Below are positions 1-64,000 of a stretch of DNA of 64,000 nucleotides, piece by piece. The stretch comes from Patescibacteria group bacterium (GTDB taxonomy: Bacteria > Patescibacteriota > Patescibacteriia > UBA2591 > JAQWAS01), in contig JAQWAS010000005.1 in NCBI GenBank assembly GCA_028707495.1, forward strand, positions 1,065 through 65,064, given 5' to 3'. The translations under genes were made by a program, and so were the position numbers. The notes beneath the pieces were generated by a model. It had not been told where the DNA came from. It saw only the letters and a list, made by a program, of their open reading frames with translations, and did no database searches. Position 1 is the first letter of the stretch. Every line of letters starts with the position of its first letter.

Positions 1-981
1 GAAAAAGAACTCAAGCACTACAAGAAACAATTTCGAGGCAAGATTGTTTATTGTAATTGTGATGATCCATACGAGAGCAACTTTTTTAAATACTTCGCAT
101 CCAACTTTAATGCCCTTGGATTAAAAAAGATTATCGCCACGAGTTACAGTGGTTCACCGATTATTGGAGGCCAATTACCTCTATTTCAAATGGCTGGCTC
201 AAAGGGCAAACAACCGCTCAAAATTGAGATTAAAGAAGTGCCAGACATAGATAAAGATGGGGCAATAAACCTTGACGATGTTAAGTATTTGCTCAAACAT
301 GATAAAAACACCGCCACCCCATTAAAAAGTAGCGGCGATTTTCGAAGTGATGAGTGTATAAAACTACTAAAGCAAGCCGATATAGTCGTAACCAATCCGC
401 CGTTTTCTTTGTTCCGTGAATACTTGGCTCAACTGATGGAATACAATAAGAAATTTTTAATTCTCGGCGATCAAAATAACATAACTAAAAAAGACATTTT
501 TAAATTTATAAAGGAAAATAAAGTATGGCTTGGTTACGATAATGGTGGCACAAAGTGGTTCCAGGTGCCAGATGATTATGATATTGCAACCGAGTCAAGA
601 AAAAAAATTGTAAATGGAATCAAGTACTTCAGTATGGGGAGAATTTTGTGGTTTACTAATCTTGAAACTACCAAGCGGCACGAGAATATTGTGTTGTATA
701 AAAAATATGTACCTGAAGAATTTCCTAAGTATGACAACTACAATGCCATTAACATTGACAAGGTTTCCGACATTCCAAAGAATTATAATAGAGTAATGGG
801 TGTTCCGATAACATTTATTGATAAATATAATCCCGAACAGTTTGAACTATTGGGAATTATGAATACAGGCGAAAAAAATATAGGCATAAGATACAAAGGG
901 ACACCACACGGAAGACCGCTTGTGAACGGGGTTGAAAAGTATCTTCGTATTTTAATAAAAATAAAAAAACTAAAAAAATAA
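1..981 (+). CDS. N6-adenine DNA methyltransferase, EcoRI-methylase-like family (5' end outside window)
   Basis: Open frame 1 runs from base 1 with no start (EKELKHYKKQFRGKIVYCNCDDPYESNFFKYF...). NPPF catalytic motif (IVVTNPPFSLFREYL). VYCNCDDP and GVMGVPITF blocks resemble the M.EcoRI family, recalled from memory. Stop at 979-981 overlaps the next start. Confidence 0.65.
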   Translation, partial: EKELKHYKKQFRGKIVYCNCDDPYESNFFKYFASNFNALGLKKIIATSYSGSPIIGGQLPLFQMAGSKGKQPLKIEIKEVPDIDKDGAINLDDVKYLLKHDKNTATPLKSSGDFRSDECIKLLKQADIVVTNPPFSLFREYLAQLMEYNKKFLILGDQNNITKKDIFKFIKENKVWLGYDNGGTKWFQVPDDYDIATESRKKIVNGIKYFSMGRILWFTNLETTKRHENIVLYKKYVPEEFPKYDNYNAINIDKVSDIPKNYNRVMGVPITFIDKYNPEQFELLGIMNTGEKNIGIRYKGTPHGRPLVNGVEKYLRILIKIKKLKK

Positions 982-982
982 T

Positions 983-2089
983 ATGAAAATCGATCTACAT
1001 AAAATCACAATTCGTAAAGTTATAGCTGGCTATAAAGATAGCGCCGAAGAAGGCGTAACGGCGTACGATGACAAATTAAATATTCGTCCAAAATATCAAC
1101 GTGAGTTTGTATACAAGGAAAAACAACGCAATGCAGTAATAGAAACTATCAAAAATAGCTTTCCGCTAAATGTGATGTATTGGATGATTAGAGAAGATGG
1201 CGGTTACGAAGTATTGGACGGACAACAGCGCACAATCAGTATTGGGCAGTATGTTACTGGCGATTTTTCACTGAACGACCGCTTTTTTCATAATTTAACC
1301 AAAGAGGAGCAGGAGAAAATTTTAGATTATGAATTGATGATTTATTTTTGCGAAGGCACGGACAAAGAACGACTGGATTGGTTTAGGATTATCAATATTG
1401 CCGGTGAAAAACTGACTGATCAGGAGATCCGCAATGCGGTTTATACTGGCCCATGGCTCTCGGACGCCAAATTAAAATTCAGCAAATCAAATTGTGTGGC
1501 GTACTTATTGGCAAATGACGGTGGCTCGCTTGTTAGTGGCTCACCAATACGACAAGAATATTTAGAAACAGCACTTTCTTGGATAAATGATGGCAAAATC
1601 GAAGATTACATGGCTAAACACCAGCACGATAAAAGTGCCGATGAGCTATGGGATTATTTTCAAAATGTAATTGCGTGGGCACGAGAGGCTTTTACTAATT
1701 ATCGCCGAGAAATGAGCAATGTGCCTTGGGGCGTGCTATACAACCAATTCAATAGTAAAAAAATTGATTCAAAGAAACTGGAAAAGGAAATAGCAAAGTT
1801 GATGCAGGACGAAGATGTGACTAAAAAATCCGGCATTTATGAATATGTTTTAACTAGAAATGAAAAGTTTTTGAATATACGAGCTTTCACCGAAAAAATG
1901 AAGCGTGAAGCATATGAGAGACAAAAAGGAATTTGTCCGCATTGTAAAGGCAAGAATAAAAAAAAGAAATGGGAAATTGAAGAAATGGAAGCCGACCATA
2001 TAAAGCCTTGGCACGAAGGCGGAAAAACAACTGCAGTAAATTGCCAAATGTTATGCAAACAAGACAATAGAACTAAATCAGGAAAATAA
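983..2089 (+). CDS. DUF262 (ParB/Srx-like, DGQQR motif) protein with C-terminal HNH nuclease motif
   Basis: N-terminal LDGQQR motif typical of DUF262/ParB-like NTPase-nuclease domains. C-terminal CPHCKGKN...ADHIKPWHEGGKTTAVNCQMLCKQDN is an HNH ββα-metal motif with two CxxC pairs. Start is 1 nt after the MTase stop (taatATG). Confidence 0.65.
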   Translation: MKIDLHKITIRKVIAGYKDSAEEGVTAYDDKLNIRPKYQREFVYKEKQRNAVIETIKNSFPLNVMYWMIREDGGYEVLDGQQRTISIGQYVTGDFSLNDRFFHNLTKEEQEKILDYELMIYFCEGTDKERLDWFRIINIAGEKLTDQEIRNAVYTGPWLSDAKLKFSKSNCVAYLLANDGGSLVSGSPIRQEYLETALSWINDGKIEDYMAKHQHDKSADELWDYFQNVIAWAREAFTNYRREMSNVPWGVLYNQFNSKKIDSKKLEKEIAKLMQDEDVTKKSGIYEYVLTRNEKFLNIRAFTEKMKREAYERQKGICPHCKGKNKKKKWEIEEMEADHIKPWHEGGKTTAVNCQMLCKQDNRTKSGK

Positions 2090-2162
2090 AGACAATATAT
2101 TACACCGAATGGAAGAATAAGGTATTTTATCATCCTACTTAAAAAAATTATTATTAAAAACA

Positions 2163-4766
2163 ATGTCAATAATAGCAGACATAATAGATTGGTCTGGTGG
2201 TAAACCAATATTTCTCCAGGAGGCCATTGGACGAATTATCCAAAAAAACGTCTTATCAGATGATGATATTTTAGAATTAACATTAATTTGCAAATCGGAG
2301 CAAGGACTAACAAAATATCAAGGAAATTTAATAGATCTAAAAAAAGTAAAAGAATCTTTAAAAGAGTCCGATGTATCTAACGCTGTTTCTGTGATAAAAA
2401 TTTTTTCGACGGAAAATATAAATGCTTTACAAAACAATTCTGAAATAGATATTGAAGAAAAAGGATTAACGGTTATATATGGTGACAATGGATCGGGAAA
2501 ATCTAGTTATGTCAGTATATTGAAACAAGTTTGCAACACGAGAGGAAGTATTCCCACAATTAATAAAAACCTTTTTATTGGATCTGCCGCGCAACAAAAT
2601 CAAAAAGCCAAAATACAGTACAAAACAGGAGAAAATGTGGCTTCGGTTACTTGGGAAAACAACAATTCAGACAGTAACATATTGAAGGCAGTGCACATAT
2701 ACGACACAAAAAGTGCAAGTTCTTATATTGAAGATGAAGATGAAATCGCTTTTATCCCTTCGGGTTTATTAATCGTAGAACAACTCGCCAATGTATGTAA
2801 TAGGATTGAAGAAAATCTCAGAAAAGAAATAGGACAAATAGAATCAAGAAAACTTGATTATTCATTTTTAATTAATGAAGAAGGTAATGGAATTCAAACT
2901 TTTTTAAAAAACCTTAGTGCAAGAAGTGATCTAAAAACATTAGACAATATCTCAAATTTTACGACTGACGATGAAAAGTTGCTAAAAGCAACAGAACAAG
3001 AAATCGCAAAATTAAAAACACTAGATCCTGCTCAAAAAATATCTGAAAATAATAAAATTATATCTCGTTTTAACTCTCTAAAAGCAAGGTACGAGCAGAT
3101 ACTATCTAAATTATCTATTGAAAAAATTGAAGAAATAAAAAAAGACGTTCTAAAGAGCACTGAACTTCAAAGCGCAAGCAAAGCTCTCACCGAACAAACC
3201 TTTTCGGATTTACCACTGAAAAGTATTGGGTCTCAACCATGGAAAGTATTATGGGAAAGCGCAAAGAGATTTTATCAATATTCTGAATCAAAAAATTTTC
3301 CTGACCACGACGAAAGCTCAGTGTGCCCTCTTTGTTTACAAAATTTAAGTGATGAGGCAAAAGAAAGATTTAAAAATCTCGAGGCATTCGTACAGTCAGA
3401 TATACAAAATCAAATAAACGCCATTGGGATTAAATTGCGTCAGTCAAGTCAAGAAATTTCGAGTATTAATTTGAATTTTTCGGAAATTGAAACCACCCTT
3501 AATGAACTCGATGAAATATCTAGTAATTTTAAGCAACGGCACGCAAATCAAATAGATACAATTAATAAGTACGTAATTTCTGTAATGAACTTACTTGCAG
3601 GACGAGAAAGCCCTGGGTCATTTAATGCGCAAGAGCTATCTATAGATCTGATTGAAGTAATAAAGAAAATTGTAGAAAAAATTGAGGAAGAAAATAAGAC
3701 GCTGTTACAAAAATCATATCAAAAAGACCTTGAAGCACAAGCAAAGACTCTTTCATTGCTAAAATCTAAAAAAGATTTATCTGAAAATAAAGAAAAAATA
3801 AAAGACGAGATAAAAAGACAACGTTTTGTAGATGGTCTATTTTTATGTATACGAACTTGCAACACGAGACATATTTCAATTTTAAGCAACACATTATCAG
3901 AACAGTACATCACAGAAACGCTCAAAAATAACTTTACAGATGAACTAAAAAGACTTGGTTTTACTGGAGTAGAAATAGTTACATCAACTCGAAGTAGAAG
4001 CGGAAAACAATATCATTTTCTTGAATTAGATTCATCATATGGAAGTAACGCGAACTTGAAGGAAATACTAAGCGAGGGAGAACACAGATGTATTTCTTTG
4101 GCTACGTTTTTGTCGGAACTTTCCATTTCAGGACATAAATCTTCAATTATATTTGATGATCCGGTCTCTTCTCTAGATCATAAATGGCGAAAAAAAATTG
4201 CTAAAAGAATTGTAGAAGAATCACAGGAAAGACAGGTTATTGTTTTTACACATGACATTACTTTTTTAATGAACCTTCAAGAGTTTGATGACGAAATAAA
4301 AATCCAAAGCTTGACTAGAAAAAAATTTGAAACTGGCATATCCTCAAAAAATCCACCATGGGATGCATTATCTACAAAAAATAGAATCAAAATATTAAAG
4401 GAATACTTACAGCAATTAGAAGAGGCCAAAAATACTGAAACAGAAGAAATTTATAAAGAAAAATCTAAAGTATTTTATGGACAACTTCGTGAAGCATGGG
4501 AAAGATGTATTGAGGAGGTTGTTTTGAATGAATCTGTACAAAGATTTGGTCGTTCTATACAAACTAAACGACTAGAAAAAGTTGTTGATTTAACGGAGGA
4601 AGACTATAAAATTATTGAAGATAATATGGAAGAATGTTCAACTTATCTTACGGGCCATGATAGTGCAGGAGAATTAATTGAAGAGGCGCCCACAATTGAA
4701 GAAACAAAAAATGACTTAGCCGCTTTAGAAATTTTTACAAAAACCATACACAAGAGAAGACAATAA
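2163..4766 (+). CDS. RloC/PrrC-like ABC ATPase with coiled-coil zinc hook (putative anticodon-nuclease / abortive-infection protein)
   Basis: Walker A LTVIYGDNGSGKSS near N-terminus. Long charged, coiled-coil-like middle with SSVCPLCLQNL (CxxC zinc hook as in Rad50/RloC). Walker B/D-loop SIIFDDPVSSLD and H-loop VFTHD at ~aa 650-690. ~190-aa C-terminal tail with R..E..H-type residues. Located in an R-M context. Confidence 0.5.
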   Translation: MSIIADIIDWSGGKPIFLQEAIGRIIQKNVLSDDDILELTLICKSEQGLTKYQGNLIDLKKVKESLKESDVSNAVSVIKIFSTENINALQNNSEIDIEEKGLTVIYGDNGSGKSSYVSILKQVCNTRGSIPTINKNLFIGSAAQQNQKAKIQYKTGENVASVTWENNNSDSNILKAVHIYDTKSASSYIEDEDEIAFIPSGLLIVEQLANVCNRIEENLRKEIGQIESRKLDYSFLINEEGNGIQTFLKNLSARSDLKTLDNISNFTTDDEKLLKATEQEIAKLKTLDPAQKISENNKIISRFNSLKARYEQILSKLSIEKIEEIKKDVLKSTELQSASKALTEQTFSDLPLKSIGSQPWKVLWESAKRFYQYSESKNFPDHDESSVCPLCLQNLSDEAKERFKNLEAFVQSDIQNQINAIGIKLRQSSQEISSINLNFSEIETTLNELDEISSNFKQRHANQIDTINKYVISVMNLLAGRESPGSFNAQELSIDLIEVIKKIVEKIEEENKTLLQKSYQKDLEAQAKTLSLLKSKKDLSENKEKIKDEIKRQRFVDGLFLCIRTCNTRHISILSNTLSEQYITETLKNNFTDELKRLGFTGVEIVTSTRSRSGKQYHFLELDSSYGSNANLKEILSEGEHRCISLATFLSELSISGHKSSIIFDDPVSSLDHKWRKKIAKRIVEESQERQVIVFTHDITFLMNLQEFDDEIKIQSLTRKKFETGISSKNPPWDALSTKNRIKILKEYLQQLEEAKNTETEEIYKEKSKVFYGQLREAWERCIEEVVLNESVQRFGRSIQTKRLEKVVDLTEEDYKIIEDNMEECSTYLTGHDSAGELIEEAPTIEETKNDLAALEIFTKTIHKRRQ

Positions 4767-4892
4767 GGAGTTTTGGGCTACGGGCATTCACCCCTTTAAT
4801 TCCCCTCTGCCCTTCGCCCAAAACGGAAAAAGAAATTTTAAAATTTTTTAAAACAATTCCGACTGCTGTCGGATAAAAGAAAAGGAATACAT

Positions 4893-4996
4893 CAGCTAAC
4901 ACGGCATATCTGGTTACGGTTCGCCTCCGGCGAGCCTCCACCCATATTTTACTTCGCTTCGCTCTGTAAAACATCAGATATGCCGAAACGTTATAC
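4893..4996 (+). repeat. attC-like structured palindrome A (R'' agctaac, L'' ggcatatctg ... L' cagatatgcc, spacer gaaac, R' gttatacg)
   Basis: Perfect 10-bp inner inverted repeat 4902-4911 / 4974-4983. Outer TAAC/GTTA cores. Asymmetric spacers (2 vs 5 nt). ~60-nt variable centre. Lies between RloC-like stop and HD gene start. Confidence 0.5.
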
Positions 4997-5059
4997 GAAA
5001 TTCACTCCGCCCCACCTCAAAGACAAACTTTTATAAAATAGCTTAAATCTATCTAAAAT

Positions 5060-5731
5060 ATGGATCAAAAATTTCAAAAAATCAAAGAAGCTGTAGAAAA
5101 GGAACTTTCCTGTTCTGCTCACAATATGGATCATGTAATGAGAGTTTATAATCTTTCTTTGCATCTTGCTGAAAATAAAGATATTGATTTAGATGTTCTC
5201 AAAGCATCTGCTTTATTACATGATATCGCAAGAGTCAAAGAAGATAATGATCATACTGGAAAAACCGATCATGCAATCTTAAGCTCTGAAATGGCAGTGC
5301 CAATTTTAAAAGAACTTGATTTTTCAGAAGAACAAATTAAGCACATTCAAGATTGCATAATCTCACACAGATACAGAACAGGAAATGAAGCTAAAACCAA
5401 AGAAGCTCAAATTCTATTTGACGCAGATAAATTAGACACTCTTGGTGCAATCGGAATTGCAAGAAGTTTTGTCTGGGTTGGAAGAAATAACGCCAAAATT
5501 TATACAGATACCAATATTGAAAAATATATAGATGAAAATTTAGGCGGAAAAATAAACGGAAGAATCCAAGACAAAACTAAACATAGTCCGCAAATAGAAT
5601 TTGAAACGAAATTGAAATTTTTGATCACTAAGTTGCATACTGATAAAGCTAAAGAAGTATGCAAAGAAAGAATTGAATTTTATAAAAGTTTTTTAGATAG
5701 ATTAAAAAGCGAAATTAATGGTGAACTATAA
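5060..5731 (+). CDS. HD-domain metal-dependent phosphohydrolase
   Basis: H...HD...H...D pattern (SAHNMDHVMRV, ALLHDIARV, ISHRYRTG, FDADKLD). Confidence 0.7.
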   Translation: MDQKFQKIKEAVEKELSCSAHNMDHVMRVYNLSLHLAENKDIDLDVLKASALLHDIARVKEDNDHTGKTDHAILSSEMAVPILKELDFSEEQIKHIQDCIISHRYRTGNEAKTKEAQILFDADKLDTLGAIGIARSFVWVGRNNAKIYTDTNIEKYIDENLGGKINGRIQDKTKHSPQIEFETKLKFLITKLHTDKAKEVCKERIEFYKSFLDRLKSEINGEL

Positions 5732-5796
5732 AACGGTGGGGCTCCGTGAACTCAAGGGGACGCTGCGCTTTCACTCCACTTCGTTTCGTTCACCCT

Positions 5797-5898
5797 CGTA
5801 TAACAAGGGATAAAAGGAAAATTGCTCGGCTCGCAATTTTCCCAAATTTTTCTTTCACTCCGTTCCAGAAAAACTTCTTTTATCCCCGATGTTATACG
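5797..5898 (+). repeat. attC-like structured palindrome B (R'' cgtataac ... R' gttatacg)
   Basis: 5' arm cgtataacaagggataaaagg pairs with 3' arm ccttttatccccgatgttatacg. This gives a 9-bp outer stem, a 2/3-nt asymmetric internal loop and a 10-bp inner stem. Central hairpin aaaattgc/gcaatttt. Confidence 0.5.
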
Positions 5899-5930
5899 AA
5901 ATAATTAAATTCTTTTGGCTATCGCCAAAA

Positions 5931-5960
5931 ATTATTGGGGCAAATTTTTATTTTATTTTT
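5931..5960. repeat. Left copy of perfect 30-bp inverted repeat attattggggcaaatttttattttattttt
   Basis: Exact reverse complement present at 7644-7673. The pair brackets three plus-strand membrane ORFs (5967-7635). Confidence 0.8.
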
Positions 5961-5966
5961 TAGAAC

Positions 5967-7019
5967 ATGAACAAAAACCAAATCATAACATTATCAGGAT
6001 ATAGTATCATCCATGGGATTATAGACCTATGCTGTGCAGTGGTTGTTTTTAGTACATTACTATATCATGGTTATGATGCAAAAGATGTCTTTATTTTTGT
6101 CGTGGCTTACAATGTAATAGCTTTTGGACTACAAGCACCTTTTGGATTTTTAGTGGATAGATATCAAGTCCCCAAAGAAAGCGCTTTAATTGGTTGTATT
6201 TTAGTTTTATCTTCTTTTTTTATATTTAGTATACCTGCTTTGGTTATAATATTATCAGGATTAGGAAATGCTTTTTTTCATGTTGGCGGAGGAAGTATCA
6301 GTTTAAATTTTAATCCAACCAAAGCAACTGCACCGGGGATTTTTGTTGCGCCGGGCGCGCTAGGGCTAACAATCGGAATCATGGTTGGTAAAAGCGGATC
6401 ATTTATTTCTTGGCCTTTTGTTTTATTGCTTATTGCTTCATGTCTATTTATTATCTCTAGAAAAATCCCAGAAATTAACTATCAAAAAATATCGGCCAAA
6501 CCAAAAATTAAGTACTTTGAATTAATTATCATATTGCTTTTACTTTCTGTCGCAATAAGGGCTCTTTATGGCTTAGCCGCCGCTTGGAAAACTGACTTTA
6601 ACTTATTATTGATTTTGACCTTTGCAATAGTCGCTGGCAAGGCATTAGGTGGAATTTTTGCTGATAAGTTTGGATGGATAAAAACCGCAATTTTTGCGTT
6701 GGTAGTTTCAGCTCCCTTGCTTGCTTTTTTCCAAAGTTCACCAATACTAGCTATAACTGGTGCATTTTTATTTCAAATGACCATGCCAATAACATTAACT
6801 GCTCTATCGAACATGCTTCCAGGCAGATCAGCCACTGCTTTTGGTTTAACGGTTTTAGCTTTGATTATAGGCGTTATTCCTACTTACATTGGAGCCAAGC
6901 CATTTTTAAACAATCAATGGATAACTCTTGCAATTGTAGCCATATCTGCAAGTTCGCTACTAATTAGTTTCAAATTTTTGTATAATTATTTCAAAGGTCA
7001 ACTTAAAATTAATTTATAA
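5967..7019 (+). CDS. Polytopic membrane protein, MFS-transporter-like
   Basis: 350 aa, ~10-11 hydrophobic helices, G-rich helix motifs (GAFLFQMTMPITLTALSNMLPGRSATAFG). Confidence 0.45.
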   Translation: MNKNQIITLSGYSIIHGIIDLCCAVVVFSTLLYHGYDAKDVFIFVVAYNVIAFGLQAPFGFLVDRYQVPKESALIGCILVLSSFFIFSIPALVIILSGLGNAFFHVGGGSISLNFNPTKATAPGIFVAPGALGLTIGIMVGKSGSFISWPFVLLLIASCLFIISRKIPEINYQKISAKPKIKYFELIIILLLLSVAIRALYGLAAAWKTDFNLLLILTFAIVAGKALGGIFADKFGWIKTAIFALVVSAPLLAFFQSSPILAITGAFLFQMTMPITLTALSNMLPGRSATAFGLTVLALIIGVIPTYIGAKPFLNNQWITLAIVAISASSLLISFKFLYNYFKGQLKINL

Positions 7020-7036
7020 TTTAATCAAAATAGCTT

Positions 7037-7291
7037 ATGAAAAAAATCAAAACAGTCTTAATAACCCTTTCCTTCTTCGCAGTTTCATCGCTAATGTTTG
7101 CACAAAATGCGCTAGCGGATTTACTGCCTCCTCCTGATGGCGGATGGGACACTCCAAGCAGACCAAACATCAATCCAGAACCAAAAACTTTTATTGATTT
7201 AATTGAACCACAACATATTGTTATTGGCGGAGCAGTTTTGGCTGTAGTAATAATATCTTTTGTAGTGCTCTTTAAAATGAGAAAAAAATGA
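7037..7291 (+). CDS. Small secreted protein with C-terminal TM anchor
   Basis: Signal peptide MKKIKTVLITLSFFAVSSLMFAQNALA, proline-rich segment, C-terminal hydrophobic helix + KMRKK. Confidence 0.4.
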   Translation: MKKIKTVLITLSFFAVSSLMFAQNALADLLPPPDGGWDTPSRPNINPEPKTFIDLIEPQHIVIGGAVLAVVIISFVVLFKMRKK

Positions 7292-7635
7292 GATTAGAAT
7301 ACTATTTTCTAGCTCTAATTTTAACTCTAATAATTGAGCTATCCATAGCTTATGTTTTTGGATTTAGGAGTAAAAAAAACATTGTTACGATTATTTTTGC
7401 TAATTTCATAACACACCCCTTGCTTTGTTATTTTTTATGGATGAATTCAGTTATCTTTGTTATTCCAATTAATTACATTTCAATTATTGTTTTAGAGGTA
7501 TTGGTTGCATTATTAGAATCAGCTCTATTATTTTTAGCACTAAAACAAAAATACTTAGATATGTTAAAATTATCATTTGGTATAAACATAGTATCTTTTC
7601 TTGTTGGTTTATTAATATTCAAAAATAATTTTTAA
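7288..7635 (+). CDS. Small integral membrane protein
   Basis: 115 aa, 3-4 hydrophobic segments. Start overlaps the previous stop (ATGA). Confidence 0.4.
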   Translation: MRLEYYFLALILTLIIELSIAYVFGFRSKKNIVTIIFANFITHPLLCYFLWMNSVIFVIPINYISIIVLEVLVALLESALLFLALKQKYLDMLKLSFGINIVSFLVGLLIFKNNF

Positions 7636-7643
7636 ATAAGGAA

Positions 7644-7673
7644 AAATAAAATAAAAATTTGCCCCAATAATAA
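7644..7673. repeat. Right copy (inverted) of 30-bp perfect repeat
   Basis: aaaaataaaataaaaatttgccccaataat is the reverse complement of 5931-5960. Confidence 0.8.
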
Positions 7674-7683
7674 CTCGCTATCG

Positions 7684-7772
7684 CTCGTTGAATTTAATTA
7701 CATCATATAACAGCGTGTATGAGGCTACGGCTTTTTACAAAAGCCTTCGCCCAAATTGCTTCGCAACTTCTC
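7684..7772 (+). repeat. attC-like structured palindrome C (R'' catataac ... R' gttatacg)
   Basis: 5' arm catataacagcgtgtatgagg vs 3' arm ctcatacgcgcgaacgttatacg. Central hairpin ggcttttt-aca-aaaagcc. Confidence 0.5.
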
Positions 7773-7846
7773 ATACGCGCGAACGTTATACGTCGTAATA
7801 AAAATCCTCCTTATATTTTTTAATAATTTTGGTAACTTATAAAATT

Positions 7847-8086
7847 ATGAAAACACTAGAACAAAGAGAACCGCAATCAACACCAAATCAAGAATTAGAC
7901 AATCTTAAAAAAGAATTGGAAGAAAAAGGATATGTCGTGACAGAAACATCCCAACGTGGACAAAAGACTGATGTTACTATAAAAAATGATCTTGGTCAGG
8001 AAGGTAGTGGTGAAGGATATACATACGAAACAGCGCTTAAAAAAGCAATAACAGCTTTAGATTACATTATAAAAAATAAACTATAA
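7847..8086 (+). CDS. HicB-like / UPF0150-fold small protein (possible antitoxin-type)
   Basis: LGQEGSGEGYTYETALKKAITAL resembles the G.G.T.EEAL.NA.EA signature of HicB/UPF0150. The ORF-track start at 7829 uses TTG; the first ATG is 7847. Confidence 0.4.
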   Translation: MKTLEQREPQSTPNQELDNLKKELEEKGYVVTETSQRGQKTDVTIKNDLGQEGSGEGYTYETALKKAITALDYIIKNKL

Positions 8087-8111
8087 AAAAAGGAATCGAC
8101 TTTTTATTACG

Positions 8112-8186
8112 ACGTATAACACCGCATATCCAACATACTTTTTCACTCCATTCAAAAGTACGTCGGATCATGCAGAAACGTTGTGC
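8112..8186 (+). repeat. attC-like structured palindrome D (R'' cgtataac ... R' gttgtgcg)
   Basis: 5' arm cgtataacaccgcatatcc vs 3' arm ggatcatgcagaaacgttgtgcgac. Inner stem has one bulged C. Spacers 1 vs 4 nt. Confidence 0.5.
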
Positions 8187-8310
8187 GACATACATTTTTT
8201 ATCTCTTCTACAATTGAAAGTCAGAATTGAAATCAGGAAACAAAACAAGATTTTTGATTTTTAAGGAGGGGAATAAGGAACTTTTTTATCTAAATTAATG
8301 AAAAAAATTA

Positions 8311-8964
8311 ATGAAAAAAAATTTAGGAGTTATAAAAAACGGTTTATTCACAGGGTTTGTAATTCAATTGGCAATTGGACCAATCTTCTTTTTTGTGATT
8401 AATCTTACTCTTCAGAAAACCATTCTTGATGGGCTAATGGGAGTTTTTGCGGCGACAATTGTTGGATACATTTACATTGCTCTTTCTGCTTTTGGTATCG
8501 GAAAATTGCTCGAAAATAAAAAAACAAGTAAAATATTTGCAGCAATTAGTTCAATTGTTCTAATAATTTTTGGAGGAATAATTATAAAAGGAGCTTTAAG
8601 TAGCGGAGTTTCTGATAGTGTGATCAATACATCAAGTCTTTTTTCTAGCTTTACATCCGTTTTTTTACTTGCGATTTCTAATCCATTGAGCATTGTCTTT
8701 TTTACAAGTCTGTTTTCAACAAAAGCAATTGAATATAATTATACGAAAAAAGAACTGTATTTTTTTGGTCTAGGGACTGGATTATCAACTTTGATATTTA
8801 TGGGTGGTGCTGTTTTGATTTTTTCTTTACTCAAAGGCACAATACCAACAATTGTTATGCAAATACTGAACATAATTGTAGGAATTCTAATAATCGGATA
8901 TGGTACAATGAGATTGGTAAAACTTTTGAAAGAAAATAGGTTGGCTCGCAAAATTCACCCCTAA
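8311..8964 (+). CDS. LysE/RhtB-type small-molecule exporter (6-TM)
   Basis: 217 aa, six hydrophobic helices, N-terminal AIGPIFFFVINLTLQ resembles the LysE/RhtB family. Confidence 0.45.
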   Translation: MKKNLGVIKNGLFTGFVIQLAIGPIFFFVINLTLQKTILDGLMGVFAATIVGYIYIALSAFGIGKLLENKKTSKIFAAISSIVLIIFGGIIIKGALSSGVSDSVINTSSLFSSFTSVFLLAISNPLSIVFFTSLFSTKAIEYNYTKKELYFFGLGTGLSTLIFMGGAVLIFSLLKGTIPTIVMQILNIIVGILIIGYGTMRLVKLLKENRLARKIHP

Positions 8965-9061
8965 CCCCTCTTTTGCTCGCCAAATGGAAAAAATCTTGTT
9001 TTGTTTGGCTTGAAAAATAAGGTCTAGATTGTAATTCACGAGATAAAAAATGTACTAAACC

Positions 9062-9130
9062 CTACGGGGTCGCACAACTGCCACTATCCGACATCCTCCG
9101 CTATCGCTACGGACGATCGGATCAGTGGCA
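9062..9130 (+). repeat. attC-like structured palindrome E (R'' gcacaac ... R' gttatta)
   Basis: 5' arm gcacaactgccactatccg vs 3' arm cggatcagtggcatacgttatta. Same bulged ggatCa feature as D. Last element before the strand switch. Confidence 0.45.
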
Positions 9131-9145
9131 TACGTTATTAAATTT

Positions 9146-10795
9146 TTATCTATCAATATAATTCTTAAAATCCGCACTATTTTTCCATTGCTGGTAGGAA
9201 AGACTTGGATGCACTGTTTTACCACCAAAACGCACAGCCTGTTCAATGGCTTTAATTGGATAACCACGATTCTGGTAGGCATCAGTTAACGTCTGAAAAT
9301 TAGCATTATTCAAATTCACGCTCCCAAATTTGCGTTGTAAAATATCTCTTAATTCAGCTTCTGATGAACGGTTCATCACAGTTTGATAATCTAAACTATG
9401 TTGCCAAGTTTGCCAGCTAATGGCTGGATGTACAGTCTTACCACCAAAACGCAGAGCTTTAACTATCGCTTCGATAGGATAACCACCATACATATAAGCA
9501 CGTAGCAAAACTTGATAATTATTGTCTGTTAAATTATATTCACCTATATTTTGATTTAATAAATATTCCAATTCATCTTTTTTATTATCAATCGTAGCCT
9601 GAGCGTAGGTTGGTTTAAAATAATTTTGCGCTTGAAGTTTGTCTGGACCTTTGGGACTATAGCCATATTTAATTTCATGACCGTCTGGATAGCCATCTCT
9701 ATCTGTATCTGCGTTGTTGGGATCGGTACCAATTTCAATTTCATAACTATCAATTAAACCATCGCCATCTGTATCAACTAATTGACTAGTTGGCTGAGCC
9801 GTGACTGGATTAACTGGTGTCGGCTTGGTGGTAAATGACATTTCGTCGGTAGTTAATTTACGACCGTATAAAGCATCATAAATGTTGATTTTATAATAAT
9901 ATTTAGTGTCCGGCTCTAAATCAATCAAAGTAATAGCATGTTCTAATTCTTGACTATCCTTGACCACATCCAAAGTCTGACCATTCTTACCCGGCTGTGT
10001 CCCATAAGAAATTTTACTTTTACTAATTAAATTGGTTCGCCAATCCAACGTGGCTTTAGTGTTAGTAATTTTAGTCCCATCGGGATCTAGGGGTGTTAAA
10101 TCTTTAATTTGTAAAATAGAATAGTCCACTGTACTAATTTGTGTTCGACAGCGTAAAACATGAAAACTTTTATTGCCCGCTTCATCAAGCGCTTCAATTT
10201 TAACTCGATAGGCCTGATTGCGTCCAAGTTTATAAATAAATAAAACGTGCTCTTGATGGTATTTATTATAACCAGTTTTTTTATAGTTGATTTCAGTCGC
10301 TAAACTATCAACATTATCAATGCCATAATAAATTGTAGCTTTGGTTGGTTCATTGGTTTTCCAATATAAAGCGATGGCATCGTTGGTTGTTTGTAAAACT
10401 TCGGCTTTTTCAATTTTAGGATCAATCGTGTCAATCATATCTTTAGTTGAAAAAGCTTGAATAAAAGATTCGGTTTGTTCTTGCAAACGATTGAAAGCTA
10501 AAATTTTAAAATAATAAGTCTGATTTTTTTCTAAACCAGTCATCACTGATTCGTGTCGTATTTCATACAAACTATAGCCAACCCATTTATCTAAGTGCTC
10601 ACGATTTAAACCATAATAAACAATCCCACGCGTCGGATTGCTTAAAGTTGACCACTTGATTCTAGCCGTGCCGTCTTTTAAATCATAAATTTCAATCTGG
10701 CTAATATCAACCTCTTGCGCTTGAACAATTCTGAGTGGCGCAATTAAACTTAAAACTATAATTAAAATTAAACTTATTTTGAATCTATTTCGCAT
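9146..10795 (-). CDS. Secreted repeat protein (FN3-like modules, TSP3/Ca-binding D-x-D-x-DG repeats, duplicated C-terminal ~50-aa domain)
   Basis: Signal peptide. DTDGDGLIDSYEIEIGTDPNNADTDRDGYPDGHE. Tandem C-terminal repeats ...GYPIEAIVKALRFGGKTVHP... / ...GYPIKAIEQAVRFGGKTVHP... Confidence 0.5.
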   Translation of the reverse strand: MRNRFKISLILIIVLSLIAPLRIVQAQEVDISQIEIYDLKDGTARIKWSTLSNPTRGIVYYGLNREHLDKWVGYSLYEIRHESVMTGLEKNQTYYFKILAFNRLQEQTESFIQAFSTKDMIDTIDPKIEKAEVLQTTNDAIALYWKTNEPTKATIYYGIDNVDSLATEINYKKTGYNKYHQEHVLFIYKLGRNQAYRVKIEALDEAGNKSFHVLRCRTQISTVDYSILQIKDLTPLDPDGTKITNTKATLDWRTNLISKSKISYGTQPGKNGQTLDVVKDSQELEHAITLIDLEPDTKYYYKINIYDALYGRKLTTDEMSFTTKPTPVNPVTAQPTSQLVDTDGDGLIDSYEIEIGTDPNNADTDRDGYPDGHEIKYGYSPKGPDKLQAQNYFKPTYAQATIDNKKDELEYLLNQNIGEYNLTDNNYQVLLRAYMYGGYPIEAIVKALRFGGKTVHPAISWQTWQHSLDYQTVMNRSSEAELRDILQRKFGSVNLNNANFQTLTDAYQNRGYPIKAIEQAVRFGGKTVHPSLSYQQWKNSADFKNYIDR

Positions 10796-10849
10796 ATATT
10801 TAATTAATTTTAGACTACTTATATCTTAGCATAAATTTAATTTCTTGTC

Positions 10850-10882
10850 AAGAAAAATAAATAACCGCCGAGACGGTTATTA
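10850..10882 (-). terminator. Intrinsic terminator downstream of Clp ATPase gene
   Basis: Hairpin aataaccg-ccgaga-cggttatt followed on the minus strand by a U-tract. Confidence 0.5.
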
Positions 10883-10903
10883 ATTTTAAGGTTTTATTTA
10901 CTT

Positions 10904-13663
10904 TTAAATCTCTTGTGCTTTTTCGACCCGAATTTTACCTCCGGGTTCTAAAATAGCTAAATCGCGCCGTTGTAATTTTCCCTCTAAAATATATTTAGCT
11001 AAATTATTTTGAACTTTTTCTTGAATAACTCGACGAAGTGGGCGAGCGCCGAATTTTGGATCAAAACCTTCTCGAGCCAATTCTTCTAAAGTTGCTTGTG
11101 TAATTTTTAAATTAATGCCTTTTTCGGCTAATTGTTTTTCAACGCCTTTTAACATTAATTTGGCGATTTGCTGAATTTCTTCCTGTTTTAAAGTTCGAAA
11201 AAGAATAATATCGTCAAAACGATTTAAAAATTCTGGACGGAAAGATGATCTTAATTCTTCAGCAATTAGCTTTTCTTTAACTTGATTTAAATCGATATTT
11301 TGTTTAACAGCATCTTGAATATAAAAAGCACCAGCATTGGAAGTGGCAATTAAAATAACATTGGTAAAATCAATTGTCTGACCGGTAGTGTCAGTCAAAC
11401 GCCCGTCTTCCATAACTTGTAAAAATAAATTTAAAATGTCTGGATGAGCCTTTTCAATTTCATCTAACAAAAGCAAAGAAAAAGGATTATTTTTGATGGC
11501 TTCGGTTAAAACCCCACCCTGACCTGAGGCCGGCGCACCTATCATGCGTTTAACTGAATCTTTTTCTTGATATTCTGACATATCCAAGCGCACCATGTTT
11601 TTTTCTGAGTTAAAATAAATTTCAGCTACAATTTTAGCTAATTCAGTTTTACCAACACCAGTTGGACCCAAGAAGAGGAGATTGGCGACCGTTCTTTTTT
11701 GATCTCGCAACTCTGCCCTCGCCCGACGCAAAGCATTGGCAACTGCTTCGACCGCTTGAGTTTGGTTGATTAAACGTTGATGAATCTGTTTTTCTAAATT
11801 TAATAATTTTTGCGTTTCCTGTTGACTAATATCAGTTAAAGGAATCTTAGTTTTTTGCGAAACTAGTTGCGCAATATCTTCACCAGTCACCAAAGCTTTT
11901 TTGCCTTTAATATTTCTAACATACAAAGCGGCTTCTTCTAAAAGTAAAACTCCCTTTTCTGGCAAAAAGCGGTCATGAATATACCGACTCGATAAAGCTA
12001 CGGCTTGATCAATAGCATCATAAGAAAAGAAAACATTATAACGTGCTTCCAAGAAGCTAGCTTCGGCTTCTAAAATTTGGATAGCCTTATCACCCTGCGG
12101 TTCGTCAATAGAAATTTTTTCTAACACATTTGCTAAGGCCTTATTTTCCATATAGCGTTGAAAATTAACTGGATCGGTATCAGCAATTAAAATAAATTTT
12201 TTCTGAGCTAATTCTTCGGCTAGCATTTCTGAAATATCTAATTCGCCGCTAGTACTACTCACGCCAATCGCATTATGAATATCACTAATAAAAACAACAA
12301 TATTGCCAGCGCGTTCAATCTCATAAATTATCCGTCGCAAACGTTCTTCGACTGCGCCGACACCAGCGCCACCCGAAATTAAAGCTGATAAACTTAGACT
12401 TACTAATCTTTTATCTTGTAAAATTGGAGGCACATCTTCAGTCACCATTAAGCGCGCGATGCCTTCAATAATGGTTGTTTTGCCCGTACCCGGATTACCA
12501 ACCAAAACCACGCTGTCACCGCCACTTTGAATGGCTTGAAAAATTCTATTTAATTCATCGTTTCTCCCAACACAATATCCCAACAAATCTGCTCGTGCTA
12601 AAGCAGTTAAATCCTGACTAAACTGGTCTAAGTAAGGCGTGATAACTGCCGTCATAGCCTTATTCATGCCCTTTTTGGATTTTAATTTTTTGCGAGCCTG
12701 AAAACGTTGGCTTCGATTTTTTAAATTATTTTTAACTTCTATCCAAACACCAACATTTTTAATTTTGTGTTTATCAACCTCTAGATCGGTTAAAATTTCA
12801 TGAGCCAAACTTGGCACATCTAAAAGACCAATCATTAAATCAATTAATTCAATTTGTGGAGCTCGTCTTTCAGCTGCTAAAAAATAACTTTTTAATAACG
12901 CCACTTTTAAATTTAAATGCATTGATAATGGCTCTTTATCGCGTTCGCTTAAACGACCCAAATTATAAACTACCTGATCTTTAACTTTTTTAGGATTAAT
13001 GCCGAGATGAGTAAAAATGCTTTGAATGTCGTCAAAAGTTAATAAGCTCGCCAATAAATGTAAAGGCAAAATCTGTTGATGATCTAATTTAAAAGCCATG
13101 TCTCGAGCTTTTAAAACTGCTTTAAAAGCTGTAATTGACAAAGAGTCTGAAATTTCAATTTGATTTTTTTCATCGATTTTTAAATAATCCTCCCAAATGG
13201 GCAGAGTAGCGGTTTCTTTAAAATCTATTTTTTTAACTTTATTTTTTAAAATTAATTCTTGTCTGTGTTGGCGATGATAAAAAAAATATAAACACACTAA
13301 AAAAGCTAGCCAAACCGCTACAGGTAAATTATTGTTTAATTCTGTTTGCGTTTGTTGTTGAAAAAATTCTTGACCAGTCATAGCCATATCTGTCTGGCCC
13401 AATAATCTTAAAATTAAAATCAACCCACCCCAAGCGACTATTAAAATTAAAATAATTTTAACGAGATTTTTTAAAATATTTAAAAATTTATCTACAAAAA
13501 TTTGATCACCGGAAATCTTGCGTTGCCAATAAAAAAGGTATGGTGCAATTAAAACATGAACTCCCTTGCCTTGACAAAAGGGACAAGTACCACCTTTAAC
13601 TTTACCACTGCCCTGACACTGTGGACAAAAAATAAATCTATTTTCTGGTACAGCTAAACTCAT
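10904..13663 (-). CDS. Clp/Hsp100-family two-AAA-domain ATPase with N-terminal zinc ribbon + transmembrane segment
   Basis: N-terminal CPQCQGSGKVKGGTCPFCQGKG followed by hydrophobic helices. Clp_N-like repeats. D1 Walker A VLVGNPGTGKTT but Walker B FISDIH (DE replaced by SD). D2 Walker A LLFLGPTGVGKTE, Walker B LLLLDEIEKAHP. Sensor/ClpB_D2-small at C-terminus. Confidence 0.75.
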   Translation of the reverse strand: MSLAVPENRFIFCPQCQGSGKVKGGTCPFCQGKGVHVLIAPYLFYWQRKISGDQIFVDKFLNILKNLVKIILILIVAWGGLILILRLLGQTDMAMTGQEFFQQQTQTELNNNLPVAVWLAFLVCLYFFYHRQHRQELILKNKVKKIDFKETATLPIWEDYLKIDEKNQIEISDSLSITAFKAVLKARDMAFKLDHQQILPLHLLASLLTFDDIQSIFTHLGINPKKVKDQVVYNLGRLSERDKEPLSMHLNLKVALLKSYFLAAERRAPQIELIDLMIGLLDVPSLAHEILTDLEVDKHKIKNVGVWIEVKNNLKNRSQRFQARKKLKSKKGMNKAMTAVITPYLDQFSQDLTALARADLLGYCVGRNDELNRIFQAIQSGGDSVVLVGNPGTGKTTIIEGIARLMVTEDVPPILQDKRLVSLSLSALISGGAGVGAVEERLRRIIYEIERAGNIVVFISDIHNAIGVSSTSGELDISEMLAEELAQKKFILIADTDPVNFQRYMENKALANVLEKISIDEPQGDKAIQILEAEASFLEARYNVFFSYDAIDQAVALSSRYIHDRFLPEKGVLLLEEAALYVRNIKGKKALVTGEDIAQLVSQKTKIPLTDISQQETQKLLNLEKQIHQRLINQTQAVEAVANALRRARAELRDQKRTVANLLFLGPTGVGKTELAKIVAEIYFNSEKNMVRLDMSEYQEKDSVKRMIGAPASGQGGVLTEAIKNNPFSLLLLDEIEKAHPDILNLFLQVMEDGRLTDTTGQTIDFTNVILIATSNAGAFYIQDAVKQNIDLNQVKEKLIAEELRSSFRPEFLNRFDDIILFRTLKQEEIQQIAKLMLKGVEKQLAEKGINLKITQATLEELAREGFDPKFGARPLRRVIQEKVQNNLAKYILEGKLQRRDLAILEPGGKIRVEKAQEI

Positions 13664-13664
13664 A

Positions 13665-14018
13665 TTAATAAATTATTTTATAAATAATTAAGATCGGCAA
13701 ACCTAACCATACTCCTAATAAAGCTATGATTAAGCCAACCCACAATAAAAAAATCAGCAAAAAAATTGCTAATTTAATTAATCTCACAAAAAAACTAATT
13801 AAGCGACCACTTTTAGAATAATCGCCATACATGGGTTTAAATAAATATCTAAATTGAATTGTAATACCGAGACCTCTTTGGCCTAAAATAATTTGTTGAC
13901 AAACCCAATGCCACATTTTTTTTAAACCACCACTATACCACCAAATTGGAAAATAAATAAAATCTAAAATAATCTCTCCTACCCCTTTTAAAATTTGAGT
14001 AAAAAAATTGTCTGACAT
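13665..14018 (-). CDS. Small membrane protein (translationally coupled to Clp ATPase gene)
   Basis: 117 aa hydrophobic. Stop/start overlap taatATG with the downstream clp gene. Confidence 0.4.
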   Translation of the reverse strand: MSDNFFTQILKGVGEIILDFIYFPIWWYSGGLKKMWHWVCQQIILGQRGLGITIQFRYLFKPMYGDYSKSGRLISFFVRLIKLAIFLLIFLLWVGLIIALLGVWLGLPILIIYKIIY

Positions 14019-14027
14019 ATTAATAAA

Positions 14028-14312
14028 TTAAGCTTCAATGGCTGGAATAGCCACCTCTGACTTAAGTGTTTCACCTAATTTAAGAGTGCTATCTTCGACT
14101 ATAACTTTGTCTTTAGAAATTGAAACTATCTGCGAAGCATGAATTAATAAATATTTTTCTGCTCGCAAAATTTTATCTAATAATTTTTGGTCACCGACAT
14201 ACAGCTGTTCAATTTTTCCACTTAAAATATCTATTTCTAAATCTAAAACATGACCTAAAAATTGATCGCTTTGTGTAAAAACTGGCAGATTAATTATGCG
14301 TGTTGCCTTCAT
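14028..14312 (-). CDS. PRC-barrel-like small protein (YlmC/YmxH-like)
   Basis: 94 aa. Motif pattern INLPVFTQSDQFLGHVLDLEID...GKI resembles PRC-barrel proteins. Confidence 0.35.
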   Translation of the reverse strand: MKATRIINLPVFTQSDQFLGHVLDLEIDILSGKIEQLYVGDQKLLDKILRAEKYLLIHASQIVSISKDKVIVEDSTLKLGETLKSEVAIPAIEA

Positions 14313-15057
14313 CTTTTATTATAACTGATTTTTCTTTTTTATTAAAAGAATAATACTGTTGAGCCACCATTAATAAAGTACTCAACATCCAATATAAAGT
14401 TAAACCACCGGGCAAGCTTAAACCAATAATCACCGTAACGGCCGGCATCATATATTGCATTTGTTTATTCATAATAGCGGCCACGTTTTCATCTTTAGCT
14501 CCGGTTTTATCTGCTATTCCGACTGGCGGTTGCTGGGTAGATAACATTTTAGTTTGCCAAAATTGAGCCAAACCGGCGACTACCGCAAACAACCAAATGG
14601 GATTGGCTAAATTTAAAAATTCTAAACCAAACATTCTGGTTTCAATCGTGCCTGGATTTTGCACAAAAGGATAGAGCAGTGAAAAATCCGCCGAATTTAA
14701 ACCCGCCCGAAAAACCTGATACACCGCAATTAAAAAAGGTAATTGTAATAACAATGGCAAACAACCCGACATGGGACTGACCTTTTCCTGTTTATATAGT
14801 TCCATCGTCTTGCGTGCCAATTCTTCTTTTTTATCTTTATATTTTTTTTGCAATTCCTGAATCTTGGGTTGTAACTCTTTCATCGCCTTTTGAGCTTTGA
14901 TTGATTTTAAAGACAGGGGATAAAGAATCAATTTAATGACAATAGTTAATAATATAATCGCCACACCAATATCATGACCTGGCACAATATTATAAAAAAA
15001 GATTAATAAATTGTAGATCGGTTGGTATAAAACTGTGTTAAAAATTTGTCCTAGCAT
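14290..15057 (-). CDS. yidC: Membrane protein insertase YidC (short form)
   Basis: Conserved YidC/Oxa1 core: LLIFFYNIV...AIILLTIVIKLILYPLSLKS...MKELQPKIQELQKKYKDKKEELARKTMELYKQEKVSPMSGCLP. Confidence 0.85.
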   Translation of the reverse strand: MLGQIFNTVLYQPIYNLLIFFYNIVPGHDIGVAIILLTIVIKLILYPLSLKSIKAQKAMKELQPKIQELQKKYKDKKEELARKTMELYKQEKVSPMSGCLPLLLQLPFLIAVYQVFRAGLNSADFSLLYPFVQNPGTIETRMFGLEFLNLANPIWLFAVVAGLAQFWQTKMLSTQQPPVGIADKTGAKDENVAAIMNKQMQYMMPAVTVIIGLSLPGGLTLYWMLSTLLMVAQQYYSFNKKEKSVIIKDEGNTHN

Positions 15058-15123
15058 AATTTGTTTTTATTTAATAATTTTTTAATTTTAATCAATTATA
15101 AATCGTAAATTTTAAGTTATAAT

Positions 15124-15381
15124 TTATTTAAGCGGATCATAACCACCCTTAGAAAAAGGATTACAACGCAACAAACGCCAACTAGCTTTTAACCAACCCT
15201 TCAAAAACCCATATTTATCAATAGCTTGATAGGCATATTCTGAACAAGTTGGTTTAAATTTACAACGACCCAGGGGATGCAAAGGTGAGAACCAACCATG
15301 ATCTGGTGAAAAGGTTTGCTGATAAATACGAATTAATTGCAAGCTTACAATTTTAGGAAGATGTCGAACCACTTCATACAT
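15124..15381 (-). CDS. yidD: Membrane protein insertion efficiency factor YidD
   Basis: RCNPFSKGGYDPL C-terminal motif. 85 aa. Confidence 0.8.
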   Translation of the reverse strand: MYEVVRHLPKIVSLQLIRIYQQTFSPDHGWFSPLHPLGRCKFKPTCSEYAYQAIDKYGFLKGWLKASWRLLRCNPFSKGGYDPLK

Positions 15382-15719
15382 TATATTAATTTTAACTTTT
15401 TTAATAAATCTATTAAAGTTTGGTCTAGCTCTTGATAGGTTAATTTTAAGATGCCGGGTCGAGTATTAATAATAATATCATAACCAGGTTTAATTTTATC
15501 TAAATTCAATCTAATAATTTCGCGCAACTGGCGCTTAACCTTATTACGTTGGACTGCTTTTTTAGAAATCTTTAAAGACACAATGAAAGCAAATCTTGAA
15601 TTTTCTAAATCGTTAGCTAAAAATTTAATACCTAAAAATTGGTCAAGTCTTCCCTTGCCCTTTTGCCAAATGTTTTCAAAATCCTTGCGCTTGGTTAAAC
15701 GAAAAGGCTTGGCCAACAT
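15381..15719 (-). CDS. rnpA: RNase P protein component
   Basis: Basic 112-aa protein with KRLTKRKDF...AVQRNKVKRQLREI motif. Canonical position between rpmH and yidD. Confidence 0.8.
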   Translation of the reverse strand: MLAKPFRLTKRKDFENIWQKGKGRLDQFLGIKFLANDLENSRFAFIVSLKISKKAVQRNKVKRQLREIIRLNLDKIKPGYDIIINTRPGILKLTYQELDQTLIDLLKKLKLI

Positions 15720-15726
15720 AATTAAT

Positions 15727-15879
15727 TTATTTTTTTTCGTCTGAAACGGTTAATTTTTTTCTACCTTTAGCTCGTCTTCTTTTTAAAATGTCTTTACCTT
15801 CTTTAGTTGAATTGCGTTGCATGAAGCCATGTTTTTTGGCTCGTTTTCTTTTTTTAGGTTGATAAGTTTGTTTTGGCAT
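15727..15879 (-). CDS. rpmH: 50S ribosomal protein L34
   Basis: Not in the ORF track (<60 aa). The reverse strand translates to [50 protein letters not shown]. Coordinates derived by hand. Confidence 0.8.
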
Positions 15880-15908
15880 ATCTTTATATAAATTATAAGT
15901 TAAATTAA

Positions 15909-18437
15909 TTAAACTAAGGTTACTGAAGCCACACGATCGCCTTTCTCTTTAAAGCGCATCAAACACACACCTTGAGTAGCTCGACCCAACGTGCTTACGG
16001 ATTTTAAAGGTAAGCGGATAACTTGACCCTTTTCTGAAACTAAAATTAAATCACCCTTCGCGCCTTCAGGCAAATTACGTTCATCTGTTAAACTTGCTGA
16101 AACTAACGGTCCAATTTTATCAGTAACTTGAACGGTTTTAATACCTACGCCACCACGACCCTGAATCTTGTATTGATTTAAATCTGTTTTTTTACCATAA
16201 CCATGTTGGCTCACAACTAAAACTTGGCAAGTTTTACTTTTAGTCTCGGCATCAATAACATCCATGCTAATGACTTGATCGCCTTTTCTTAATTTAATTC
16301 CTCTAACACCTGCTGCTGTTCTACCCATCGATCTTACATCTTTTTCTTTAAAGCGAATCGCCTGACCTAAACGGCTGACTAACATAATTTCGTCTTGACC
16401 ATCTGAAGTTTTAACCCATTCCAAAATGTCATCGGGTTTTAATTTCAAAGCAATCAAACCTGAGCGACGTAAATTTTTAAAAGCTTCAATCTCAACTTTT
16501 TTAATTAAACCTTGTTGCGTCGCCATGACTAAGTATTTTTTCTCTTTTTTCTCTTCACTAATTGGCATAATAGCTGAAACTTTTTCCTCAGAAGAAGTCT
16601 GTAAAAAATTTACCAAAGCTTGACCACGAGCCGTGCGTGAAGCCACTGGAACGTTATAAGCTTTAAGTTGAAAAACCTTACCAGAGGTGGTGAAAAATAA
16701 TAGATCTGAATGAGTATTGGTTGTAAACATCAAATCCACAGCATCTTCTTCTTTGGGTGTCAGACCAATGACGCCTTTACCACCGCGAATTTGTTTTTTG
16801 AATGTCTGTGGTGGCAAACGTTTAATATAACCATCTTTGGTAGTTAAAATTACACATAACTCTTTAGGCACCACATCTTCTTGTTTAAATTCACCTATTT
16901 TATAAGGTGCCACAAATGTTCGCCGCTCATCGCCATATTTTTGAATTAACTCTTCTAATTCGGTTTTAATGACTGCTAAAATCTTTTTCTGGCTCTTTAA
17001 AATCTCTTCTAATTTTTTAATTAATTCTTTCTTTTCTTTAAGCTCATTTAAAATAGCTATGCGTTCCAAATTAACTAACTGATGTAAACGCATTTCTAAA
17101 ATTGCATCAACCTGTTTAATGCTAAATTTAAATTGATGACGTAAATTCTTTTTGGCTTCGTCTTTATTTTTAGACTTCTTAATAATTTTAACTATAGCAT
17201 CAATATTATCTAAGGCAATTTTTAAACCTTCTAAAAGATGAGCCCGATCTTTAGCTTGTTTTAAATCAAATTTAATCCGACGTTCAACCATCAACACGCG
17301 ATGTTTAATGTATTCTTCTAGAATGCCTTTTAAATTTAAAAGTTTAGGCTGAATACCGTCAATTAAGGCAATCATATTGACATAAAAAGTATCCTGTAGC
17401 TGGGTCATTCTAAAAAGTTGGTTAAGAATTTTTTGCGGAAAAGAATTGCGTTTTAATTTAACAACAATTCTTAAACCTTGGCGATCTGATTCGTCTCGTA
17501 AATCCTGAATACCTTCAATTTTTTTATCTTTAACTAGTTCGGCAATTTTTTCTAACAAACTAGATTTGTTAACTTGATAAGGAATTTCCGAAACGATAAT
17601 TGAAAAATCTTTACCATCTTCAATAATCTCTGTTTTGGCCCGTGTTATAATGCCACCCTTGCCAGTCGCATAAACATGTTTAATTTGCTCTGGATCAAAA
17701 ATAATACCACCAGTTGGAAAATCTGGCCCTTTAACGTATTGCATTAAATCGTTTAATTCTGCCTGTGGTTGATCAATTAAATAAATTAAAGCCTGACAAA
17801 TTTCAGTTAAATTGTGTGGCGGAATATTAGTCGCCATACCTACGGCAATCCCCATACTCCCGTTTAAAAGTAAATTCGGTAATTCACCCGGCAAAACCTG
17901 TGGTTCTTCTTGTGAACCATCATAATTAGGAATAAAATTAATCGTTTCTTTATTTAAATCTAATAATAATTCTTCACTAATCGCATTTAATTTCGCTTCA
18001 GTATAACGCATCGCGGCCGCAGAGTCACCATCAATCGAACCGAAGTTACCCTGACCATTAATTAAAGGATAGCGCATCGAAAATTCTTGTGCCATACGCA
18101 CCATAGAATCATAAACTGCCATATCGCCATGAGGATGATATTTACCTAAAACTTCACCAACAACTGTAGCTGATTTTCTAAATTTAGCTTGAGCTTTTAA
18201 TCCTAATTTCCACATAGCATATAAAATTCTTCGATGAACTGGTTTTAATCCATCTCTAACGTCCGGTAAAGCTCGAGCCACAATAACCGACATAGCATAA
18301 TCAATATAAGAAGAGGCCATCTCATCTTTAATTGAAGCGGATATAATTTGGTTGGTTGGTTTATCTGAATTATTTAAATTATCTTTTGGGGGTTTAGCTT
18401 CCTTTTTTTGAATTATTTTTTTATTTTTAACTGCCAT
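15909..18437 (-). CDS. gyrA: DNA gyrase subunit A
   Basis: [29 protein letters not shown] (active-site Tyr region), GyrA-box-bearing C-terminal beta-pinwheel repeats. 842 aa. Confidence 0.85.
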
Positions 18438-18471
18438 ATTTTTAAAATATTTTATTTTTAATTTTAATAAT

Positions 18472-18762
18472 TTAATTTATTGCATCAATTTGAATCTCGG
18501 TTGCTTCGGTTTTAGGTTCAGCCTGAATTGCTTCATCTGCCTCGTCTAAAGTTTCGTCTCCTATTTCTTCAAGGGTTTTAAAAAAAACTTCAAATTCAGC
18601 ATCTAATTTGCTTTTACTTTCCTCATAAATCGCCTTCTCCTCGTCTGATAATAAACCAGAAGCGCTATGTTTAAAGGAAAAAATCCAAATAAAAATTATT
18701 AACAGCATCACCAAGCCAACACCTACCCACATTAAAACTTTTTTATCTTCTTGGCTCTGCAT
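18472..18762 (-). CDS. Small acidic single-TM protein
   Basis: 96 aa, N-terminal hydrophobic helix, acidic C-terminus. Confidence 0.3.
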
Positions 18763-18769
18763 ATTTAAA

Positions 18770-19384
18770 TTAATTTTTATCTAAAATTATAACTTGAGAT
18801 TCTTCGCCTTCAAAATCTTTACTTTTGGGAGTAAAACTAATTTCTTTGTGTGAACTATAACCAGATTCTTTTAAAAATTTATCAATCGACTCAAACTTAG
18901 ATTTTTTATCGTCATCTGTTTTATAATAACAGGGGATAATTACAGTCGCATCAATTTGACTAGCTAAATTAGCTGCTCTTTTGGGTTCTAAAACGCTATC
19001 TCCACCAACCGGTAAAATTAAAATATTAACCCCATCAAACTCTTCTAAAATTTCCTCACTTAGCTTTTCATTTAAATTTCCCAAATAAACTAAATTTAAA
19101 TCTTCCATTTCTATACGATAAATCATTTGATAATTTTTATCATTATAAACCGGCAAACCATAAATAAAAATACCAGCCTTTTCATATTCTCCCGGCTGAT
19201 CAATAAAGAGAATCTCTTGATCGTTAAAAGATTTTTTAAACTCATCTACCTTAACCAAAGTAGACAAAACAATATTGTCTTTTAAACTGGCTGACCGAAA
19301 ACTTCTTTCAGTTGGATTAATATAAATAGAGGCTCTTTTACCTTTGATAATAAAACATCCTCCACCATACCACTGTATATTCAT
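18770..19384 (-). CDS. Metallo-beta-lactamase-fold hydrolase
   Basis: 204 aa, MNIQWYGGGCFIIKGK... and DxH-type pattern typical of small MBL-fold proteins. Confidence 0.45.
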   Translation of the reverse strand: MNIQWYGGGCFIIKGKRASIYINPTERSFRSASLKDNIVLSTLVKVDEFKKSFNDQEILFIDQPGEYEKAGIFIYGLPVYNDKNYQMIYRIEMEDLNLVYLGNLNEKLSEEILEEFDGVNILILPVGGDSVLEPKRAANLASQIDATVIIPCYYKTDDDKKSKFESIDKFLKESGYSSHKEISFTPKSKDFEGEESQVIILDKN

Positions 19385-19520
19385 AGATTTTAAATTTATT
19401 TAACTAAAATTAATAATTCACCCTAAGGGCTTGATTTATATATCTATTTATGATATCATACAGAAAACTATTAGTAAAGGTAAAAATATATTTAATTATT
19501 AATTTTTAATTAGTTAACTT

Positions 19521-20765
19521 ATGACAATTCAAGATCAGACAACTCAAGATCAAACAACCGAGCAAAACCAATCTTCCATGGAAGAGCTGCTCAAGCAAAA
19601 CAAAAATAGCTTTCAACTTTACAAGAAAGGAGATGTTGTTGAGGGTAAGATTATTGATATTTCGCCTAATGCTGTTTATGTCGATTTGGATGGTCGTGCC
19701 ACCGGAATTATTCGCGGTCGTGAATTAATTGACGAAGGCAATGTTTATAAAAATTTAGAACCCGGCGTTATTATTAAAGCCACGATTGTTGATTTAGAAA
19801 ACGAAAATGGTGAAGTTGAATTATCTATCCGCGAAACTAGTCATCAAAAAACTTGGCAAGAATTAGAAAAGCTCCGCCAAGAAGACAACACCGTTGAAGT
19901 TAAAATTCTTGATGCCAACAAGGGCGGTTTAATTATTTCTTTAAATCATATTCAAGGCTTTTTACCAACCTCGCAATTATCAGCTGAAAATTATCCTCGC
20001 GTTGATGGTGGCAATAAAGATAAAATTTTAGAAAAACTCAAGTCAATGGTTGGCCAAAAAATTAAAACTAAAATTATTGGCTTAGACGAAGTTGAAAATA
20101 AATTGATCGTTTCTGAAAAAGCCACCACCAAACAAAAACTACAAGAAAAAATGGCCAATTATAAAATTGGCGATATTGTTGAGGGTAAAATTAGCGGTAT
20201 CGTTGATTTTGGTGTTTTTGTTAAATTTGAAGATAATTTGGAAGGTTTAGTTCATTTATCAGAACTAGCCTGGCAACGCATTGGCCACCCGAAAGATTTA
20301 TTTAAAGTTGGCGATAAAGTTAAAGCCGAAATTATTAGTATTGATGATGCTAAAATTTCACTTTCCATTAAAAATCTAATCGAGGATCCATGGAAAAAAG
20401 TAGCTGAAAAATATAAAATCGGCAATAAAGTAAAAGGCAAAGTCTTAAAATTAGAACCCTTTGGTTTATTTGTCGAACTTGATCCAGACATCCACGGTTT
20501 ATGCCATATTTCTGAAACAAACAATCAATCAACTCATGAAATGAAAAATGACATTCAACTTGGCGATGAATTAGATTTTGAAATTGTCTCTCTAGAACCT
20601 CAAGAACATCGTTTAGGCTTAAGTTTAAAACAAAAAAGTGGTAAAATAAAAGCTGGGGATAAAAAAGCAAAAAATCCATCAACTGAAACAACTGACGAAG
20701 AATCACCAAGAGAAGAAGAGAGTGGTGAAGAAAATTTAGAATCAAACGAAGAGACTAAAAAATAA
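19521..20765 (+). CDS. rpsA: S1 RNA-binding-domain protein (ribosomal protein S1-like, four S1 repeats, acidic tail)
   Basis: Repeated GxV.G.V..I...G.FV.L motif (GDVVEGKIIDISPNAVYVDL, GDIVEGKISGIVDFGVFVKF, etc.). Confidence 0.7.
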   Translation: MTIQDQTTQDQTTEQNQSSMEELLKQNKNSFQLYKKGDVVEGKIIDISPNAVYVDLDGRATGIIRGRELIDEGNVYKNLEPGVIIKATIVDLENENGEVELSIRETSHQKTWQELEKLRQEDNTVEVKILDANKGGLIISLNHIQGFLPTSQLSAENYPRVDGGNKDKILEKLKSMVGQKIKTKIIGLDEVENKLIVSEKATTKQKLQEKMANYKIGDIVEGKISGIVDFGVFVKFEDNLEGLVHLSELAWQRIGHPKDLFKVGDKVKAEIISIDDAKISLSIKNLIEDPWKKVAEKYKIGNKVKGKVLKLEPFGLFVELDPDIHGLCHISETNNQSTHEMKNDIQLGDELDFEIVSLEPQEHRLGLSLKQKSGKIKAGDKKAKNPSTETTDEESPREEESGEENLESNEETKK

Positions 20766-20789
20766 TTGCCCTTAAATTTTTAATACGGC

Positions 20790-22634
20790 ATGGCCAAAAC
20801 AAAAAAAAATAACAGAAAACCCAATTCTGCGATTATAAAACAAATAATTATTTTTGTAATAGTTTTTTTGGTTTTAGCTGTTATTTTTAGTTTAGCTAAT
20901 TTAAATCAAACCACCAACGACCAAATTAGTCTTTCTGATTTTATCCAATTAGTTGAACAAGACCAAATTAATAAAATCGACATTCAAGAAAATGTTTTAA
21001 CCTTAACCCTCCAAGATGAAAGTCAGAGAATTTTATATAAAGAAACCGATGAATCTTTGGGTGATGTTTTTAAAAATTATCAGGTTGCTCCAGAAAAAAT
21101 TAGAAGTATTCAAATTGAAGTCAAAGAAAAAACTGGTTTAGAGTTTTGGCTCGTTGCTTTATTACCATTTTTATTACCTTTAATTTTAATTTTTGCGATT
21201 CTATATTTTATGTCACGCCAAGTTCGCAAAAACAATGTTCAAGCAATGATGTTTGGTAAAAGCAAAACTGAACGTTTTGAATTCAAGGGTCAAAAAATAA
21301 CCTTTGAAGATGTCGCTGGTATTAAAGAGGCTAAAGAAGAATTAGAAGAAATTGTATCTTTTCTTAAAACACCTAAAAAATTTACTGATTTAGGCGCCCG
21401 TATTCCCAAGGGCGTTCTTTTGCTTGGTCATCCTGGTTGTGGAAAAACTTTATTGGCTCGAGCTGTGGCTGGTGAAGCTGGTGTGCCATTTTTTAATATC
21501 TCTGGTTCCGAATTTGTAGAAATGTTTGTTGGTGTTGGTGCTTCTCGGGTTCGAGATTTATTTAACAAGGCTAAAAAAAATGCCCCGGCAATTGTTTTTG
21601 TCGATGAGTTAGATGCTGTTGGTCGCCATCGCGGGGCTGGACTGGGTGGCTCACATGATGAGCGCGAACAAACCTTAAATCAAATTCTTGTTGAAATGGA
21701 TGGCTTTGAAAAAGACACGAATGTTATTGTGATGGCAGCGACTAACCGACCAGACGTTTTAGATCCGGCACTTTTAAGGCCAGGTCGTTTTGATCGCCGT
21801 GTAGTTTTAAATTTACCCGACATTAAAGACCGTATTGATATTTTAGCCATTCATGCTAAAAACAAACCCCTAGCCGAAGAGGTTGATTTAAAAGAAGTTG
21901 CCGAGCGTACTCCAGGTTTTTCTGGAGCTGATTTGGCTAATTTATTAAATGAAGCGGCTATTTTAACCGCTAAAGCTGGTCGCAAAAAAATTCTCAAACA
22001 AGATATTTTTGATAGTATTGAAAAAGTTATGTTAGGTCCAGAACGCAAAAGTCACATTTTATTACCCGAAGAAAAAAAGATTACAGCTTATCACGAGGCC
22101 GGTCACGCTTTAGTTTCCCATCTTTTACCTCATGCTGATCCGGTCCAAAAAGTTTCAATTGTTTCCCGTGGCATGGCCGCTGGCTATACTTTAACTATGC
22201 CAGAAACAGATAAATCATTAAAAACTCGTTCTGAATTTGTTGAAGAATTGTCAGTTTTATTAGCTGGTTATGCGACTGAAAAAGAAATTTTACACGAACT
22301 CACCACTGGCGCCACCAATGATTTAAGTCGGGCAACTCAACTTGCTCGCAATTTAGTTACCCAATACGGCATGAGTGAAAATCTCGGACCACAAACTTTT
22401 GGTAAAAAAGAAGAAATGATTTTCTTGGGTAAAGAAATTCACGAACAACGCGATTACAGTGAAAAAATCGCTGAAAAAATTGATCAAGAAGTTAGTCAGT
22501 TAATTCAGACTTCATATCAAACTGCCAAAGATTTAATTTTAAAAAATAAAAATATTTTAGAAGCTATCGTTAAACAACTTTTAATTAAAGAAACTTTAGA
22601 AAAAAAAGAATTCGCTCAATTCTTTCTTTCTTAA
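20790..22634 (+). CDS. ftsH: ATP-dependent zinc metalloprotease FtsH
   Basis: N-terminal TM, Walker A GHPGCGKT, Walker B VFVDELD, SRH region, zinc-binding HEAGHAL. Confidence 0.9.
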
Positions 22635-22652
22635 AAAAATAAATAAAAAATT

Positions 22653-23606
22653 ATGTCTATTTATCGCCCCATTTTCAAACAGTCTTGGCAAATTATCAAA
22701 AAATATAAATTTTTATGGTGGTTTGGTATATTGATTACTCTACTTTCATCCACCGCCAATGAATTAACTATTATTATAAATAATTTGGGCAATTTGATTA
22801 ATGGTAATTTGCCAATGATGTTTTATAATTTATATCATTTACGTTTTTTAAATATGCCCGGTAGCTTTTTAGCTTTATTGTGGCAAATGCCAACTATAAA
22901 TTTAATTTTTTATTTAGGAGGTTTGGGATTAATTACGGTTTTTTTAATTTGGCTAGGCATAATTGCTCGCGCAGCTGTAATTAATTTTGTTTTAAATCAA
23001 CCCAACCAAACTAATTTTAAAAATCAGTTTCAGCAAGGCAAACAAAATTTCTGGCCATTATTTAAATTCACCCTAAGCGCTCGTTTAATTGCTTATGGTT
23101 TTTTATTAATTATTTTATCGCCCTTAATTTTGTTTAAAAATATACATAATTTTTGGATTTATTTAAGTTTTGCTATTTTTATTTTGGTAAGTATTTTTTT
23201 AATGTTTATTTTACGTTATGGCTCTATTTATGTAATTAAAAAACATTCTAATGTTTTAGAAAACTTAAAAAATAGTTTTAAATTGTTTAAAAATAATTTT
23301 GTAATTAGTTTAGAAATGATAATTCTAATTGCTTTAATTACTTTATTGATGGGTATTATAAGTATTGTTATTACTATTATTGCTTTAATTCCTTTAATTT
23401 TAATTTTTTATATTTTTACTAGCTTAAATTTAGTTTGGGGAATTAATGTTATTTTAACGCTGATAATAGTTTCCGTTATTTTTCTCTTTTTATTATCCAG
23501 CGCCATTATTCAACTCTATCAACAAACTGCTTGGGTTTTATTATTTGAAAAATTAGTTAGTCAAAGTATTAATAGTAAAATTAAACGCCTAATATCACGT
23601 TCTTAA
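22653..23606 (+). CDS. Polytopic membrane protein, unknown function
   Basis: 317 aa, multiple hydrophobic helices. Confidence 0.35.
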   Translation: MSIYRPIFKQSWQIIKKYKFLWWFGILITLLSSTANELTIIINNLGNLINGNLPMMFYNLYHLRFLNMPGSFLALLWQMPTINLIFYLGGLGLITVFLIWLGIIARAAVINFVLNQPNQTNFKNQFQQGKQNFWPLFKFTLSARLIAYGFLLIILSPLILFKNIHNFWIYLSFAIFILVSIFLMFILRYGSIYVIKKHSNVLENLKNSFKLFKNNFVISLEMIILIALITLLMGIISIVITIIALIPLILIFYIFTSLNLVWGINVILTLIIVSVIFLFLLSSAIIQLYQQTAWVLLFEKLVSQSINSKIKRLISRS

Positions 23607-23879
23607 AAAATTAATTTAATTTTGTTGGTTAATAAGGTGTTTATAATTTGTTATTTTAAAATAGAATAAGTTGAGGATTAAAAATCTTATTTTGGCAAAT
23701 TTTATAAAAACCCAACTTTATCCACTTTTTATATTAATTTTATTAGACCTGATTTCCCAAACTTATACACACCCAATTTGTTTTTAAATCTAGTCTGATT
23801 TAATTTATTAACACAATTCACACCCTTATTACTATTATTATTTATTATATATATTTATCAATTAATACTAATACATTCT

Positions 23880-24995
23880 ATGAAACTCACTTGTTTACAA
23901 AAAAATTTATTAAAAGGTTTAAATACAGTCAATCATATTAATCCTGGTTCTGTAAGTTTACCAATCTTAAATAACGTTTTATTAAAAGCTGAAGATGGAG
24001 TTTTACATTTAGCAACTACCGATTTGGAAACAGGAATTAAAACTAATGTTCGAGGTAAAATTGAAAAAGAAGGTCAAATTACCGTGCCGATTCAACTTTT
24101 AACAAATTATATTTCACTATTACCAAACGAACAAATTCAAATTGAATTAGATAAGGATATATTAAAATTAAAATGTGGAAATAATCAAACTAAAATTAAA
24201 GGAATCGATTCTAGTGATTTTCCTTTAATTCCACAAATAGAAAAAGAAAATTGTTTTATTTGTTCAACTCAAGAATTTAAAGAAGCAATTCAAAGAGTAG
24301 CTTTTACAATTAATCCCAGTGAAGTGAGATCAGAAATTAGTGGTGCTTTGTTTAATTTTAATAATCCCGAAGAAAAAAAATTAACCTTAGTTGGCACTGA
24401 TTCTTATCGCTTAGCAGAAAAAACAATTAAATTAGAAAATGATTCTAGTTCACAAGCACAACAAGTGATTGTGCCTTACAAGGTTTTACAAGAAATGATA
24501 AAAATTGTAGATTTGGAAGAAGATAAAATAAATATTTACGTAACTGAAAATCAAATTTTATTTACTCAAGAAAACACAGAAGTAATTTGTCGAGTTGTAT
24601 CTGGTCAATATCCAGATTATAAAACTATTATTCCAACAGAATTTAAAACTCAGGTTTTGGTAGATAATAATAACTTAACTAAAGCCATCAAAACTGCCGC
24701 TTTATTTTCTCGTTCAGGAATTAATGATATTAATTTAAAATTAGACAATACTAAAAATAAAATCATTGTTTCTTCAATTAATAGTCAGGTGGGTGAAAAT
24801 ATAACCGAAGTCGAGGCTGATATTAAGGGTGAGGCTAATAATATCGTTTTTAATTTTCAATATCTTTTAAACGGTTTATCAAATTTAAATAGTAACGAAA
24901 TTAGTTTGCAAGTTGTTGATGAAAATAACCCTGGTTTGTTTAAGGTGGCCGACAAAAACGATTATTTGTATATTATTATGCCGATTAGACAATAG
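23880..24995 (+). CDS. dnaN: DNA polymerase III beta sliding clamp
   Basis: 371 aa. MKLTCLQKNLLKGLNTVNHI start, three-domain clamp pattern, C-terminal ...YLYIIMPIRQ. Confidence 0.8.
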   Translation: MKLTCLQKNLLKGLNTVNHINPGSVSLPILNNVLLKAEDGVLHLATTDLETGIKTNVRGKIEKEGQITVPIQLLTNYISLLPNEQIQIELDKDILKLKCGNNQTKIKGIDSSDFPLIPQIEKENCFICSTQEFKEAIQRVAFTINPSEVRSEISGALFNFNNPEEKKLTLVGTDSYRLAEKTIKLENDSSSQAQQVIVPYKVLQEMIKIVDLEEDKINIYVTENQILFTQENTEVICRVVSGQYPDYKTIIPTEFKTQVLVDNNNLTKAIKTAALFSRSGINDINLKLDNTKNKIIVSSINSQVGENITEVEADIKGEANNIVFNFQYLLNGLSNLNSNEISLQVVDENNPGLFKVADKNDYLYIIMPIRQ

Positions 24996-25047
24996 AATAG
25001 GTTGTAATAAATAAATAATAAATATTCAATCAGATAATTAAAATTCG

Positions 25048-25084
25048 AAAGCCCGAGTTACGCTAACTCGGGCTTTGTTTTTGT
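25048..25084. terminator. Bidirectional intrinsic terminator (dnaN / convergent small ORF)
   Basis: aaagcccgagtt-acgct-aactcgggcttt hairpin with a T-tract. Confidence 0.6.
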
Positions 25085-25124
25085 GTTAAAGATTTGCCGG
25101 GTTTTTAAAACACACGGTGTTTAT

Positions 25125-25307
25125 CTATTGAAAATAGATACGCCCGGTGCCTAGGTGAAAGAGGATTGTTTGACCATCTTTTTTAAGAGACAAAACTCTT
25201 TCGTTTTTTCCCATGCCGTCATTCCATGGACCTTGGTTTTCCCAACCTGTCGCCCCTAATTTTTCCAGGGTGGTTCTGTCACCATCTTTAAGATTTTCGG
25301 GACACAT
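25125..25307 (-). CDS. Small hypothetical protein (60 aa)
   Basis: Strong SD aaggagga 6-8 nt upstream of the ATG. No recognisable family. Confidence 0.35.
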   Translation of the reverse strand: MCPENLKDGDRTTLEKLGATGWENQGPWNDGMGKNERVLSLKKDGQTILFHLGTGRIYFQ

Positions 25308-25608
25308 TTTTCCTCCTTATTTTTTGTTTTTAAAAAAGTACAACGTTGCTATTTTAGGGGATATGAAAATAAAAGTCAAGTTTAAAAGTAAATAACAATT
25401 TATAATTAATAAATTATTTAATTCATTAAAAAATTAATTATTTAATTAACTAAACTGTGGATGAAGGGTGGATGAATTGGGTTTGATTGAAAAGAGTGAG
25501 GGAGGTATAATGGAGGAATAAAGAAATTGGTGTTTGATATCATGTTTTATATTTTTTTAAAATTAGTTACAAGATAAAAACACAATAACATTACTAAAAA
25601 AAGATACT

Positions 25609-27066
25609 ATGTTTGAACAATCATTTAAAAATATCGATAATATACTTCACACCGATTCTGGCTGTGGAACCGAGCTTGATTATGTGGAGCAAACTTCATG
25701 GATTTTGTTTTTGAAATATCTTGATGATTTGGAAGAAGACAAGAAAAAGTCAGCCACTTTGTCTGGCAAAAGTTATGAATATATTTTATCCCCGGAATAT
25801 CGCTGGAACAATTGGGCTTGTCCTAAAAATGTAGGTGGAAAGTTAGACCATAACAAAGCGCTAGATGGCGATGATCTGAAAGAATTTGTAAATAACAAAC
25901 TTTTCCCATATCTCAAAAAATTTAAAGCGGAAGACCCGAATACGATTGAATACAAAATCGGCGAAATCTTTTCTGAACTAAAAAATAAAATCCAGAGCGG
26001 TTACAAGCTACGAGAAATTTTGAATGTTGTGGACAGCATGCATTTTCGGCTTTATGAAGAAAAGCATGAACTTTCTCATCTCTATGAAGCGAAAATTAAA
26101 AATATGGGCAACGCCGGCCGAAATGGCGGTGAATATTATACGCCTCGTCCGTTGATTGCCACTATCGTGAAAGTAGTAGTACCAAAAATTGGCGATACGA
26201 TTTATGACGGTGCTTGCGGAAGCGCGGGTTTTTTGGTGGAGGCTTATAAGTATCTTACAGAAAATCAATCAAAATTGTCTTCCGGTCAAATGGCGACTTT
26301 GCAGAATAAAACTTTTTACGGCAAAGAAATCAAATCTCTTGCCTACATCATCGGCATTATGAATATGATCTTGCATGGCATTGAAGCGCCGAATATTCGC
26401 CACACGAATACTCTAGCAGAAAACATTAATGATATTCAGGAGAAAGATCGTTTTGACATTATTCTCGCCAATCCTCCTTTTGGTGCAAAAATAGGAACTG
26501 AACTTCAACAGAATTTTCCAATTAAATCCAGCTCATCTGATAATTTATTTTTACAACATTTTATCAAGATTTTGAAAGCTGGCGGAAGAGCTGGCATTGT
26601 TATTAAAAATACTTTTCTTTCCAATACTGACAACGCAAGTGTTTCGCTTCGCAAACTCCTATTAGAAAATTGCAATCTGCATACGGTTTTGGATTTGCCG
26701 GGTGGCGCTTTTCAGGGTGCAGGCGTAAAAACTGTGGTTTTGTTTTTTGAAAAGGGCAAGCCAACAAAAAGGGTTTGGTTTTATCAGCTTAATCTGGCGC
26801 GTAATCTGGGCAAGGGTCAACCTTTGAGTGAAGCAGATTTGGCAGAGTTTGTGGAATTGCAAAAAAACAAGGCGGACAGCGCGAATTCATGGTCAATAGA
26901 TGTGAAAAATGTTGATCAAGGCACTTTTGATTTATCGGTAAAAAATCCGAATAAAAATGACGAGGTGATTTTAAGAGAGCCAAAAGAGATTTTGGAGGAG
27001 ATGAAGAAATTGGATGAAGAGAGCGGAGAAATATTTAAAAATATCAAACACATAATTCATGACTAA
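25609..27066 (+). CDS. hsdM: Type I restriction-modification methyltransferase subunit HsdM
   Basis: HsdM N-terminal domain, motif I GDTIYDGACGSAGFL, motif IV ILANPPFG. Confidence 0.85.
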   Translation: MFEQSFKNIDNILHTDSGCGTELDYVEQTSWILFLKYLDDLEEDKKKSATLSGKSYEYILSPEYRWNNWACPKNVGGKLDHNKALDGDDLKEFVNNKLFPYLKKFKAEDPNTIEYKIGEIFSELKNKIQSGYKLREILNVVDSMHFRLYEEKHELSHLYEAKIKNMGNAGRNGGEYYTPRPLIATIVKVVVPKIGDTIYDGACGSAGFLVEAYKYLTENQSKLSSGQMATLQNKTFYGKEIKSLAYIIGIMNMILHGIEAPNIRHTNTLAENINDIQEKDRFDIILANPPFGAKIGTELQQNFPIKSSSSDNLFLQHFIKILKAGGRAGIVIKNTFLSNTDNASVSLRKLLLENCNLHTVLDLPGGAFQGAGVKTVVLFFEKGKPTKRVWFYQLNLARNLGKGQPLSEADLAEFVELQKNKADSANSWSIDVKNVDQGTFDLSVKNPNKNDEVILREPKEILEEMKKLDEESGEIFKNIKHIIHD

Positions 27067-28564
27067 TACTGCTATTAAAATTTATTTTTCGGACTATTTT
27101 GAAATAGACCATAGCAAGATAGAAAGTTATGGCGCTCTTGATATTTCCTTATTATCTGATAATCCCGCTTTCGTTGATCCATTCTTAATTTTTTATAGCA
27201 AAAATAAAGACTATCAAAAACTGCATCAATTTATCGTCAATTATTTAATCTTTTTAAAAAAGCAAAGCGATGATGGAAACTTCTCTCAACTATTCTACGC
27301 CTTTCCAGAAGTAAATGAGGTTTGGCTTGGCTTTTCAAAAAGTGGAAACAGGGGGCTTGGCTTAGGTAAATATTTTGCAAATGAACTAAATGAAAATCTG
27401 GTTAGTATTTTCAAGGGAAGTAAAAACAAAATCACAAAAAGTACGCATATTGAAAAACTTTGCATTATCGGAGAGCGAGTTGGCGCGGATAAAGTAAGCG
27501 ATTTTACATTAAATCTGATAAAACACTATTTAGTAAAGTATACTGAAAAATTTGCCACTGAAAATTTAGATAAAAAATATATTTCAAAATTTAGGGTATC
27601 AAAATTATACTTTGATTTTGAAAAAAATAACTGGGTAGACGGTGAAGCCACTCTTCCAATAAGTCCACATAATAAATCGGATTTTGTTTTGTTAACTCCT
27701 AAAGATATTTTGGTAAAAGAAGAGGGCTGGATATCTGTAAATGATTTTTTGAACAATGACGGGTTGATTATAAACAATATTCCAAATGACGATTTACGTT
27801 ATAAAATCAATCAGTATTTTCTTTCTTTAATTCCAGATAAGCGCAATAAACGAGGCAAACCGGAAAAAGATTTTTCAAAGAAAAACACTAGAACTGCCTT
27901 AAAAGAAACGGCAAAAAAATATCCTGAATTAATCGATTATTTCATAAAGTACAAGGAAGAAAATGGGCAGGGTGCAGTTGAAGCAAGTTTAATTGATAAC
28001 GATTTTTTAAAGCAAGTTTTTTATCTTGGTGTTAAAACGATTACAGAAAAATTAAAAACAGAGGGATTTTACTCGATAGATAAAAAGGATAATTCATTTT
28101 TAGAAACAGTAGATAAAATCAAAAAATTTAAATATGTATTGGAAAAAAGAGATGGTTGCGATGTATTTTGGGACAAAAATAAGTTAAGAAAATTTAAAGA
28201 GCCAGATGTAGACAAAATGATTGATTTAGTTTTCGCATCTTCTGATTTTTCCGTAGACAAGCAGGTTAATAACGGAAGAGGGCCATCTGATATTAAAGTT
28301 TCAAAAGGATCTGCTGATTGTACTATCATAGAAACGAAACTTGCTAAAAACACACAGCTAGAAAAAAATTTACAAAAACAGCTAAACATCTACAAGGAAG
28401 CAAATAATACAGCTAATGGTGTTTATGTGATTTTATATTTTAATGATTCTGAACTTAAAAAAGTGGATAGCATATTGAAAGGATTAAAAATGACTGAATT
28501 TGTTGATGAATGGATATTTTTAATTGATTGCAGAAAGAAAATATCTGCTTCAAAGGCTTCATAA
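27059..28564 (+). CDS. Uncharacterised 501-aa protein embedded between hsdM and hsdS; C-terminal PD-(D/E)xK-like motif
   Basis: Overlaps hsdM stop (ATGA). C-terminal DLVFAS...GPSDIKVSKGSADCTIIETKLAKN fits a D...(D/E)xK nuclease signature. No family recognised. Confidence 0.35.
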   Translation: MTNTAIKIYFSDYFEIDHSKIESYGALDISLLSDNPAFVDPFLIFYSKNKDYQKLHQFIVNYLIFLKKQSDDGNFSQLFYAFPEVNEVWLGFSKSGNRGLGLGKYFANELNENLVSIFKGSKNKITKSTHIEKLCIIGERVGADKVSDFTLNLIKHYLVKYTEKFATENLDKKYISKFRVSKLYFDFEKNNWVDGEATLPISPHNKSDFVLLTPKDILVKEEGWISVNDFLNNDGLIINNIPNDDLRYKINQYFLSLIPDKRNKRGKPEKDFSKKNTRTALKETAKKYPELIDYFIKYKEENGQGAVEASLIDNDFLKQVFYLGVKTITEKLKTEGFYSIDKKDNSFLETVDKIKKFKYVLEKRDGCDVFWDKNKLRKFKEPDVDKMIDLVFASSDFSVDKQVNNGRGPSDIKVSKGSADCTIIETKLAKNTQLEKNLQKQLNIYKEANNTANGVYVILYFNDSELKKVDSILKGLKMTEFVDEWIFLIDCRKKISASKAS

Positions 28565-28569
28565 TTTAT

Positions 28570-29799
28570 ATGAAAATGAGTATTACTAAAAAAACTAACT
28601 GGCAAACAAAAAAACTTAGCGAAATTTGTGATTTTTTTACTGATGGTAATTGGATTGAAAGCAAAGACCAATCGTCTGATGGTATACGACTGATTCAAAC
28701 TGGAAATATCGGTCAGGGTTTTTTTAAAGATCGTGGAGAAAAAGCACGTTATATTTCTGAGAAAACTTTTAAGCGATTAAAATGCACGGAAATTTATAAA
28801 GGAGATATTTTGATTTCACGATTGCCCGACCCTGTCGGAAGGGCTTGCATCTTGCCTGAAATAGGTGAAAAAATGATCACCGCTGTTGACTGCAGTATTT
28901 TAAGATTAAATAAAAACACTTCCCCCAAATTTTTAAATTATTACACCCAATCAAATAGTTATTTAAGTGAAGTTGAGCAAAAGACGACAGGCACCACTCG
29001 AAAAAGAATTAGTAGAAAAAATTTAGGTTTAGTAAAAATTCCTCTCCCGCCCCTCCCCGAACAACACCGCATCGTAAAAATTTTGGATGAGGTTTTTGCG
29101 GATGTGGCGATGGCGGAAGAAAATGCGGAAAAAAATCTTCAAAACGCCAAAGAGCTTTTTGAATCGTATTTGCAGAGTGTTTTTGCGAATCAGGGAGAAA
29201 ATTGGGAAGAAAAAAGGCTTGAGGAACTTGGTAAAATAACATCGAGTAAACGAATATTCAAAAAAGAATATGTAAAAAACGGCGTTCCTTTTTATAGAAT
29301 TAAAGAAATTAAAGAGCTTGCACACAACAAAAATATTACACTTGAGTTATATATTTCCCCAAAAAGATACAAAGAAATAAAAGACGTTTTTGGAGTACCA
29401 CTGGTCGGAGATATCCTAATGACTGCAGTAGGAACGATTGGTGAAATATGCGTAGTAAAAAATGAAGAGGAATTTTATTTTAAAGATGGAAATATACTCT
29501 GGTTCAAAAACTTTAATTCAGTTGATCCCCATTATTTAAAATTTGTTTTGATGTCATTTGTTGAGCAAATAAATAAATTATCTAAAGGTTCAGCATATAA
29601 TGCTTTGACGATTGAAAAAATAGAAAAACACAGAATATTTCTTCCGTTATCAATTACCGAACAAAAATCCATCGTCGCTAAACTAGACGCGCTTTCTGCT
29701 GAAACCAGAAAACTGGAAACGATTTACCAACAGAAATTAGCTGATTTGGAGGAGTTGAAAAAGTCGGTTTTAAAGAGGGCGTTTAGTGGGGAATTGTAG
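28570..29799 (+). CDS. hsdS: Type I R-M specificity subunit HsdS (two target-recognition domains)
   Basis: Duplicated TRD architecture with conserved central and C-terminal helices (LPPLPEQHRIVKILDEVF...; SITEQKSIVAKLDALSAETRKLE). The ORF-track start at 28528 overlaps the upstream gene; the ATG at 28570 is preferred. Confidence 0.75.
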   Translation: MKMSITKKTNWQTKKLSEICDFFTDGNWIESKDQSSDGIRLIQTGNIGQGFFKDRGEKARYISEKTFKRLKCTEIYKGDILISRLPDPVGRACILPEIGEKMITAVDCSILRLNKNTSPKFLNYYTQSNSYLSEVEQKTTGTTRKRISRKNLGLVKIPLPPLPEQHRIVKILDEVFADVAMAEENAEKNLQNAKELFESYLQSVFANQGENWEEKRLEELGKITSSKRIFKKEYVKNGVPFYRIKEIKELAHNKNITLELYISPKRYKEIKDVFGVPLVGDILMTAVGTIGEICVVKNEEEFYFKDGNILWFKNFNSVDPHYLKFVLMSFVEQINKLSKGSAYNALTIEKIEKHRIFLPLSITEQKSIVAKLDALSAETRKLETIYQQKLADLEELKKSVLKRAFSGEL

Positions 29800-29881
29800 T
29801 TTTGTTAATCCTTGTTAACCCTGCTTGACATATAAGTTAACATCTGTTAACCTTATAGTATATTAAGGTTAACAAACATTT

Positions 29882-30160
29882 ATGACAAAAAAAACAAAAA
29901 AAACTTATGTTTCAGTAGCTGAATTAGCTAAAATCATAGGGATAAGCCGAATTGCCGTTTTTAAACGAATCAAAAAAGAACAAATTCCCGCTGAAAAAAT
30001 TGGACATTCTTATGTGATTTCTATGGATTATATTGACGAAATTACCAAAGGAAATCACGCAAGAGCTTTAACAGAAAAAGAAAAAAGAGAAATTCAAGAA
30101 GCTGTCGAAAGGGTTATAAATGAATATAGCAAAACGCTTCAATTGTTAGGTAAAGAATAA
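29882..30160 (+). CDS. Helix-turn-helix DNA-binding protein (excisionase/MerR-like HTH)
   Basis: YVSVAELAKIIGISRIAVFKRIKKEQIPAEKIG is an HTH_17-like motif. Confidence 0.5.
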   Translation: MTKKTKKTYVSVAELAKIIGISRIAVFKRIKKEQIPAEKIGHSYVISMDYIDEITKGNHARALTEKEKREIQEAVERVINEYSKTLQLLGKE

Positions 30161-30164
30161 TCCT

Positions 30165-30587
30165 ATGAGAATAGAACGACTAACTATAAAAGATATTGAA
30201 TATGTTGCCTATAGGTTGGCTCAAGAGACCATGGGGTGGTCTGAACCTATTCCTGATTTTAGTACACGTTTTACAAATGCTCTAGAACGATCTATTGAAA
30301 CACCTTTTCAGTCTTTTGATGGCAAACAATTATATCCTGGGCTTATAAAAAAGACCTCAATACTTTTTTATTTAATGATAAAAAATCATCCCTTTCAAAA
30401 CGGTAATAAACGAATTGCGATGACGACTTTATTTTATTTTTTGCATGTTAATAAAAAATGGCTAAGAGTTGATAATCAAGAACTTTATAACTTTGCTAAA
30501 TGGGTAGCTGAAAGCAATGCAAGGCTAAAAGATAACACCTTGGGTTCAATCGAAACCTTTCTTAAATTATATATAATTGATAGATAA
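30165..30587 (+). CDS. Fic/Doc-family protein (Doc-type motif HPFQNGNKR)
   Basis: NHPFQNGNKRIAMTT matches the Doc variant of the Fic motif HxFx(D/N)GNKR. 140 aa. Confidence 0.6.
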   Translation: MRIERLTIKDIEYVAYRLAQETMGWSEPIPDFSTRFTNALERSIETPFQSFDGKQLYPGLIKKTSILFYLMIKNHPFQNGNKRIAMTTLFYFLHVNKKWLRVDNQELYNFAKWVAESNARLKDNTLGSIETFLKLYIIDR

Positions 30588-30592
30588 ATAAT

Positions 30593-32974
30593 ATGAACGA
30601 AGCAGAAACAAGAGCCGAATATATTGACCCGAAGCTCAAAGCGAGCGGTTGGGGCGAGGTCGAAGGATCAAAAGTCCTACGCGAATTTCGTATTACTGAC
30701 GGCAAAATTCAAACAGGGGGAACCAGAAGCAAACCGGAGATTGCCGACTATATTTTGGTATATAAAAATCAAAAGATTAGTGTAATAGAAGCTAAAGCCG
30801 AGAATTTACCTGCTACCGAAGGAGTGGCACAAGCCAAAGCGTATGCCGAAAAGCTGCATATTGATTACACCTACGCCACCAACGGCAAAGAGATTTACGC
30901 CATTTCCATGAAAACCGGCGAGGAAGGCGAAATTGCCGATTTCCCAACCCCTGACGAACTTTGGAATAATACTTTTGCAGATTGGAGCGAATGGAAAGAA
31001 AAATTTGTGAGCGTCCCCAACGAAGGTGAATATGGCAAAAGATATTATCAGGAAATTGCTATCAATAATGTTTTAAATGCGGTGGCAGAAGAAAAAGACC
31101 GAATACTTTTGACCATGGCGACCGGAACAGGAAAAACCGCTGTGGCTTTTCAAATCGCTTGGAAACTTTTTCAAACTCGCTGGAATCTAAAAAGAGACGG
31201 CGCGCGAAGACCGCGCATTTTATTTTTGGCGGATAGAAACATTTTAGCCGATCAAGCGTTCAATGCTTTCTCCGCTTTTGATAAAGATGCGCTGGTACGA
31301 ATCAATCCTTTGGATATTCGCAAAAAAGGCGGAGTGCCGATGAGCGGAAGCGTTTATTTTACAATCTTTCAAACTTTTATGAGTGGTCCGGATGGAACGT
31401 CGTATTTTGGCGATTATCCGGCAGACTTTTTTGATTTTATTATTATTGACGAGTGTCATCGAGGCGGTGCGAATGATGAAAGCAACTGGCGCGGAATTTT
31501 AGATTATTTTTCTCCTGCCGTTCAACTTGGTCTAACCGCTACACCAAGACGACAAGATAATGCGGACACTTACCGCTATTTTGGCGAACCGGTTTATACT
31601 TATTCACTCAAAGAGGGCGTGAATGATGGATTTTTGACACCTTTTAAAGTCAAAAGAATCAAAACTACGCTGGACGATTATATTTATACTTCGGATGACC
31701 AGATTATTGAGGGTGAAGTGGAAGAAGGTAAAATCTATGAAGAGCCGGATTTTAACAAAATTATTGTTATTAAAGAACGCGAAGCCAAAAGAGTACGGGT
31801 TGTTTTGGATGAAATAAACCAGAATGAGAAGACAATCGTTTTTTGCGCTACGCAAGATCATGCTTTAGCTGTTCGTGATTTGGTAAATCAGATGAAAGAA
31901 AGCAAAGATCCAAATTATTGCGTCCGAGTAACCGCCAATGACGGCGCGCGCGGAGAACAATTTTTGCGTGAATTTCAAGATAACGAAAAAACAATTCCTA
32001 CGATTCTGACGACTTCACAAAAACTTTCTACCGGCGTGGACGCGCGAAATATCCGCAATATTGTTTTGATGAGACCAATTAATTCAATGATTGAGTTTAA
32101 ACAGATTATCGGTCGTGGAACTAGGCTTTTTGACGGCAAAGAATATTTTACAATTTATGATTTTGTTGATGCTTATAAGCATTTTTCCGATCCGGAATGG
32201 GATGGCGATCCGATAGAAGAAGTCTGCTCAAAATGTGGTCAAAATCCTTGTATTTGCGAATTAAAACCACCGCGCGTTTGTAATGTTTGCGGACAGAGCC
32301 CTTGTGTATGCGAAAAACCGCCCAAAATATGCCCTGTGTGCGGAAAAGAACCTTGCGAGTGTGAGAATCCACCAAAGAAAAAACTGAAAATAAAGTTGCG
32401 TGATGGAAAAGAGCGTGAAATTCAACACATGATTTCGACTTCGTTTTATAGTGCGGACGGAAAACCAATTTCTATTCAAGAGTTTATGGATAATATGTTT
32501 GGCGCTATGCCGGAATTTTTCAAGAGTGAAGAAGAACTCCGAAAGATTTGGTCAAATCCAACGACCAGAAAAGCATTTTTAGGTAGTATTGCGGAAAAAG
32601 GTTTTGGCAAAGACGAATTAGGAACACTGCAAAAGATGATTGATGCCGAGCAGAGTGATCTTTTTGATGTTTTGACCTATATATCATTTTTAACACAACC
32701 AATTTCTAGAACTCAAAGAGTAAAACAATCAAAAGACAAAATCTTTAAAGGACTAGATGAAAAACAAAAAGAGTTTTTAGATTTTGTATTGTCTAAATAC
32801 GAAGAAAAAGGAGTTGAAGAACTGGACGAAGAAAAATTACCGGTACTGCTTAATTTAAAATATCACGCAATCGCAAATGCAGAACAATCGCTTGGAAGTG
32901 TGGATAGTATTCGTTCAATATTCTTTGCTTTTCAGAAAAATCTGTATGCCAAGATAAATAAAATTAATACATAA
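30593..32974 (+). CDS. hsdR: Type I restriction enzyme R subunit HsdR, with C-terminal tandem Cys-rich repeats
   Basis: N-terminal MNEAETRAEYIDPKLKASGW (HsdR_N), helicase motifs TGTGKT, IIIDECHRG, C-terminal helicase domain. Three tandem repeats at 32225-32380. Confidence 0.85.
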   Translation: MNEAETRAEYIDPKLKASGWGEVEGSKVLREFRITDGKIQTGGTRSKPEIADYILVYKNQKISVIEAKAENLPATEGVAQAKAYAEKLHIDYTYATNGKEIYAISMKTGEEGEIADFPTPDELWNNTFADWSEWKEKFVSVPNEGEYGKRYYQEIAINNVLNAVAEEKDRILLTMATGTGKTAVAFQIAWKLFQTRWNLKRDGARRPRILFLADRNILADQAFNAFSAFDKDALVRINPLDIRKKGGVPMSGSVYFTIFQTFMSGPDGTSYFGDYPADFFDFIIIDECHRGGANDESNWRGILDYFSPAVQLGLTATPRRQDNADTYRYFGEPVYTYSLKEGVNDGFLTPFKVKRIKTTLDDYIYTSDDQIIEGEVEEGKIYEEPDFNKIIVIKEREAKRVRVVLDEINQNEKTIVFCATQDHALAVRDLVNQMKESKDPNYCVRVTANDGARGEQFLREFQDNEKTIPTILTTSQKLSTGVDARNIRNIVLMRPINSMIEFKQIIGRGTRLFDGKEYFTIYDFVDAYKHFSDPEWDGDPIEEVCSKCGQNPCICELKPPRVCNVCGQSPCVCEKPPKICPVCGKEPCECENPPKKKLKIKLRDGKEREIQHMISTSFYSADGKPISIQEFMDNMFGAMPEFFKSEEELRKIWSNPTTRKAFLGSIAEKGFGKDELGTLQKMIDAEQSDLFDVLTYISFLTQPISRTQRVKQSKDKIFKGLDEKQKEFLDFVLSKYEEKGVEELDEEKLPVLLNLKYHAIANAEQSLGSVDSIRSIFFAFQKNLYAKINKINT
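32225..32380 (+). repeat. Three tandem 17-codon repeats encoding CxxCGxxPCxCE-PPK within hsdR
   Basis: CSKCGQNPCICELKPPRV / CNVCGQSPCVCEKPPKI / CPVCGKEPCECENPPKK. Confidence 0.8.
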
Positions 32975-33181
32975 AGATAACTAAATTTCAATCAGATTAA
33001 TCTAAAAACTAAAAATAAATTTTTTAAAGAGGTATTAGGAAAAAAGTTTTAAAATATTTTTTTATCTCACAAAAAGCAACCTCTTATAGTGTCGTAATAA
33101 AATAAATTTAACGAATTAACATAAATTAATTGATTATTAAAATCTTGATATTAATAATTTATTAAATTAAAAATTAACCAC

Positions 33182-34105
33182 ATGAACCCAGAAATTAAAA
33201 GTGAATCAAAATTTAAAATAACTAAAGACAAATTAATAGCTAAGCATTTACCCACCTTGTCAAAAATCTTTCGTTTGCGTTTTATTAAAAAAATATTTAA
33301 ATTTGCCTTTTTCTTTTTGATAATTATAGCAGCCCTTTTCGTTGTTGATGATTATTTATATCAATATTATGATTGTTCTTTGTTTGATGGTTGTTATTAT
33401 GATGATTATTATAGCAACAGCGATAGTTCAGATTGTAATGTCTTGGGTATAGAATTATTTGGTGATTTGGTAACCTATGCCGAGGATTCTGAATTTAAAC
33501 AAACAGCTTCTGAGGATATAGTTTTTACTCTAGCTGAGGCTGAAAACGACAAGGCCACCAAAGCTGTGCTTTTGGAAATTGATTCTTACGGTGGTTATCC
33601 GGTTGCGGCTGAAGAGGTTGCCTTGGCTTTAAAGAGGCTGAATAAGCCGAGCGTGGCCTTGATTAGGGAAGGTGGAGTTTCGGCTGCATATTGGGCAGCG
33701 ACAGGAGCGGATGTTATTTTTGCTTCAAAAAATTCTGATGTGGGTGGAATCGGAGCGACCATGTCTTATTTGGATTATAGTTTACAGAATCAACGCGATG
33801 GTTTAACTTACAACTCTTTAAGCTCAGGTAAATTTAAGGATACCGGCAATCAAGATAAGCCGTTGTCTTTAGAAGAAAAAAATCTTTTAATGCGTGATGT
33901 AAATATTTTACATCAAAATTTTATTGAAACAATTGTTGAAAATAGAAATTTAGATCTTCAACAAGTCGAAAAGATAGCTGATGGTTCAACTATGTTAGGC
34001 CAAATGGCTCTAGAAAACAATTTAATTGATTATATTGGGGGAATAAATGAAGTAGAGGAATATTTTAAAGATTTGATTGGTGAGGATGTTTCTATCTGTT
34101 GGTAG
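33182..34105 (+). CDS. sppA: Signal peptide peptidase SppA-like (S49 family)
   Basis: N-terminal TM. ClpP/crotonase-fold block VLLEIDSYGGYPVAAEEVALALKRL...GGVSAAYWAATGADVIFASKNSDVGGIG. Confidence 0.6.
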   Translation: MNPEIKSESKFKITKDKLIAKHLPTLSKIFRLRFIKKIFKFAFFFLIIIAALFVVDDYLYQYYDCSLFDGCYYDDYYSNSDSSDCNVLGIELFGDLVTYAEDSEFKQTASEDIVFTLAEAENDKATKAVLLEIDSYGGYPVAAEEVALALKRLNKPSVALIREGGVSAAYWAATGADVIFASKNSDVGGIGATMSYLDYSLQNQRDGLTYNSLSSGKFKDTGNQDKPLSLEEKNLLMRDVNILHQNFIETIVENRNLDLQQVEKIADGSTMLGQMALENNLIDYIGGINEVEEYFKDLIGEDVSICW

Positions 34106-34131
34106 GTTTTAAATTAAACATATTTATCATA

Positions 34132-34166
34132 TAAAAAAGCAACCTCGCACGAGGTCGCTTTTTTAT
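34132..34166. terminator. Bidirectional terminator between sppA and cspA
   Basis: aaaaaagc-aacctcg-cac-gaggtcgc-ttttttatt hairpin flanked by A- and T-tracts. Confidence 0.55.
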
Positions 34167-34184
34167 TGTTAGGTTAAAAAACTC

Positions 34185-34382
34185 TTAAGCTTTTTTAACT
34201 TGAACAGCGGAATCTCCTTTGGGAGTGTTTTCAATTTCAAATGTGACTAAATCACCTTCGTGTAATTCTTCAAAGTCAACGCCTTCTAGGCTGTTAGCAT
34301 GAAAAAAAACATCTTTGTCATTGTCTTCACGTGAAATAAAGCCAAAGTTTTTGTCCGTTATTTTTTTTATAGTACCTTGCAT
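34185..34382 (-). CDS. cspA: Cold-shock protein (CspA family)
   Basis: MQGTIKKITDKNFGFISRE...DVFFHANSL. RNP1/RNP2 motifs. 65 aa. Confidence 0.85.
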   Translation of the reverse strand: MQGTIKKITDKNFGFISREDNDKDVFFHANSLEGVDFEELHEGDLVTFEIENTPKGDSAVQVKKA

Positions 34383-34721
34383 GTGAATGTAAAATAAGAT
34401 TAATTAGAATAAACATTAACGTAGAAATTCGACTTTATATCCACTTTTTAATATTTGTCTTCCTTGTTGTCCAAGGAGAAGTTTTTAAGCTTATGTTTAT
34501 TATATAGCTAAAAGATATTTTTGTCAAGGGGTGATGTTTTTTAAAATTATTTTTTGTTACATTTTTTATTTTAAAACGTATAATATTATATAACCATTTT
34601 AATTAGTCATGACTTTAGAATTAAGTTATAATAAAGAAAAGATGTTTAAATTTATACAAAAAGTTTGGTGGAAATTTAATCGACCATCAGATTCAAGATT
34701 AATTTTAAAATACGGTTTAAC

Positions 34722-35294
34722 ATGGAAAAATTATCAATCATACAATTAGTTAAAAAATGTCAGCAAGGCGAAGTGGATTATTTTACACAGCTTTATGATG
34801 AATATGTAGATAAAATTTATAAATTTATCTATTATAAAACTTGGCACCAGGAAACGGCAGAGGATTTAACTTCGGAAGTTTTTTTAAAAGCTTTAAAAAA
34901 TATTCAAAATTATAATGTTAATAAAGCACATTTTTCAACCTGGTTATATCAAATTGCTCGTTATAGTGTAATTGATTATTATCGACGATATAAAACAGAG
35001 ATTAATATTGAAGATATTTGGGATTTAGATGATGGTATTGATCTTGAACAAGACATTGTTAATCGCGAGTTATTAAATAAAATTAGAAACCTTTTAAAGA
35101 CGCTTAAGCCACAACAACGGGAAATAATTATTTTACGCGTGTGGCAGGGCTTAAACTATCAAGAGATTAGTCAAATTACGGGACAGACTTCAGCTAGTTT
35201 AAGAATGATGGTGGGGCGGGTTTTAAAATTAATTCGTCAGCAAGACTTTAATCTATTAGTTTTAATATGTTTAATTAAATTAATTAAAATATAA
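34722..35294 (+). CDS. ECF-type sigma-70 family RNA polymerase sigma factor
   Basis: Region 2 (DLTSEVFLKALKNIQNYN...FSTWLYQIARYSVIDYYR) and region 4 HTH (QQREIIILRVWQGLNYQEISQITGQTSASLRMMVGR). Confidence 0.75.
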   Translation: MEKLSIIQLVKKCQQGEVDYFTQLYDEYVDKIYKFIYYKTWHQETAEDLTSEVFLKALKNIQNYNVNKAHFSTWLYQIARYSVIDYYRRYKTEINIEDIWDLDDGIDLEQDIVNRELLNKIRNLLKTLKPQQREIIILRVWQGLNYQEISQITGQTSASLRMMVGRVLKLIRQQDFNLLVLICLIKLIKI

Positions 35295-35298
35295 TTAT

Positions 35299-36816
35299 AT
35301 GGAAAATAATGTACAACAAATTTTAAACGAAATATATCAATTAGATTCAAGTTTAAAAAAGCGCGAAACTGAATTAATTAAAATTATTCAAACCATGTTA
35401 GCACAACAGCCTCAATTTGAATTAGATCAAACTTTTGTTGCTAACTTGAGACAACAATTAGCATCTAAAACAGCGGCAACTTTAGCTAATGAAGTTAAAA
35501 AAAATACCTGGTTTGAGTGGTTAAAACCGGTGGCTGTCGTTGGGGCGAGTTTAGTGGTTTTATTAATAGTCGCTTGGCCGTGGTTGAAATTTAATAAACC
35601 ACAAGCTGATTCTAATTTAGCTTTAAATTTAAAAGTAGAAATTAATCAACTTCAACCAGGCGCTTTTGGTAATTTAGCTTCAAGTTTATTAAGTTCACAA
35701 GCTGATGATCAAGCCTTAAATGTTAGAGAAGTTAAGGGCTTGGGTGGTGGCGGAAATGTTACGACACCAGCCATGCCAGTTATTGATTCACAAGGAACAA
35801 AAGAGATGTCAATGATTTATCAACCAACAATTTTTGAATTTAATTATCTTGGTCAGGAATTAGAACAAACTCTTCAAAGTCTAGATGTTTTAAAAAGAGT
35901 TAAGGGTGGCCAAGCTGGTCAGCAATTGGGTCGAATTTTGCAGGGGTTAAATTTTGAGATGTTAAATTTAAAAGCTTTTACTAATTTAGAGATTACTAAT
36001 TTAAGTGCGGTAGAAAAAAAAGACAAAGGTTATAGTTTGGCGGTTAGCACAGAAGAAGGACGCATTTCACTTTATCAAAATTGGCAGACCTGGCCAACTT
36101 TAGAAATTGATTGTCGCGGAGATGATTGTAATCGAGAAATAAAAAATTTAGTCAAAAACTATTTAATTCAACCACAAGAATTAATTCATCTTAGCGATCA
36201 ATTTTTACAAGAACATGGTGTTGATTTAAGTTCTTATGGTCCGGGAGAAATACAACCTTTACCCTATTGGATTGAAACCGTTGATTATGTGAGTGATTAT
36301 TTGTCAGTGATTTACCCCCTACAAATCAATGGTTTAAATGTTTATGATCAACGTGGTTTTAAACAGGGCATTGAGGTAAGTTTAAATTTACGTCAACAAG
36401 CCGTTAGTAGTGTTAATAATTTAGAAACCCAAATTTATCAAAGCTCAAGTTATAATTTAGAAACAGACATACAACAAATTTTAAAATATGCCCAACAAGG
36501 TGGTGCTAATCCGATGTATAAAAATGAAGATTCGCAGATTGTTCAAATAAATATTGATACGCCGGAATTAGCTTATATAAAAATTTGGCGTTATGAAAAT
36601 AATCAATCCGACGAATTATTGGTGCCAGCCTGGGTTTTTCCAATCATTAACAAGCCCCAAAATGAGTATTTTTATCAGGAGAAAGTGGTGGTGCCCTTAG
36701 CTAAAGATTTTTGGCAACAAGAAGAGATTTATGGTCCAATTCGTTTAATGCAGGAGGGAGTAGAAATTGATGCTCCAGTGCCAGCTATTGATAAAAGTGA
36801 AGAGATTGGTTTGTAA
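35299..36816 (+). CDS. Putative anti-sigma factor (single-TM, large extracytoplasmic domain)
   Basis: Starts 4 nt after the sigma gene. Single TM (WLKPVAVVGASLVVLLIVAWPWL) at ~aa 75. Confidence 0.4.
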   Translation: MENNVQQILNEIYQLDSSLKKRETELIKIIQTMLAQQPQFELDQTFVANLRQQLASKTAATLANEVKKNTWFEWLKPVAVVGASLVVLLIVAWPWLKFNKPQADSNLALNLKVEINQLQPGAFGNLASSLLSSQADDQALNVREVKGLGGGGNVTTPAMPVIDSQGTKEMSMIYQPTIFEFNYLGQELEQTLQSLDVLKRVKGGQAGQQLGRILQGLNFEMLNLKAFTNLEITNLSAVEKKDKGYSLAVSTEEGRISLYQNWQTWPTLEIDCRGDDCNREIKNLVKNYLIQPQELIHLSDQFLQEHGVDLSSYGPGEIQPLPYWIETVDYVSDYLSVIYPLQINGLNVYDQRGFKQGIEVSLNLRQQAVSSVNNLETQIYQSSSYNLETDIQQILKYAQQGGANPMYKNEDSQIVQINIDTPELAYIKIWRYENNQSDELLVPAWVFPIINKPQNEYFYQEKVVVPLAKDFWQQEEIYGPIRLMQEGVEIDAPVPAIDKSEEIGL

Positions 36817-36913
36817 AAATTAAATAATTAAAATAAAAAAAGTAGCTTGGAAAAACAGGCTACTTTTTTGTTTGAAAAATGGCTAGAACAAATTTATTGA
36901 GTTATAATATTTT

Positions 36914-38542
36914 ATGATGATAAAATTTTTATCTAAAATTAAAATAAGTTTTTTAGTTTATGGATTAATTATATTTTTAATTAGTTTGTCTTTGTTTTGG
37001 TGGTGGCAATTAATTTTTATTGTTCTGAGTTTATTATTAGGCTATTGGTTTTTTTATGGTCAGCCAAAAAATAAAATAAAATTTAAAAATATTTCTATAA
37101 CTTGGTTGATTTTGCCGTTAATGCTAATTTTAATTAGTCATTTTTTACCCTTTATTTTATATGGTCAACACCCGTTAGGCTATGATACTGGATTTTATAA
37201 TTATAATATTAATAAAGAGAGACAATTTCTATCGCAAAATCAAACCACGCCAATGATAATTAAGATAGATCAAAGTCAGTTAGTTAAGGATCATCAGGTT
37301 GGTTGGTTATCAAGATTAAAAAATTTAAGTTTCGATTTAACTTTAATTGAATCTTTGGGTTCTCGATGGTTAACTAGAGGTTTAATAAGGTTAGGCTGGA
37401 CCAATTGGATGATTTTATATTTGTTTCCAATTTTAATGTCAATTTTATTGGGTTGGTTGATTTATATTTTAGCCAAAAAACACTTTAATCAATCAACTGC
37501 TTGGTGGTCGATTTTATTTTATAGCTTATCCTTAACGCAATTTTTAATTTACTGGCATGTTTTTTGGAAAAATATTCTGGGCTTAGTGATTATTTTTGCT
37601 ATTTTAAATTTATTGTCTTTAAAAAATAAAACAGGTTTGGGCTTAGCTTTGTTTTTAATTTTGTTTTTATTATTTAGCCATAGAACTTCTTTCTTTTTAA
37701 TTATTTTAGTTTTAATTATTTATTTAATAGTTAGTGATTATAAATTTAAATATTATTTATTGGTTGGTTTAATTTTATTAAGTTTATTTTTTAGTTGGTT
37801 TAATAGAGGTTTAATAATTTATTTATGGCAACAAATTGCAAGCAATTTTGAGGCTTATTATGATTTTTTTGCTATTCGTCAAGGGAGCTTTATTGAATGG
37901 TCACAGTATTTAATTTATAGTTGTTTTTATCTGCCCTTAGCTGTTTTGGGTTTAATAGATTTAATTAAAAAGAAAAAAATTAATATAATTGTGATTTATA
38001 CTTTAATTTTGGGGGCTTTAGTTTTGGGTAAGTTTATTTTTTATACTCGGCTAATTGGTTTTTTAGATTTAGGTATAATTATTTTAGCCGGTTATGGTTT
38101 TAGTAATTTATTAATTAAAACAGATTATTTTAAAAAATTTGAATGGCTAGCTGGAGGCGTTTATTTTTTAATAGCAGTTTATTTTTTTACTTTAGTTACA
38201 GCTCAACAATCTTTAATTAGTCAGACAGAGTTGAAAAATATTCAACAAATGAGAAATTATTATCCCCAAGTTAAGATTTTTGTTCCTGATTCATATTATG
38301 CAAGTTGGTTATATGGGTTTTCCGACCATGAAATTATTGCCCCAGGGTTACAAGATAGGTGGAGTTTAGAAAAGTGGCAGATTTTTTGGCTGGCAGATAT
38401 AAATAAGCAAGTAGAAATGTTAAGTCAATATAAACAATTCCTCTTGATTTATAAAAGTCAAACATCTTTTATTGATCCAACCCTAGATAACCAGTGTTTT
38501 AAAAAAATAAACGAATATTTTTATTTATTTATTTGTTATTAG
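36914..38542 (+). CDS. Large polytopic membrane protein (possible GT-C-type glycosyltransferase)
   Basis: 542 aa, >12 hydrophobic helices. No confident family assignment. Confidence 0.3.
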   Translation: MMIKFLSKIKISFLVYGLIIFLISLSLFWWWQLIFIVLSLLLGYWFFYGQPKNKIKFKNISITWLILPLMLILISHFLPFILYGQHPLGYDTGFYNYNINKERQFLSQNQTTPMIIKIDQSQLVKDHQVGWLSRLKNLSFDLTLIESLGSRWLTRGLIRLGWTNWMILYLFPILMSILLGWLIYILAKKHFNQSTAWWSILFYSLSLTQFLIYWHVFWKNILGLVIIFAILNLLSLKNKTGLGLALFLILFLLFSHRTSFFLIILVLIIYLIVSDYKFKYYLLVGLILLSLFFSWFNRGLIIYLWQQIASNFEAYYDFFAIRQGSFIEWSQYLIYSCFYLPLAVLGLIDLIKKKKINIIVIYTLILGALVLGKFIFYTRLIGFLDLGIIILAGYGFSNLLIKTDYFKKFEWLAGGVYFLIAVYFFTLVTAQQSLISQTELKNIQQMRNYYPQVKIFVPDSYYASWLYGFSDHEIIAPGLQDRWSLEKWQIFWLADINKQVEMLSQYKQFLLIYKSQTSFIDPTLDNQCFKKINEYFYLFICY

Positions 38543-38601
38543 TTGAATAATTAATATAAAAAAAGAAGTTTTTTAAAAAACTTCTTTTTTTGATGGTAAA
38601 A

Positions 38602-39012
38602 TTAGCGGATAAGTTTTTTGACTAGTTGAGCGTCTTTCACAGTAATAAAATGGTCAGAATTCATATCATTTGCTTTAATAAAACATTCAGCTACGCAAGA
38701 TTTTTTAGCATTCACTTCCTTCTTTTTGGCAGAAGTCTGGTTTTTAATAAAAGTCTGAATAAGATTAAAATCTTCTTTGTCATATTTACCATTGCAATTA
38801 GCATCCCCTTTTAAGGGTGGTAAATTTATACAACTATAAGGTAAAGTATAACCATAAGAATAACCATAAAGACGATCTACTCTGGTATTTTTTATTTTAT
38901 TAGCCAAAAGAAGGCCAGCAGCGACAGAGCCAATAACCGCTAGGCTAACTAGGGCAACTGTTACTAATTTAGTTTTATTAGCATTTTTGATTTTGATTAA
39001 TGTTTCGTTCAT
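38602..39012 (-). CDS. Small TM-anchored protein with dockerin-like Ca-binding repeats
   Basis: DANCNGKYDKEDFNLIQ and DMNSDHFITVKDAQLV resemble dockerin type I repeat pairs. Confidence 0.4.
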   Translation of the reverse strand: MNETLIKIKNANKTKLVTVALVSLAVIGSVAAGLLLANKIKNTRVDRLYGYSYGYTLPYSCINLPPLKGDANCNGKYDKEDFNLIQTFIKNQTSAKKKEVNAKKSCVAECFIKANDMNSDHFITVKDAQLVKKLIR

Positions 39013-39081
39013 GTGTTTAATTTTTTAAAGTTTTTTAATATTAATTTATATTAAGCTTTTTTATTTTTAATGTCAATTTTT

Positions 39082-42009
39082 TTATTTTAGAGTAATATTT
39101 ATTTTAGGACTAACATAAGTATTTTGGCGATTGTCAACCACCTCTAAATAGAGCTGATAATTGCCAGTCGAAGGGGCCTCTGGCCAGGTTAAATATAAAT
39201 GTGACAAAGATTCGGGATTCGTTAAGGTGCCAATTAAATTAGTTTGATCGCCGGTTTGATAATAGAATTTAATTTGATAGATTGGTCGATTAAAACTAAC
39301 TGAGGCCGAAATATTTATGGGGAAGTCAGTTGAATTTAAAGTTTGATTAGCTTGAGGGTTAAACCAAAAAACTGTAGGTTGATTAATATTATAACTATTA
39401 TTAGTATAATTAAAATTAACTTCTTGGCTAGCGCTGTTGTCAAATTGATCATAAGCAACGGCTTTTAAGATATGTTGCCCGGATGATAAATTAAAAGCGT
39501 TGGTATTTAACATGTAGTAAGGTTGGGACTTAGAAGCGCCAATAAATTGATTATCAACATAATATTCAACCCGGGAAATGGTTCCTTGTTTGGCATTGGC
39601 TGTTGCTTGACATTGAATGGTTTCATTAAACGTGTTATTGGCTTGGGGTGAGATAATTTGAATTTCAGGTTGACTACCAGGTATGTGGACATCATCATAT
39701 TCGGTGGGTGGTTGTTCTTGGTTATAATTATTCTCTTCAGCCCAATGGCGAATAGTCTCTTCCCATTTTTCAAATTGAGAATCTTTTTCGGGTTTATCCG
39801 GAGCAGGACCGAGTGGATCGTTTTTATCTACATAATACAGAATGCTATGGACATCAAAATAGGTTTTTTCTTCAATCATACTGACAGGGGTAAAATCCGT
39901 TGCCAATTTGCCAGAAATTTTATCAATTTTAACTATTTGCTCATTACCAATTTGACCGTTTAACATCGGCTTATCTATTTCTGGTAAGTCTGGCATATCA
40001 GAAAATTTTTCAATTGGTTGTTTCTCTAAAGCTTGTTGCATAAAGTTGTGCCAAATTGGTCCAGCCATGACGCTACCACTAGCCCCTCGTTTCATTTCAG
40101 AGTTGTCATTATTACCCACCCAAACGCCAGTCACCAACGAGGGAGTGTAACCAATTGTCCAAGCATCGCGATAATCATTGGTGGTACCGGTTTTAGCTGC
40201 AACCGGGCGATCGCCAAGTTGTAAAGAAGAGTTTAAACCAAAAACATAAGCGCGGGCTTGATTATCAGATAATACATTATTAATAATTTGAGCTGTTTTT
40301 TTATTTAAAACACGTTTGGATTTAGCTTCTTCGGGTTTAAATTCAAACAAAATTTCATCTTTATCATCTACAATTTTTAAAATAGCCTGAGTGTCATATT
40401 TTAATCCTTCTTGACTTAAAACACCATAAGCAGCGGTGTGTTCAAGAAGTTTAACTTCGCCACCACCGAGGACTAAACTTAAACCATAGTGCTCAGCTGA
40501 TTTTAAAGTAGAATAACCGAAGTCTTTTAATAAATCTAAAACATCTTCTGGGCCAACCAAATATAACAATTTAACTGCTGGAATATTTAATGAGCCAGCT
40601 AAAGCTTGACGTAAGGAAACTGGACCATGACTTTCAGTGTCGTAATTGTGGGGGATATAATTACCACCATCACCACTGGAGCCAAAATTAGTTTCTAAAT
40701 CAAAAAGAATTGATTCAGGTTGATAACCATTATCAAAGGCTAGAGTATAAACAAAGGGTTTTAAGGACGAACCTGGTTGACGAGGGCGTAAAGTTACATT
40801 AACTTGGCCATCAATTTCTTCATTAAAAAAATCTTTAGAGCCAACCATGGTTAAAATTTCACCAGTTTTAGGATTGAGTGAAACCATGGCAGCATTACTG
40901 GCATTATATTGCTCGCCACGTTTTTCCATTTCTTGTTGAATAATTTCTTCAGCCATTTTTTGTTTATCAAAGTCTAAAGTTGTATAAACCTTAAAACCAC
41001 CATTTTCAATAGTACGTTCGCCATAGCGTTTAGTTAAAAGTTCTTTAATATACATGACAAAGTGCGGTGCATCAATATTTTCTCGTGGCGTTTTAATTTC
41101 CATAATTTCATCTTGAGCCTGCTTGGCTTCATCTTTGGTTATGTAATCTTCTTTAGCCATTAAGTTTAAAATATGATTACGCCGACCAAGTAAAACATCT
41201 TGATTATTAAAATAATAAGTTGGAGATTGAGGCATGGCAGCTAGGGTAGCGGCCTCAGCCAGGGTTAATTCGGTTGTGGATTTATGTAAAAAAGTTTGAG
41301 CCGCCGATTCAACACCATAAGCCGTTGAGCCATAAGGGATTTCGTTTAAATACATTTTTAAAATTTCATCCTTGGAGAATTTTTTTTCAATTTGATAAGA
41401 TAAAATTAATTCTTTGATTTTGCGACTGTAAGTTTTTTCTTTGGATAAAATAGCATTTTTAACAAATTGTTGGGTTAAAGTTGAGCCGCCAGCTGTTTGA
41501 CCTTTTAAAACATTAGTAATGGCGGTACGAAAAATAGCCCACAAGCTGAAACCTTTGTGATGATAAAAATCTTTATCCTCGGCGGCAATCGTGGCCCATT
41601 TTACATAATCGGGGATTTGGTCTAGTTCTAACAATGTTCTTTTTTGATCACCATGAACTTCATACAAAACATGTTCACCGGTGCGGTCATAGATTTTAGT
41701 ACTTTGAGCAACTGAGCGATCTAATAGATGGTTGGGGTCGGGTAAATCGCGGCTATACCAAGCAAAAGCACCGAGTAAAAAAATTGTGGCAATGAGAAAT
41801 AAAATTAAACCAACAGGAATTAGACGTTTAATTAATTGAGGGCTAATTTTAAAATTAGATCGGCAACTGCCTGGTCGGCGATATTTATAATTAAAAGTTT
41901 TAGGCGCGTTGGGTCTTTTTTTATGAGGAATAAAACTTGAACGCTGGTTGATTTGACGTTTACTCCAGTCGCGCGGTGATTTAGATGATGATAATTGAGG
42001 TATGGGCAT
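39082..42009 (-). CDS. Bifunctional penicillin-binding protein 1A (GT51 transglycosylase + transpeptidase) with C-terminal Ig/FN3-like extension
   Basis: GT51 motifs (EDKDFYHHKGF, GGSTLTQQ). Transpeptidase (SxxK region, KTGTT). N-terminal TM. 975 aa. Confidence 0.85.
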   Translation of the reverse strand: MPIPQLSSSKSPRDWSKRQINQRSSFIPHKKRPNAPKTFNYKYRRPGSCRSNFKISPQLIKRLIPVGLILFLIATIFLLGAFAWYSRDLPDPNHLLDRSVAQSTKIYDRTGEHVLYEVHGDQKRTLLELDQIPDYVKWATIAAEDKDFYHHKGFSLWAIFRTAITNVLKGQTAGGSTLTQQFVKNAILSKEKTYSRKIKELILSYQIEKKFSKDEILKMYLNEIPYGSTAYGVESAAQTFLHKSTTELTLAEAATLAAMPQSPTYYFNNQDVLLGRRNHILNLMAKEDYITKDEAKQAQDEIMEIKTPRENIDAPHFVMYIKELLTKRYGERTIENGGFKVYTTLDFDKQKMAEEIIQQEMEKRGEQYNASNAAMVSLNPKTGEILTMVGSKDFFNEEIDGQVNVTLRPRQPGSSLKPFVYTLAFDNGYQPESILFDLETNFGSSGDGGNYIPHNYDTESHGPVSLRQALAGSLNIPAVKLLYLVGPEDVLDLLKDFGYSTLKSAEHYGLSLVLGGGEVKLLEHTAAYGVLSQEGLKYDTQAILKIVDDKDEILFEFKPEEAKSKRVLNKKTAQIINNVLSDNQARAYVFGLNSSLQLGDRPVAAKTGTTNDYRDAWTIGYTPSLVTGVWVGNNDNSEMKRGASGSVMAGPIWHNFMQQALEKQPIEKFSDMPDLPEIDKPMLNGQIGNEQIVKIDKISGKLATDFTPVSMIEEKTYFDVHSILYYVDKNDPLGPAPDKPEKDSQFEKWEETIRHWAEENNYNQEQPPTEYDDVHIPGSQPEIQIISPQANNTFNETIQCQATANAKQGTISRVEYYVDNQFIGASKSQPYYMLNTNAFNLSSGQHILKAVAYDQFDNSASQEVNFNYTNNSYNINQPTVFWFNPQANQTLNSTDFPINISASVSFNRPIYQIKFYYQTGDQTNLIGTLTNPESLSHLYLTWPEAPSTGNYQLYLEVVDNRQNTYVSPKINITLK

Positions 42010-42150
42010 ATAAAAATTTAATTATAATATTATAGCAGAAAATAGCTTAGTTGAAAATATTTAATCTTGACATGTTTTTTAAAATATGATAACTTGGTTT
42101 TAAATAAAAAATATTTTTTGATCTTTCAAATAAAAAAACTAGGAGTTAAC

Positions 42151-42681
42151 GTGAAAATATTATTAGTGCCAAGTGGCAAAATTAATCCAGTTGATTGTTT
42201 AGAGGGGACTGATACACTCTTGAGATGTAAAAAGGCTTTAGAACTTTGGCAAACAGGGGTCTATAGTAAAGTTTTAGTGACTGGTGGAATTTGTTCTAAA
42301 CCCAAAATACAAACTCAGCCAGCCGGAACTTTAATGGCTCAATGGTTTGAGGAAAATGGCGTTTCTGCCTCTGATATTATAATTGAAGATCAATCTTTAG
42401 ACACTTTTGAAAACATAAGATTAAGTCTTCAAAAAATTTTAGATCTAGAGTCAGACTATGAAATTACAGTTGTAACTCAACAGCAACACGCTATGCGAAT
42501 GTGGATTACTTTCTTGTATGGTTATGGCTTGCTAGTTGGGATTTGTCCGGTTAAATATAAAAATTCTTTCAAAAATTGGTTGAGAGAATGGGGTTACTTG
42601 CTCTATCATTTGTATGACAGAAAAGGCACGAAGTTTTTAGCCAAGAAAAATCGTGATTCACGTCGACAAAAACAGGATTAA
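42151..42681 (+). CDS. DUF218 / YdcF-SanA-ElyC family protein
   Basis: GTG start after SD ctaggag. KVLVTGG and LDTFENI motifs typical of DUF218. Confidence 0.5.
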   Translation: MKILLVPSGKINPVDCLEGTDTLLRCKKALELWQTGVYSKVLVTGGICSKPKIQTQPAGTLMAQWFEENGVSASDIIIEDQSLDTFENIRLSLQKILDLESDYEITVVTQQQHAMRMWITFLYGYGLLVGICPVKYKNSFKNWLREWGYLLYHLYDRKGTKFLAKKNRDSRRQKQD

Positions 42682-42683
42682 CA

Positions 42684-42711
42684 GGGTCTCGCTTCTAGCG
42701 AGACCTTTTAA
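42684..42711 (+). terminator. Intrinsic terminator
   Basis: gggtctcgc-ttcta-gcgagacc + tttta. Confidence 0.55.
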
Positions 42712-42754
42712 ATTGGCTTGTTTTTAAAGCCAATTATTGATATAATTAAAATAT

Positions 42755-43951
42755 ATGATATCAACAAACAATCAAAAAATCAAAAATTTATTAACCCGAG
42801 GCGTGGAAAATATCTATCCATCAGCCGATTTTTTAGAATCTAAATTAAAATCAGGCCAAAAATTAAAACTATATCTAGGTATTGATCCAACGGGACCAGA
42901 CTTACACTTAGGTCATGCTATTCCATTGATGAAAATGAGAGAATTTCAGGAACTAGGACACCAAGTAATTGTTTTAATTGGTGATTTTACTGGACAAATT
43001 GGTGATCCGACCGGCAAACAAGAAGCGCGTCAAATATTAACTTACCAACAAGTTAAAAATAATGCTAAAAATTATAAAAAACAAATTAGCAAAATTTTAA
43101 ATTTAAGACAGACTAAGTTTGAATATAATTCGAGGTGGTGGAATAAAATGAAATTAGTTGATTTTTTAAAATTATCAACACACTTTACGGTTCAACAAAC
43201 TTTAAATCGTGATATGTTTAAAAAAAGGATGGAAAAAGAAAAAGATTTATATTTAAACGAATTATATTATCCATTAATGCAAGCTTACGATTCAGTCGCC
43301 ATGGGAGTTGATGGTGAAATTGGTGGCAATGATCAGATGTTTAATATGCTAGCTGGTCGAACTTTAATGAAAAAATTGAAAGACAAAGAAAAATTTGTTT
43401 TAACTACCAAATTGTTAGAAGATCCAACTGGCAAGAAAATGGGTAAAACTGAGGGCAATATGATTACTTTAAAAGATAGTCCCCAAGAGATGTTTGGTAA
43501 AATAATGAGCTGGCCAGATGAGATGATTTTGCCGGGTTTTGAATTGTGCACGCGGTTAGATCTGGCAGAAATTACCAAATTCAAACAAGCCATGGATGGT
43601 GGGGTTAATCCACGCGATTACAAAATTAAACTAGCCTTAGAGGTGGTAGCCTTTTATCACGGAGTTGATAAAGCCAAACAAGCCGAAGTAGAATTTGCTA
43701 AAATTTTTAAAAATAAAGATTTGCCCGATGAGATGTCTGAATTTAAAGTTCAACACAGCTCAATGGACATTTTAGATTTATTAGTTGCAACGGGTTTAGT
43801 TAAAAGCAAAGGGCAAGCCAGACGCTTAATTGAACAAAAAGGGGTTAAGATTGATCAACAAGTTGTGAATGGGATTGATGAAATTGAAATTAAAAATAAT
43901 ATGGTTTTACAGGTTGGTAAAAGACAGTTTGTTAGGTTAGTCCTTGACTAA
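42755..43951 (+). CDS. tyrS: Tyrosyl-tRNA synthetase
   Basis: HIGH motif HLGHAIP, KMSKS motif KMGKT, C-terminal S4-like domain. Confidence 0.85.
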   Translation: MISTNNQKIKNLLTRGVENIYPSADFLESKLKSGQKLKLYLGIDPTGPDLHLGHAIPLMKMREFQELGHQVIVLIGDFTGQIGDPTGKQEARQILTYQQVKNNAKNYKKQISKILNLRQTKFEYNSRWWNKMKLVDFLKLSTHFTVQQTLNRDMFKKRMEKEKDLYLNELYYPLMQAYDSVAMGVDGEIGGNDQMFNMLAGRTLMKKLKDKEKFVLTTKLLEDPTGKKMGKTEGNMITLKDSPQEMFGKIMSWPDEMILPGFELCTRLDLAEITKFKQAMDGGVNPRDYKIKLALEVVAFYHGVDKAKQAEVEFAKIFKNKDLPDEMSEFKVQHSSMDILDLLVATGLVKSKGQARRLIEQKGVKIDQQVVNGIDEIEIKNNMVLQVGKRQFVRLVLD

Positions 43952-44021
43952 ATTTTTTAAATACGCTAAAATAAATTTATTCAGGTTAACTGGATTTTTT
44001 ATTAACTAAAAAAAGATATTT

Positions 44022-44582
44022 ATGTTAAAAATTCGTTTAATGCGTTTTGGCAAGAAAAAACAACCAACTTATCGTTTGGTAGTTTCTGAACAGCATCGAG
44101 ACATGAAAGGAAGCTTTATTGAAAGCTTGGGTTTTTATAATCCACGTCAAAATCCTAGTCAAAAAGAATTAAAAGCTGATAGAATTAAATATTGGTTATC
44201 AAATGGCGCACAAGCTTCACCGACAGTTCATAATTTATTAGTCGATGAAAAAGTAATTGATGGTCCTAAAGTAAAAGCTACGCGAGGCAAAAAACAAGCA
44301 GAGGCCGAGACGACTACAGAAGAAAAAACCACAAAGACGGAAACTCCAAGCATTACGAATACGCCAGATGAGAATAAGGATCAAATTGCAGAAAAAATAA
44401 CCGAGGAGATACCAGCCGAAACAACTGCTGAAATTTCAGCTGAGAATTTAGAAAATGCAGAGCCAGTAGTTGAATCTAATTTAACTCAAGAAGCTCCAGT
44501 TGAAACAGCTGAAAAAAATGAAACACCGGTCACCGATCAAAAAGATCAATCAGCACCAGCAGAAACATCAGAAAATAATTAA
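44022..44582 (+). CDS. rpsP: 30S ribosomal protein S16 with acidic low-complexity C-terminal extension
   Basis: [21 protein letters not shown]...GFYNPR. Confidence 0.85.
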
Positions 44583-44727
44583 CATTTTCTCCACAGGTTT
44601 CAATTGACAGGTATTTGATATTTTGCTAGTATATATGTATGATAGCTGTTAAGAAGTATCGCTGACTTTCAGCGAGAATCTTAGGTCGACAGTTTGATCA
44701 TTTAATTATTTCCGTAAGTTAAGAAAA

Positions 44728-45045
44728 ATGACTCAAGTACAAGATAAAGAATTTGTTGAATATATAGTTAAAGCTATTGTCAACAATCCTAAAGATGTAG
44801 TTGTTGATAGAACCGTCGATGAAATGGGAGTTTTACTTTCACTCAAGGTTAATCCTGAGGATATGGGTCAAGTTATTGGTCGTTCAGGCCAAGTAGCCAG
44901 ATCATTGAGAACTCTTATTCGCATTATCGGAGCTAAAAACAATGCTCGTGTCAACTTGAAAATTGAAGAACCAGAAGGTTCACAAAGAGCTGTTAAACCA
45001 GCTACTGAAGAAAAAGTTGACAGTGTTGACGATTTAAAGTTATAA
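44728..45045 (+). CDS. KH-domain RNA-binding protein (YlqC/UPF0109-like)
   Basis: GVLLSLKVNPEDMGQVIGRSGQVARSLRTLI has the KH GxxG loop. Conserved rpsP-KH-trmD context. Confidence 0.7.
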   Translation: MTQVQDKEFVEYIVKAIVNNPKDVVVDRTVDEMGVLLSLKVNPEDMGQVIGRSGQVARSLRTLIRIIGAKNNARVNLKIEEPEGSQRAVKPATEEKVDSVDDLKL

Positions 45046-45065
45046 ACGTCCATTTAAATATAAAA

Positions 45066-45099
45066 CAAAAATCGTAATGCTTAGCGTTACGGTTTTTGT
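45066..45099 (+). terminator. Intrinsic terminator after KH-domain gene
   Basis: cgtaatgc-ttag-cgttacg + gtttttgttt. Confidence 0.5.
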
Positions 45100-45110
45100 T
45101 TAACTGAAAA

Positions 45111-45779
45111 ATGCAATTCGATATTTTAACAATTTTTCCACAGGCCTTTGAATCGTATTTTAATTCAAGTATTTTAAAAAAAGCTCAGGCCAATAAAAAA
45201 ATTAAAATTAATTTACACGACATCCGTCAATTTACAACAGATAAACATCATACGGTTGATGACAAACCTTACGGCGGTGGGGTCGGTATGGTTTTAAAAT
45301 TCGAACCGGTTTATCGGACATTAAGCCGAATTAAACGTAAGTCTAAAAGTAAAGTTATTTTGTTTGAAGCAGGCGGAAAAGAATTTACTCAACGGCAAGC
45401 TCAGGGTTTAAGTAAATTAGATCAATTGATTATGATTTGCGGTCATTATGAGGGTTTAGATGCGCGGATAAACAAGTTGGTAGATTTAAAAATTTCTGTC
45501 GGTAATTACGTCTTGACAGGCGGAGAAATACCAGCTATGATAGTAGTCGACACAATTAGCCGTTTAATTCCAGGAGTTTTAGGAAAAGCGGAATCATTTA
45601 AGCGCGATACATTTTATCGGCCGGGTTATAAAAAATATCCACAATATACTCGACCAGGAAAAATTATTTTTAAAAATAAAAAAGGTTTTAAAAAAGAATT
45701 AAAAGTTCCTCAAGTGTTATTATCTGGTAATCACCAAGCTATTCAACTTTGGCAAGAAAAACACAGCCAAAACACTTGA
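45111..45779 (+). CDS. trmD: tRNA (guanine37-N1)-methyltransferase
   Basis: MQFDILTIFPQAFESYF..., SPOUT-knot region GGEIPAMIVVDTISRL. Confidence 0.85.
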   Translation: MQFDILTIFPQAFESYFNSSILKKAQANKKIKINLHDIRQFTTDKHHTVDDKPYGGGVGMVLKFEPVYRTLSRIKRKSKSKVILFEAGGKEFTQRQAQGLSKLDQLIMICGHYEGLDARINKLVDLKISVGNYVLTGGEIPAMIVVDTISRLIPGVLGKAESFKRDTFYRPGYKKYPQYTRPGKIIFKNKKGFKKELKVPQVLLSGNHQAIQLWQEKHSQNT

Positions 45780-45804
45780 CATGATTTTAAATAAACATTA
45801 ATAT
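45776..45804 (+). promoter_or_regulatory. Sigma70-type promoter for 16S rRNA (TTGACA-17-TAATAT)
   Basis: ttgaca at 45776-45781, 17-nt spacer, taatat at 45799-45804, ~75 nt upstream of the 16S 5' end. Confidence 0.5.
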
Positions 45805-45880
45805 ATATTGGTAAGAACTTTAACAACTGAAAAATGACAAGAAATAGTTCAAATTAAATCAAACAATATTCTATTCTATG

Positions 45881-47359
<1,479 letters not shown>

Positions 47360-47443
47360 CTAAGGAGACAAATCGATCACAATTAGTGGTTATGTATTAC
47401 GGTCGATCTGTTTCTTGTCATTTTCTAGTTGTTAAAGCAAAAA

Positions 47444-47478
47444 CAAAAAAATCGAGTTTTAAGACTTGATTTTTTTAA
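47444..47478 (+). terminator. Intrinsic terminator immediately downstream of 16S
   Basis: aaatcgagt-tttaag-acttgattt hairpin + 7 T. Confidence 0.5.
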
Positions 47479-47571
47479 TAAATAAGTTTAAAATATAAAA
47501 AGCATAAAAAAAATTAATTATTTGCTTATTTAAAGCGATTGAATTTTTTACAAAATTAAAAGTAGGAATTT

Positions 47572-47648
47572 GGGCGCGTAGCTCAGTTGGTTAGAGCGCG
47601 TCACTGATAATGACGAGGTCCGAGGTTCAACTCCTCGCGCGCCCACCA
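47572..47648 (+). tRNA. tRNA-Ile (anticodon GAT), CCA encoded
   Basis: gggcgcgtagctcagttggttagagcgcgtcactGATaatgacgaggtccgaggttcaactcctcgcgcgcccacca. Cloverleaf checked by hand. Confidence 0.85.
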
Positions 47649-47651
47649 AAT

Positions 47652-47690
47652 AAAAAAAATGAGTCTAAGCTCATTTTTTTGTTTTTTTTA
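47652..47690. terminator. Bidirectional terminator (tRNA-Ile / rlmN convergent)
   Basis: A-tract, aatgag-tctaag-ctcatt hairpin, T-tract. Confidence 0.55.
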
Positions 47691-47699
47691 AACAAAATT

Positions 47700-48614
47700 T
47701 TATTTAGTATTTTTATTATAATAATGTCTTCTTAATTGCCCACATCCCGCTTTAACATCAGTGCCAGTTGAAATAAATTCGCAAGTTTTTATTCCCTCTG
47801 TATTAAGTATTTTTTTAAAGAGATTAAAAGTTTTTTGGCTAGAAGATTTTAAGTTATTAAAATCGTTTAAATTGCTTAATTTAATTATAAATGGATATGG
47901 TTTGAGTAAATTAGCTAATTCAAAAGCGTGTTTTGGTGAATCATTAAGACCGGCAATTAAAACATAGTTAACTTTTGAGGATATGTTTTTGACAGATGAA
48001 AAATATTTTAATGCCCTTAGAGCTGGTTGTATTTTTTGTGCTTTTGGTAATATTTTTTTGCGTAACGCATCTGTTGGTGCGTGTAACGATAGATGAAGAT
48101 TTAGAACGGTATTTATTTTTTCGTGTGCGAGTTTTCTCATTAACGTCGGATTAATCCCTAAGGTGGATATTGTTGTTCTGGAATTGGGGAATTTTTCAAT
48201 AAGTTTTTTAATACTATTTATCGTGTTTGTATAATTGAGAAATGGCTCACCCATTCCCATGTATGAAAATAATATTTTTTTTGCATCAAATTTTTTCAGA
48301 TTTTTTAAAGGTAAGAGAATATTATCCACTTGTTGTATTATTTCATTTGAACTTAAATTACGTATAAAACTTTTATTGTTGGATGAGTCGTCTGGATTTG
48401 TTGTGGCACAAAAAAGACAACCCATGGCACAGCCAATTTGCGAAGAAATACAAACAATATGTTCGTCTATATCATAGTACCCGGTTTCAATAATGTGATT
48501 ATCGTTTGTTAGTTGTAGGTATTTAATTGTTTTTCCGTCTTTAGATCGGAATGATTTTAATAATTTCACTTCAAACAAATAAAAAATTAAATTAGGTAAT
48601 ATATTTTTTAACAA
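47700..48614 (-). CDS. rlmN: Radical-SAM 23S rRNA/tRNA adenine-C2 methyltransferase RlmN/Cfr family
   Basis: Radical SAM CxxxCxxC (GCAMGCLFCATT) and C-terminal conserved Cys pair (...GTDVKAGCGQL). Confidence 0.7.
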   Translation of the reverse strand: MLKNILPNLIFYLFEVKLLKSFRSKDGKTIKYLQLTNDNHIIETGYYDIDEHIVCISSQIGCAMGCLFCATTNPDDSSNNKSFIRNLSSNEIIQQVDNILLPLKNLKKFDAKKILFSYMGMGEPFLNYTNTINSIKKLIEKFPNSRTTISTLGINPTLMRKLAHEKINTVLNLHLSLHAPTDALRKKILPKAQKIQPALRALKYFSSVKNISSKVNYVLIAGLNDSPKHAFELANLLKPYPFIIKLSNLNDFNNLKSSSQKTFNLFKKILNTEGIKTCEFISTGTDVKAGCGQLRRHYYNKNTK

Positions 48615-49429
48615 TTGTTAATCGTATTTTCCAAAAGTTTAGCCACGGTGATAGGACCAACACCGCCAGGGGTGGGGGTAATTAATTTAGCTTTGTGTTT
48701 AATTTTGTCACAATTAACATCGCCACAACATTTATGATGAACAAAAGACGAGCCAGCATCAATAACAACGGCACCTTTTTTAATATAATCTTGGCTAATT
48801 ATTTTAGCTTTACCCACGCCAGTGATTAAAATATCAGCTTGTTGAGTGATTTTTTTTAAATTTTTAGTTTTGGCATTACAGACACTTACTGTCGCCTTGG
48901 AATTCAAAAGCATATTAATCAAAGGTTTGCCGACTAAACGACCAGCACCAACAACAACGATATGTTGACTTTCTAATTTAATTTTATATCTTTTAAAAAT
49001 TTCTAAAATAGCTCCAATCGTGGGCGGAATAAAATTATAATTGCCAGTAATTAATTTTCCTAAGTTGATTTCAGTTAAACAATCGACATCAATATTAGGT
49101 TGAATAGCATTTAAAACTTCATCGGTTGATATTTTTGATGGTAATGGTAATTGAACAATTAAACCTTGTAACTTATTTTTTTGCTGTAAATTTTGAATAG
49201 CTACAATTAATTTATTTTGAGAAATAGTGGCCGGTAATTTTTCTAAAATAAATTTTATACCAATTGATTCAGCGACTTTAGCTTTTCGATTAACATAAAG
49301 TTTAGAGGCCGGATCATTGCCGACTAAAACCACAGCTAAATGGGGTTTAATTTTTAAACCAATCACTTGTTTTTTAAGTCTGGTTAAAATTTGTTGACTT
49401 ATTTTTTTTCCATCTACGACTTGAGCCAT
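48608..49429 (-). CDS. folD: Bifunctional methylenetetrahydrofolate dehydrogenase/cyclohydrolase
   Basis: MAQVVDGKKISQQI..., LAVVLVGNDPASKLYVNRK, Rossmann GxGxxVG (VGAGRLVGKP), C-terminal PGGVGPITVA. Confidence 0.85.
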   Translation of the reverse strand: MAQVVDGKKISQQILTRLKKQVIGLKIKPHLAVVLVGNDPASKLYVNRKAKVAESIGIKFILEKLPATISQNKLIVAIQNLQQKNKLQGLIVQLPLPSKISTDEVLNAIQPNIDVDCLTEINLGKLITGNYNFIPPTIGAILEIFKRYKIKLESQHIVVVGAGRLVGKPLINMLLNSKATVSVCNAKTKNLKKITQQADILITGVGKAKIISQDYIKKGAVVIDAGSSFVHHKCCGDVNCDKIKHKAKLITPTPGGVGPITVAKLLENTINNC

Positions 49430-49433
49430 AAAA

Positions 49434-50687
49434 TTAAAATAAATTATTTTGTTGTATTTTATTAATAGAATCGGTCACATTAATTATACCATAAATTCCA
49501 TCATAGCCCTCTTGAATTTTAACTTTACCTTGGCGCATATTTAAAATGCCTTGGGTAATTTCCGGAGTGGTTATATTTTTTAGCTGAGCTTCATTTAAAT
49601 CTAATAAAATATTAAATTCATTTTGGCCGTGTTTAATTAAGTTATCATATTCTTGAGCAACTTTTTTGGTTTTAGTACCGCAGTTAAAAACTTGAGCAAT
49701 AATTTCTTTAAGCGGGATTAAATTTTTAAAGGGAATAGAATTGGTGGGTTTAAAACCTGGTTGGCGGTCGCTTAATTCGGTGATGCGATATGAGACTCCT
49801 ACGGTCAACGGTTTTTTACAAACTGGGCAGATACCTTTATTTTTTAAAGTTTCTTGAGGAGAAAAGCAGACATTGCATTTACGATGGCCGTCGTAGTGGT
49901 ATTTGCCTTCTTGAGGATAAAATTCTAGAGTATGTAAAAATTTATTTTTATCTTTATTTTTTAAAGTTTGATAAATATTATCATAGCTAGGTTGATCAAA
50001 ATTAAAAACATTGGCTTCACGACCTAAATTTTCTGGCGAGTGAGCGTCGGAATTAGAAACTAAACTTAAACGATTTAAATGTGACCATTGCCAGTTCATG
50101 GCTGGGTCTGATGATAAGCCGGTTTCAGCTGCAAAAATATACGGAGTTAAATCTTCAAAACATTCCTCGATTGAATTAAAGCCTGATTTAGAACCAAAAA
50201 GTGAAAACCATGGTGTCCAAATATGAGCTGGAATAATTAAAGCTTGATCATTAATTTCCAAGGCGATTTGGGCCAAAACTTTAGCGTCTAAACCTAGAAT
50301 GGGGCGGCCGTCAGATTTAATATTACCAATTTTATCTAATTTAACATTAAATTTTTTAACACTTTTTAAATCAGGAAATAAAATTAAAACATGGATGCGA
50401 CGGCATTGATCGTTTTTTTTATAAATACAACTAATCTCAGTTGATAAAATAAAATAGAGTTTTTTGTCAGGTTGGGCGATGGGCTTTTTTAAAATAAATA
50501 AACCATTATCTAAGGGTTGAAGTTTGGTTTTAATCTCATTAAACCAAGCTGGAAAAGTATAATCGCCAGTAGCTAAAATATCAATGCCCTTAATTTTTGC
50601 CCATTGGTCTAGATTTTTTAAATCAGAATTTTTTGAAGTTGCTCTAGAGTATTTTGAATGAATATGGAGGTCGGCAATAAATTGCAT
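49434..50687 (-). CDS. PHP-domain protein with zinc-finger (EndoQ/TIGR00375-like)
   Basis: N-terminal ADLHIHSKYS PHP motif. CPVCKKPL zinc ribbon near C-terminus. Confidence 0.45.
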   Translation of the reverse strand: MQFIADLHIHSKYSRATSKNSDLKNLDQWAKIKGIDILATGDYTFPAWFNEIKTKLQPLDNGLFILKKPIAQPDKKLYFILSTEISCIYKKNDQCRRIHVLILFPDLKSVKKFNVKLDKIGNIKSDGRPILGLDAKVLAQIALEINDQALIIPAHIWTPWFSLFGSKSGFNSIEECFEDLTPYIFAAETGLSSDPAMNWQWSHLNRLSLVSNSDAHSPENLGREANVFNFDQPSYDNIYQTLKNKDKNKFLHTLEFYPQEGKYHYDGHRKCNVCFSPQETLKNKGICPVCKKPLTVGVSYRITELSDRQPGFKPTNSIPFKNLIPLKEIIAQVFNCGTKTKKVAQEYDNLIKHGQNEFNILLDLNEAQLKNITTPEITQGILNMRQGKVKIQEGYDGIYGIINVTDSINKIQQNNLF

Positions 50688-50696
50688 ATATGATTT

Positions 50697-51452
50697 TTAA
50701 AAAAGATTTTGATTTAAAATTTGTTCAGCTAGCTTCAAATGTTCTTGAGTATTAATACCTATACCCTGTTCGGGCGGAATTTGAACAGTTGGAATTTGAT
50801 GTCCTTGTTGAATTGCTAAGCCAACCAAATCGGTAATATAATATTCGTTGGAATTATTTTGGTTATTTAATTGATCAATATTTTTCCATAGCCAGTCGGT
50901 TTGAAACATAAATAAACTGGGATTAATTTCGGTAATTTGTTTTTCGTCATCGGTGGCATCTTTAAATTCTCTAATGCCAATAATTTGGTTTTGATTATTA
51001 CGCAAAATGCGTCCACCTTTTTCAAAGGTTTGCCATTGATTTTCAAAATTAGGCACTTTAACAGTTAACATGCTTAAAACACTTTGATGTTCTTGATGAA
51101 TTTGATGTAATTTTTGCAGAGTAGTTGTTTTAACAAGTGGACCATCGCCATTTAAAACTGCCACATTATCGATAGATTGTTGAATTAACAAATCTTTAGC
51201 ACAAGCCAAAGCATGGCCGGTGCCAAGCTGTTGAGACTGGATAGCATAATAACATTTATCACTTAGATGTTGTTGAATTAAGTCGCTTTCAGGATTAATA
51301 ATTAAAATTGGTTTAGAAGTTAAACCAGAATTAATTACGCTTTGAATTAAATAATCAATCATCGGCTGGCCATTTAAAGTGTGCATGACTTTAGGTAAAT
51401 CAGATTGCATGCGCTTGCCTTTGCCAGCCGCTAAAATAACAACTTGAGTCAT
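50697..51452 (-). CDS. Sugar-phosphate nucleotidyltransferase (GlmU N-terminal-like)
   Basis: VVILAAGKGKRMQSDLPKVMHTL nucleotidyltransferase signature. 251 aa, no LbH acetyltransferase domain. Confidence 0.6.
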   Translation of the reverse strand: MTQVVILAAGKGKRMQSDLPKVMHTLNGQPMIDYLIQSVINSGLTSKPILIINPESDLIQQHLSDKCYYAIQSQQLGTGHALACAKDLLIQQSIDNVAVLNGDGPLVKTTTLQKLHQIHQEHQSVLSMLTVKVPNFENQWQTFEKGGRILRNNQNQIIGIREFKDATDDEKQITEINPSLFMFQTDWLWKNIDQLNNQNNSNEYYITDLVGLAIQQGHQIPTVQIPPEQGIGINTQEHLKLAEQILNQNLF

Positions 51453-51494
51453 AAAATTTAAGTTAATTATAATATTATAACTTGGATTAAGATT

Positions 51495-51526
51495 AATTTC
51501 AAATAAAAAATAGGCTAAATAAGCCT
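51495..51526 (-). terminator. Terminator downstream of 5S rRNA (minus strand)
   Basis: aggct-aaata-agcct hairpin followed on the minus strand by auuuuuuauuu. Confidence 0.45.
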
Positions 51527-51593
51527 GATGATGACCCGTGAGTAGCGTTAAAAAACGTTATTAACGGGTCTTTTTATTTTCTCTTAAATTTTT

Positions 51594-51724
51594 CAGTGCA
51601 CAATACCCGGCACCGACCTACTTTCCCCATAAAGAGTATCATCGGCGCTGAAGAGCTTAACTGCTGTGTTCGGGATGGGAACAGGTGTAACCCCTTCGCT
51701 AGAGGTACCGGAAATTCTGCACTG
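51594..51724 (-). rRNA. rrf: 5S ribosomal RNA
   Basis: Reverse complement reads ...cctgttcccatcccgaacacagcagttaagctcttcagcgccgatgatactc.... Terminal helix cagtgca/tgcactg. Ends approximate. Confidence 0.75.
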
Positions 51725-51797
51725 AAATAAATAATATTATAGAGACATAATCAATTCATCAGGTTTATTTAACCTATTTTTATCAAATCTTCTAAAT

Positions 51798-54785
<2,988 letters not shown>

Positions 54786-55097
54786 TTTAATAATTAATTT
54801 TTTGACTGGTATAAAATGTTAATGTCCTATCTGAGATTATCTTTATTTACAACTCAAATTAGATTTAAGTAGTAAATAAAAATAACCGCGATCAGCGGTT
54901 ACCAAAAATATCAACTTTAAAAATTAACCGCTGGGTATTTTGAGTTTAAATTGTGAAACCTGATACATTTATTTAATTTGAATAAAATTAATAAATTAGC
55001 TTAATTTAGTTCCTCTTTATGTTAAACAAAAATTTGATCCGTGTCAATATAGAGTGTGATTTAATTGTGGATAACTTTTAGTTTTAAAAAGTTAAAA

Positions 55098-55181
55098 TGC
55101 CGGAGAGAGGACTTGAACCTCCACGGGATTGCTCCCACTAGCTCCTAAGGCTAGCGTGTCTGCCAGTTTCACCACTCCGGC
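55098..55181 (-). tRNA. tRNA-Leu (anticodon TAG), long variable arm, CCA not encoded
   Basis: Reverse complement gccggagtggtgaaactggcagacacgctagccTTAGgagctagtgggagcaatcccgtggaggttcaagtcctctctccggca. Anticodon stem ctagc/gctag. Confidence 0.8.
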
Positions 55182-55284
55182 ATATAATTAATCTTAAATA
55201 AAAATAAGATCTAAGTCAATATTGTGATTTAATTAAAATTGATTTATAATTTTTATATATAAGATTTTTTAAAAAAATAATTCT

Positions 55285-55644
55285 ATGAAAAATGGTAAAA
55301 AGTTTTTAATTTTTTCGGCCATAGCCGCAGCCGTAGTAGGTTTGGGATCTAAACTTTTATCTAATGATAAAACACGTAAAGATTTAATAAAAATTAAAGA
55401 TGATGTTGGTCGCCTAAGTTGCGATATTAACAAAATGGTTGAGAAAGAAATTAAAAAGGTTGGCCGAGTAATTAACAAAGAAAAATATGATCAAATTGTA
55501 GCCAAGGTAATAAGCGAGTATGGAGAAAAAAAAGTTTTGGCAGAAGAGCTAAAAGAAAAAGTTGAAACCGAAGTAAAATCTAAATGGCAAGAAATTAAAT
55601 CTAAGTTTGATTCTAAGGACGTTGAGGATATTGAAAAAAAATAA
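55285..55644 (+). CDS. Small N-terminally anchored coiled-coil protein
   Basis: 119 aa. N-terminal hydrophobic helix then K/E-rich helical segment. Followed by a terminator. Confidence 0.4.
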   Translation: MKNGKKFLIFSAIAAAVVGLGSKLLSNDKTRKDLIKIKDDVGRLSCDINKMVEKEIKKVGRVINKEKYDQIVAKVISEYGEKKVLAEELKEKVETEVKSKWQEIKSKFDSKDVEDIEKK

Positions 55645-55653
55645 TCTAAATTT

Positions 55654-55690
55654 AAAGCCCGGAATTTTAAAAACGGGCTTTAGTTTTTTT
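55654..55690 (+). terminator. Intrinsic terminator
   Basis: aaagcccg-gaattttaaaaa-cgggcttt + tagttttttt. Confidence 0.6.
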
Positions 55691-55716
55691 GAATAAATAT
55701 TTTAAATTTTAATTTT

Positions 55717-58700
55717 ATGTTTGGTAAAAGTTTTAAAATGTTTTTTATCGCCACCTTAATTTTGGGTGGTTTCTGCTTTAGTTTTAAATTTGTTTCGGCG
55801 GCCAGTCCAGGAGAGGTGGTTATTAATGAAATTTATGGAGGGGGAGGAAATAGTGGTGCAATTTATAAAAATGATTTTATTGAACTTTATAACCCAACGG
55901 AGACGGCCGTATCATTATCTGGCTGGTCAATTCAATATGCAAGCGCAACTGGATCTAATTGGCAAATAACACCACTAACAGATTTTGTTTTATTGCCGGG
56001 GCAGTTTTATCTTATTCAGCAAGACCAAGGATCTGGGGGAAACTTGGATCTTCCTTTACCCGATGTTATAGGAACCATATCTATGTCGGCAACAGCTGGT
56101 AAAGTTGTTTTAGTAAATAACACAATTAAGCTTTCAGAAACTTGTCCAATTGATTTGGGAATTATTGATTTAGTTGGTTTTGGTGCTAACGCAAATTGCT
56201 TTAAGGGTTCGGCTCCAGCCAAAATTCCAAGCAATACAAAAAGTATTGAACGTGAAATGGCTGGTTATAATACAAACGATAACAATATAGATTTTATTAT
56301 TAAAGATCCATCACCACAAAATTCGGGAGGAGAAATTTCGTTGCCAGACGACGACAATGATGATTTAGGCGATGATAATAATGAAGATTCAGACGATGAT
56401 GATGATGACGACGATGATGATGATGATGGTGGTGGTGGTGGTGATGATGATGATGATGAAATTTTTTTACCTGAAATATTAATTCCTAGTCAAAATTATC
56501 GCGCTGGTGACGTGGTTATTAATGAATTAGTGGCTGACCCTGCCGACGAGGAAGTCGAATGGATAGAATTATATAATAAAACTAATTTAACTATTGATTT
56601 GACTGACTGGACAATTGAAGATAATACTGAAAAACCAGTTGATTTAGAAGAGCTAATTATTGAACCTCTATCTTTTTTAGTTTTAAATAAAGACGAACAT
56701 TTTAGTTTTGCATTAAATAACGGTGGCGATGTGGTGCGCTTAAAATTTCAGAATTCTTTAATTGATCAAATAGTCTATGGTAGTTATAACGACGGTGATT
56801 TAAGTGACAATGCACCCCAGGCGGTTGATCCAAATTCAATTGCTAGGATTAGAGATGGGTGTGATACAAATAATGACTTGAATGATTTTAACATAACGAC
56901 AACGCCCACGCCAGGCAAGACTAATTTAATTTCACAAAATGAAAGTTTGGTTGTTGTTGATTATCCGCGCGGTATAATTATTAATGAAATTTTACCCAAC
57001 CCAGAAGGGTCAGATAATTTATTGGAATTTATTGAATTAAAAAATGTTAGTGCCAATACGATTAATTTAGAAAATTGGCAGTTAACAGATCAGAGTTCTC
57101 GGGTTTATACTTTTAAAAAAGATGACTTTGAAAATTTAGATTTATCGGCTAATGGGTTTTTTACCGTTTATCGTGAAGTTAGTAAAATTGCTTTAAATAA
57201 TTCTGGAAGTGATGGTGTTTATTTGCGACAACCGGACGGAACTGTCATTGATCAAGTTGAGTATGAGGGTAAAATTGTCGAAGGCCAAAGTTATTCCTTA
57301 GAAAACGACAAATGGTGGTGGACTTTAAAACCGACACCAAACGCTGAGAATATTATTCAACAACCCAATCAATCTCCCAAAGCGGTTATTAATATGCCGA
57401 GCCAAGCTGAAATTAATCAAGAGGTGGTTTTAGATGCGAGTGATTCGTATGATCCAGATGGCGAAAAATTAAAATATCTTTGGACATTGGAATCAGGGTT
57501 GACAGATGATCGGATGGTGATAAAACATATTTTTAATCAGGCAGGTGAATTTAAAATTAAACTTCAAGTGACGGACGAAAGAGATGATATTGATGAGGCT
57601 GAATTTTTAATTCAGATTGATGATGGGATATTAGAAACGCCAATGGAAAGTTTAAGTGCGGAATTAGCTTTAACTACGGATTTGCCAATGGCTAATTTTA
57701 GTCAAGAAATTATAATTACCGAATTTATTCCTAATCCTGAAGGTTCAGATGAAAATGAGTGGATCGAAATTTATAACACGAGTTTGGTAGAAGTAAATTT
57801 AAACGGTTGGTCTTTAGACGATCAGGCTGATGGTGGCAGTCGGCCTTACCAAATCAAAGAAGATAAAATTATTTTACCTGGCGAATATTTAGTTATTCAA
57901 CGTTCAGAGTCAAAATTAGCTTTAAATAATGATGTTGATTCGGTTAGATTATTAGACAAAGATAATCAAGTCGTGGGTTGGGTGGATTATGTCGATTCAA
58001 AAGAAGGCTTATCATATAATTTATTTGATGACGGTCAGTGGTATTGGAGTGGAGTTATGACGCCTGGAGCAGCCAATGTAGTTGATATTTTAAATCAAGA
58101 ATCAATTGTTAAAACTAGCCAATCGACTATAAATAAAAATCAAATTTTAACTTTACCATTGTCAGAAGTTAAAGTTCAAGAAATAGGCGACCAAATTAAA
58201 ACCCAAGGCACGGTGGCGGTTGAGCCAGGTTTATTGGGTTCGCAAATTTTTTATTTAGCTGGGAGTGGCATTCAAGTTTACTGTTATAAAAAAGATTTTC
58301 CGGATTTAAAATTAGGAGATTATATTGAAGTGGTGGGAACTTTATCTGAATCGGGTGGGGAAAAGAGACTTAAAATTAATTCCCAAGAAGATATTGTAAT
58401 TTTAGATCATAGTGAGGCGCCCCTCGGGCATGAAATTGAAATTGGCCAAATTGGTGATGGTTTTGAGGGCAATTTAGTCACCGTAACCGGCGAGATAATT
58501 GAAGTTCGTGGCAACACTTTTTATTTAGATGATGGTGGTGATGAAATTAAAGTATATATCAAATCCACGGCTAATATTTCTAAAATAAAATTATCAGAAG
58601 GGATGATGGTTAAGGTCACGGGAATCGTGAGTCAAACTTCAAGCGGTTATCGTTTATTGCCTCGTTATGATAGCGATTTTGAATTTAATCAAGATCTTTT

Positions 58701-58845
58701 AGCTGGCGACGCAGCCAAAATGATTGAAGTGGGAGATTCGTCGCAACAAAAAGATATTTTACAATATTTAGTTGCGACAATTGTAATTTTAATTGGAGCT
58801 TTAATCGTTTTGGGCGTAAGGCATCGACAGATAATTAAAAAATAA
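55717..58845 (+). CDS. Large cell-surface protein: four lamin-tail-domain (LTD) repeats, poly-Asp linker, PKD-like domain, two OB-fold domains, C-terminal TM anchor
   Basis: Signal peptide. LTD signatures VVINEIYGG...FIELYNPTE...LSGWSIQ, VVINELVADPADEEVEWIELYNKT..LTDWTIED, IIINEILPNPEGSDNLLEFIELKN...LENWQLTD, IIITEFIPNPEGSDENEWIEIYN...LNGWSLDD. PKD-like DASDSYDPDGEKLKYLW. OB-fold-like GDQIKTQGTVAV...YLAGSGIQVY and GNLVTVTGEIIEVRGNTFYLDDGGDEIKVYI. C-terminal hydrophobic helix + RHRQIIKK. Confidence 0.6.
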   Translation: MFGKSFKMFFIATLILGGFCFSFKFVSAASPGEVVINEIYGGGGNSGAIYKNDFIELYNPTETAVSLSGWSIQYASATGSNWQITPLTDFVLLPGQFYLIQQDQGSGGNLDLPLPDVIGTISMSATAGKVVLVNNTIKLSETCPIDLGIIDLVGFGANANCFKGSAPAKIPSNTKSIEREMAGYNTNDNNIDFIIKDPSPQNSGGEISLPDDDNDDLGDDNNEDSDDDDDDDDDDDDGGGGGDDDDDEIFLPEILIPSQNYRAGDVVINELVADPADEEVEWIELYNKTNLTIDLTDWTIEDNTEKPVDLEELIIEPLSFLVLNKDEHFSFALNNGGDVVRLKFQNSLIDQIVYGSYNDGDLSDNAPQAVDPNSIARIRDGCDTNNDLNDFNITTTPTPGKTNLISQNESLVVVDYPRGIIINEILPNPEGSDNLLEFIELKNVSANTINLENWQLTDQSSRVYTFKKDDFENLDLSANGFFTVYREVSKIALNNSGSDGVYLRQPDGTVIDQVEYEGKIVEGQSYSLENDKWWWTLKPTPNAENIIQQPNQSPKAVINMPSQAEINQEVVLDASDSYDPDGEKLKYLWTLESGLTDDRMVIKHIFNQAGEFKIKLQVTDERDDIDEAEFLIQIDDGILETPMESLSAELALTTDLPMANFSQEIIITEFIPNPEGSDENEWIEIYNTSLVEVNLNGWSLDDQADGGSRPYQIKEDKIILPGEYLVIQRSESKLALNNDVDSVRLLDKDNQVVGWVDYVDSKEGLSYNLFDDGQWYWSGVMTPGAANVVDILNQESIVKTSQSTINKNQILTLPLSEVKVQEIGDQIKTQGTVAVEPGLLGSQIFYLAGSGIQVYCYKKDFPDLKLGDYIEVVGTLSESGGEKRLKINSQEDIVILDHSEAPLGHEIEIGQIGDGFEGNLVTVTGEIIEVRGNTFYLDDGGDEIKVYIKSTANISKIKLSEGMMVKVTGIVSQTSSGYRLLPRYDSDFEFNQDLLAGDAAKMIEVGDSSQQKDILQYLVATIVILIGALIVLGVRHRQIIKK
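56389..56460 (+). repeat. (GAT/GAC/GGT)n trinucleotide microsatellite encoding poly-Asp/Gly
   Basis: gatgatgatgatgacgacgatgatgatgatgatggtggtggtggtggtgatgatgatgatgatgaa. Confidence 0.8.
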
Positions 58846-58885
58846 GACTAGCCAAAATAAATATAAATTTGCTATACTTAAAGAT

Positions 58886-59353
58886 ATGAATAAAAAAGAA
58901 AAGACAAATGAAAATTATAAAGTTTGGCGTAAAGTTTTACACCATGAGGAAAAAATAATCTATCAATTTTCAATTGGCGAAGGTTTTAGAAAATTTGGTT
59001 TAATCGCCGGCGTGATTGTTGGTATTATAACGTCGTGGCTATATTTTGGAGTTTTAATTATTATAGCCAGTATAGTTTATTTTAATTGGTATTTAAAAGT
59101 TGCCAATGTTTATGCTTTTACTGATCAACGAGTTTTAATTCATCAAGGCTGGCTGTCAACTCAATTAAAAAGTGTGGATTATAATAAAATTACTGACATC
59201 CAAGTTAAAGAGCCCATTTTTGATAAATTAGTTTCAGGGACTGGACACTTAATTATTAATACGGCCGGGGGAGATGAAAAAGAAATCGTTTTGTTGCACA
59301 TATCTCAGCCATACGAAAAAAAGAAAAAATTAGACGAGATAAGACAGAAATAA
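58886..59353 (+). CDS. Bacterial PH-domain (bPH_2/YdbS-like) membrane protein
   Basis: Two TM helices followed by ...AFTDQRVLIHQGWLSTQLKSVDYNKITDIQVKEPIFDKLVSGTGHLIINT..., typical of DUF304/bPH_2. Confidence 0.5.
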   Translation: MNKKEKTNENYKVWRKVLHHEEKIIYQFSIGEGFRKFGLIAGVIVGIITSWLYFGVLIIIASIVYFNWYLKVANVYAFTDQRVLIHQGWLSTQLKSVDYNKITDIQVKEPIFDKLVSGTGHLIINTAGGDEKEIVLLHISQPYEKKKKLDEIRQK

Positions 59354-59646
59354 ACTTTGATTTAATAATAAACTTTTAGATATAAAATCCCCTCCTTACC
59401 AAGGAGAGGTGGTCAGCCGGAGGCTGACCGGGGTGGTTCTGTTTAATTTTAAAACTAAAACAACCACCCCCTAACCCCCTCCTTTAAAAGGATGGGAGAT
59501 GGTAAGACTGGTCACTTGAATTCCGCGTATTTATTGCTAATTTTGTAATTTTTAAAAATAGATTCTAATGTTTGGGACTAGAAGTATTTATATCCTTGAC
59601 ATGGATTTTATTTTATTTTAAACTAAATAAGCTTTGGCCCCCGTAG

Positions 59647-59718
59647 CTTAATGGATAAAGTAACGGTCTTCGGAACCGTTGATGTAGGTTCGATTCCTAC
59701 CGGGGGTATTTAGATAAT
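59647..59718 (+). tRNA. tRNA-Arg (anticodon TCG), CCA not encoded
   Basis: gcccccgtagcttaatggataaagtaacggtctTCGgaaccgttgatgtaggttcgattcctaccgggggta. All four stems verified by hand. Confidence 0.75.
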
Positions 59719-59758
59719 AGACACAGAGACGTTATTTGTTATTGGACATTTTAGTAAT

Positions 59759-59816
59759 GTAGGTTCTCACCCAGAGGGTGATCAGTCTTTGACTGAGATT
59801 CCTACCGGGGGTACCA
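59759..59816 (+). repeat. Partial direct duplicate of tRNA-Arg 3' end (T-arm + acceptor) with a 30-nt double-hairpin insertion and encoded CCA
   Basis: gtaggttc[tcacccagagggtgatcagtctttgactga]gattcctaccgggggtacca. Outer 25 nt are identical to 59694-59718. Confidence 0.6.
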
Positions 59817-59874
59817 AAATAATTTACAACTTATAACTTATAATTCAATTTCTACAATTAATTTCTAATTTTAT

Positions 59875-59950
59875 GCGCTCATAGCTCAGCTGGTAGAGCA
59901 GCTCCCTCTTAAGGAGACGGTCGGGGGTTCAAATCCCTCTGGGCGCACCA
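59875..59950 (+). tRNA. tRNA-Lys (anticodon CTT), CCA encoded
   Basis: gcgctcatagctcagctggtagagcagctccctCTTaaggagacggtcgggggttcaaatccctctgggcgcacca. One G-A mismatch at 27-43 of the anticodon stem. Confidence 0.7.
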
Positions 59951-60125
59951 AAATAACTAGCAACCCATAATTTAAAACTCGTAACGCAGAATCCATCTTG
60001 GGGATTTTTTTTGTTTTATCCACACGTAAGGATTTGACTTTATTATTCAGCTGATATAAGATTTTAAAGGAATTTTTAAATCTGATTTGTACATTTAAAT
60101 TAAAAACACCATAAGGAGGTGAAAA

Positions 60126-60740
60126 ATGAAAATATGGAAACCATCTTTTTTTATTGAAGATGAAATTAATGGCGAAGAGATTCTGGAGAATTTGGAGCGG
60201 TATGGCCGGACATGCTATAAGTCCGAGGATAAAATCACTCCGGATTCCGCCTGTAAATTCGTTGCCGCAATTCTTGCAAGCGGTCATGAATCCGTGATCG
60301 AACACGAGAAGATAACGGTTCGGGTCATATGTGACCGTGGCGTAACGCACGAAATCGTGCGTCACAGAATTGGTTCGTACTCGCAGGAATCCACACGCTA
60401 CTGCAATTATGGGTTGCTCGGGGTTCAGTTTATTGAGCCGTTTTTCTTTGTTGGTAATGACCAAAAGTATCAAATTTGGCTAACTGCAATGCGCGCTTGC
60501 GAATATGCCTACAACACCTTGGTCGAGGCGGGTGCAACTCCGCAAGAAGCAAGAAGTGTTTTACCAAATTCCCTCAAAACCGAGATTGTCATCACCTACA
60601 ATCTGCGCGAGTGGAGGCACTTCCTTAAACTTCGTTGTTCAAAACGAGCCCATCCACAAATGCGGGAAATCGCTATCCCTCTCCTTCGGGAATTTAAACG
60701 GCTTATTCCCATCATTTTCGACGACATCGCAGAAGAGTAG
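60126..60740 (+). CDS. thyX: Flavin-dependent thymidylate synthase ThyX
   Basis: ThyX signature RHR-x7-S (HEIVRHRIGSYSQESTRY). Strong SD aaggaggtga. GC content visibly higher than surroundings. Confidence 0.7.
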   Translation: MKIWKPSFFIEDEINGEEILENLERYGRTCYKSEDKITPDSACKFVAAILASGHESVIEHEKITVRVICDRGVTHEIVRHRIGSYSQESTRYCNYGLLGVQFIEPFFFVGNDQKYQIWLTAMRACEYAYNTLVEAGATPQEARSVLPNSLKTEIVITYNLREWRHFLKLRCSKRAHPQMREIAIPLLREFKRLIPIIFDDIAEE

Positions 60741-60766
60741 GTTTTTAATTTACTCTTTTGTCGGCC

Positions 60767-60802
60767 GAGGCCCTTACGAGGAAATTCGTTCGGGCCTTTT
60801 TT
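60767..60802 (+). terminator. Intrinsic terminator after thyX (first of two)
   Basis: aggccc...gggcct imperfect hairpin + tttttt. Confidence 0.45.
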
Positions 60803-60828
60803 ATTAAGTTGGAGGCATTTTCAACACC

Positions 60829-60859
60829 AAAGCCCGTTCTCGGTGAGAACGGGCTTTTT
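60829..60859. terminator. Bidirectional terminator (thyX / HU convergent)
   Basis: aaagcccgttctc-ggtg-agaacgggcttttt. Confidence 0.65.
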
Positions 60860-60880
60860 AATTCAAAATTCAAAATAAAA

Positions 60881-61153
60881 TTATTTTATAGCATCCTTAA
60901 GACCTTTACCAGGTTTGAATTTTGGAACATTCATAGCTGCAATTTTAATTTTTTCACCAGTGCGTGGATTAACACCCTGACGAGCAGCTCTTTTTTTGGC
61001 ACTAAAATTACCAAAGCCAGTAATGGCGACTTCGCCACCAGATTTTAAAGTACCAGAAATAATATCAATTAAGCTATTTAAAACTTTATCAGCTTGAGCT
61101 TTTGATAAATCGTTTTTTTGAGCTAAAACTTCTATAAGTTCTCCTTTATTCAT
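60881..61153 (-). CDS. hup: DNA-binding protein HU
   Basis: MNKGELIEVLA...GFGNFSAKKRAARQGVNPRTGEKIKI, canonical HU/IHF arm motif. Confidence 0.85.
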   Translation of the reverse strand: MNKGELIEVLAQKNDLSKAQADKVLNSLIDIISGTLKSGGEVAITGFGNFSAKKRAARQGVNPRTGEKIKIAAMNVPKFKPGKGLKDAIK

Positions 61154-61324
61154 AAATTCACCTCCTTTCTAATAATTTGTCTAAATCTTTGATTTAGTTA
61201 CAAATTATTAGTCCGCCTCAGGCGGACAACGTTGATTAATGTTAAACCGCTTTAAACGAATAATAATTTATAATTTAGATTCAGACAAATTTTTTAAGAT
61301 TTAAATAATTAATAATTAATAATA

Positions 61325-62119
61325 TTAAATTTTAACAATTTTATCAACCCGTTGGATGGATTTAGCTTCTTTGGTTTTAGGATCAATTTCAATTAATACA
61401 GCATTAATAACAGCCGGTCCCTTTTCAGGAATTAGATGGCTAAACGGCATTTGGGTTAAAAAGGTTTGAATAATTTCTTCTTTAGCCACACCCAAAACTG
61501 TATCTTGACCGCCAACCATACCAACGTCAGTTACATAAGCCGTGCCTTGGTCTAAAATTTGTTGGTCAGCTGTTGGAACGTGTGTATGAGTGCCAACTAC
61601 AGCGGAAGCGCGACCATTAGCATAAAAACCAAAAGCCACATGTTCAGATGTAGCTTCGGCGTGCAAATCCACAAAAATAGCGTGGATTTTTTTACGACTG
61701 TTGATTTTAATAATTTCATCAAATTTTTTAAACGGACAATCGAGATCCTCACGAATAAAAACGCGACCTAATAAATTAATAACTAAAATTTTATATTCGC
61801 CAACTTCAACAATTTTATGCCCTTCACCAGGCACACCTTCAGGATAGTTAGCTGGACGAATAATTGGAATATCACCCTGTTTAAAAACATCCAAGATTTC
61901 ATTTTTTTTCCAAATATGATTACCAGATGTAAAAAAATTAATGCCAGCCTGTTGCATCTCTTCTAAGGTTTTTTGAGTGGCGCCCTTGCCATGAGCCAAG
62001 TTTTCACCATTGGCAATTATAAAATCAGGCTGGTACTTCTTTTTATAATCAGCCAAAGTTTTTTTAATTGCTTGTCGGCCGATTTTACCGACAATATCGC
62101 CGAAAAAGAGAATTTTCAT
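61325..62119 (-). CDS. YmdB-like metallophosphoesterase (2',3'-cyclic-nucleotide phosphodiesterase family)
   Basis: MKILFFGDIVGKIGR...ANGENLAHGKG...GNH motifs of TIGR00282/YmdB. Confidence 0.7.
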   Translation of the reverse strand: MKILFFGDIVGKIGRQAIKKTLADYKKKYQPDFIIANGENLAHGKGATQKTLEEMQQAGINFFTSGNHIWKKNEILDVFKQGDIPIIRPANYPEGVPGEGHKIVEVGEYKILVINLLGRVFIREDLDCPFKKFDEIIKINSRKKIHAIFVDLHAEATSEHVAFGFYANGRASAVVGTHTHVPTADQQILDQGTAYVTDVGMVGGQDTVLGVAKEEIIQTFLTQMPFSHLIPEKGPAVINAVLIEIDPKTKEAKSIQRVDKIVKI

Positions 62120-62173
62120 GGGGTAAAATTATGAATTAAGTTTTTAGGATTAATTTTTATTTAAAAAATGAAT

Positions 62174-62401
62174 CTAATCAATATATTCAAAACGTGGAAT
62201 TTTTTGTCCATTAATTTCTATTGTATCAAAAAACATTGATTGGGGTCTAGCCCATAAAGCGTTTTTGCCAAATTTTTCAGAATCATAAAGTGCCTTATAA
62301 ATCACAAGACTTTCAAGAGTTTCGCTGTGTTTAGCAAGTCCAATAACTTCGTATTGTTTGCCTTTGTAATGTTTGTATTTTCCAAGTTTAAGTTCGGGCA
62401 T
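62174..62401 (-). CDS. DUF1653-domain protein
   Basis: YKHYKGKQYEVIGLAKHSETLESLVIYKALY matches the DUF1653 pattern. Confidence 0.55.
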   Translation of the reverse strand: MPELKLGKYKHYKGKQYEVIGLAKHSETLESLVIYKALYDSEKFGKNALWARPQSMFFDTIEINGQKIPRFEYID

Positions 62402-62405
62402 AGAA

Positions 62406-62912
62406 TTATTTAATCACTTTGTAATGAAGTTGAATTTCGTTCGGTGATAATTGTTTTGTTTCTAATAGTTCTAAGTTTGCTTCAAAATCTTCATTTTCAA
62501 AAACATTTATTCCTTTTCCAAAAGCAATGGGTTCAATATCTAAATATAATTCATCTATAAGACCTTCCTTGAGAAATGATGAATTCAGTATTCCGCCGCC
62601 AGCAATTATCACTGTTTCAAATTTTTTTAATTTGTCTAGCGCTTCCTTCGGTGAATTGGCAATGTAATGATTATTTGCTATTGTTGTGAAGCTTTCGCTT
62701 GAAACAGCAACTAATTCCACATCCTTGAATTCTGAAAATTCAGGTTGTTTTGTAAGTATGTTGTATGTTCGATGTCCTACGATTAAACAACCTGCGTTAC
62801 GAACAGCGGTACTATAACTATTCCATTCTGTTTCAGAAATCCAACTAGTATCGTCATTTTTTTTGGCAATCATTCCATTAACGCTTATTGCCATATAAAG
62901 AATTTTTTTCAT
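62406..62912 (-). CDS. Dihydrofolate reductase-like protein (RibD C-terminal domain family)
   Basis: YMAISVNGMIA...VIIAGGGILNSSFLKEGLIDELYLDIEPIAFGKG typical of PF01872. Confidence 0.55.
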   Translation of the reverse strand: MKKILYMAISVNGMIAKKNDDTSWISETEWNSYSTAVRNAGCLIVGHRTYNILTKQPEFSEFKDVELVAVSSESFTTIANNHYIANSPKEALDKLKKFETVIIAGGGILNSSFLKEGLIDELYLDIEPIAFGKGINVFENEDFEANLELLETKQLSPNEIQLHYKVIK

Positions 62913-63003
62913 AAAGTTATTAAATTATTTTTTAGAATTTTCTTGCAATTTGAGCTTTATCTACTTGAATTTTGTGAGAATTAATTAATGTTTTTATATG
63001 CTC

Positions 63004-63207
63004 TCAAAATGTTTGCATAGAAATAATCCCTTGGCGAGCGTTTGTTAATGTTAAAAAACCTTCTTCTTTGGTTAGACTTAATCCAAGAGCTATTACTCCC
63101 ATATTGAAACTAAGCTGGATTTTTATTTCTTCAGATAAGTCATTCCATTTGTCTACTTGCGTAAATCTAAGTACTTGTTCGCAGGCATGAGTCGTAAATT
63201 TTATCAT
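63004..63207 (-). CDS. Hypothetical small protein
   Basis: 67-aa ORF only. Confidence 0.25.
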   Translation of the reverse strand: MIKFTTHACEQVLRFTQVDKWNDLSEEIKIQLSFNMGVIALGLSLTKEEGFLTLTNARQGIISMQTF

Positions 63208-63347
63208 AAATTTTATTTTTTAAGACGTAAGATTTTTTTGATTCCGGAGGTTTTTAAATGTGTTCCGCTTTTCGCGAAAGGCGGTGTTTGGTCGAAACGA
63301 CAGCTATTAAAATTGTTATTAAAATAAAATATGTTATTTATTATCTT

Positions 63348-63704
63348 TTACACACTTGTTGTCTTTTTTTTCTTTTTTAAAAAATAACCTAAAATCAACA
63401 GACCACCGAGAATAGTAATCGGTAGGGCAATAGTAAATAAGCCAAGTAGATTTTCAACAGTATAAAAATCAAAAGCAAAAATCGTAGCTATACCAATGGA
63501 ACTAATTAGTATACCACCAATTAATTCATATTTCCAACCGATTAAAACTATAATCAACAAAATTAACCACGGTAGAGAATTCGGGCTATTCATAATCACA
63601 CCTTTGATGCCACCGCCAAAACTTTCAGCTCCGGAAAATAAACCAAACAAAAACATTAGAATGGCGATGATTAATAAAATAATTTTAACTATTTTGGAGA
63701 GCAT
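63348..63704 (-). CDS. Small membrane protein
   Basis: 118 aa, 3-4 hydrophobic helices, C-terminal KKKKKTTSV. Confidence 0.4.
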   Translation of the reverse strand: MLSKIVKIILLIIAILMFLFGLFSGAESFGGGIKGVIMNSPNSLPWLILLIIVLIGWKYELIGGILISSIGIATIFAFDFYTVENLLGLFTIALPITILGGLLILGYFLKKKKKTTSV

Positions 63705-63747
63705 GGATGGTGTTTATTGTGAGAATTAATATAGGGAGCGACATTTT

Positions 63748-63889
63748 GGATAACGTTTCGGCATATCTGATGTTTGCCAAAATTCCTTTAAAAATCAATT
63801 AGTTTTGGCAAATTTGGGTGAAAGAATTTTTTACTCCTTATTAATATTAAAAATGAAAAATTCTTGAACCAGATATGCCGTGTTGTGCG
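63748..63889 (-). repeat. attC-like structured palindrome (inverted orientation). Inner stems identical to element A
   Basis: Minus-strand reading: R'' gcacaac, spacer ac, L'' ggcatatctgg ...~100 nt... L' cagatatgcc, spacer gaaac, R' gttatcc. 142 bp. Lies between two minus-strand ORFs. Confidence 0.5.
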
Positions 63890-63922
63890 ATGTTCAAGCC
63901 TGAGCCGTTCGTTGCTTAACAT

Positions 63923-64000
63923 CTAATCGTGACCACCGTCTACCACTAAGATACTTCCAGTAATATAGCTAGCATCATCACTTGCAAAAAATAAAATTGC
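63923..64000 (-). CDS. Short-chain dehydrogenase/reductase (C-terminal fragment; remainder beyond window)
   Basis: Reverse-strand translation ...ASDDASYITGSILVVDGGHD* matches the conserved SDR C-terminus. Confidence 0.5.
   Translation of the reverse strand, partial: AILFFASDDASYITGSILVVDGGHD

Follow-up and report, generated by a model that had tools for sequence, protein, structure and literature searches.

RloC, the wobble-nucleotide-excising anticodon nuclease of Geobacillus kaustophilus, was defined as a protein of 658-897 aa with ABC ATPase motifs, a CX2C zinc hook and an R-x3-E-x36-52-H triad (Davidov & Kaufmann 2008, PMC2610378). It is listed as "RloC" in DefenseFinder and corresponds, in B. 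cereus data, to the candidate class PDC-S06 of PADLOC. Its relative in the EcoprrI (Type Ic restriction-modification) locus, PrrC, is smaller (341-416 aa), has neither a coiled-coil insert nor a zinc hook, and is always linked to hsdMSR, where it provides a second line of defence. That restriction-modification (R-M) operons can house genes of this ABC-HEPN (RloC/PrrC) type was described in 2013 (PMC3710099). Type II R-M systems, by comparison, consist of adjacent, separate methyltransferase and endonuclease genes that are kept as a pair, and those with an HNH (beta-beta-alpha-Me) nuclease show a methyltransferase-then-nuclease operon and CxxC...CxxxC zinc ligands; Type II cleavage is sequence-specific, needs no NTP and is prevented by methylation from the cognate enzyme. 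An N-terminal DUF262 domain with a DGQQR motif followed by a His-Me-finger nuclease is found in the Type IV or PT-sensing enzymes GmrSD, BrxU and SspE, in which the C-terminal domain is DUF1524 and no cognate methyltransferase is present. Finally, sedentary chromosomal integrons can act as "defence biobanks", in which defence genes are bounded by attC-like sites in an array.

The window, a stretch of 64,000 nucleotides of a Patescibacteria metagenome-assembled genome, begins with three genes, all on the + strand and at the coordinates given in the initial annotation:

1..981, + strand: gene 1, N6-adenine DNA methyltransferase of the EcoRI family (gamma class, NPPF), truncated at its 5' end (Pfam PF13651, PADLOC MTase_II)
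983..2089, + strand: gene 2, DUF262 (ParB/Srx-like, DGQQR)-HNH endonuclease, 368 aa (Pfam GmrSD_N and HNH, PADLOC REase_II)
2090..2162, + strand: AT-rich spacer of 73 nt between genes 2 and 3 (sequence reading)
2163..4766, + strand: gene 3, ABC ATPase of the AAA_13/PDC-S06 (RloC-like) class, 867 aa (Pfam AAA_13, PADLOC PDC-S06)

We consider it fairly likely that this is a two-module defence region of a Patescibacteria chromosome, probably contained in a single integron-type cassette of ~5 kb. Both modules are catalogued kinds of anti-phage genes that annotation pipelines already label, and no new concept is needed to describe them; the content is ordinary and the arrangement moderately interesting. 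The spacer that separates the modules, whose length had been given correctly, contains no + strand terminator and no match to our attC covariance model. A promoter-like match is present at 2127-2154, ahead of gene 3, in a scan that yields such matches no more commonly than chance.

Gene 1, with its NPPF motif (nt 394-405), was initially assigned to the EcoRI methylase family, and the assignment is sound: the protein matches Pfam PF13651 (EcoRI_methylase) at E 3e-122 over profile positions 21-345 of 345, and PADLOC MTase_II at E 4e-108. Base 1 already lies within its open frame, so the window edge cuts the gene off at its 5' end, and as full-length homologues measure 347-373 aa, about 29 codons are missing. 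Its stop codon was said to overlap the start of gene 2; in fact TAA (979-981) and ATG (983-985) lie 1 base apart. The DUF262 N-domain and C-terminal HNH motif proposed for gene 2 were both recovered by Pfam, at residues 34-154 (GmrSD_N/DUF262, 62 bits) and 318-366 (HNH, 40 bits), and the same search found PF01844 HNH as the nuclease domain and no DUF1524. End to end, the protein matches the PADLOC REase_II model PDLC03418 (positions 1-372 of 372, E 3.5e-136). Invariant in 31 homologues are D79-G-Q-Q-R83 (nt 1217-1231) and the residues of the HNH/zinc motif (nt 1934-2068), namely C318/C321, D338-H339, N353, C354/C358 and N362.

At least 580 species genomes contain relatives of gene 2, and plasmid records show the same methyltransferase/DUF262-HNH pair on plasmids of cultured bacteria. 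A co-oriented methyltransferase lies directly upstream of the nuclease in 74 of the 80 homologous loci examined; in the other six, the nuclease is mostly within ~1 kb of a contig end. Judged by these 80 loci and by the profile matches, genes 1 and 2 are a Type II-like R-M system of a widespread two-gene type, with gene 2 as the presumed cognate restriction enzyme. The view that the combination had not been described before was therefore overstated, since gene 2 matches a catalogued Type II model and the pair is so widely distributed; the ABC-HEPN genes known from R-M operons since 2013 (PMC3710099) weaken the novelty of the trio as well. What distinguishes gene 2 from classical Type II enzymes is the N-terminal DUF262 domain of NTPase type, which they do not have, and which hints at a use of NTP that would be atypical for Type II R-M. 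In the proposed mechanism, gene 1 would methylate adenine in host DNA and the HNH (beta-beta-alpha-Me) site of gene 2 would cut unmethylated incoming DNA, with the DGQQR ParB-like domain probably binding or hydrolysing NTP and thereby aiding DNA recognition or gating cleavage. In the searchable literature we found no biochemical study of this organisation (ParB-like NTPase plus HNH nuclease), and no recognition site stood out clearly in a scan for avoided k-mers. If the pair acts as we propose, it would represent a very widespread uncharacterised restriction family, present in hundreds of species of many phyla.

Gene 3 carries the complete set of ABC motifs, together with the zinc hook that had been attributed to it, as seen in an alignment of 119 homologues:

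2481-2507, + strand: Walker A GDNGSGKSS, residues 107-115 (almost entirely invariant)
3324-3335, + strand: zinc hook CPLC, residues 388-391 (invariant)
4068-4082, + strand: signature LSEGE, residues 636-640 (invariant)
4146-4160, + strand: Walker B IIFDD, residues 662-666 (invariant)
4251-4253, + strand: H-loop H697 (invariant)
4275..4763, + strand: C-terminal effector-candidate domain, aa 705-867 (AF2 model, conserved columns)
4488-4490, 4500-4502 and 4656-4658, + strand: invariant tail residues R776, E780 and H832 (homologue alignment)

The protein scores 53.5 bits against Pfam AAA_13 (cut-off 36) over residues 104-754, an alignment that ends at position 613 of the 713 in the profile, and it aligns with positions 1-857 of 858 of the PADLOC PDC-S06 model PDLC04891 (E 4.8e-258). 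From the zinc hook to the H-loop (residues 352-706) it aligns with a canonical RloC family at an hhalign probability of 96.6%, and its CPLC aligns with the CPFC of that family. Gene 3 thus has the size of an RloC protein, its ABC motifs and its CX2C hook in a helical, coiled-coil insert that splits the ATPase, and like RloC it is occasionally linked to R-M loci; it differs in having ~90 extra N-terminal residues and a Type II-like partner rather than a Type I or Type III R-M system. It resembles PrrC as an ABC-ATPase-plus-effector gene in an R-M operon. However, there are no hsd genes with it, its link to a two-gene Type II-like system is facultative, and the PrrC HMM does not match it (the same HMM matches the ATPase of another pair locus, L078).

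The part of the RloC description that holds less well is the tail. Said to comprise ~190 aa, it has about 165-170 aa after the H-loop, and the AF2 model (pLDDT 79) shows a four-helix bundle with a beta-hairpin. The R..E..H-type residues that had been noticed in it are indeed invariant, and R776-x3-E780-x51-H832 falls within the RloC triad, although as a pattern match only and with Gly where RloC has Ser before the His. Against the canonical RloC/PrrC nuclease tails, on the other hand, hhalign gives a probability of 0.04%; Pfam has no match to the tail, and the HEPN motif Rx4-6H is absent from it, the residues preceding H832 being STYLTG with no Arg 4-6 positions before. A Foldseek search with the AF2 model returned nothing reaching E 1e-3; the best neighbours were HEPN proteins, at a weak E 0.2-1. 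The domain is present in 2191 cluster representatives at 50% identity, and in the best 150 matches it is C-terminal; most of these proteins have ~860 aa, and those that are shorter are probably fragments. Since the tail shows no detectable homology to the canonical RloC/PrrC nuclease domains, we can only infer a tRNase activity for it. By analogy with RloC and PrrC, the Rad50-like head, split by its zinc-hook coiled coil, may sense DNA damage or the failure of restriction; the four-helix tail would then be freed to act as a toxin, with tRNA cleavage as its most likely activity, and its release would abort the infection once restriction is evaded.

For each module a rival assignment was also weighed. 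Gene 2 might be a modification-dependent Type IV nuclease of the GmrSD/BrxU kind, with the methyltransferase not its cognate protector, as all of the characterised DUF262 nucleases that we reviewed (GmrSD, BrxU, SspE) depend on or sense DNA modification, and gene 2 weakly matches PADLOC NsnA and PD-T4-2_A. The strict coupling of the co-oriented methyltransferase in 74 of the 80 examined loci, with a gap of just 1-2 nt, the PF01844 HNH in place of DUF1524 and the full-length REase_II match make this very improbable; the constant methyltransferase partner of gene 2, which sets it apart from GmrSD, BrxU and SspE, implies that it restricts unmodified DNA. Even less credible, to the point of being almost negligible, is that gene 3 is a DNA-repair ATPase of the Rad50/SbcC/RecN type. 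Its zinc hook and weak SMC_N and Rad50 matches would fit, but there is no partner gene for Mre11/SbcD, the distribution is accessory and patchy with defence contexts, the conserved C-terminal domain is an addition missing from Rad50 and SbcC, and the full-length PDC-S06 match (E 5e-258) sets it apart from housekeeping SMC/RecN proteins.

How firmly gene 3 belongs with the pair is a separate matter. The initial annotation had treated the trio as one combination and had named a complete lack of co-localisation among homologues as the outcome that would speak against it. Gene 3's own subfamily was found in 0 of the 80 pair loci; other PDC-S06/AAA_13 subfamilies occupy the gene 3 slot at three loci (L029, L070 and L078), 7-48 nt past the nuclease, and a second, diverged trio is present at L085/L086, with identities of 64, 59 and 61% for the three genes. 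From the side of gene 3, seven distinct contexts of its family were compared: in four of them an R-M or restriction-endonuclease gene adjoins it, and in another two a defence-type helicase-nuclease gene. The trio is facultative yet recurrent.

An obligate three-component machine, in which the ATPase would be a subunit or guard bound and silenced by the nuclease as PrrC is by EcoprrI, would account for an AAA_13 ATPase right after the nuclease in five independent loci (the window, L029, L070, L078 and L085/86), for the short spacers (4-73 nt), for the similar divergence of all three genes at L085/86 and for a cassette frame at L029 that is kept although the ATPase subfamily is different. We nonetheless think this unlikely, as ~95% of the pair loci examined are without such an ATPase, the closest gene 3 homologues (86-89% identity) occur in other contexts without this pair, and the flavobacterial homologues stand alone. 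Somewhat less likely again is an adjacency without functional meaning, in which defence genes amass in an array or island and gene 3 was placed there by recombination. The pair loci do have varied surroundings, with 69 clusters of 3' neighbours among 79 loci and many different candidate defence genes flanking or inside them (T5orf172/PDC-S57, RhuM/PDC-S05, an OLD-like ATPase, DUF2130, a Ppl-like protein), and the DNA shared by the window and the closest gene 3 relatives runs only from nt 2144-2162 to 4774-4789, so that homology ends at the ORF ends. However, chance placement does not readily explain why one protein class, in different subfamilies, recurs in the same slot, nor the co-diverged trio, and R-M linkage is already known for the RloC class (PMC2610378, PMC3710099). 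We put forward with comparable reserve, as a speculation, a broader proposal that: the pair restricts DNA under NTP control and has repeatedly taken on AAA_13 zinc-hook ATPases, one exchangeable for another, as a guard in physical contact with it, a Type II-like counterpart of PrrC-type restriction-failure sensing; the tail of gene 3's large subfamily is an effector fold not recognised before and other than a canonical HEPN anticodon nuclease; and the trio moves as an integron cassette among bacteria of the candidate phyla radiation. The recurrence of RloC-like ATPases behind the pair provides a compact model for asking whether a guard of restriction, as PrrC is, also operates outside Type I systems.

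The region downstream of gene 3 bears on the mobility of the two-module region:

4770..4824, + strand: conserved hairpin directly behind the stop codon of gene 3 (17-nt inverted repeat with 88% complementarity)
4893..4999, + strand: attC-like recombination site, ending in GTTATACGAAAT (covariance model, DNA fold)
5797-5900, 7704-7792, 8113-8190 and 9071-9141: further attC-like sites

The palindrome reported to follow gene 3 is present, but as two elements, the hairpin and the attC-like site, rather than one. The hairpin folds as DNA at -12.3 kcal/mol (z -3.0), and L029 and L091 share its 31-nt core, made up of the inner stem and the loop, without a mismatch; over positions 4762-4913 the window matches L029 (5721-5871) at 84%. 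The attC-like site at 4893-4999 scores 92 bits with a covariance model of which it is itself a training member, and its DNA fold has a z of -4.2; the consensus of five window sites has 15 pairs, 7 of them with compensatory changes. As in an integron gene cassette, the ORFs here are followed by a site in which R'' pairs with R' and L'' with L', and the site presumably closes the methyltransferase-nuclease-ATPase cassette. The stretch at 9-18 kb showed no integrase, and neither an integrase nor an attI was seen in the window. Compared with the integron biobanks described so far, the host is a Patescibacteria MAG and the cassette would be unusually large (~5 kb, three genes).

Patescibacteria mostly lack CRISPR, and the locus suggests that integron-like arrays serve them as a store of multi-gene defence cassettes. 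The guess that the module is itself a large first cassette gains support from L029, where an attC-like site, located 175 nt upstream of the methyltransferase, is followed by the methyltransferase, the nuclease, an AAA_13 ATPase, the same hairpin and a second attC-like site; in the window, which begins inside the methyltransferase, the presumed 5' boundary falls outside. At a further locus, L021, the pair alone lies between two attC-like sites.

The three genes that the initial annotation had described at the start of the window were confirmed with small corrections. Three open reading frames of the same orientation fill the whole of positions 1-4766:

1-981, plus strand: gene 1, an adenine methyltransferase, its frame open from base 1 and thus cut by the window edge, with stop codon TAA at 979-981
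983-2089, plus strand: gene 2, a DUF262-HNH nuclease, with start codon ATG at 983
2163-4766, plus strand: gene 3, an RloC-like ABC ATPase, preceded by an AT-rich spacer of 73 nt

The overlap reported between the stop of gene 1 and the start of gene 2 was not borne out, as a 1-nt gap separates the two.

Gene 1 belongs to the EcoRI family of adenine methyltransferases (PF13651, E 3e-122; PADLOC MTase_II; NPPF motif). In gene 2, Pfam recognized an N-terminal GmrSD_N/DUF262 domain and a C-terminal HNH domain (PF01844), and the residues D79-G-Q-Q-R83, the CxxC/CxxxC zinc ligands and D338-H339...N353...N362 were invariant in 31 homologues. The PADLOC Type II restriction-enzyme model PDLC03418 matches gene 2 end to end (E 3.5e-136), and the gene 2 family is therefore already catalogued as a restriction enzyme. 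Sequence searches of the PDB gave weak HNH matches alone for gene 2 and nothing meaningful for the methyltransferase, and in the literature on DUF262+HNH Type II enzymes and PF13651 partners no characterisation of the gene 2 enzyme family was found. The AlphaFold model of gene 2, built on a shallow alignment (at least 85% identity), had a pLDDT of 45. A palindrome-avoidance scan of the window and about 1 Mb of carrier loci yielded no AATT-type or other clear outlier as a recognition site.

When one genome per species was scanned, relatives of gene 2 were present in at least 580 genomes. The best 80 of these, 77-93% identical, come from Patescibacteria, Omnitrophota, Atribacterota, Gammaproteobacteria, Bacteroidota, Planctomycetota and others. 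In 74 of these best 80 loci, the nuclease is directly preceded by a co-oriented gene for an EcoRI-family methyltransferase; most of the remaining six have the nuclease within about 1 kb of a contig end. The same annotated pair occurs, at 48-59% identity, on plasmids of cultured Mammaliicoccus, Aeromonas, Gordonia, Variovorax and Enterococcus. The reading of gene 2 as a Type IV enzyme was rejected because of this constant methyltransferase linkage, which argues that genes 1 and 2 would instead form a cognate restriction-modification (R-M) system.

Within the 80 pair loci (L005-L084), median pairwise identity was 82% for the nuclease versus 67% for the methyltransferase, with the nuclease higher in 94% of locus pairs, a comparison biased by the choice of these loci for nuclease similarity; the two identities barely co-vary (Spearman 0.11). 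The nuclease is the more conserved of the two, opposite to what is usual for R-M systems, and this suggests that partners may have been shuffled. One or two extra genes stand between methyltransferase and nuclease in L005, L006, L018, L019, L022, L026, L027, L036, L041, L045, L049, L052, L065 and L077. Candidate defence genes, namely T5orf172/PDC-S57, RhuM/PDC-S05, an OLD-like (OLD/Gabija-like) ATPase and DUF2130, lie upstream of the pair or between its genes, and each kind is found among the between-gene insertions, which makes the pair an insertion hotspot for candidate defence genes. This arrangement agrees with a 2013 description of R-M operons in which ABC-HEPN genes occur alongside RhuM or Doc genes (PMC3710099).

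Gene 3 passes the Pfam AAA_13 (PrrC/RloC family) model, with the alignment ending at profile position 613 of 713, and matches the PADLOC PDC-S06 model PDLC04891 over its full length (E 4.8e-258). PDC systems are candidate systems, predicted by "guilt by embedding"; in a Bacillus cereus survey, the PADLOC PDC-S06 proteins were those that DefenseFinder calls RloC. RloC was originally defined by a length of 658-897 aa, ABC motifs, a CX2C zinc hook and Arg-X3-Glu-X36-52-His (PMC2610378), and all four features are present in gene 3, the last as R776-x3-E780-x51-H832. In 119 homologues, mostly from Flavobacteriia at 44-48% identity, the following were conserved, and almost all of them invariant: Walker A, C388-P-L-C391, the LSEGE signature, Walker B and H697; and, in the tail, R776, E777, W779, E780, R781, E784, E785, N789, R794, R797, G831, H832 and D833. 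A PDB sequence search gave modest AriA and Rad50 matches. A Rad50/SbcC repair reading of gene 3 was rejected.

The tail was compared with a canonical RloC reference family built from the ATPase of pair locus L078, which has full AAA_13 coverage, a PrrC HMM match at 1e-10 and an R-x3-E-x34-SH motif, and whose homologues carry the JGI name "wobble nucleotide-excising tRNase". In profile-profile comparison, gene 3 aligned with this family over residues 352-706, which extend from zinc hook to H-loop (probability 96.6%). The RloC-type nuclease tail proposed in the initial annotation is not demonstrable: the two tails alone aligned at a probability of 0.04%, the PrrC HMM did not match gene 3, and Pfam found no family in the tail alone, HEPN families included. 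AlphaFold modelled the tail as a confident four-helix bundle plus beta-hairpin (pLDDT 79). Foldseek against the PDB returned nothing at E 1e-3 or better; HEPN proteins made up four of the top 12 weak matches (E 0.2-1), and the HEPN Rx4-6H motif is absent before H832. The tail domain family comprises 2191 cluster representatives, and in the 150 best matches of these the domain is C-terminal, mostly in proteins of about 860 aa, the shorter ones probably being fragments. It is plausible that gene 3 works like RloC.

Is the trio an obligate unit? Gene 3 homologues reaching E 1e-5 were missing from all of the best 80 pair loci, and across 79 loci the genes that come after the nuclease belong to 69 different clusters. 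A metagenome scan for close relatives of gene 3 gave three loci. The closest relatives (86-89%) share with the window only the DNA from 2144-2162 through 4774-4789, and they neighbour a HinfI-type R-M system (L004) or an SF1 helicase-nuclease (L002, L003 and L091); flavobacterial members occupy other defence-island settings. Taken together, the missing homologues, the diverse neighbours and the other contexts of the relatives argue against an obligate trio. Three AAA_13/PDC-S06 ATPases, of subfamilies other than that of gene 3, form the largest of the downstream clusters; they are located 7-48 nt past the nuclease in L029, L070 and L078. The next-closest gene 3 clade (L085 and L086, 61% identity) has the order HTH, methyltransferase, DUF262-HNH, ATPase (after a 4-nt gap) and DUF2130, with identities to the window of 64%, 59% and 61% for methyltransferase, DUF262-HNH and ATPase, respectively. 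These ATPases and this diverged trio point to a recurrent link. The interpretation in the initial annotation, which did not recognise the combination as described, was supported in part. Each of the two modules is of a kind already known and catalogued, and there is precedent for the way they are associated. Mildly new are: the Type II-like DUF262-HNH partner of an RloC-like ATPase; the non-canonical tail of this ATPase subfamily; and carriage as a multi-gene integron-type cassette in Patescibacteria.

At 1-35, the diverged trio locus L085 opens with a tRNA gene's 3' end (…GGTTCGAATCC…CCA); such a start suggests that it was inserted as an island adjacent to a tRNA gene and not as an integron cassette. 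The motif GTTTTCTCCGCTTCGCT(C/T)NGAAAA brackets the gene 3 homologue of L003 up- and downstream (658-685 and 3302-3325) and also lies upstream of that of L004 (68-95); no copy of it precedes gene 3 in the window.

Downstream of gene 3 lie five attC-like sites:

4893-4999: attC-like site 1
5797-5900: attC-like site 2
7704-7792: attC-like site 3
8113-8190: attC-like site 4
9071-9141: attC-like site 5

Their boxes read TATAAC...GTTATAC, the stem z lies between -3.6 and -4.7 in four of the five, and 7 of 15 consensus pairs show compensatory changes. The array cassettes (4893-9141, plus strand) encode an HD-domain protein, a membrane-protein trio, an 85-aa protein and a LysE-type translocator; the core genes ClpB, YidC and GyrA come after the array. 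No integrase is visible, and one would thus lie left of the window.

A conserved hairpin stands 3' of unrelated genes on several Patescibacteria contigs:

window 4770-4824: hairpin after gene 3
L029 5725-5785: hairpin in a pair locus
L091 165-238: hairpin in a locus of a close gene 3 relative
L004 about 2716-2790: hairpin in another such locus

Its 31-nt core (inner stem and loop, GGGCATTCACCCCTTTAATTCCCCTCTGCCC) is identical in the window, L029 and L091, and the L029 hairpin with the start of its downstream attC is 84% identical to window 4762-4913. An Rfam search of window 1-10 kb gave nothing relevant and no match to the hairpin, which might act as a terminator or a protein-binding site, or belong to the cassette structure.

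With a covariance model built from the window's attC-like sites, such sites were found on both sides of the pair alone in L021, ahead of the methyltransferase in L029, and around the gene 3 homologue and its neighbouring helicase in L091. The order in L029 is attC, methyltransferase, nuclease, a different AAA_13 ATPase, hairpin and attC. By analogy, the window trio probably makes up a single cassette of about 5 kb, with a 5' boundary outside the window. Between two attC-like sites of L091, at positions 298-8172, the gene 3 homologue (89% identical) is joined by an SF1 helicase of 1518 aa that matches REase_MTES_1575 weakly; together they would form a cassette of two genes and about 7.7 kb. One weak match to the attC model (E 9e-4) lies far from the array, at window 63745-63889 on the minus strand.

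Follow-up and report, generated by a model that had tools for sequence, protein, structure and literature searches.

Results

The DNA analysed here (the window) is a 64-kb stretch of a 70.3-kb source contig of a Patescibacteria group bacterium, and carries near its left end a series of plus-strand ORF units, each closed by an imperfect palindrome (sites A to E), with a sixth site, F, on the minus strand near its right end. As in an integron cassette, each ORF unit is flanked by two boxes with complementary variable bases, GTT at the 5′ end and AAC at the 3′ end. Sites, cassettes and cargo are as follows, with bit scores and E values from R1, a covariance model trained on 44 elements from metagenome and GTDB contigs, window sequences excluded.

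190..4888, plus strand: cargo of the cassette closed by A (Pfam); 5′ boundary not found in the window
190-981, plus: EcoRI-type methylase (Pfam), cargo closed by A
983-2089, plus: GmrSD_N+HNH nuclease (Pfam), cargo closed by A
2163-4766, plus: AAA_13/RloC-type ATPase (Pfam), cargo closed by A
4757-4888, plus: conserved 3′ module, 70-97% conserved in about 100 loci
4889..5001, plus: site A, closes the defence-gene cassette (79.6 bits, E = 2.7e-14)
4991..5891, plus: cassette 2, 901 bp; HD phosphohydrolase ORF 5060-5731 (Pfam HD and NCBIfam)
5793..5902, plus: site B, closes the HD cassette (49.7 bits, E = 4.2e-8)
5892..7785, plus: cassette 3, 1894 bp; ORFs 5967-7019, 7037-7291 and 7288-7635
7700..7796, plus: site C, closes the three-gene membrane cassette (72.8 bits, E = 6.7e-13)
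7786..8180, plus: cassette 4, 395 bp; small ORF 7847-8086, weak UPF0180 match only
8109..8191, plus: site D, closes the cassette of the 79-aa ORF (52.0 bits, E = 1.4e-8)
8181..9134, plus: cassette 5, 954 bp; LysE-type exporter ORF 8311-8964 (Pfam LysE)
9067..9143, plus: site E, last of the array, closes the LysE cassette (34.4 bits, E = 6.2e-5)
63743..63893, minus: site F, closes the SDR cassette of a second array (61.4 bits, E = 1.6e-10)

Beyond these six R1 has no significant match on either strand of the 64 kb, the next best (E = 0.75) being the reverse strand of A, and the 3′ motif AACGTTRTRC occurs four times in the window against 0.47 expected, a count reached in none of 100 shuffles. 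Site A runs ACATC-AGCT-AAC, A, the L box CGGCATATCTG, two inner hairpins, CAGATATGCCG, AAAC and GTT-ATAC-GAAAT; site B runs GTATAAC, AA, GGGATAAAAG ... CTTTTATCCC, CGAT, GTTATAC; and site C runs ATATAAC, A, GCGTGTATGAG ... CTCATACGCGC, GAAC, GTTATAC. Sites D (GTATAAC, A, CCGCATATCC ... GGAT(c)ATGCAG, AAAC, GTTGTGC) and E (GCACAAC, T, GCCACTATCCG ... CGGAT(c)AGTGGC, ATAC, GTTATTA) carry a bulged C on the 3′ arm and, once reconstituted, fold at -23.8 kcal/mol (z = -8.7) and -38 kcal/mol (z = -11.7), respectively. Site F has the L box of A, a different centre, R'' GCACAAC and R' GTTATCC. In every window copy the 5′ spacer is 1-2 nt and the 3′ spacer 4 nt.

An earlier note, made from the sequence alone, had placed five palindromes and the copy at 63.8 kb where R1 finds A to F, and had described their AAC and GTT outer cores, a 3′ spacer always longer than the 5′ one, the bulged C after GGAT in D and E, and variable centres with small hairpins, all of which the window sites bear out. 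Its view that the copies share an architecture and not a sequence has to be given up: the family has a sequence consensus, and the exact 18-mer of A's L box recurs in at least 240 contigs, at least 120 each from metagenomes and GTDB.

The site family is found across Patescibacteria (CPR), and no earlier description of these sites was found. Its consensus is ACATC-N4-AAC-A-N5-TAT-N3 ... N3-ATA-N5-RWAC-GTT-N4-GAAAT, usually with CCCAAATT between two inner hairpins. The L stem (L''/L') is conserved in structure and, its invariant TAT core apart, not in sequence: 92% of it is paired and 8 of 11 pairs have changed in a compensatory way, though this is partly circular, complementarity having been used to choose the training elements. 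Among 102 R1 hits, of which AAC and GTT were required, the R boxes mostly follow the canonical consensus, as GTT-R-K-R-Y and R-Y-M-Y-AAC, and the window sites conform to the inverse cores R'' RYYYAAC and R' GTTRRRY. The bulged base is optional (8/36 elements) and lies on L', the 3′ arm of the coding strand. Outside the window, homologues of site B occur in loci L121, L211, L040 and L252, the L-box type of C recurs in recombinase-adjoining arrays (e.g., L017), and in L156 an A-type site goes with a related GmrSD gene.

Within the window, complementarity over 9 to 79 nt links the R' of each site with the R'' of the following one. In cassette 2, R' GTTATACGA at 4990 is complementary to TCGTATAAC at 5796; cassette 3 has a 79-nt terminal inverted repeat (I1, 5882-5960 / 7642-7720, 78% complementary), cassette 4 a perfect one of 20 nt (I6, 7785-7804 / 8101-8120, 100% complementary), and cassette 5 two (I19 and I8: 8191-8205/9040-9054 and 8238-8255/8989-9006). 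The SDR cassette lacks complementary ends, and no GTTAGCT partner of site A was found upstream within the window. The GTTAT of site E is the break point of two independent assemblies. The second array runs off the window's right edge, beyond which L257 adds 756 nt; L257 itself starts with the end of another site, CGAAACGTTAAATGAAAT.

As to the cargo, the labels HD, LysE and RloC given in the earlier note stand, the last as an AAA_13 ATPase, whilst HicB-like and MFS find no Pfam or NCBIfam support; none of the three ORFs of cassette 3 matches either database. No tyrosine recombinase is present among the scanned ORFs (100 aa or longer, over the whole window bar a few overlapping ORFs judged spurious), in keeping with what the note had said of integrases, and no attI-like site was found in these 64 kb of the source contig. 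The array is therefore of CALIN type (at least two close co-oriented sites, no integrase near), provided that the sites count as attC-type: a stretch of 4.3 kb holds five of them, and no scanned ORF of the flanking DNA (4.9 kb on the left of A-E, 55 kb on the right) encodes a recombinase.

In related contigs all elements of a locus point the same way (112/112 elements in the 33/33 loci with two or more). Of 65 adjacent pairs, 37 (57%) have R'(n) and R''(n+1) complementary at all four variable bases, against 6/102 within one element and 6.8% of random pairs (p = 2e-26). The most recurrent protein family in the loci fished with A's 18-mer is a tyrosine recombinase, present in 15 of them, 14 of which hold 38 elements in arrays of up to seven. 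These arrays begin at a dif/attI-like site between the recombinase gene and the elements, and in eight loci the R' of this site and the R'' of the first element are complementary; by eye, such sites fit the dif form (28-30 bp, inverted arms, 6-8-bp centre). All tabulated arrays beside a recombinase of the same subfamily point away from its gene, the exceptions, L038 and L094, having a recombinase of a different subfamily. A co-oriented array starting from an attI beside a divergent recombinase gene is thus seen in related loci, the window having the co-oriented array only. As an independent check, four homologues of the recombinase were picked with no regard to the elements, and all four have arrays (6, 4, 1 and 6 elements), which lie upstream of the gene and run divergently from it. 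One related array has ORFs of IS200/IS605-type Y1 transposases at its far end.

The array-linked recombinase, of about 270 aa, is 31-38% identical to IntI1 and conserves all of R, K, H, R, H and Y. Every such protein lacks IntI1 residues ~201-232 and ~239-249, the IntI additional domain, and the alignment to VchIntIA breaks into two segments, leaving out residues 179-248. The integron integrase model TIGR02249 gives the recombinase 208-238 bits (cut-off 265, match split in two), the XerC and XerD models 180-204 bits (cut-offs 330-335) and XerA_Arch 203-240 bits (cut-off 220, which two of six proteins pass); its best PDB match is an archaeal XerA-like protein. At least 7321 homologues exist; they are ubiquitous in Patescibacteria, uniform in length and often named XerD. 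No integrase with the IntI-specific domain around patch III was seen among the scanned ORFs of the window or in the 259 loci, so that the IntI-type enzyme with this insertion, expected by the earlier note, gives way to one without it.

Junction sequences place the borders of the cassettes. In L039 cassettes 1 and 2 are 100% identical tandem copies of 963 bp, both junctions being exactly at GTT (...AAACTA/GTTAAGT at attI, ...CGATAC/GTTAAGT at the attC-like site). Another cassette follows attI in L107 and an attC-like site in L081, and L093 and L115 diverge right after GAAAC-GTT. The junctions agree with a cassette boundary at G/TT, and the 5′ end of a cassette is complementary to its own R''. 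L002 and L003, from other metagenomes, hold the LysE cassette at 100% identity; that of L002 follows an A-like site in place of D, and over its first 55 nt it departs from the window, a change that is not at GTT.

Discussion

These results suggest that the window at 4.9-9.1 kb is very probably the distal part of an integron-like cassette array, whose sites would be recombined by a short recombinase of IntI/XerA type. Family membership, array architecture, recombinase linkage, the complementarity of cassette ends and the position of the junctions are established by computation, and the earlier reading of attC-like sites closing co-oriented cassettes is supported by R'/R'' complementarity, recombinase/attI linkage, junctions at GTT and the LysE cassette behind another upstream site. 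The mobile unit would be a cassette of the form TT-N4-GAAAT ... cargo ... ACATC-N'4-AAC-A-(L stem, variable hairpins, L stem)-RWAC-G. When free or circular, its two ends could pair into a long hairpin with an R stem (7 bp and up to 70 nt of terminal repeat), an asymmetric internal loop of 1/4 nt, and the L stem with its invariant TAT. The presumed catalyst, the tyrosine recombinase of about 270 aa without the IntI additional domain, would join such sites to one another, or to the dif-like attI upstream of its own gene (TTCGTATA, 6-7 nt, GTT-N4-GAAAT), with the crossover at or immediately 5′ of GTT; the sites would probably act as folded single strands, presumably from one of the two strands. 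The array in the window, if still active, would be served in trans, or else be frozen.

A canonical CALIN, with ordinary attC sites and a true IntI with its additional domain encoded elsewhere in the genome, would account for the AAC/GTT cores, for R boxes close to RYYYAAC/GTTRRRY, for layout and cassette logic, and for the 208-238 bits on TIGR02249. It is nevertheless improbable: those scores are below the cut-off and come from split matches, the array-linked recombinases lack the IntI residues, no IntI with the insertion was seen in the 259 loci, and R1 matches none of the class 1 attCs, from which the sites differ by the length of the spacer and by the arm on which a bulge lies. Aligned class 1 sites (aac(6')-29a, aacA4, aadB, blaVIM-2, dfrA27) have 1-3 extra bases in L'', the 5′ arm, and about 5 nt of spacer per side, neither of which is found here; of the fold and extrahelical bases proposed as a check, the paired stems are as predicted, whilst the bulge is on the arm opposite to that of a canonical attC. 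Given a recombinase without the IntI-specific insertion, we call the system integron-like rather than a canonical IntI/attC integron. Less credible still is that the palindromes do not recombine at all, being REP/REPIN- or MITE-like repeats, terminators or RNA elements after genes. They are intergenic and downstream of ORFs, type A is highly repeated across genomes, and Y1 transposase ORFs do end one related array, but there are only six copies in the window, five of them in one array, and no Rfam family matches the elements. No T-tract follows the stems, and terminator-like and promoter-like sites are not above chance. Strict co-orientation, linkage to recombinase and attI, complementary ends across the cargo and exact GTT junctions are all unexpected of REPs or terminators, and the note's rejection of REP/REPIN, MITE and terminator is upheld. 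Taken singly, a REP/REPIN family does not suit six copies with no Y1 transposase in the window, nor an intrinsic terminator sites that end in GTT-N4-GAAAT, a scan of which calls none of A-F.

A more serious possibility, though still rather unlikely, is that the recombinase is the cell's only Xer, the 'attI' its chromosomal dif, and that the cassettes are small elements exploiting it, as IMEX do. The attI has two imperfect inverted arms and a 6-8-nt centre, and the prevalence and naming of the recombinase, the XerA cut-off reached by two of six and the archaeal PDB match all agree with this; Smyshlyaev et al. 2021 (PMC8138268), discussing simple recombinases that may compensate for Xer, list a Xer-related 'Cand' group from candidate phyla. 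The recombinase may be the housekeeping Xer, and its adjacency to arrays may reflect insertion at dif and not a dedicated integrase. Arrays, however, are also found far from any recombinase, and the one in the window lies beside the probable origin, a position not expected of a dif site. Such hitch-hiking is in any case a variant of the integron-like array proposed above, not its contradiction.

Comparison with known systems

Integron cassette arrays and CALINs are here understood in the sense of Cury et al. 2016 and IntegronFinder. As in integrons, attI separates a co-oriented array from a divergent recombinase gene in related loci, each cassette ends in an imperfect palindrome whose cores are AAC...GTT, its first bases are complementary to the R'' of its own site, and the crossover is at GTT, here as read from junction sequences. 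The cargo (defence genes, acetyltransferases, transporters, small unknown ORFs), the existence of integrase-less arrays and the 31-38% identity of the recombinase to IntI1 are further likenesses. Unlike in integrons, the recombinase has no IntI-specific additional domain, the R-L spacers are 1 and 4 nt as opposed to 5 and 5-6 nt in class 1 attCs, the L stem has an invariant TAT, and both flanks, ACATC and GAAAT, have a conserved sequence. A bulge may be missing and, where present, is on the coding strand's 3′ arm, whereas the aligned class 1 sites have their extra bases on the 5′ arm; cassettes carry terminal inverted repeats of 20-79 nt, and one site type is base-identical across classes of Patescibacteria.

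Exploiters of Xer/dif comprise IMEX such as the CTX phage, and single-recombinase systems include XerS/difSL, XerH/difH and archaeal XerA; CTX-type phages use folded single-stranded sites. The present system resembles them in its short, Xer-sized recombinase, in an attI beside the recombinase gene, as with difSL and xerS, which by eye is a dif-like two-arm site, and in that mobile DNA with a folded hairpin site would integrate, successive integrations giving tandem arrays. It differs in that the mobile units are single-gene cassettes and not phages or islands, that each has its own structured site with covarying stems, and that arrays reach at least seven units, also away from the recombinase. 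With REP/BIME and REPIN-RAYT the sites share the form of short intergenic imperfect palindromes downstream of genes, repeated in the genome; they differ from these in having no RAYT association, in their strictly oriented arrays, in ends that pair across a cargo gene and in their linkage to a tyrosine recombinase.

Results

Hairpin sites of the window and their family

The five palindromes claimed in an earlier note on this DNA were all found as described, their stems being recovered by inverted-repeat and pattern searches, and the 3′ motif AACGTTRTRC is enriched in the window (four matches against 0.47 expected). A further copy, the sixth (F), is on the minus strand at 63.8 kb; its stems are those of A, its centre is different.

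4889-5001, plus strand: site A
5793-5902, plus strand: site B
7700-7796, plus strand: site C
8109-8191, plus strand: site D
9067-9143, plus strand: site E
63743-63893, minus strand: site F

Read on the coding strand, every window site runs in the same order: N4-AAC (the 5′ outer core, R″), a spacer of 1-2 nt, a 10-11-bp stem (the inner stem, L″/L′), a variable centre that includes one or two small hairpins, the second arm of the stem, a spacer of 4 nt and GTT-N4 (the 3′ outer core, R′). The longer 3′ spacer of the earlier description is thereby present in every site (AAAC, CGAT, GAAC, AAAC and ATAC in A to E, in that order), as is the bulged base of D and E, in both a C after GGAT. What did not survive is the claim of a shared architecture without a shared sequence: A to E form one sequence family, with a common consensus and matches to R1, a covariance model trained on 44 elements from other metagenome and GTDB contigs. 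Such a model was adopted because simple scanners built on AAC...GTT and a stem lacked specificity, one giving 37 matches against 3-21 in shuffles and another missing C, D and E. With no window sequence in its training, R1 matches A, C, F, D, B and E (E = 2.7e-14 to 6.2e-5), and its scan of the window gave no other match below E = 0.75.

The consensus of aligned A-type copies is ACATC-N4-AAC-A-CGGCATATCTG-GTT-[hairpin]-CCACCCAWATT-[hairpin]-ACWT-CAGATATGCCG-AWAC-GTT-N4-GAAAT, both N4 blocks varying freely. Other L boxes are common, with the N5-TAT-N3 pattern and its complementary partner retained; when 44 diverse elements are aligned, pairing in the L stem reaches 92% and the TAT is invariant, and two-sided changes occur at 8 of 11 L-stem pairs, a count that is partly circular, the elements having been picked by complementarity. 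The 18-mer of A's L box, AACACGGCATATCTGGTT, has exact matches in at least 120 contigs from metagenomes and in the genomes of at least 120 GTDB species, and the genomes among the matches listed are mostly Uhr-, Parcu-, Moran-, Magasanik-, Kuenen-, Peregrini-, Gracili- and Saccharibacteria. Exact copies of the 18-mer are also present in MAGs labelled Methanophagales, Pacearchaeota, Gammaproteobacteria, Rhodospirillales, Spirochaetales and Hyphomicrobium (loci L139, L190, L159, L164, L166, L205 and others), full elements being confirmed by R1 in L139, L166, L190 and L205. These off-phylum sites could reflect mis-binning, mislabelling or cross-phylum transfer.

Each intervening gene lies between two complementary sequences, namely the GTT box with its flank in the site before it and the AAC box with its flank in the site after it.

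Complementary stretches between successive sites
A to B: 9 nt
B to C: 79 nt at 78%
C to D: 20/20 nt
D to E: 15 + 18 nt

When the two ends of a cassette (the ORF unit from a GTT box to the next site) are joined, hairpins of -22 to -38 kcal/mol are predicted (z = -5.4 to -11.7), each made of a long R stem, an asymmetric internal loop and the L stem. The terminal inverted repeats, 20-79 nt long (window 5882-5960/7642-7720, 7785-7804/8101-8120 and 8191-8255/8989-9054), reach far past the 7-bp R boxes and hold small GC hairpins of their own (GGCTATCGCC, CTCGCTATCGCTCG); we know of nothing comparable in canonical integron cassettes. Loops and flanks of the sites also carry the motif TTCACTCC (5003-5010, 5771-5778, 5851-5858 and 8141-8148), which is similar to the anti-Shine-Dalgarno end of 16S rRNA.

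Cargo and chromosomal setting

The window holds a CALIN-type array (a cluster of sites without an integrase) of five cassettes. The claimed absence of an integrase is borne out by a Pfam search of the ORFs of at least 100 aa (a few overlapping ones, judged spurious, omitted), which gave no tyrosine recombinase. A second array begins at the right edge with F and L257, a contig that extends this side by 756 nt; exact-protein look-ups aimed at lengthening the window gave short contigs only.

Cassettes of the five-cassette array
Cassette 1: at least 4.9 kb; methylase, GmrSD-type nuclease, AAA_13 ATPase
Cassette 2: HD hydrolase
Cassette 3: three-gene membrane unit
Cassette 4: 79-aa ORF
Cassette 5: LysE exporter

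The EcoRI-type adenine methylase ORF (190-981) matches only positions 91-345 of the PF13651 profile and so is N-terminally short; behind it come the GmrSD_N+HNH nuclease and the AAA_13 ATPase, all three apparently forming one defence cassette. The ~130 nt from the stop codon of ORF 2163-4766 to site A (4757-4888) are 70-97% conserved in ~100 loci; their complement is a common cassette 5′ end (GTTAGCTGAAATATTCCTTTTC...GGGCTATCGCCC...), and this pair of ends is found around cargo that differs from contig to contig.

The window is part of a Patescibacteria chromosome, with a 16S gene unlinked from 23S-5S and a probable origin near 19.4 kb, by gyrA, rnpA, yidC and dnaN, placed there because the GC-skew minimum and a gene-strand switch coincide with it. 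The window's GyrA has a 100% identical counterpart in an NCBI ‘Patescibacteria group bacterium’ MAG, on a contig of 70,322 bp. Both arrays (4.9-9.1 kb, plus strand; 63.8 kb, minus strand) are head-on to replication, and the coding strand of their sites is the leading-strand template. In sedentary integrons the strand that recombines is on this template, and by analogy the orientation of the two arrays would fit use of the top strand of the window sites. Three other loci likewise have dnaN close to A-type sites. Beyond the origin, at 25609-32974, is a restriction-modification locus of type I (HsdM, a 501-aa unknown ORF, HsdS, Fic/DOC and HsdR), with which no hairpin sites are associated. Promoter and terminator scans gave nothing exceeding chance, and a synteny scan of genome contigs with a ClpB/C-type ATPase found no relative.

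A recombinase beside the arrays

After clustering of all ORFs of the loci fished out, the most recurrent family was a protein of 266-278 aa, found in 15 loci, with Phage_integrase and Phage_int_SAM_4 domains. Its gene is upstream of, and divergent from, the elements in 12 of the 15, and an attI-like site, consisting of TTCGTATA, 6-7 nt and GTT-N4-GAAAT, lies 100-170 bp from its start codon, often with extra TTCGTATA copies upstream; eight loci show complementarity between its N4 and that of the first downstream hairpin. R1 detects 38 elements in 14 of the recombinase loci, and every tabulated array beside a recombinase of this subfamily is directed away from the gene (seven elements each in L039 and L110, six in L061 and five in L017). 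In L038 and L094 the recombinase is of a different subfamily and the array pattern is not matched. As an independent test, four homologues were picked from a protein search without reference to the elements, from MAGs labelled Peregrinibacteria, Parcubacteria, Bipolaricaulota and Berkelbacteria. In all four small divergent genes run upstream, where R1 gives 6, 4, 1 and 6 elements, all on the cassette strand, and it gives none on the other side of the recombinase gene.

The recombinase is 31-38% identical to IntI1 (reference sequence with a 100% match to plasmids) and retains R146, K171, H277, R280, H303 and Y312, but it is without IntI1 residues ~201-232, where the ALER motif of the additional domain stands, and without ~239-249; the phmmer alignment to VchIntIA falls into two blocks, skipping residues 179-248. 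In the PDB, an archaeal XerA-like protein is matched best, XerD scoring much lower. Among NCBIfam models, it scores 208-238 bits with that of the integron integrase (cut-off 265), 203-240 with XerA_Arch (cut-off 220), and far under the cut-offs with XerC and XerD. At least 7321 homologues exist, all of ~270 aa, variously named XerD, tyrosine recombinase or ‘tyrosine recombinase/integron integrase’; Smyshlyaev et al. 2021 (PMC8138268) describe a ‘Cand’ group of Xer-related recombinases of candidate phyla.

Some array-adjacent recombinase genes (L071/L104, L049, L061, L110) are apparently decayed, the product being 240 aa long with its C-terminus unrelated in one case, a 103-aa fragment in another and N-terminally short in others. 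In L256, a six-site array with many GNAT acetyltransferase cassettes, two IS200/IS605-type Y1 transposase ORFs lie at the far end (988-2307).

Array order and probable cassette exchange

Two or more elements are present in 33 of 56 loci, and all 112 elements there are co-oriented within their locus (33/33), at spacings of 55-6861 nt, mostly 0.3-1.6 kb. The N4 after the GTT of one site and the N4 before the AAC of the next are complementary at all four positions in 37 of 65 adjacent pairs, and at three or better in 54, as opposed to full complementarity in 6 of 102 cases within one element and 6.8% of random pairs (binomial p = 2e-26); an earlier regex-based estimate went in the same direction.

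Behind attI, L039 has a 963-bp unit twice in succession as its first two cassettes, the copies being 100% identical, with left junctions ...TAAACTA|GTTAAGTAAAAT at attI and ...GCCGATAC|GTTAAGTAAAAT at an attC-like site. A 984-nt cassette (94% identical) is the first after attI in L107 and stands behind another cassette's site in L081, the two loci diverging exactly 5′ of GTT, and L093 and L115 have a common cassette end and site through GAAAC-GTT and differ from N4 on. All three sets of junctions support GTT as the point of exchange. A ‘flipped’ model, with crossover in the 5′ AAC box and each hairpin upstream of its gene, was rejected because the first unit after attI begins with GTT-N4-GAAAT and cargo rather than with a hairpin, and because of the L039 duplicate. 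Two other metagenomes contain the window's LysE cassette (8195-9138) at 100% identity, one of them with an A-like site before it in place of D; since this junction is not at GTT, the rearrangement is not a clean site-specific product. The ends of contigs L001 and L004 were considered as breaks at R boxes and set aside, the overlap of neighbouring contigs by only 8 nt indicating low coverage instead.

Mini-cassettes of 55-96 nt, free of ORFs, lie between two sites in L015, L030, L090 (6836-6932) and L097. They contain only GTT-N4-AAAAT, a loop and ATTTT-N4-AAC, some being followed by a minimal site such as AAC-GCGCGG-CGGTTC-CCGCGC-GTT, and could be empty landing pads or remnants.

Discussion

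Judged by its sequences, the system is integron-like in its putative working and homologous to the integron in its recombinase and core sites; because this recombinase fails the test that defines an integron integrase, we place it as a variant outside integrons proper. Its recombinase may be a dedicated integrase or else the cell's Xer; in the second case attI would be dif. Going further, it is tempting to speculate, with somewhat less than even confidence, that Patescibacteria have a phylum-wide integron system without the IntI additional domain. Capture of hairpin-ended cassettes, at an attI resembling dif, would then fall to a recombinase of Xer size, which may be the only Xer that the cell has. 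Such a system would be either a surviving intermediate between Xer and IntI or an independent invention of the integron principle, and also a major route of gene flow, defence systems included, in these reduced genomes.

A search of full-text literature found no description of integrons or of such sites in Patescibacteria/CPR, and the IntegronFinder 2.0 survey and the archaeal integron paper make no mention of either in this group. Standard pipelines would presumably call the recombinase Xer and the arrays at best orphan sites, since an integron is there defined by the IntI insertion. In a 2026 permafrost study (PMC13323075), ~97% of the contigs with an ‘integron-type’ recombinase had no complete integron by IntegronFinder, novel attC sites being offered as one possible cause; the Patescibacteria system may help to explain such contigs without detectable attC. 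If active, it would mean that cassettes can be captured without the domain thought essential for recognition of folded attC, and would bear directly on how integron integrases arose from Xer-like ancestors (Escudero et al. 2016, PMC4792948). It would also show concretely how ultrasmall symbionts exchange genes for defence and transport, whilst the conservation of cassette ends, together with the mini-cassettes free of ORFs, may bear on how cassettes are born.

For comparison, class 1 sites were read from plasmid integrons (aac(6′)-29a, -29b, blaVIM-2, arr-3, aacA4, aadB, aadA2 and dfrA27), a sample of 8-9 distinct sites, several of them close relatives, none of which is detected by R1. Both kinds of site have AAC/GTT cores, with R-box consensuses GTT-R-K-R-Y and R-Y-M-Y-AAC, and in both the longer spacer is on the 3′ side. 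On the coding strand, however, the R-to-L spacers of class 1 attC are 5 nt and 5-6 nt, as opposed to 1 nt and 4 nt in the Patescibacteria sites, and class 1 has 1-3 extra bases in the 5′ arm L″ (five sites with aligned arms), whereas only 8 of 36 Patescibacteria sites have a bulge, and this in the 3′ arm L′. The Patescibacteria sites are further set apart by their conserved ACATC and GAAAT flanks and TAT core, and their cassettes by long terminal inverted repeats.
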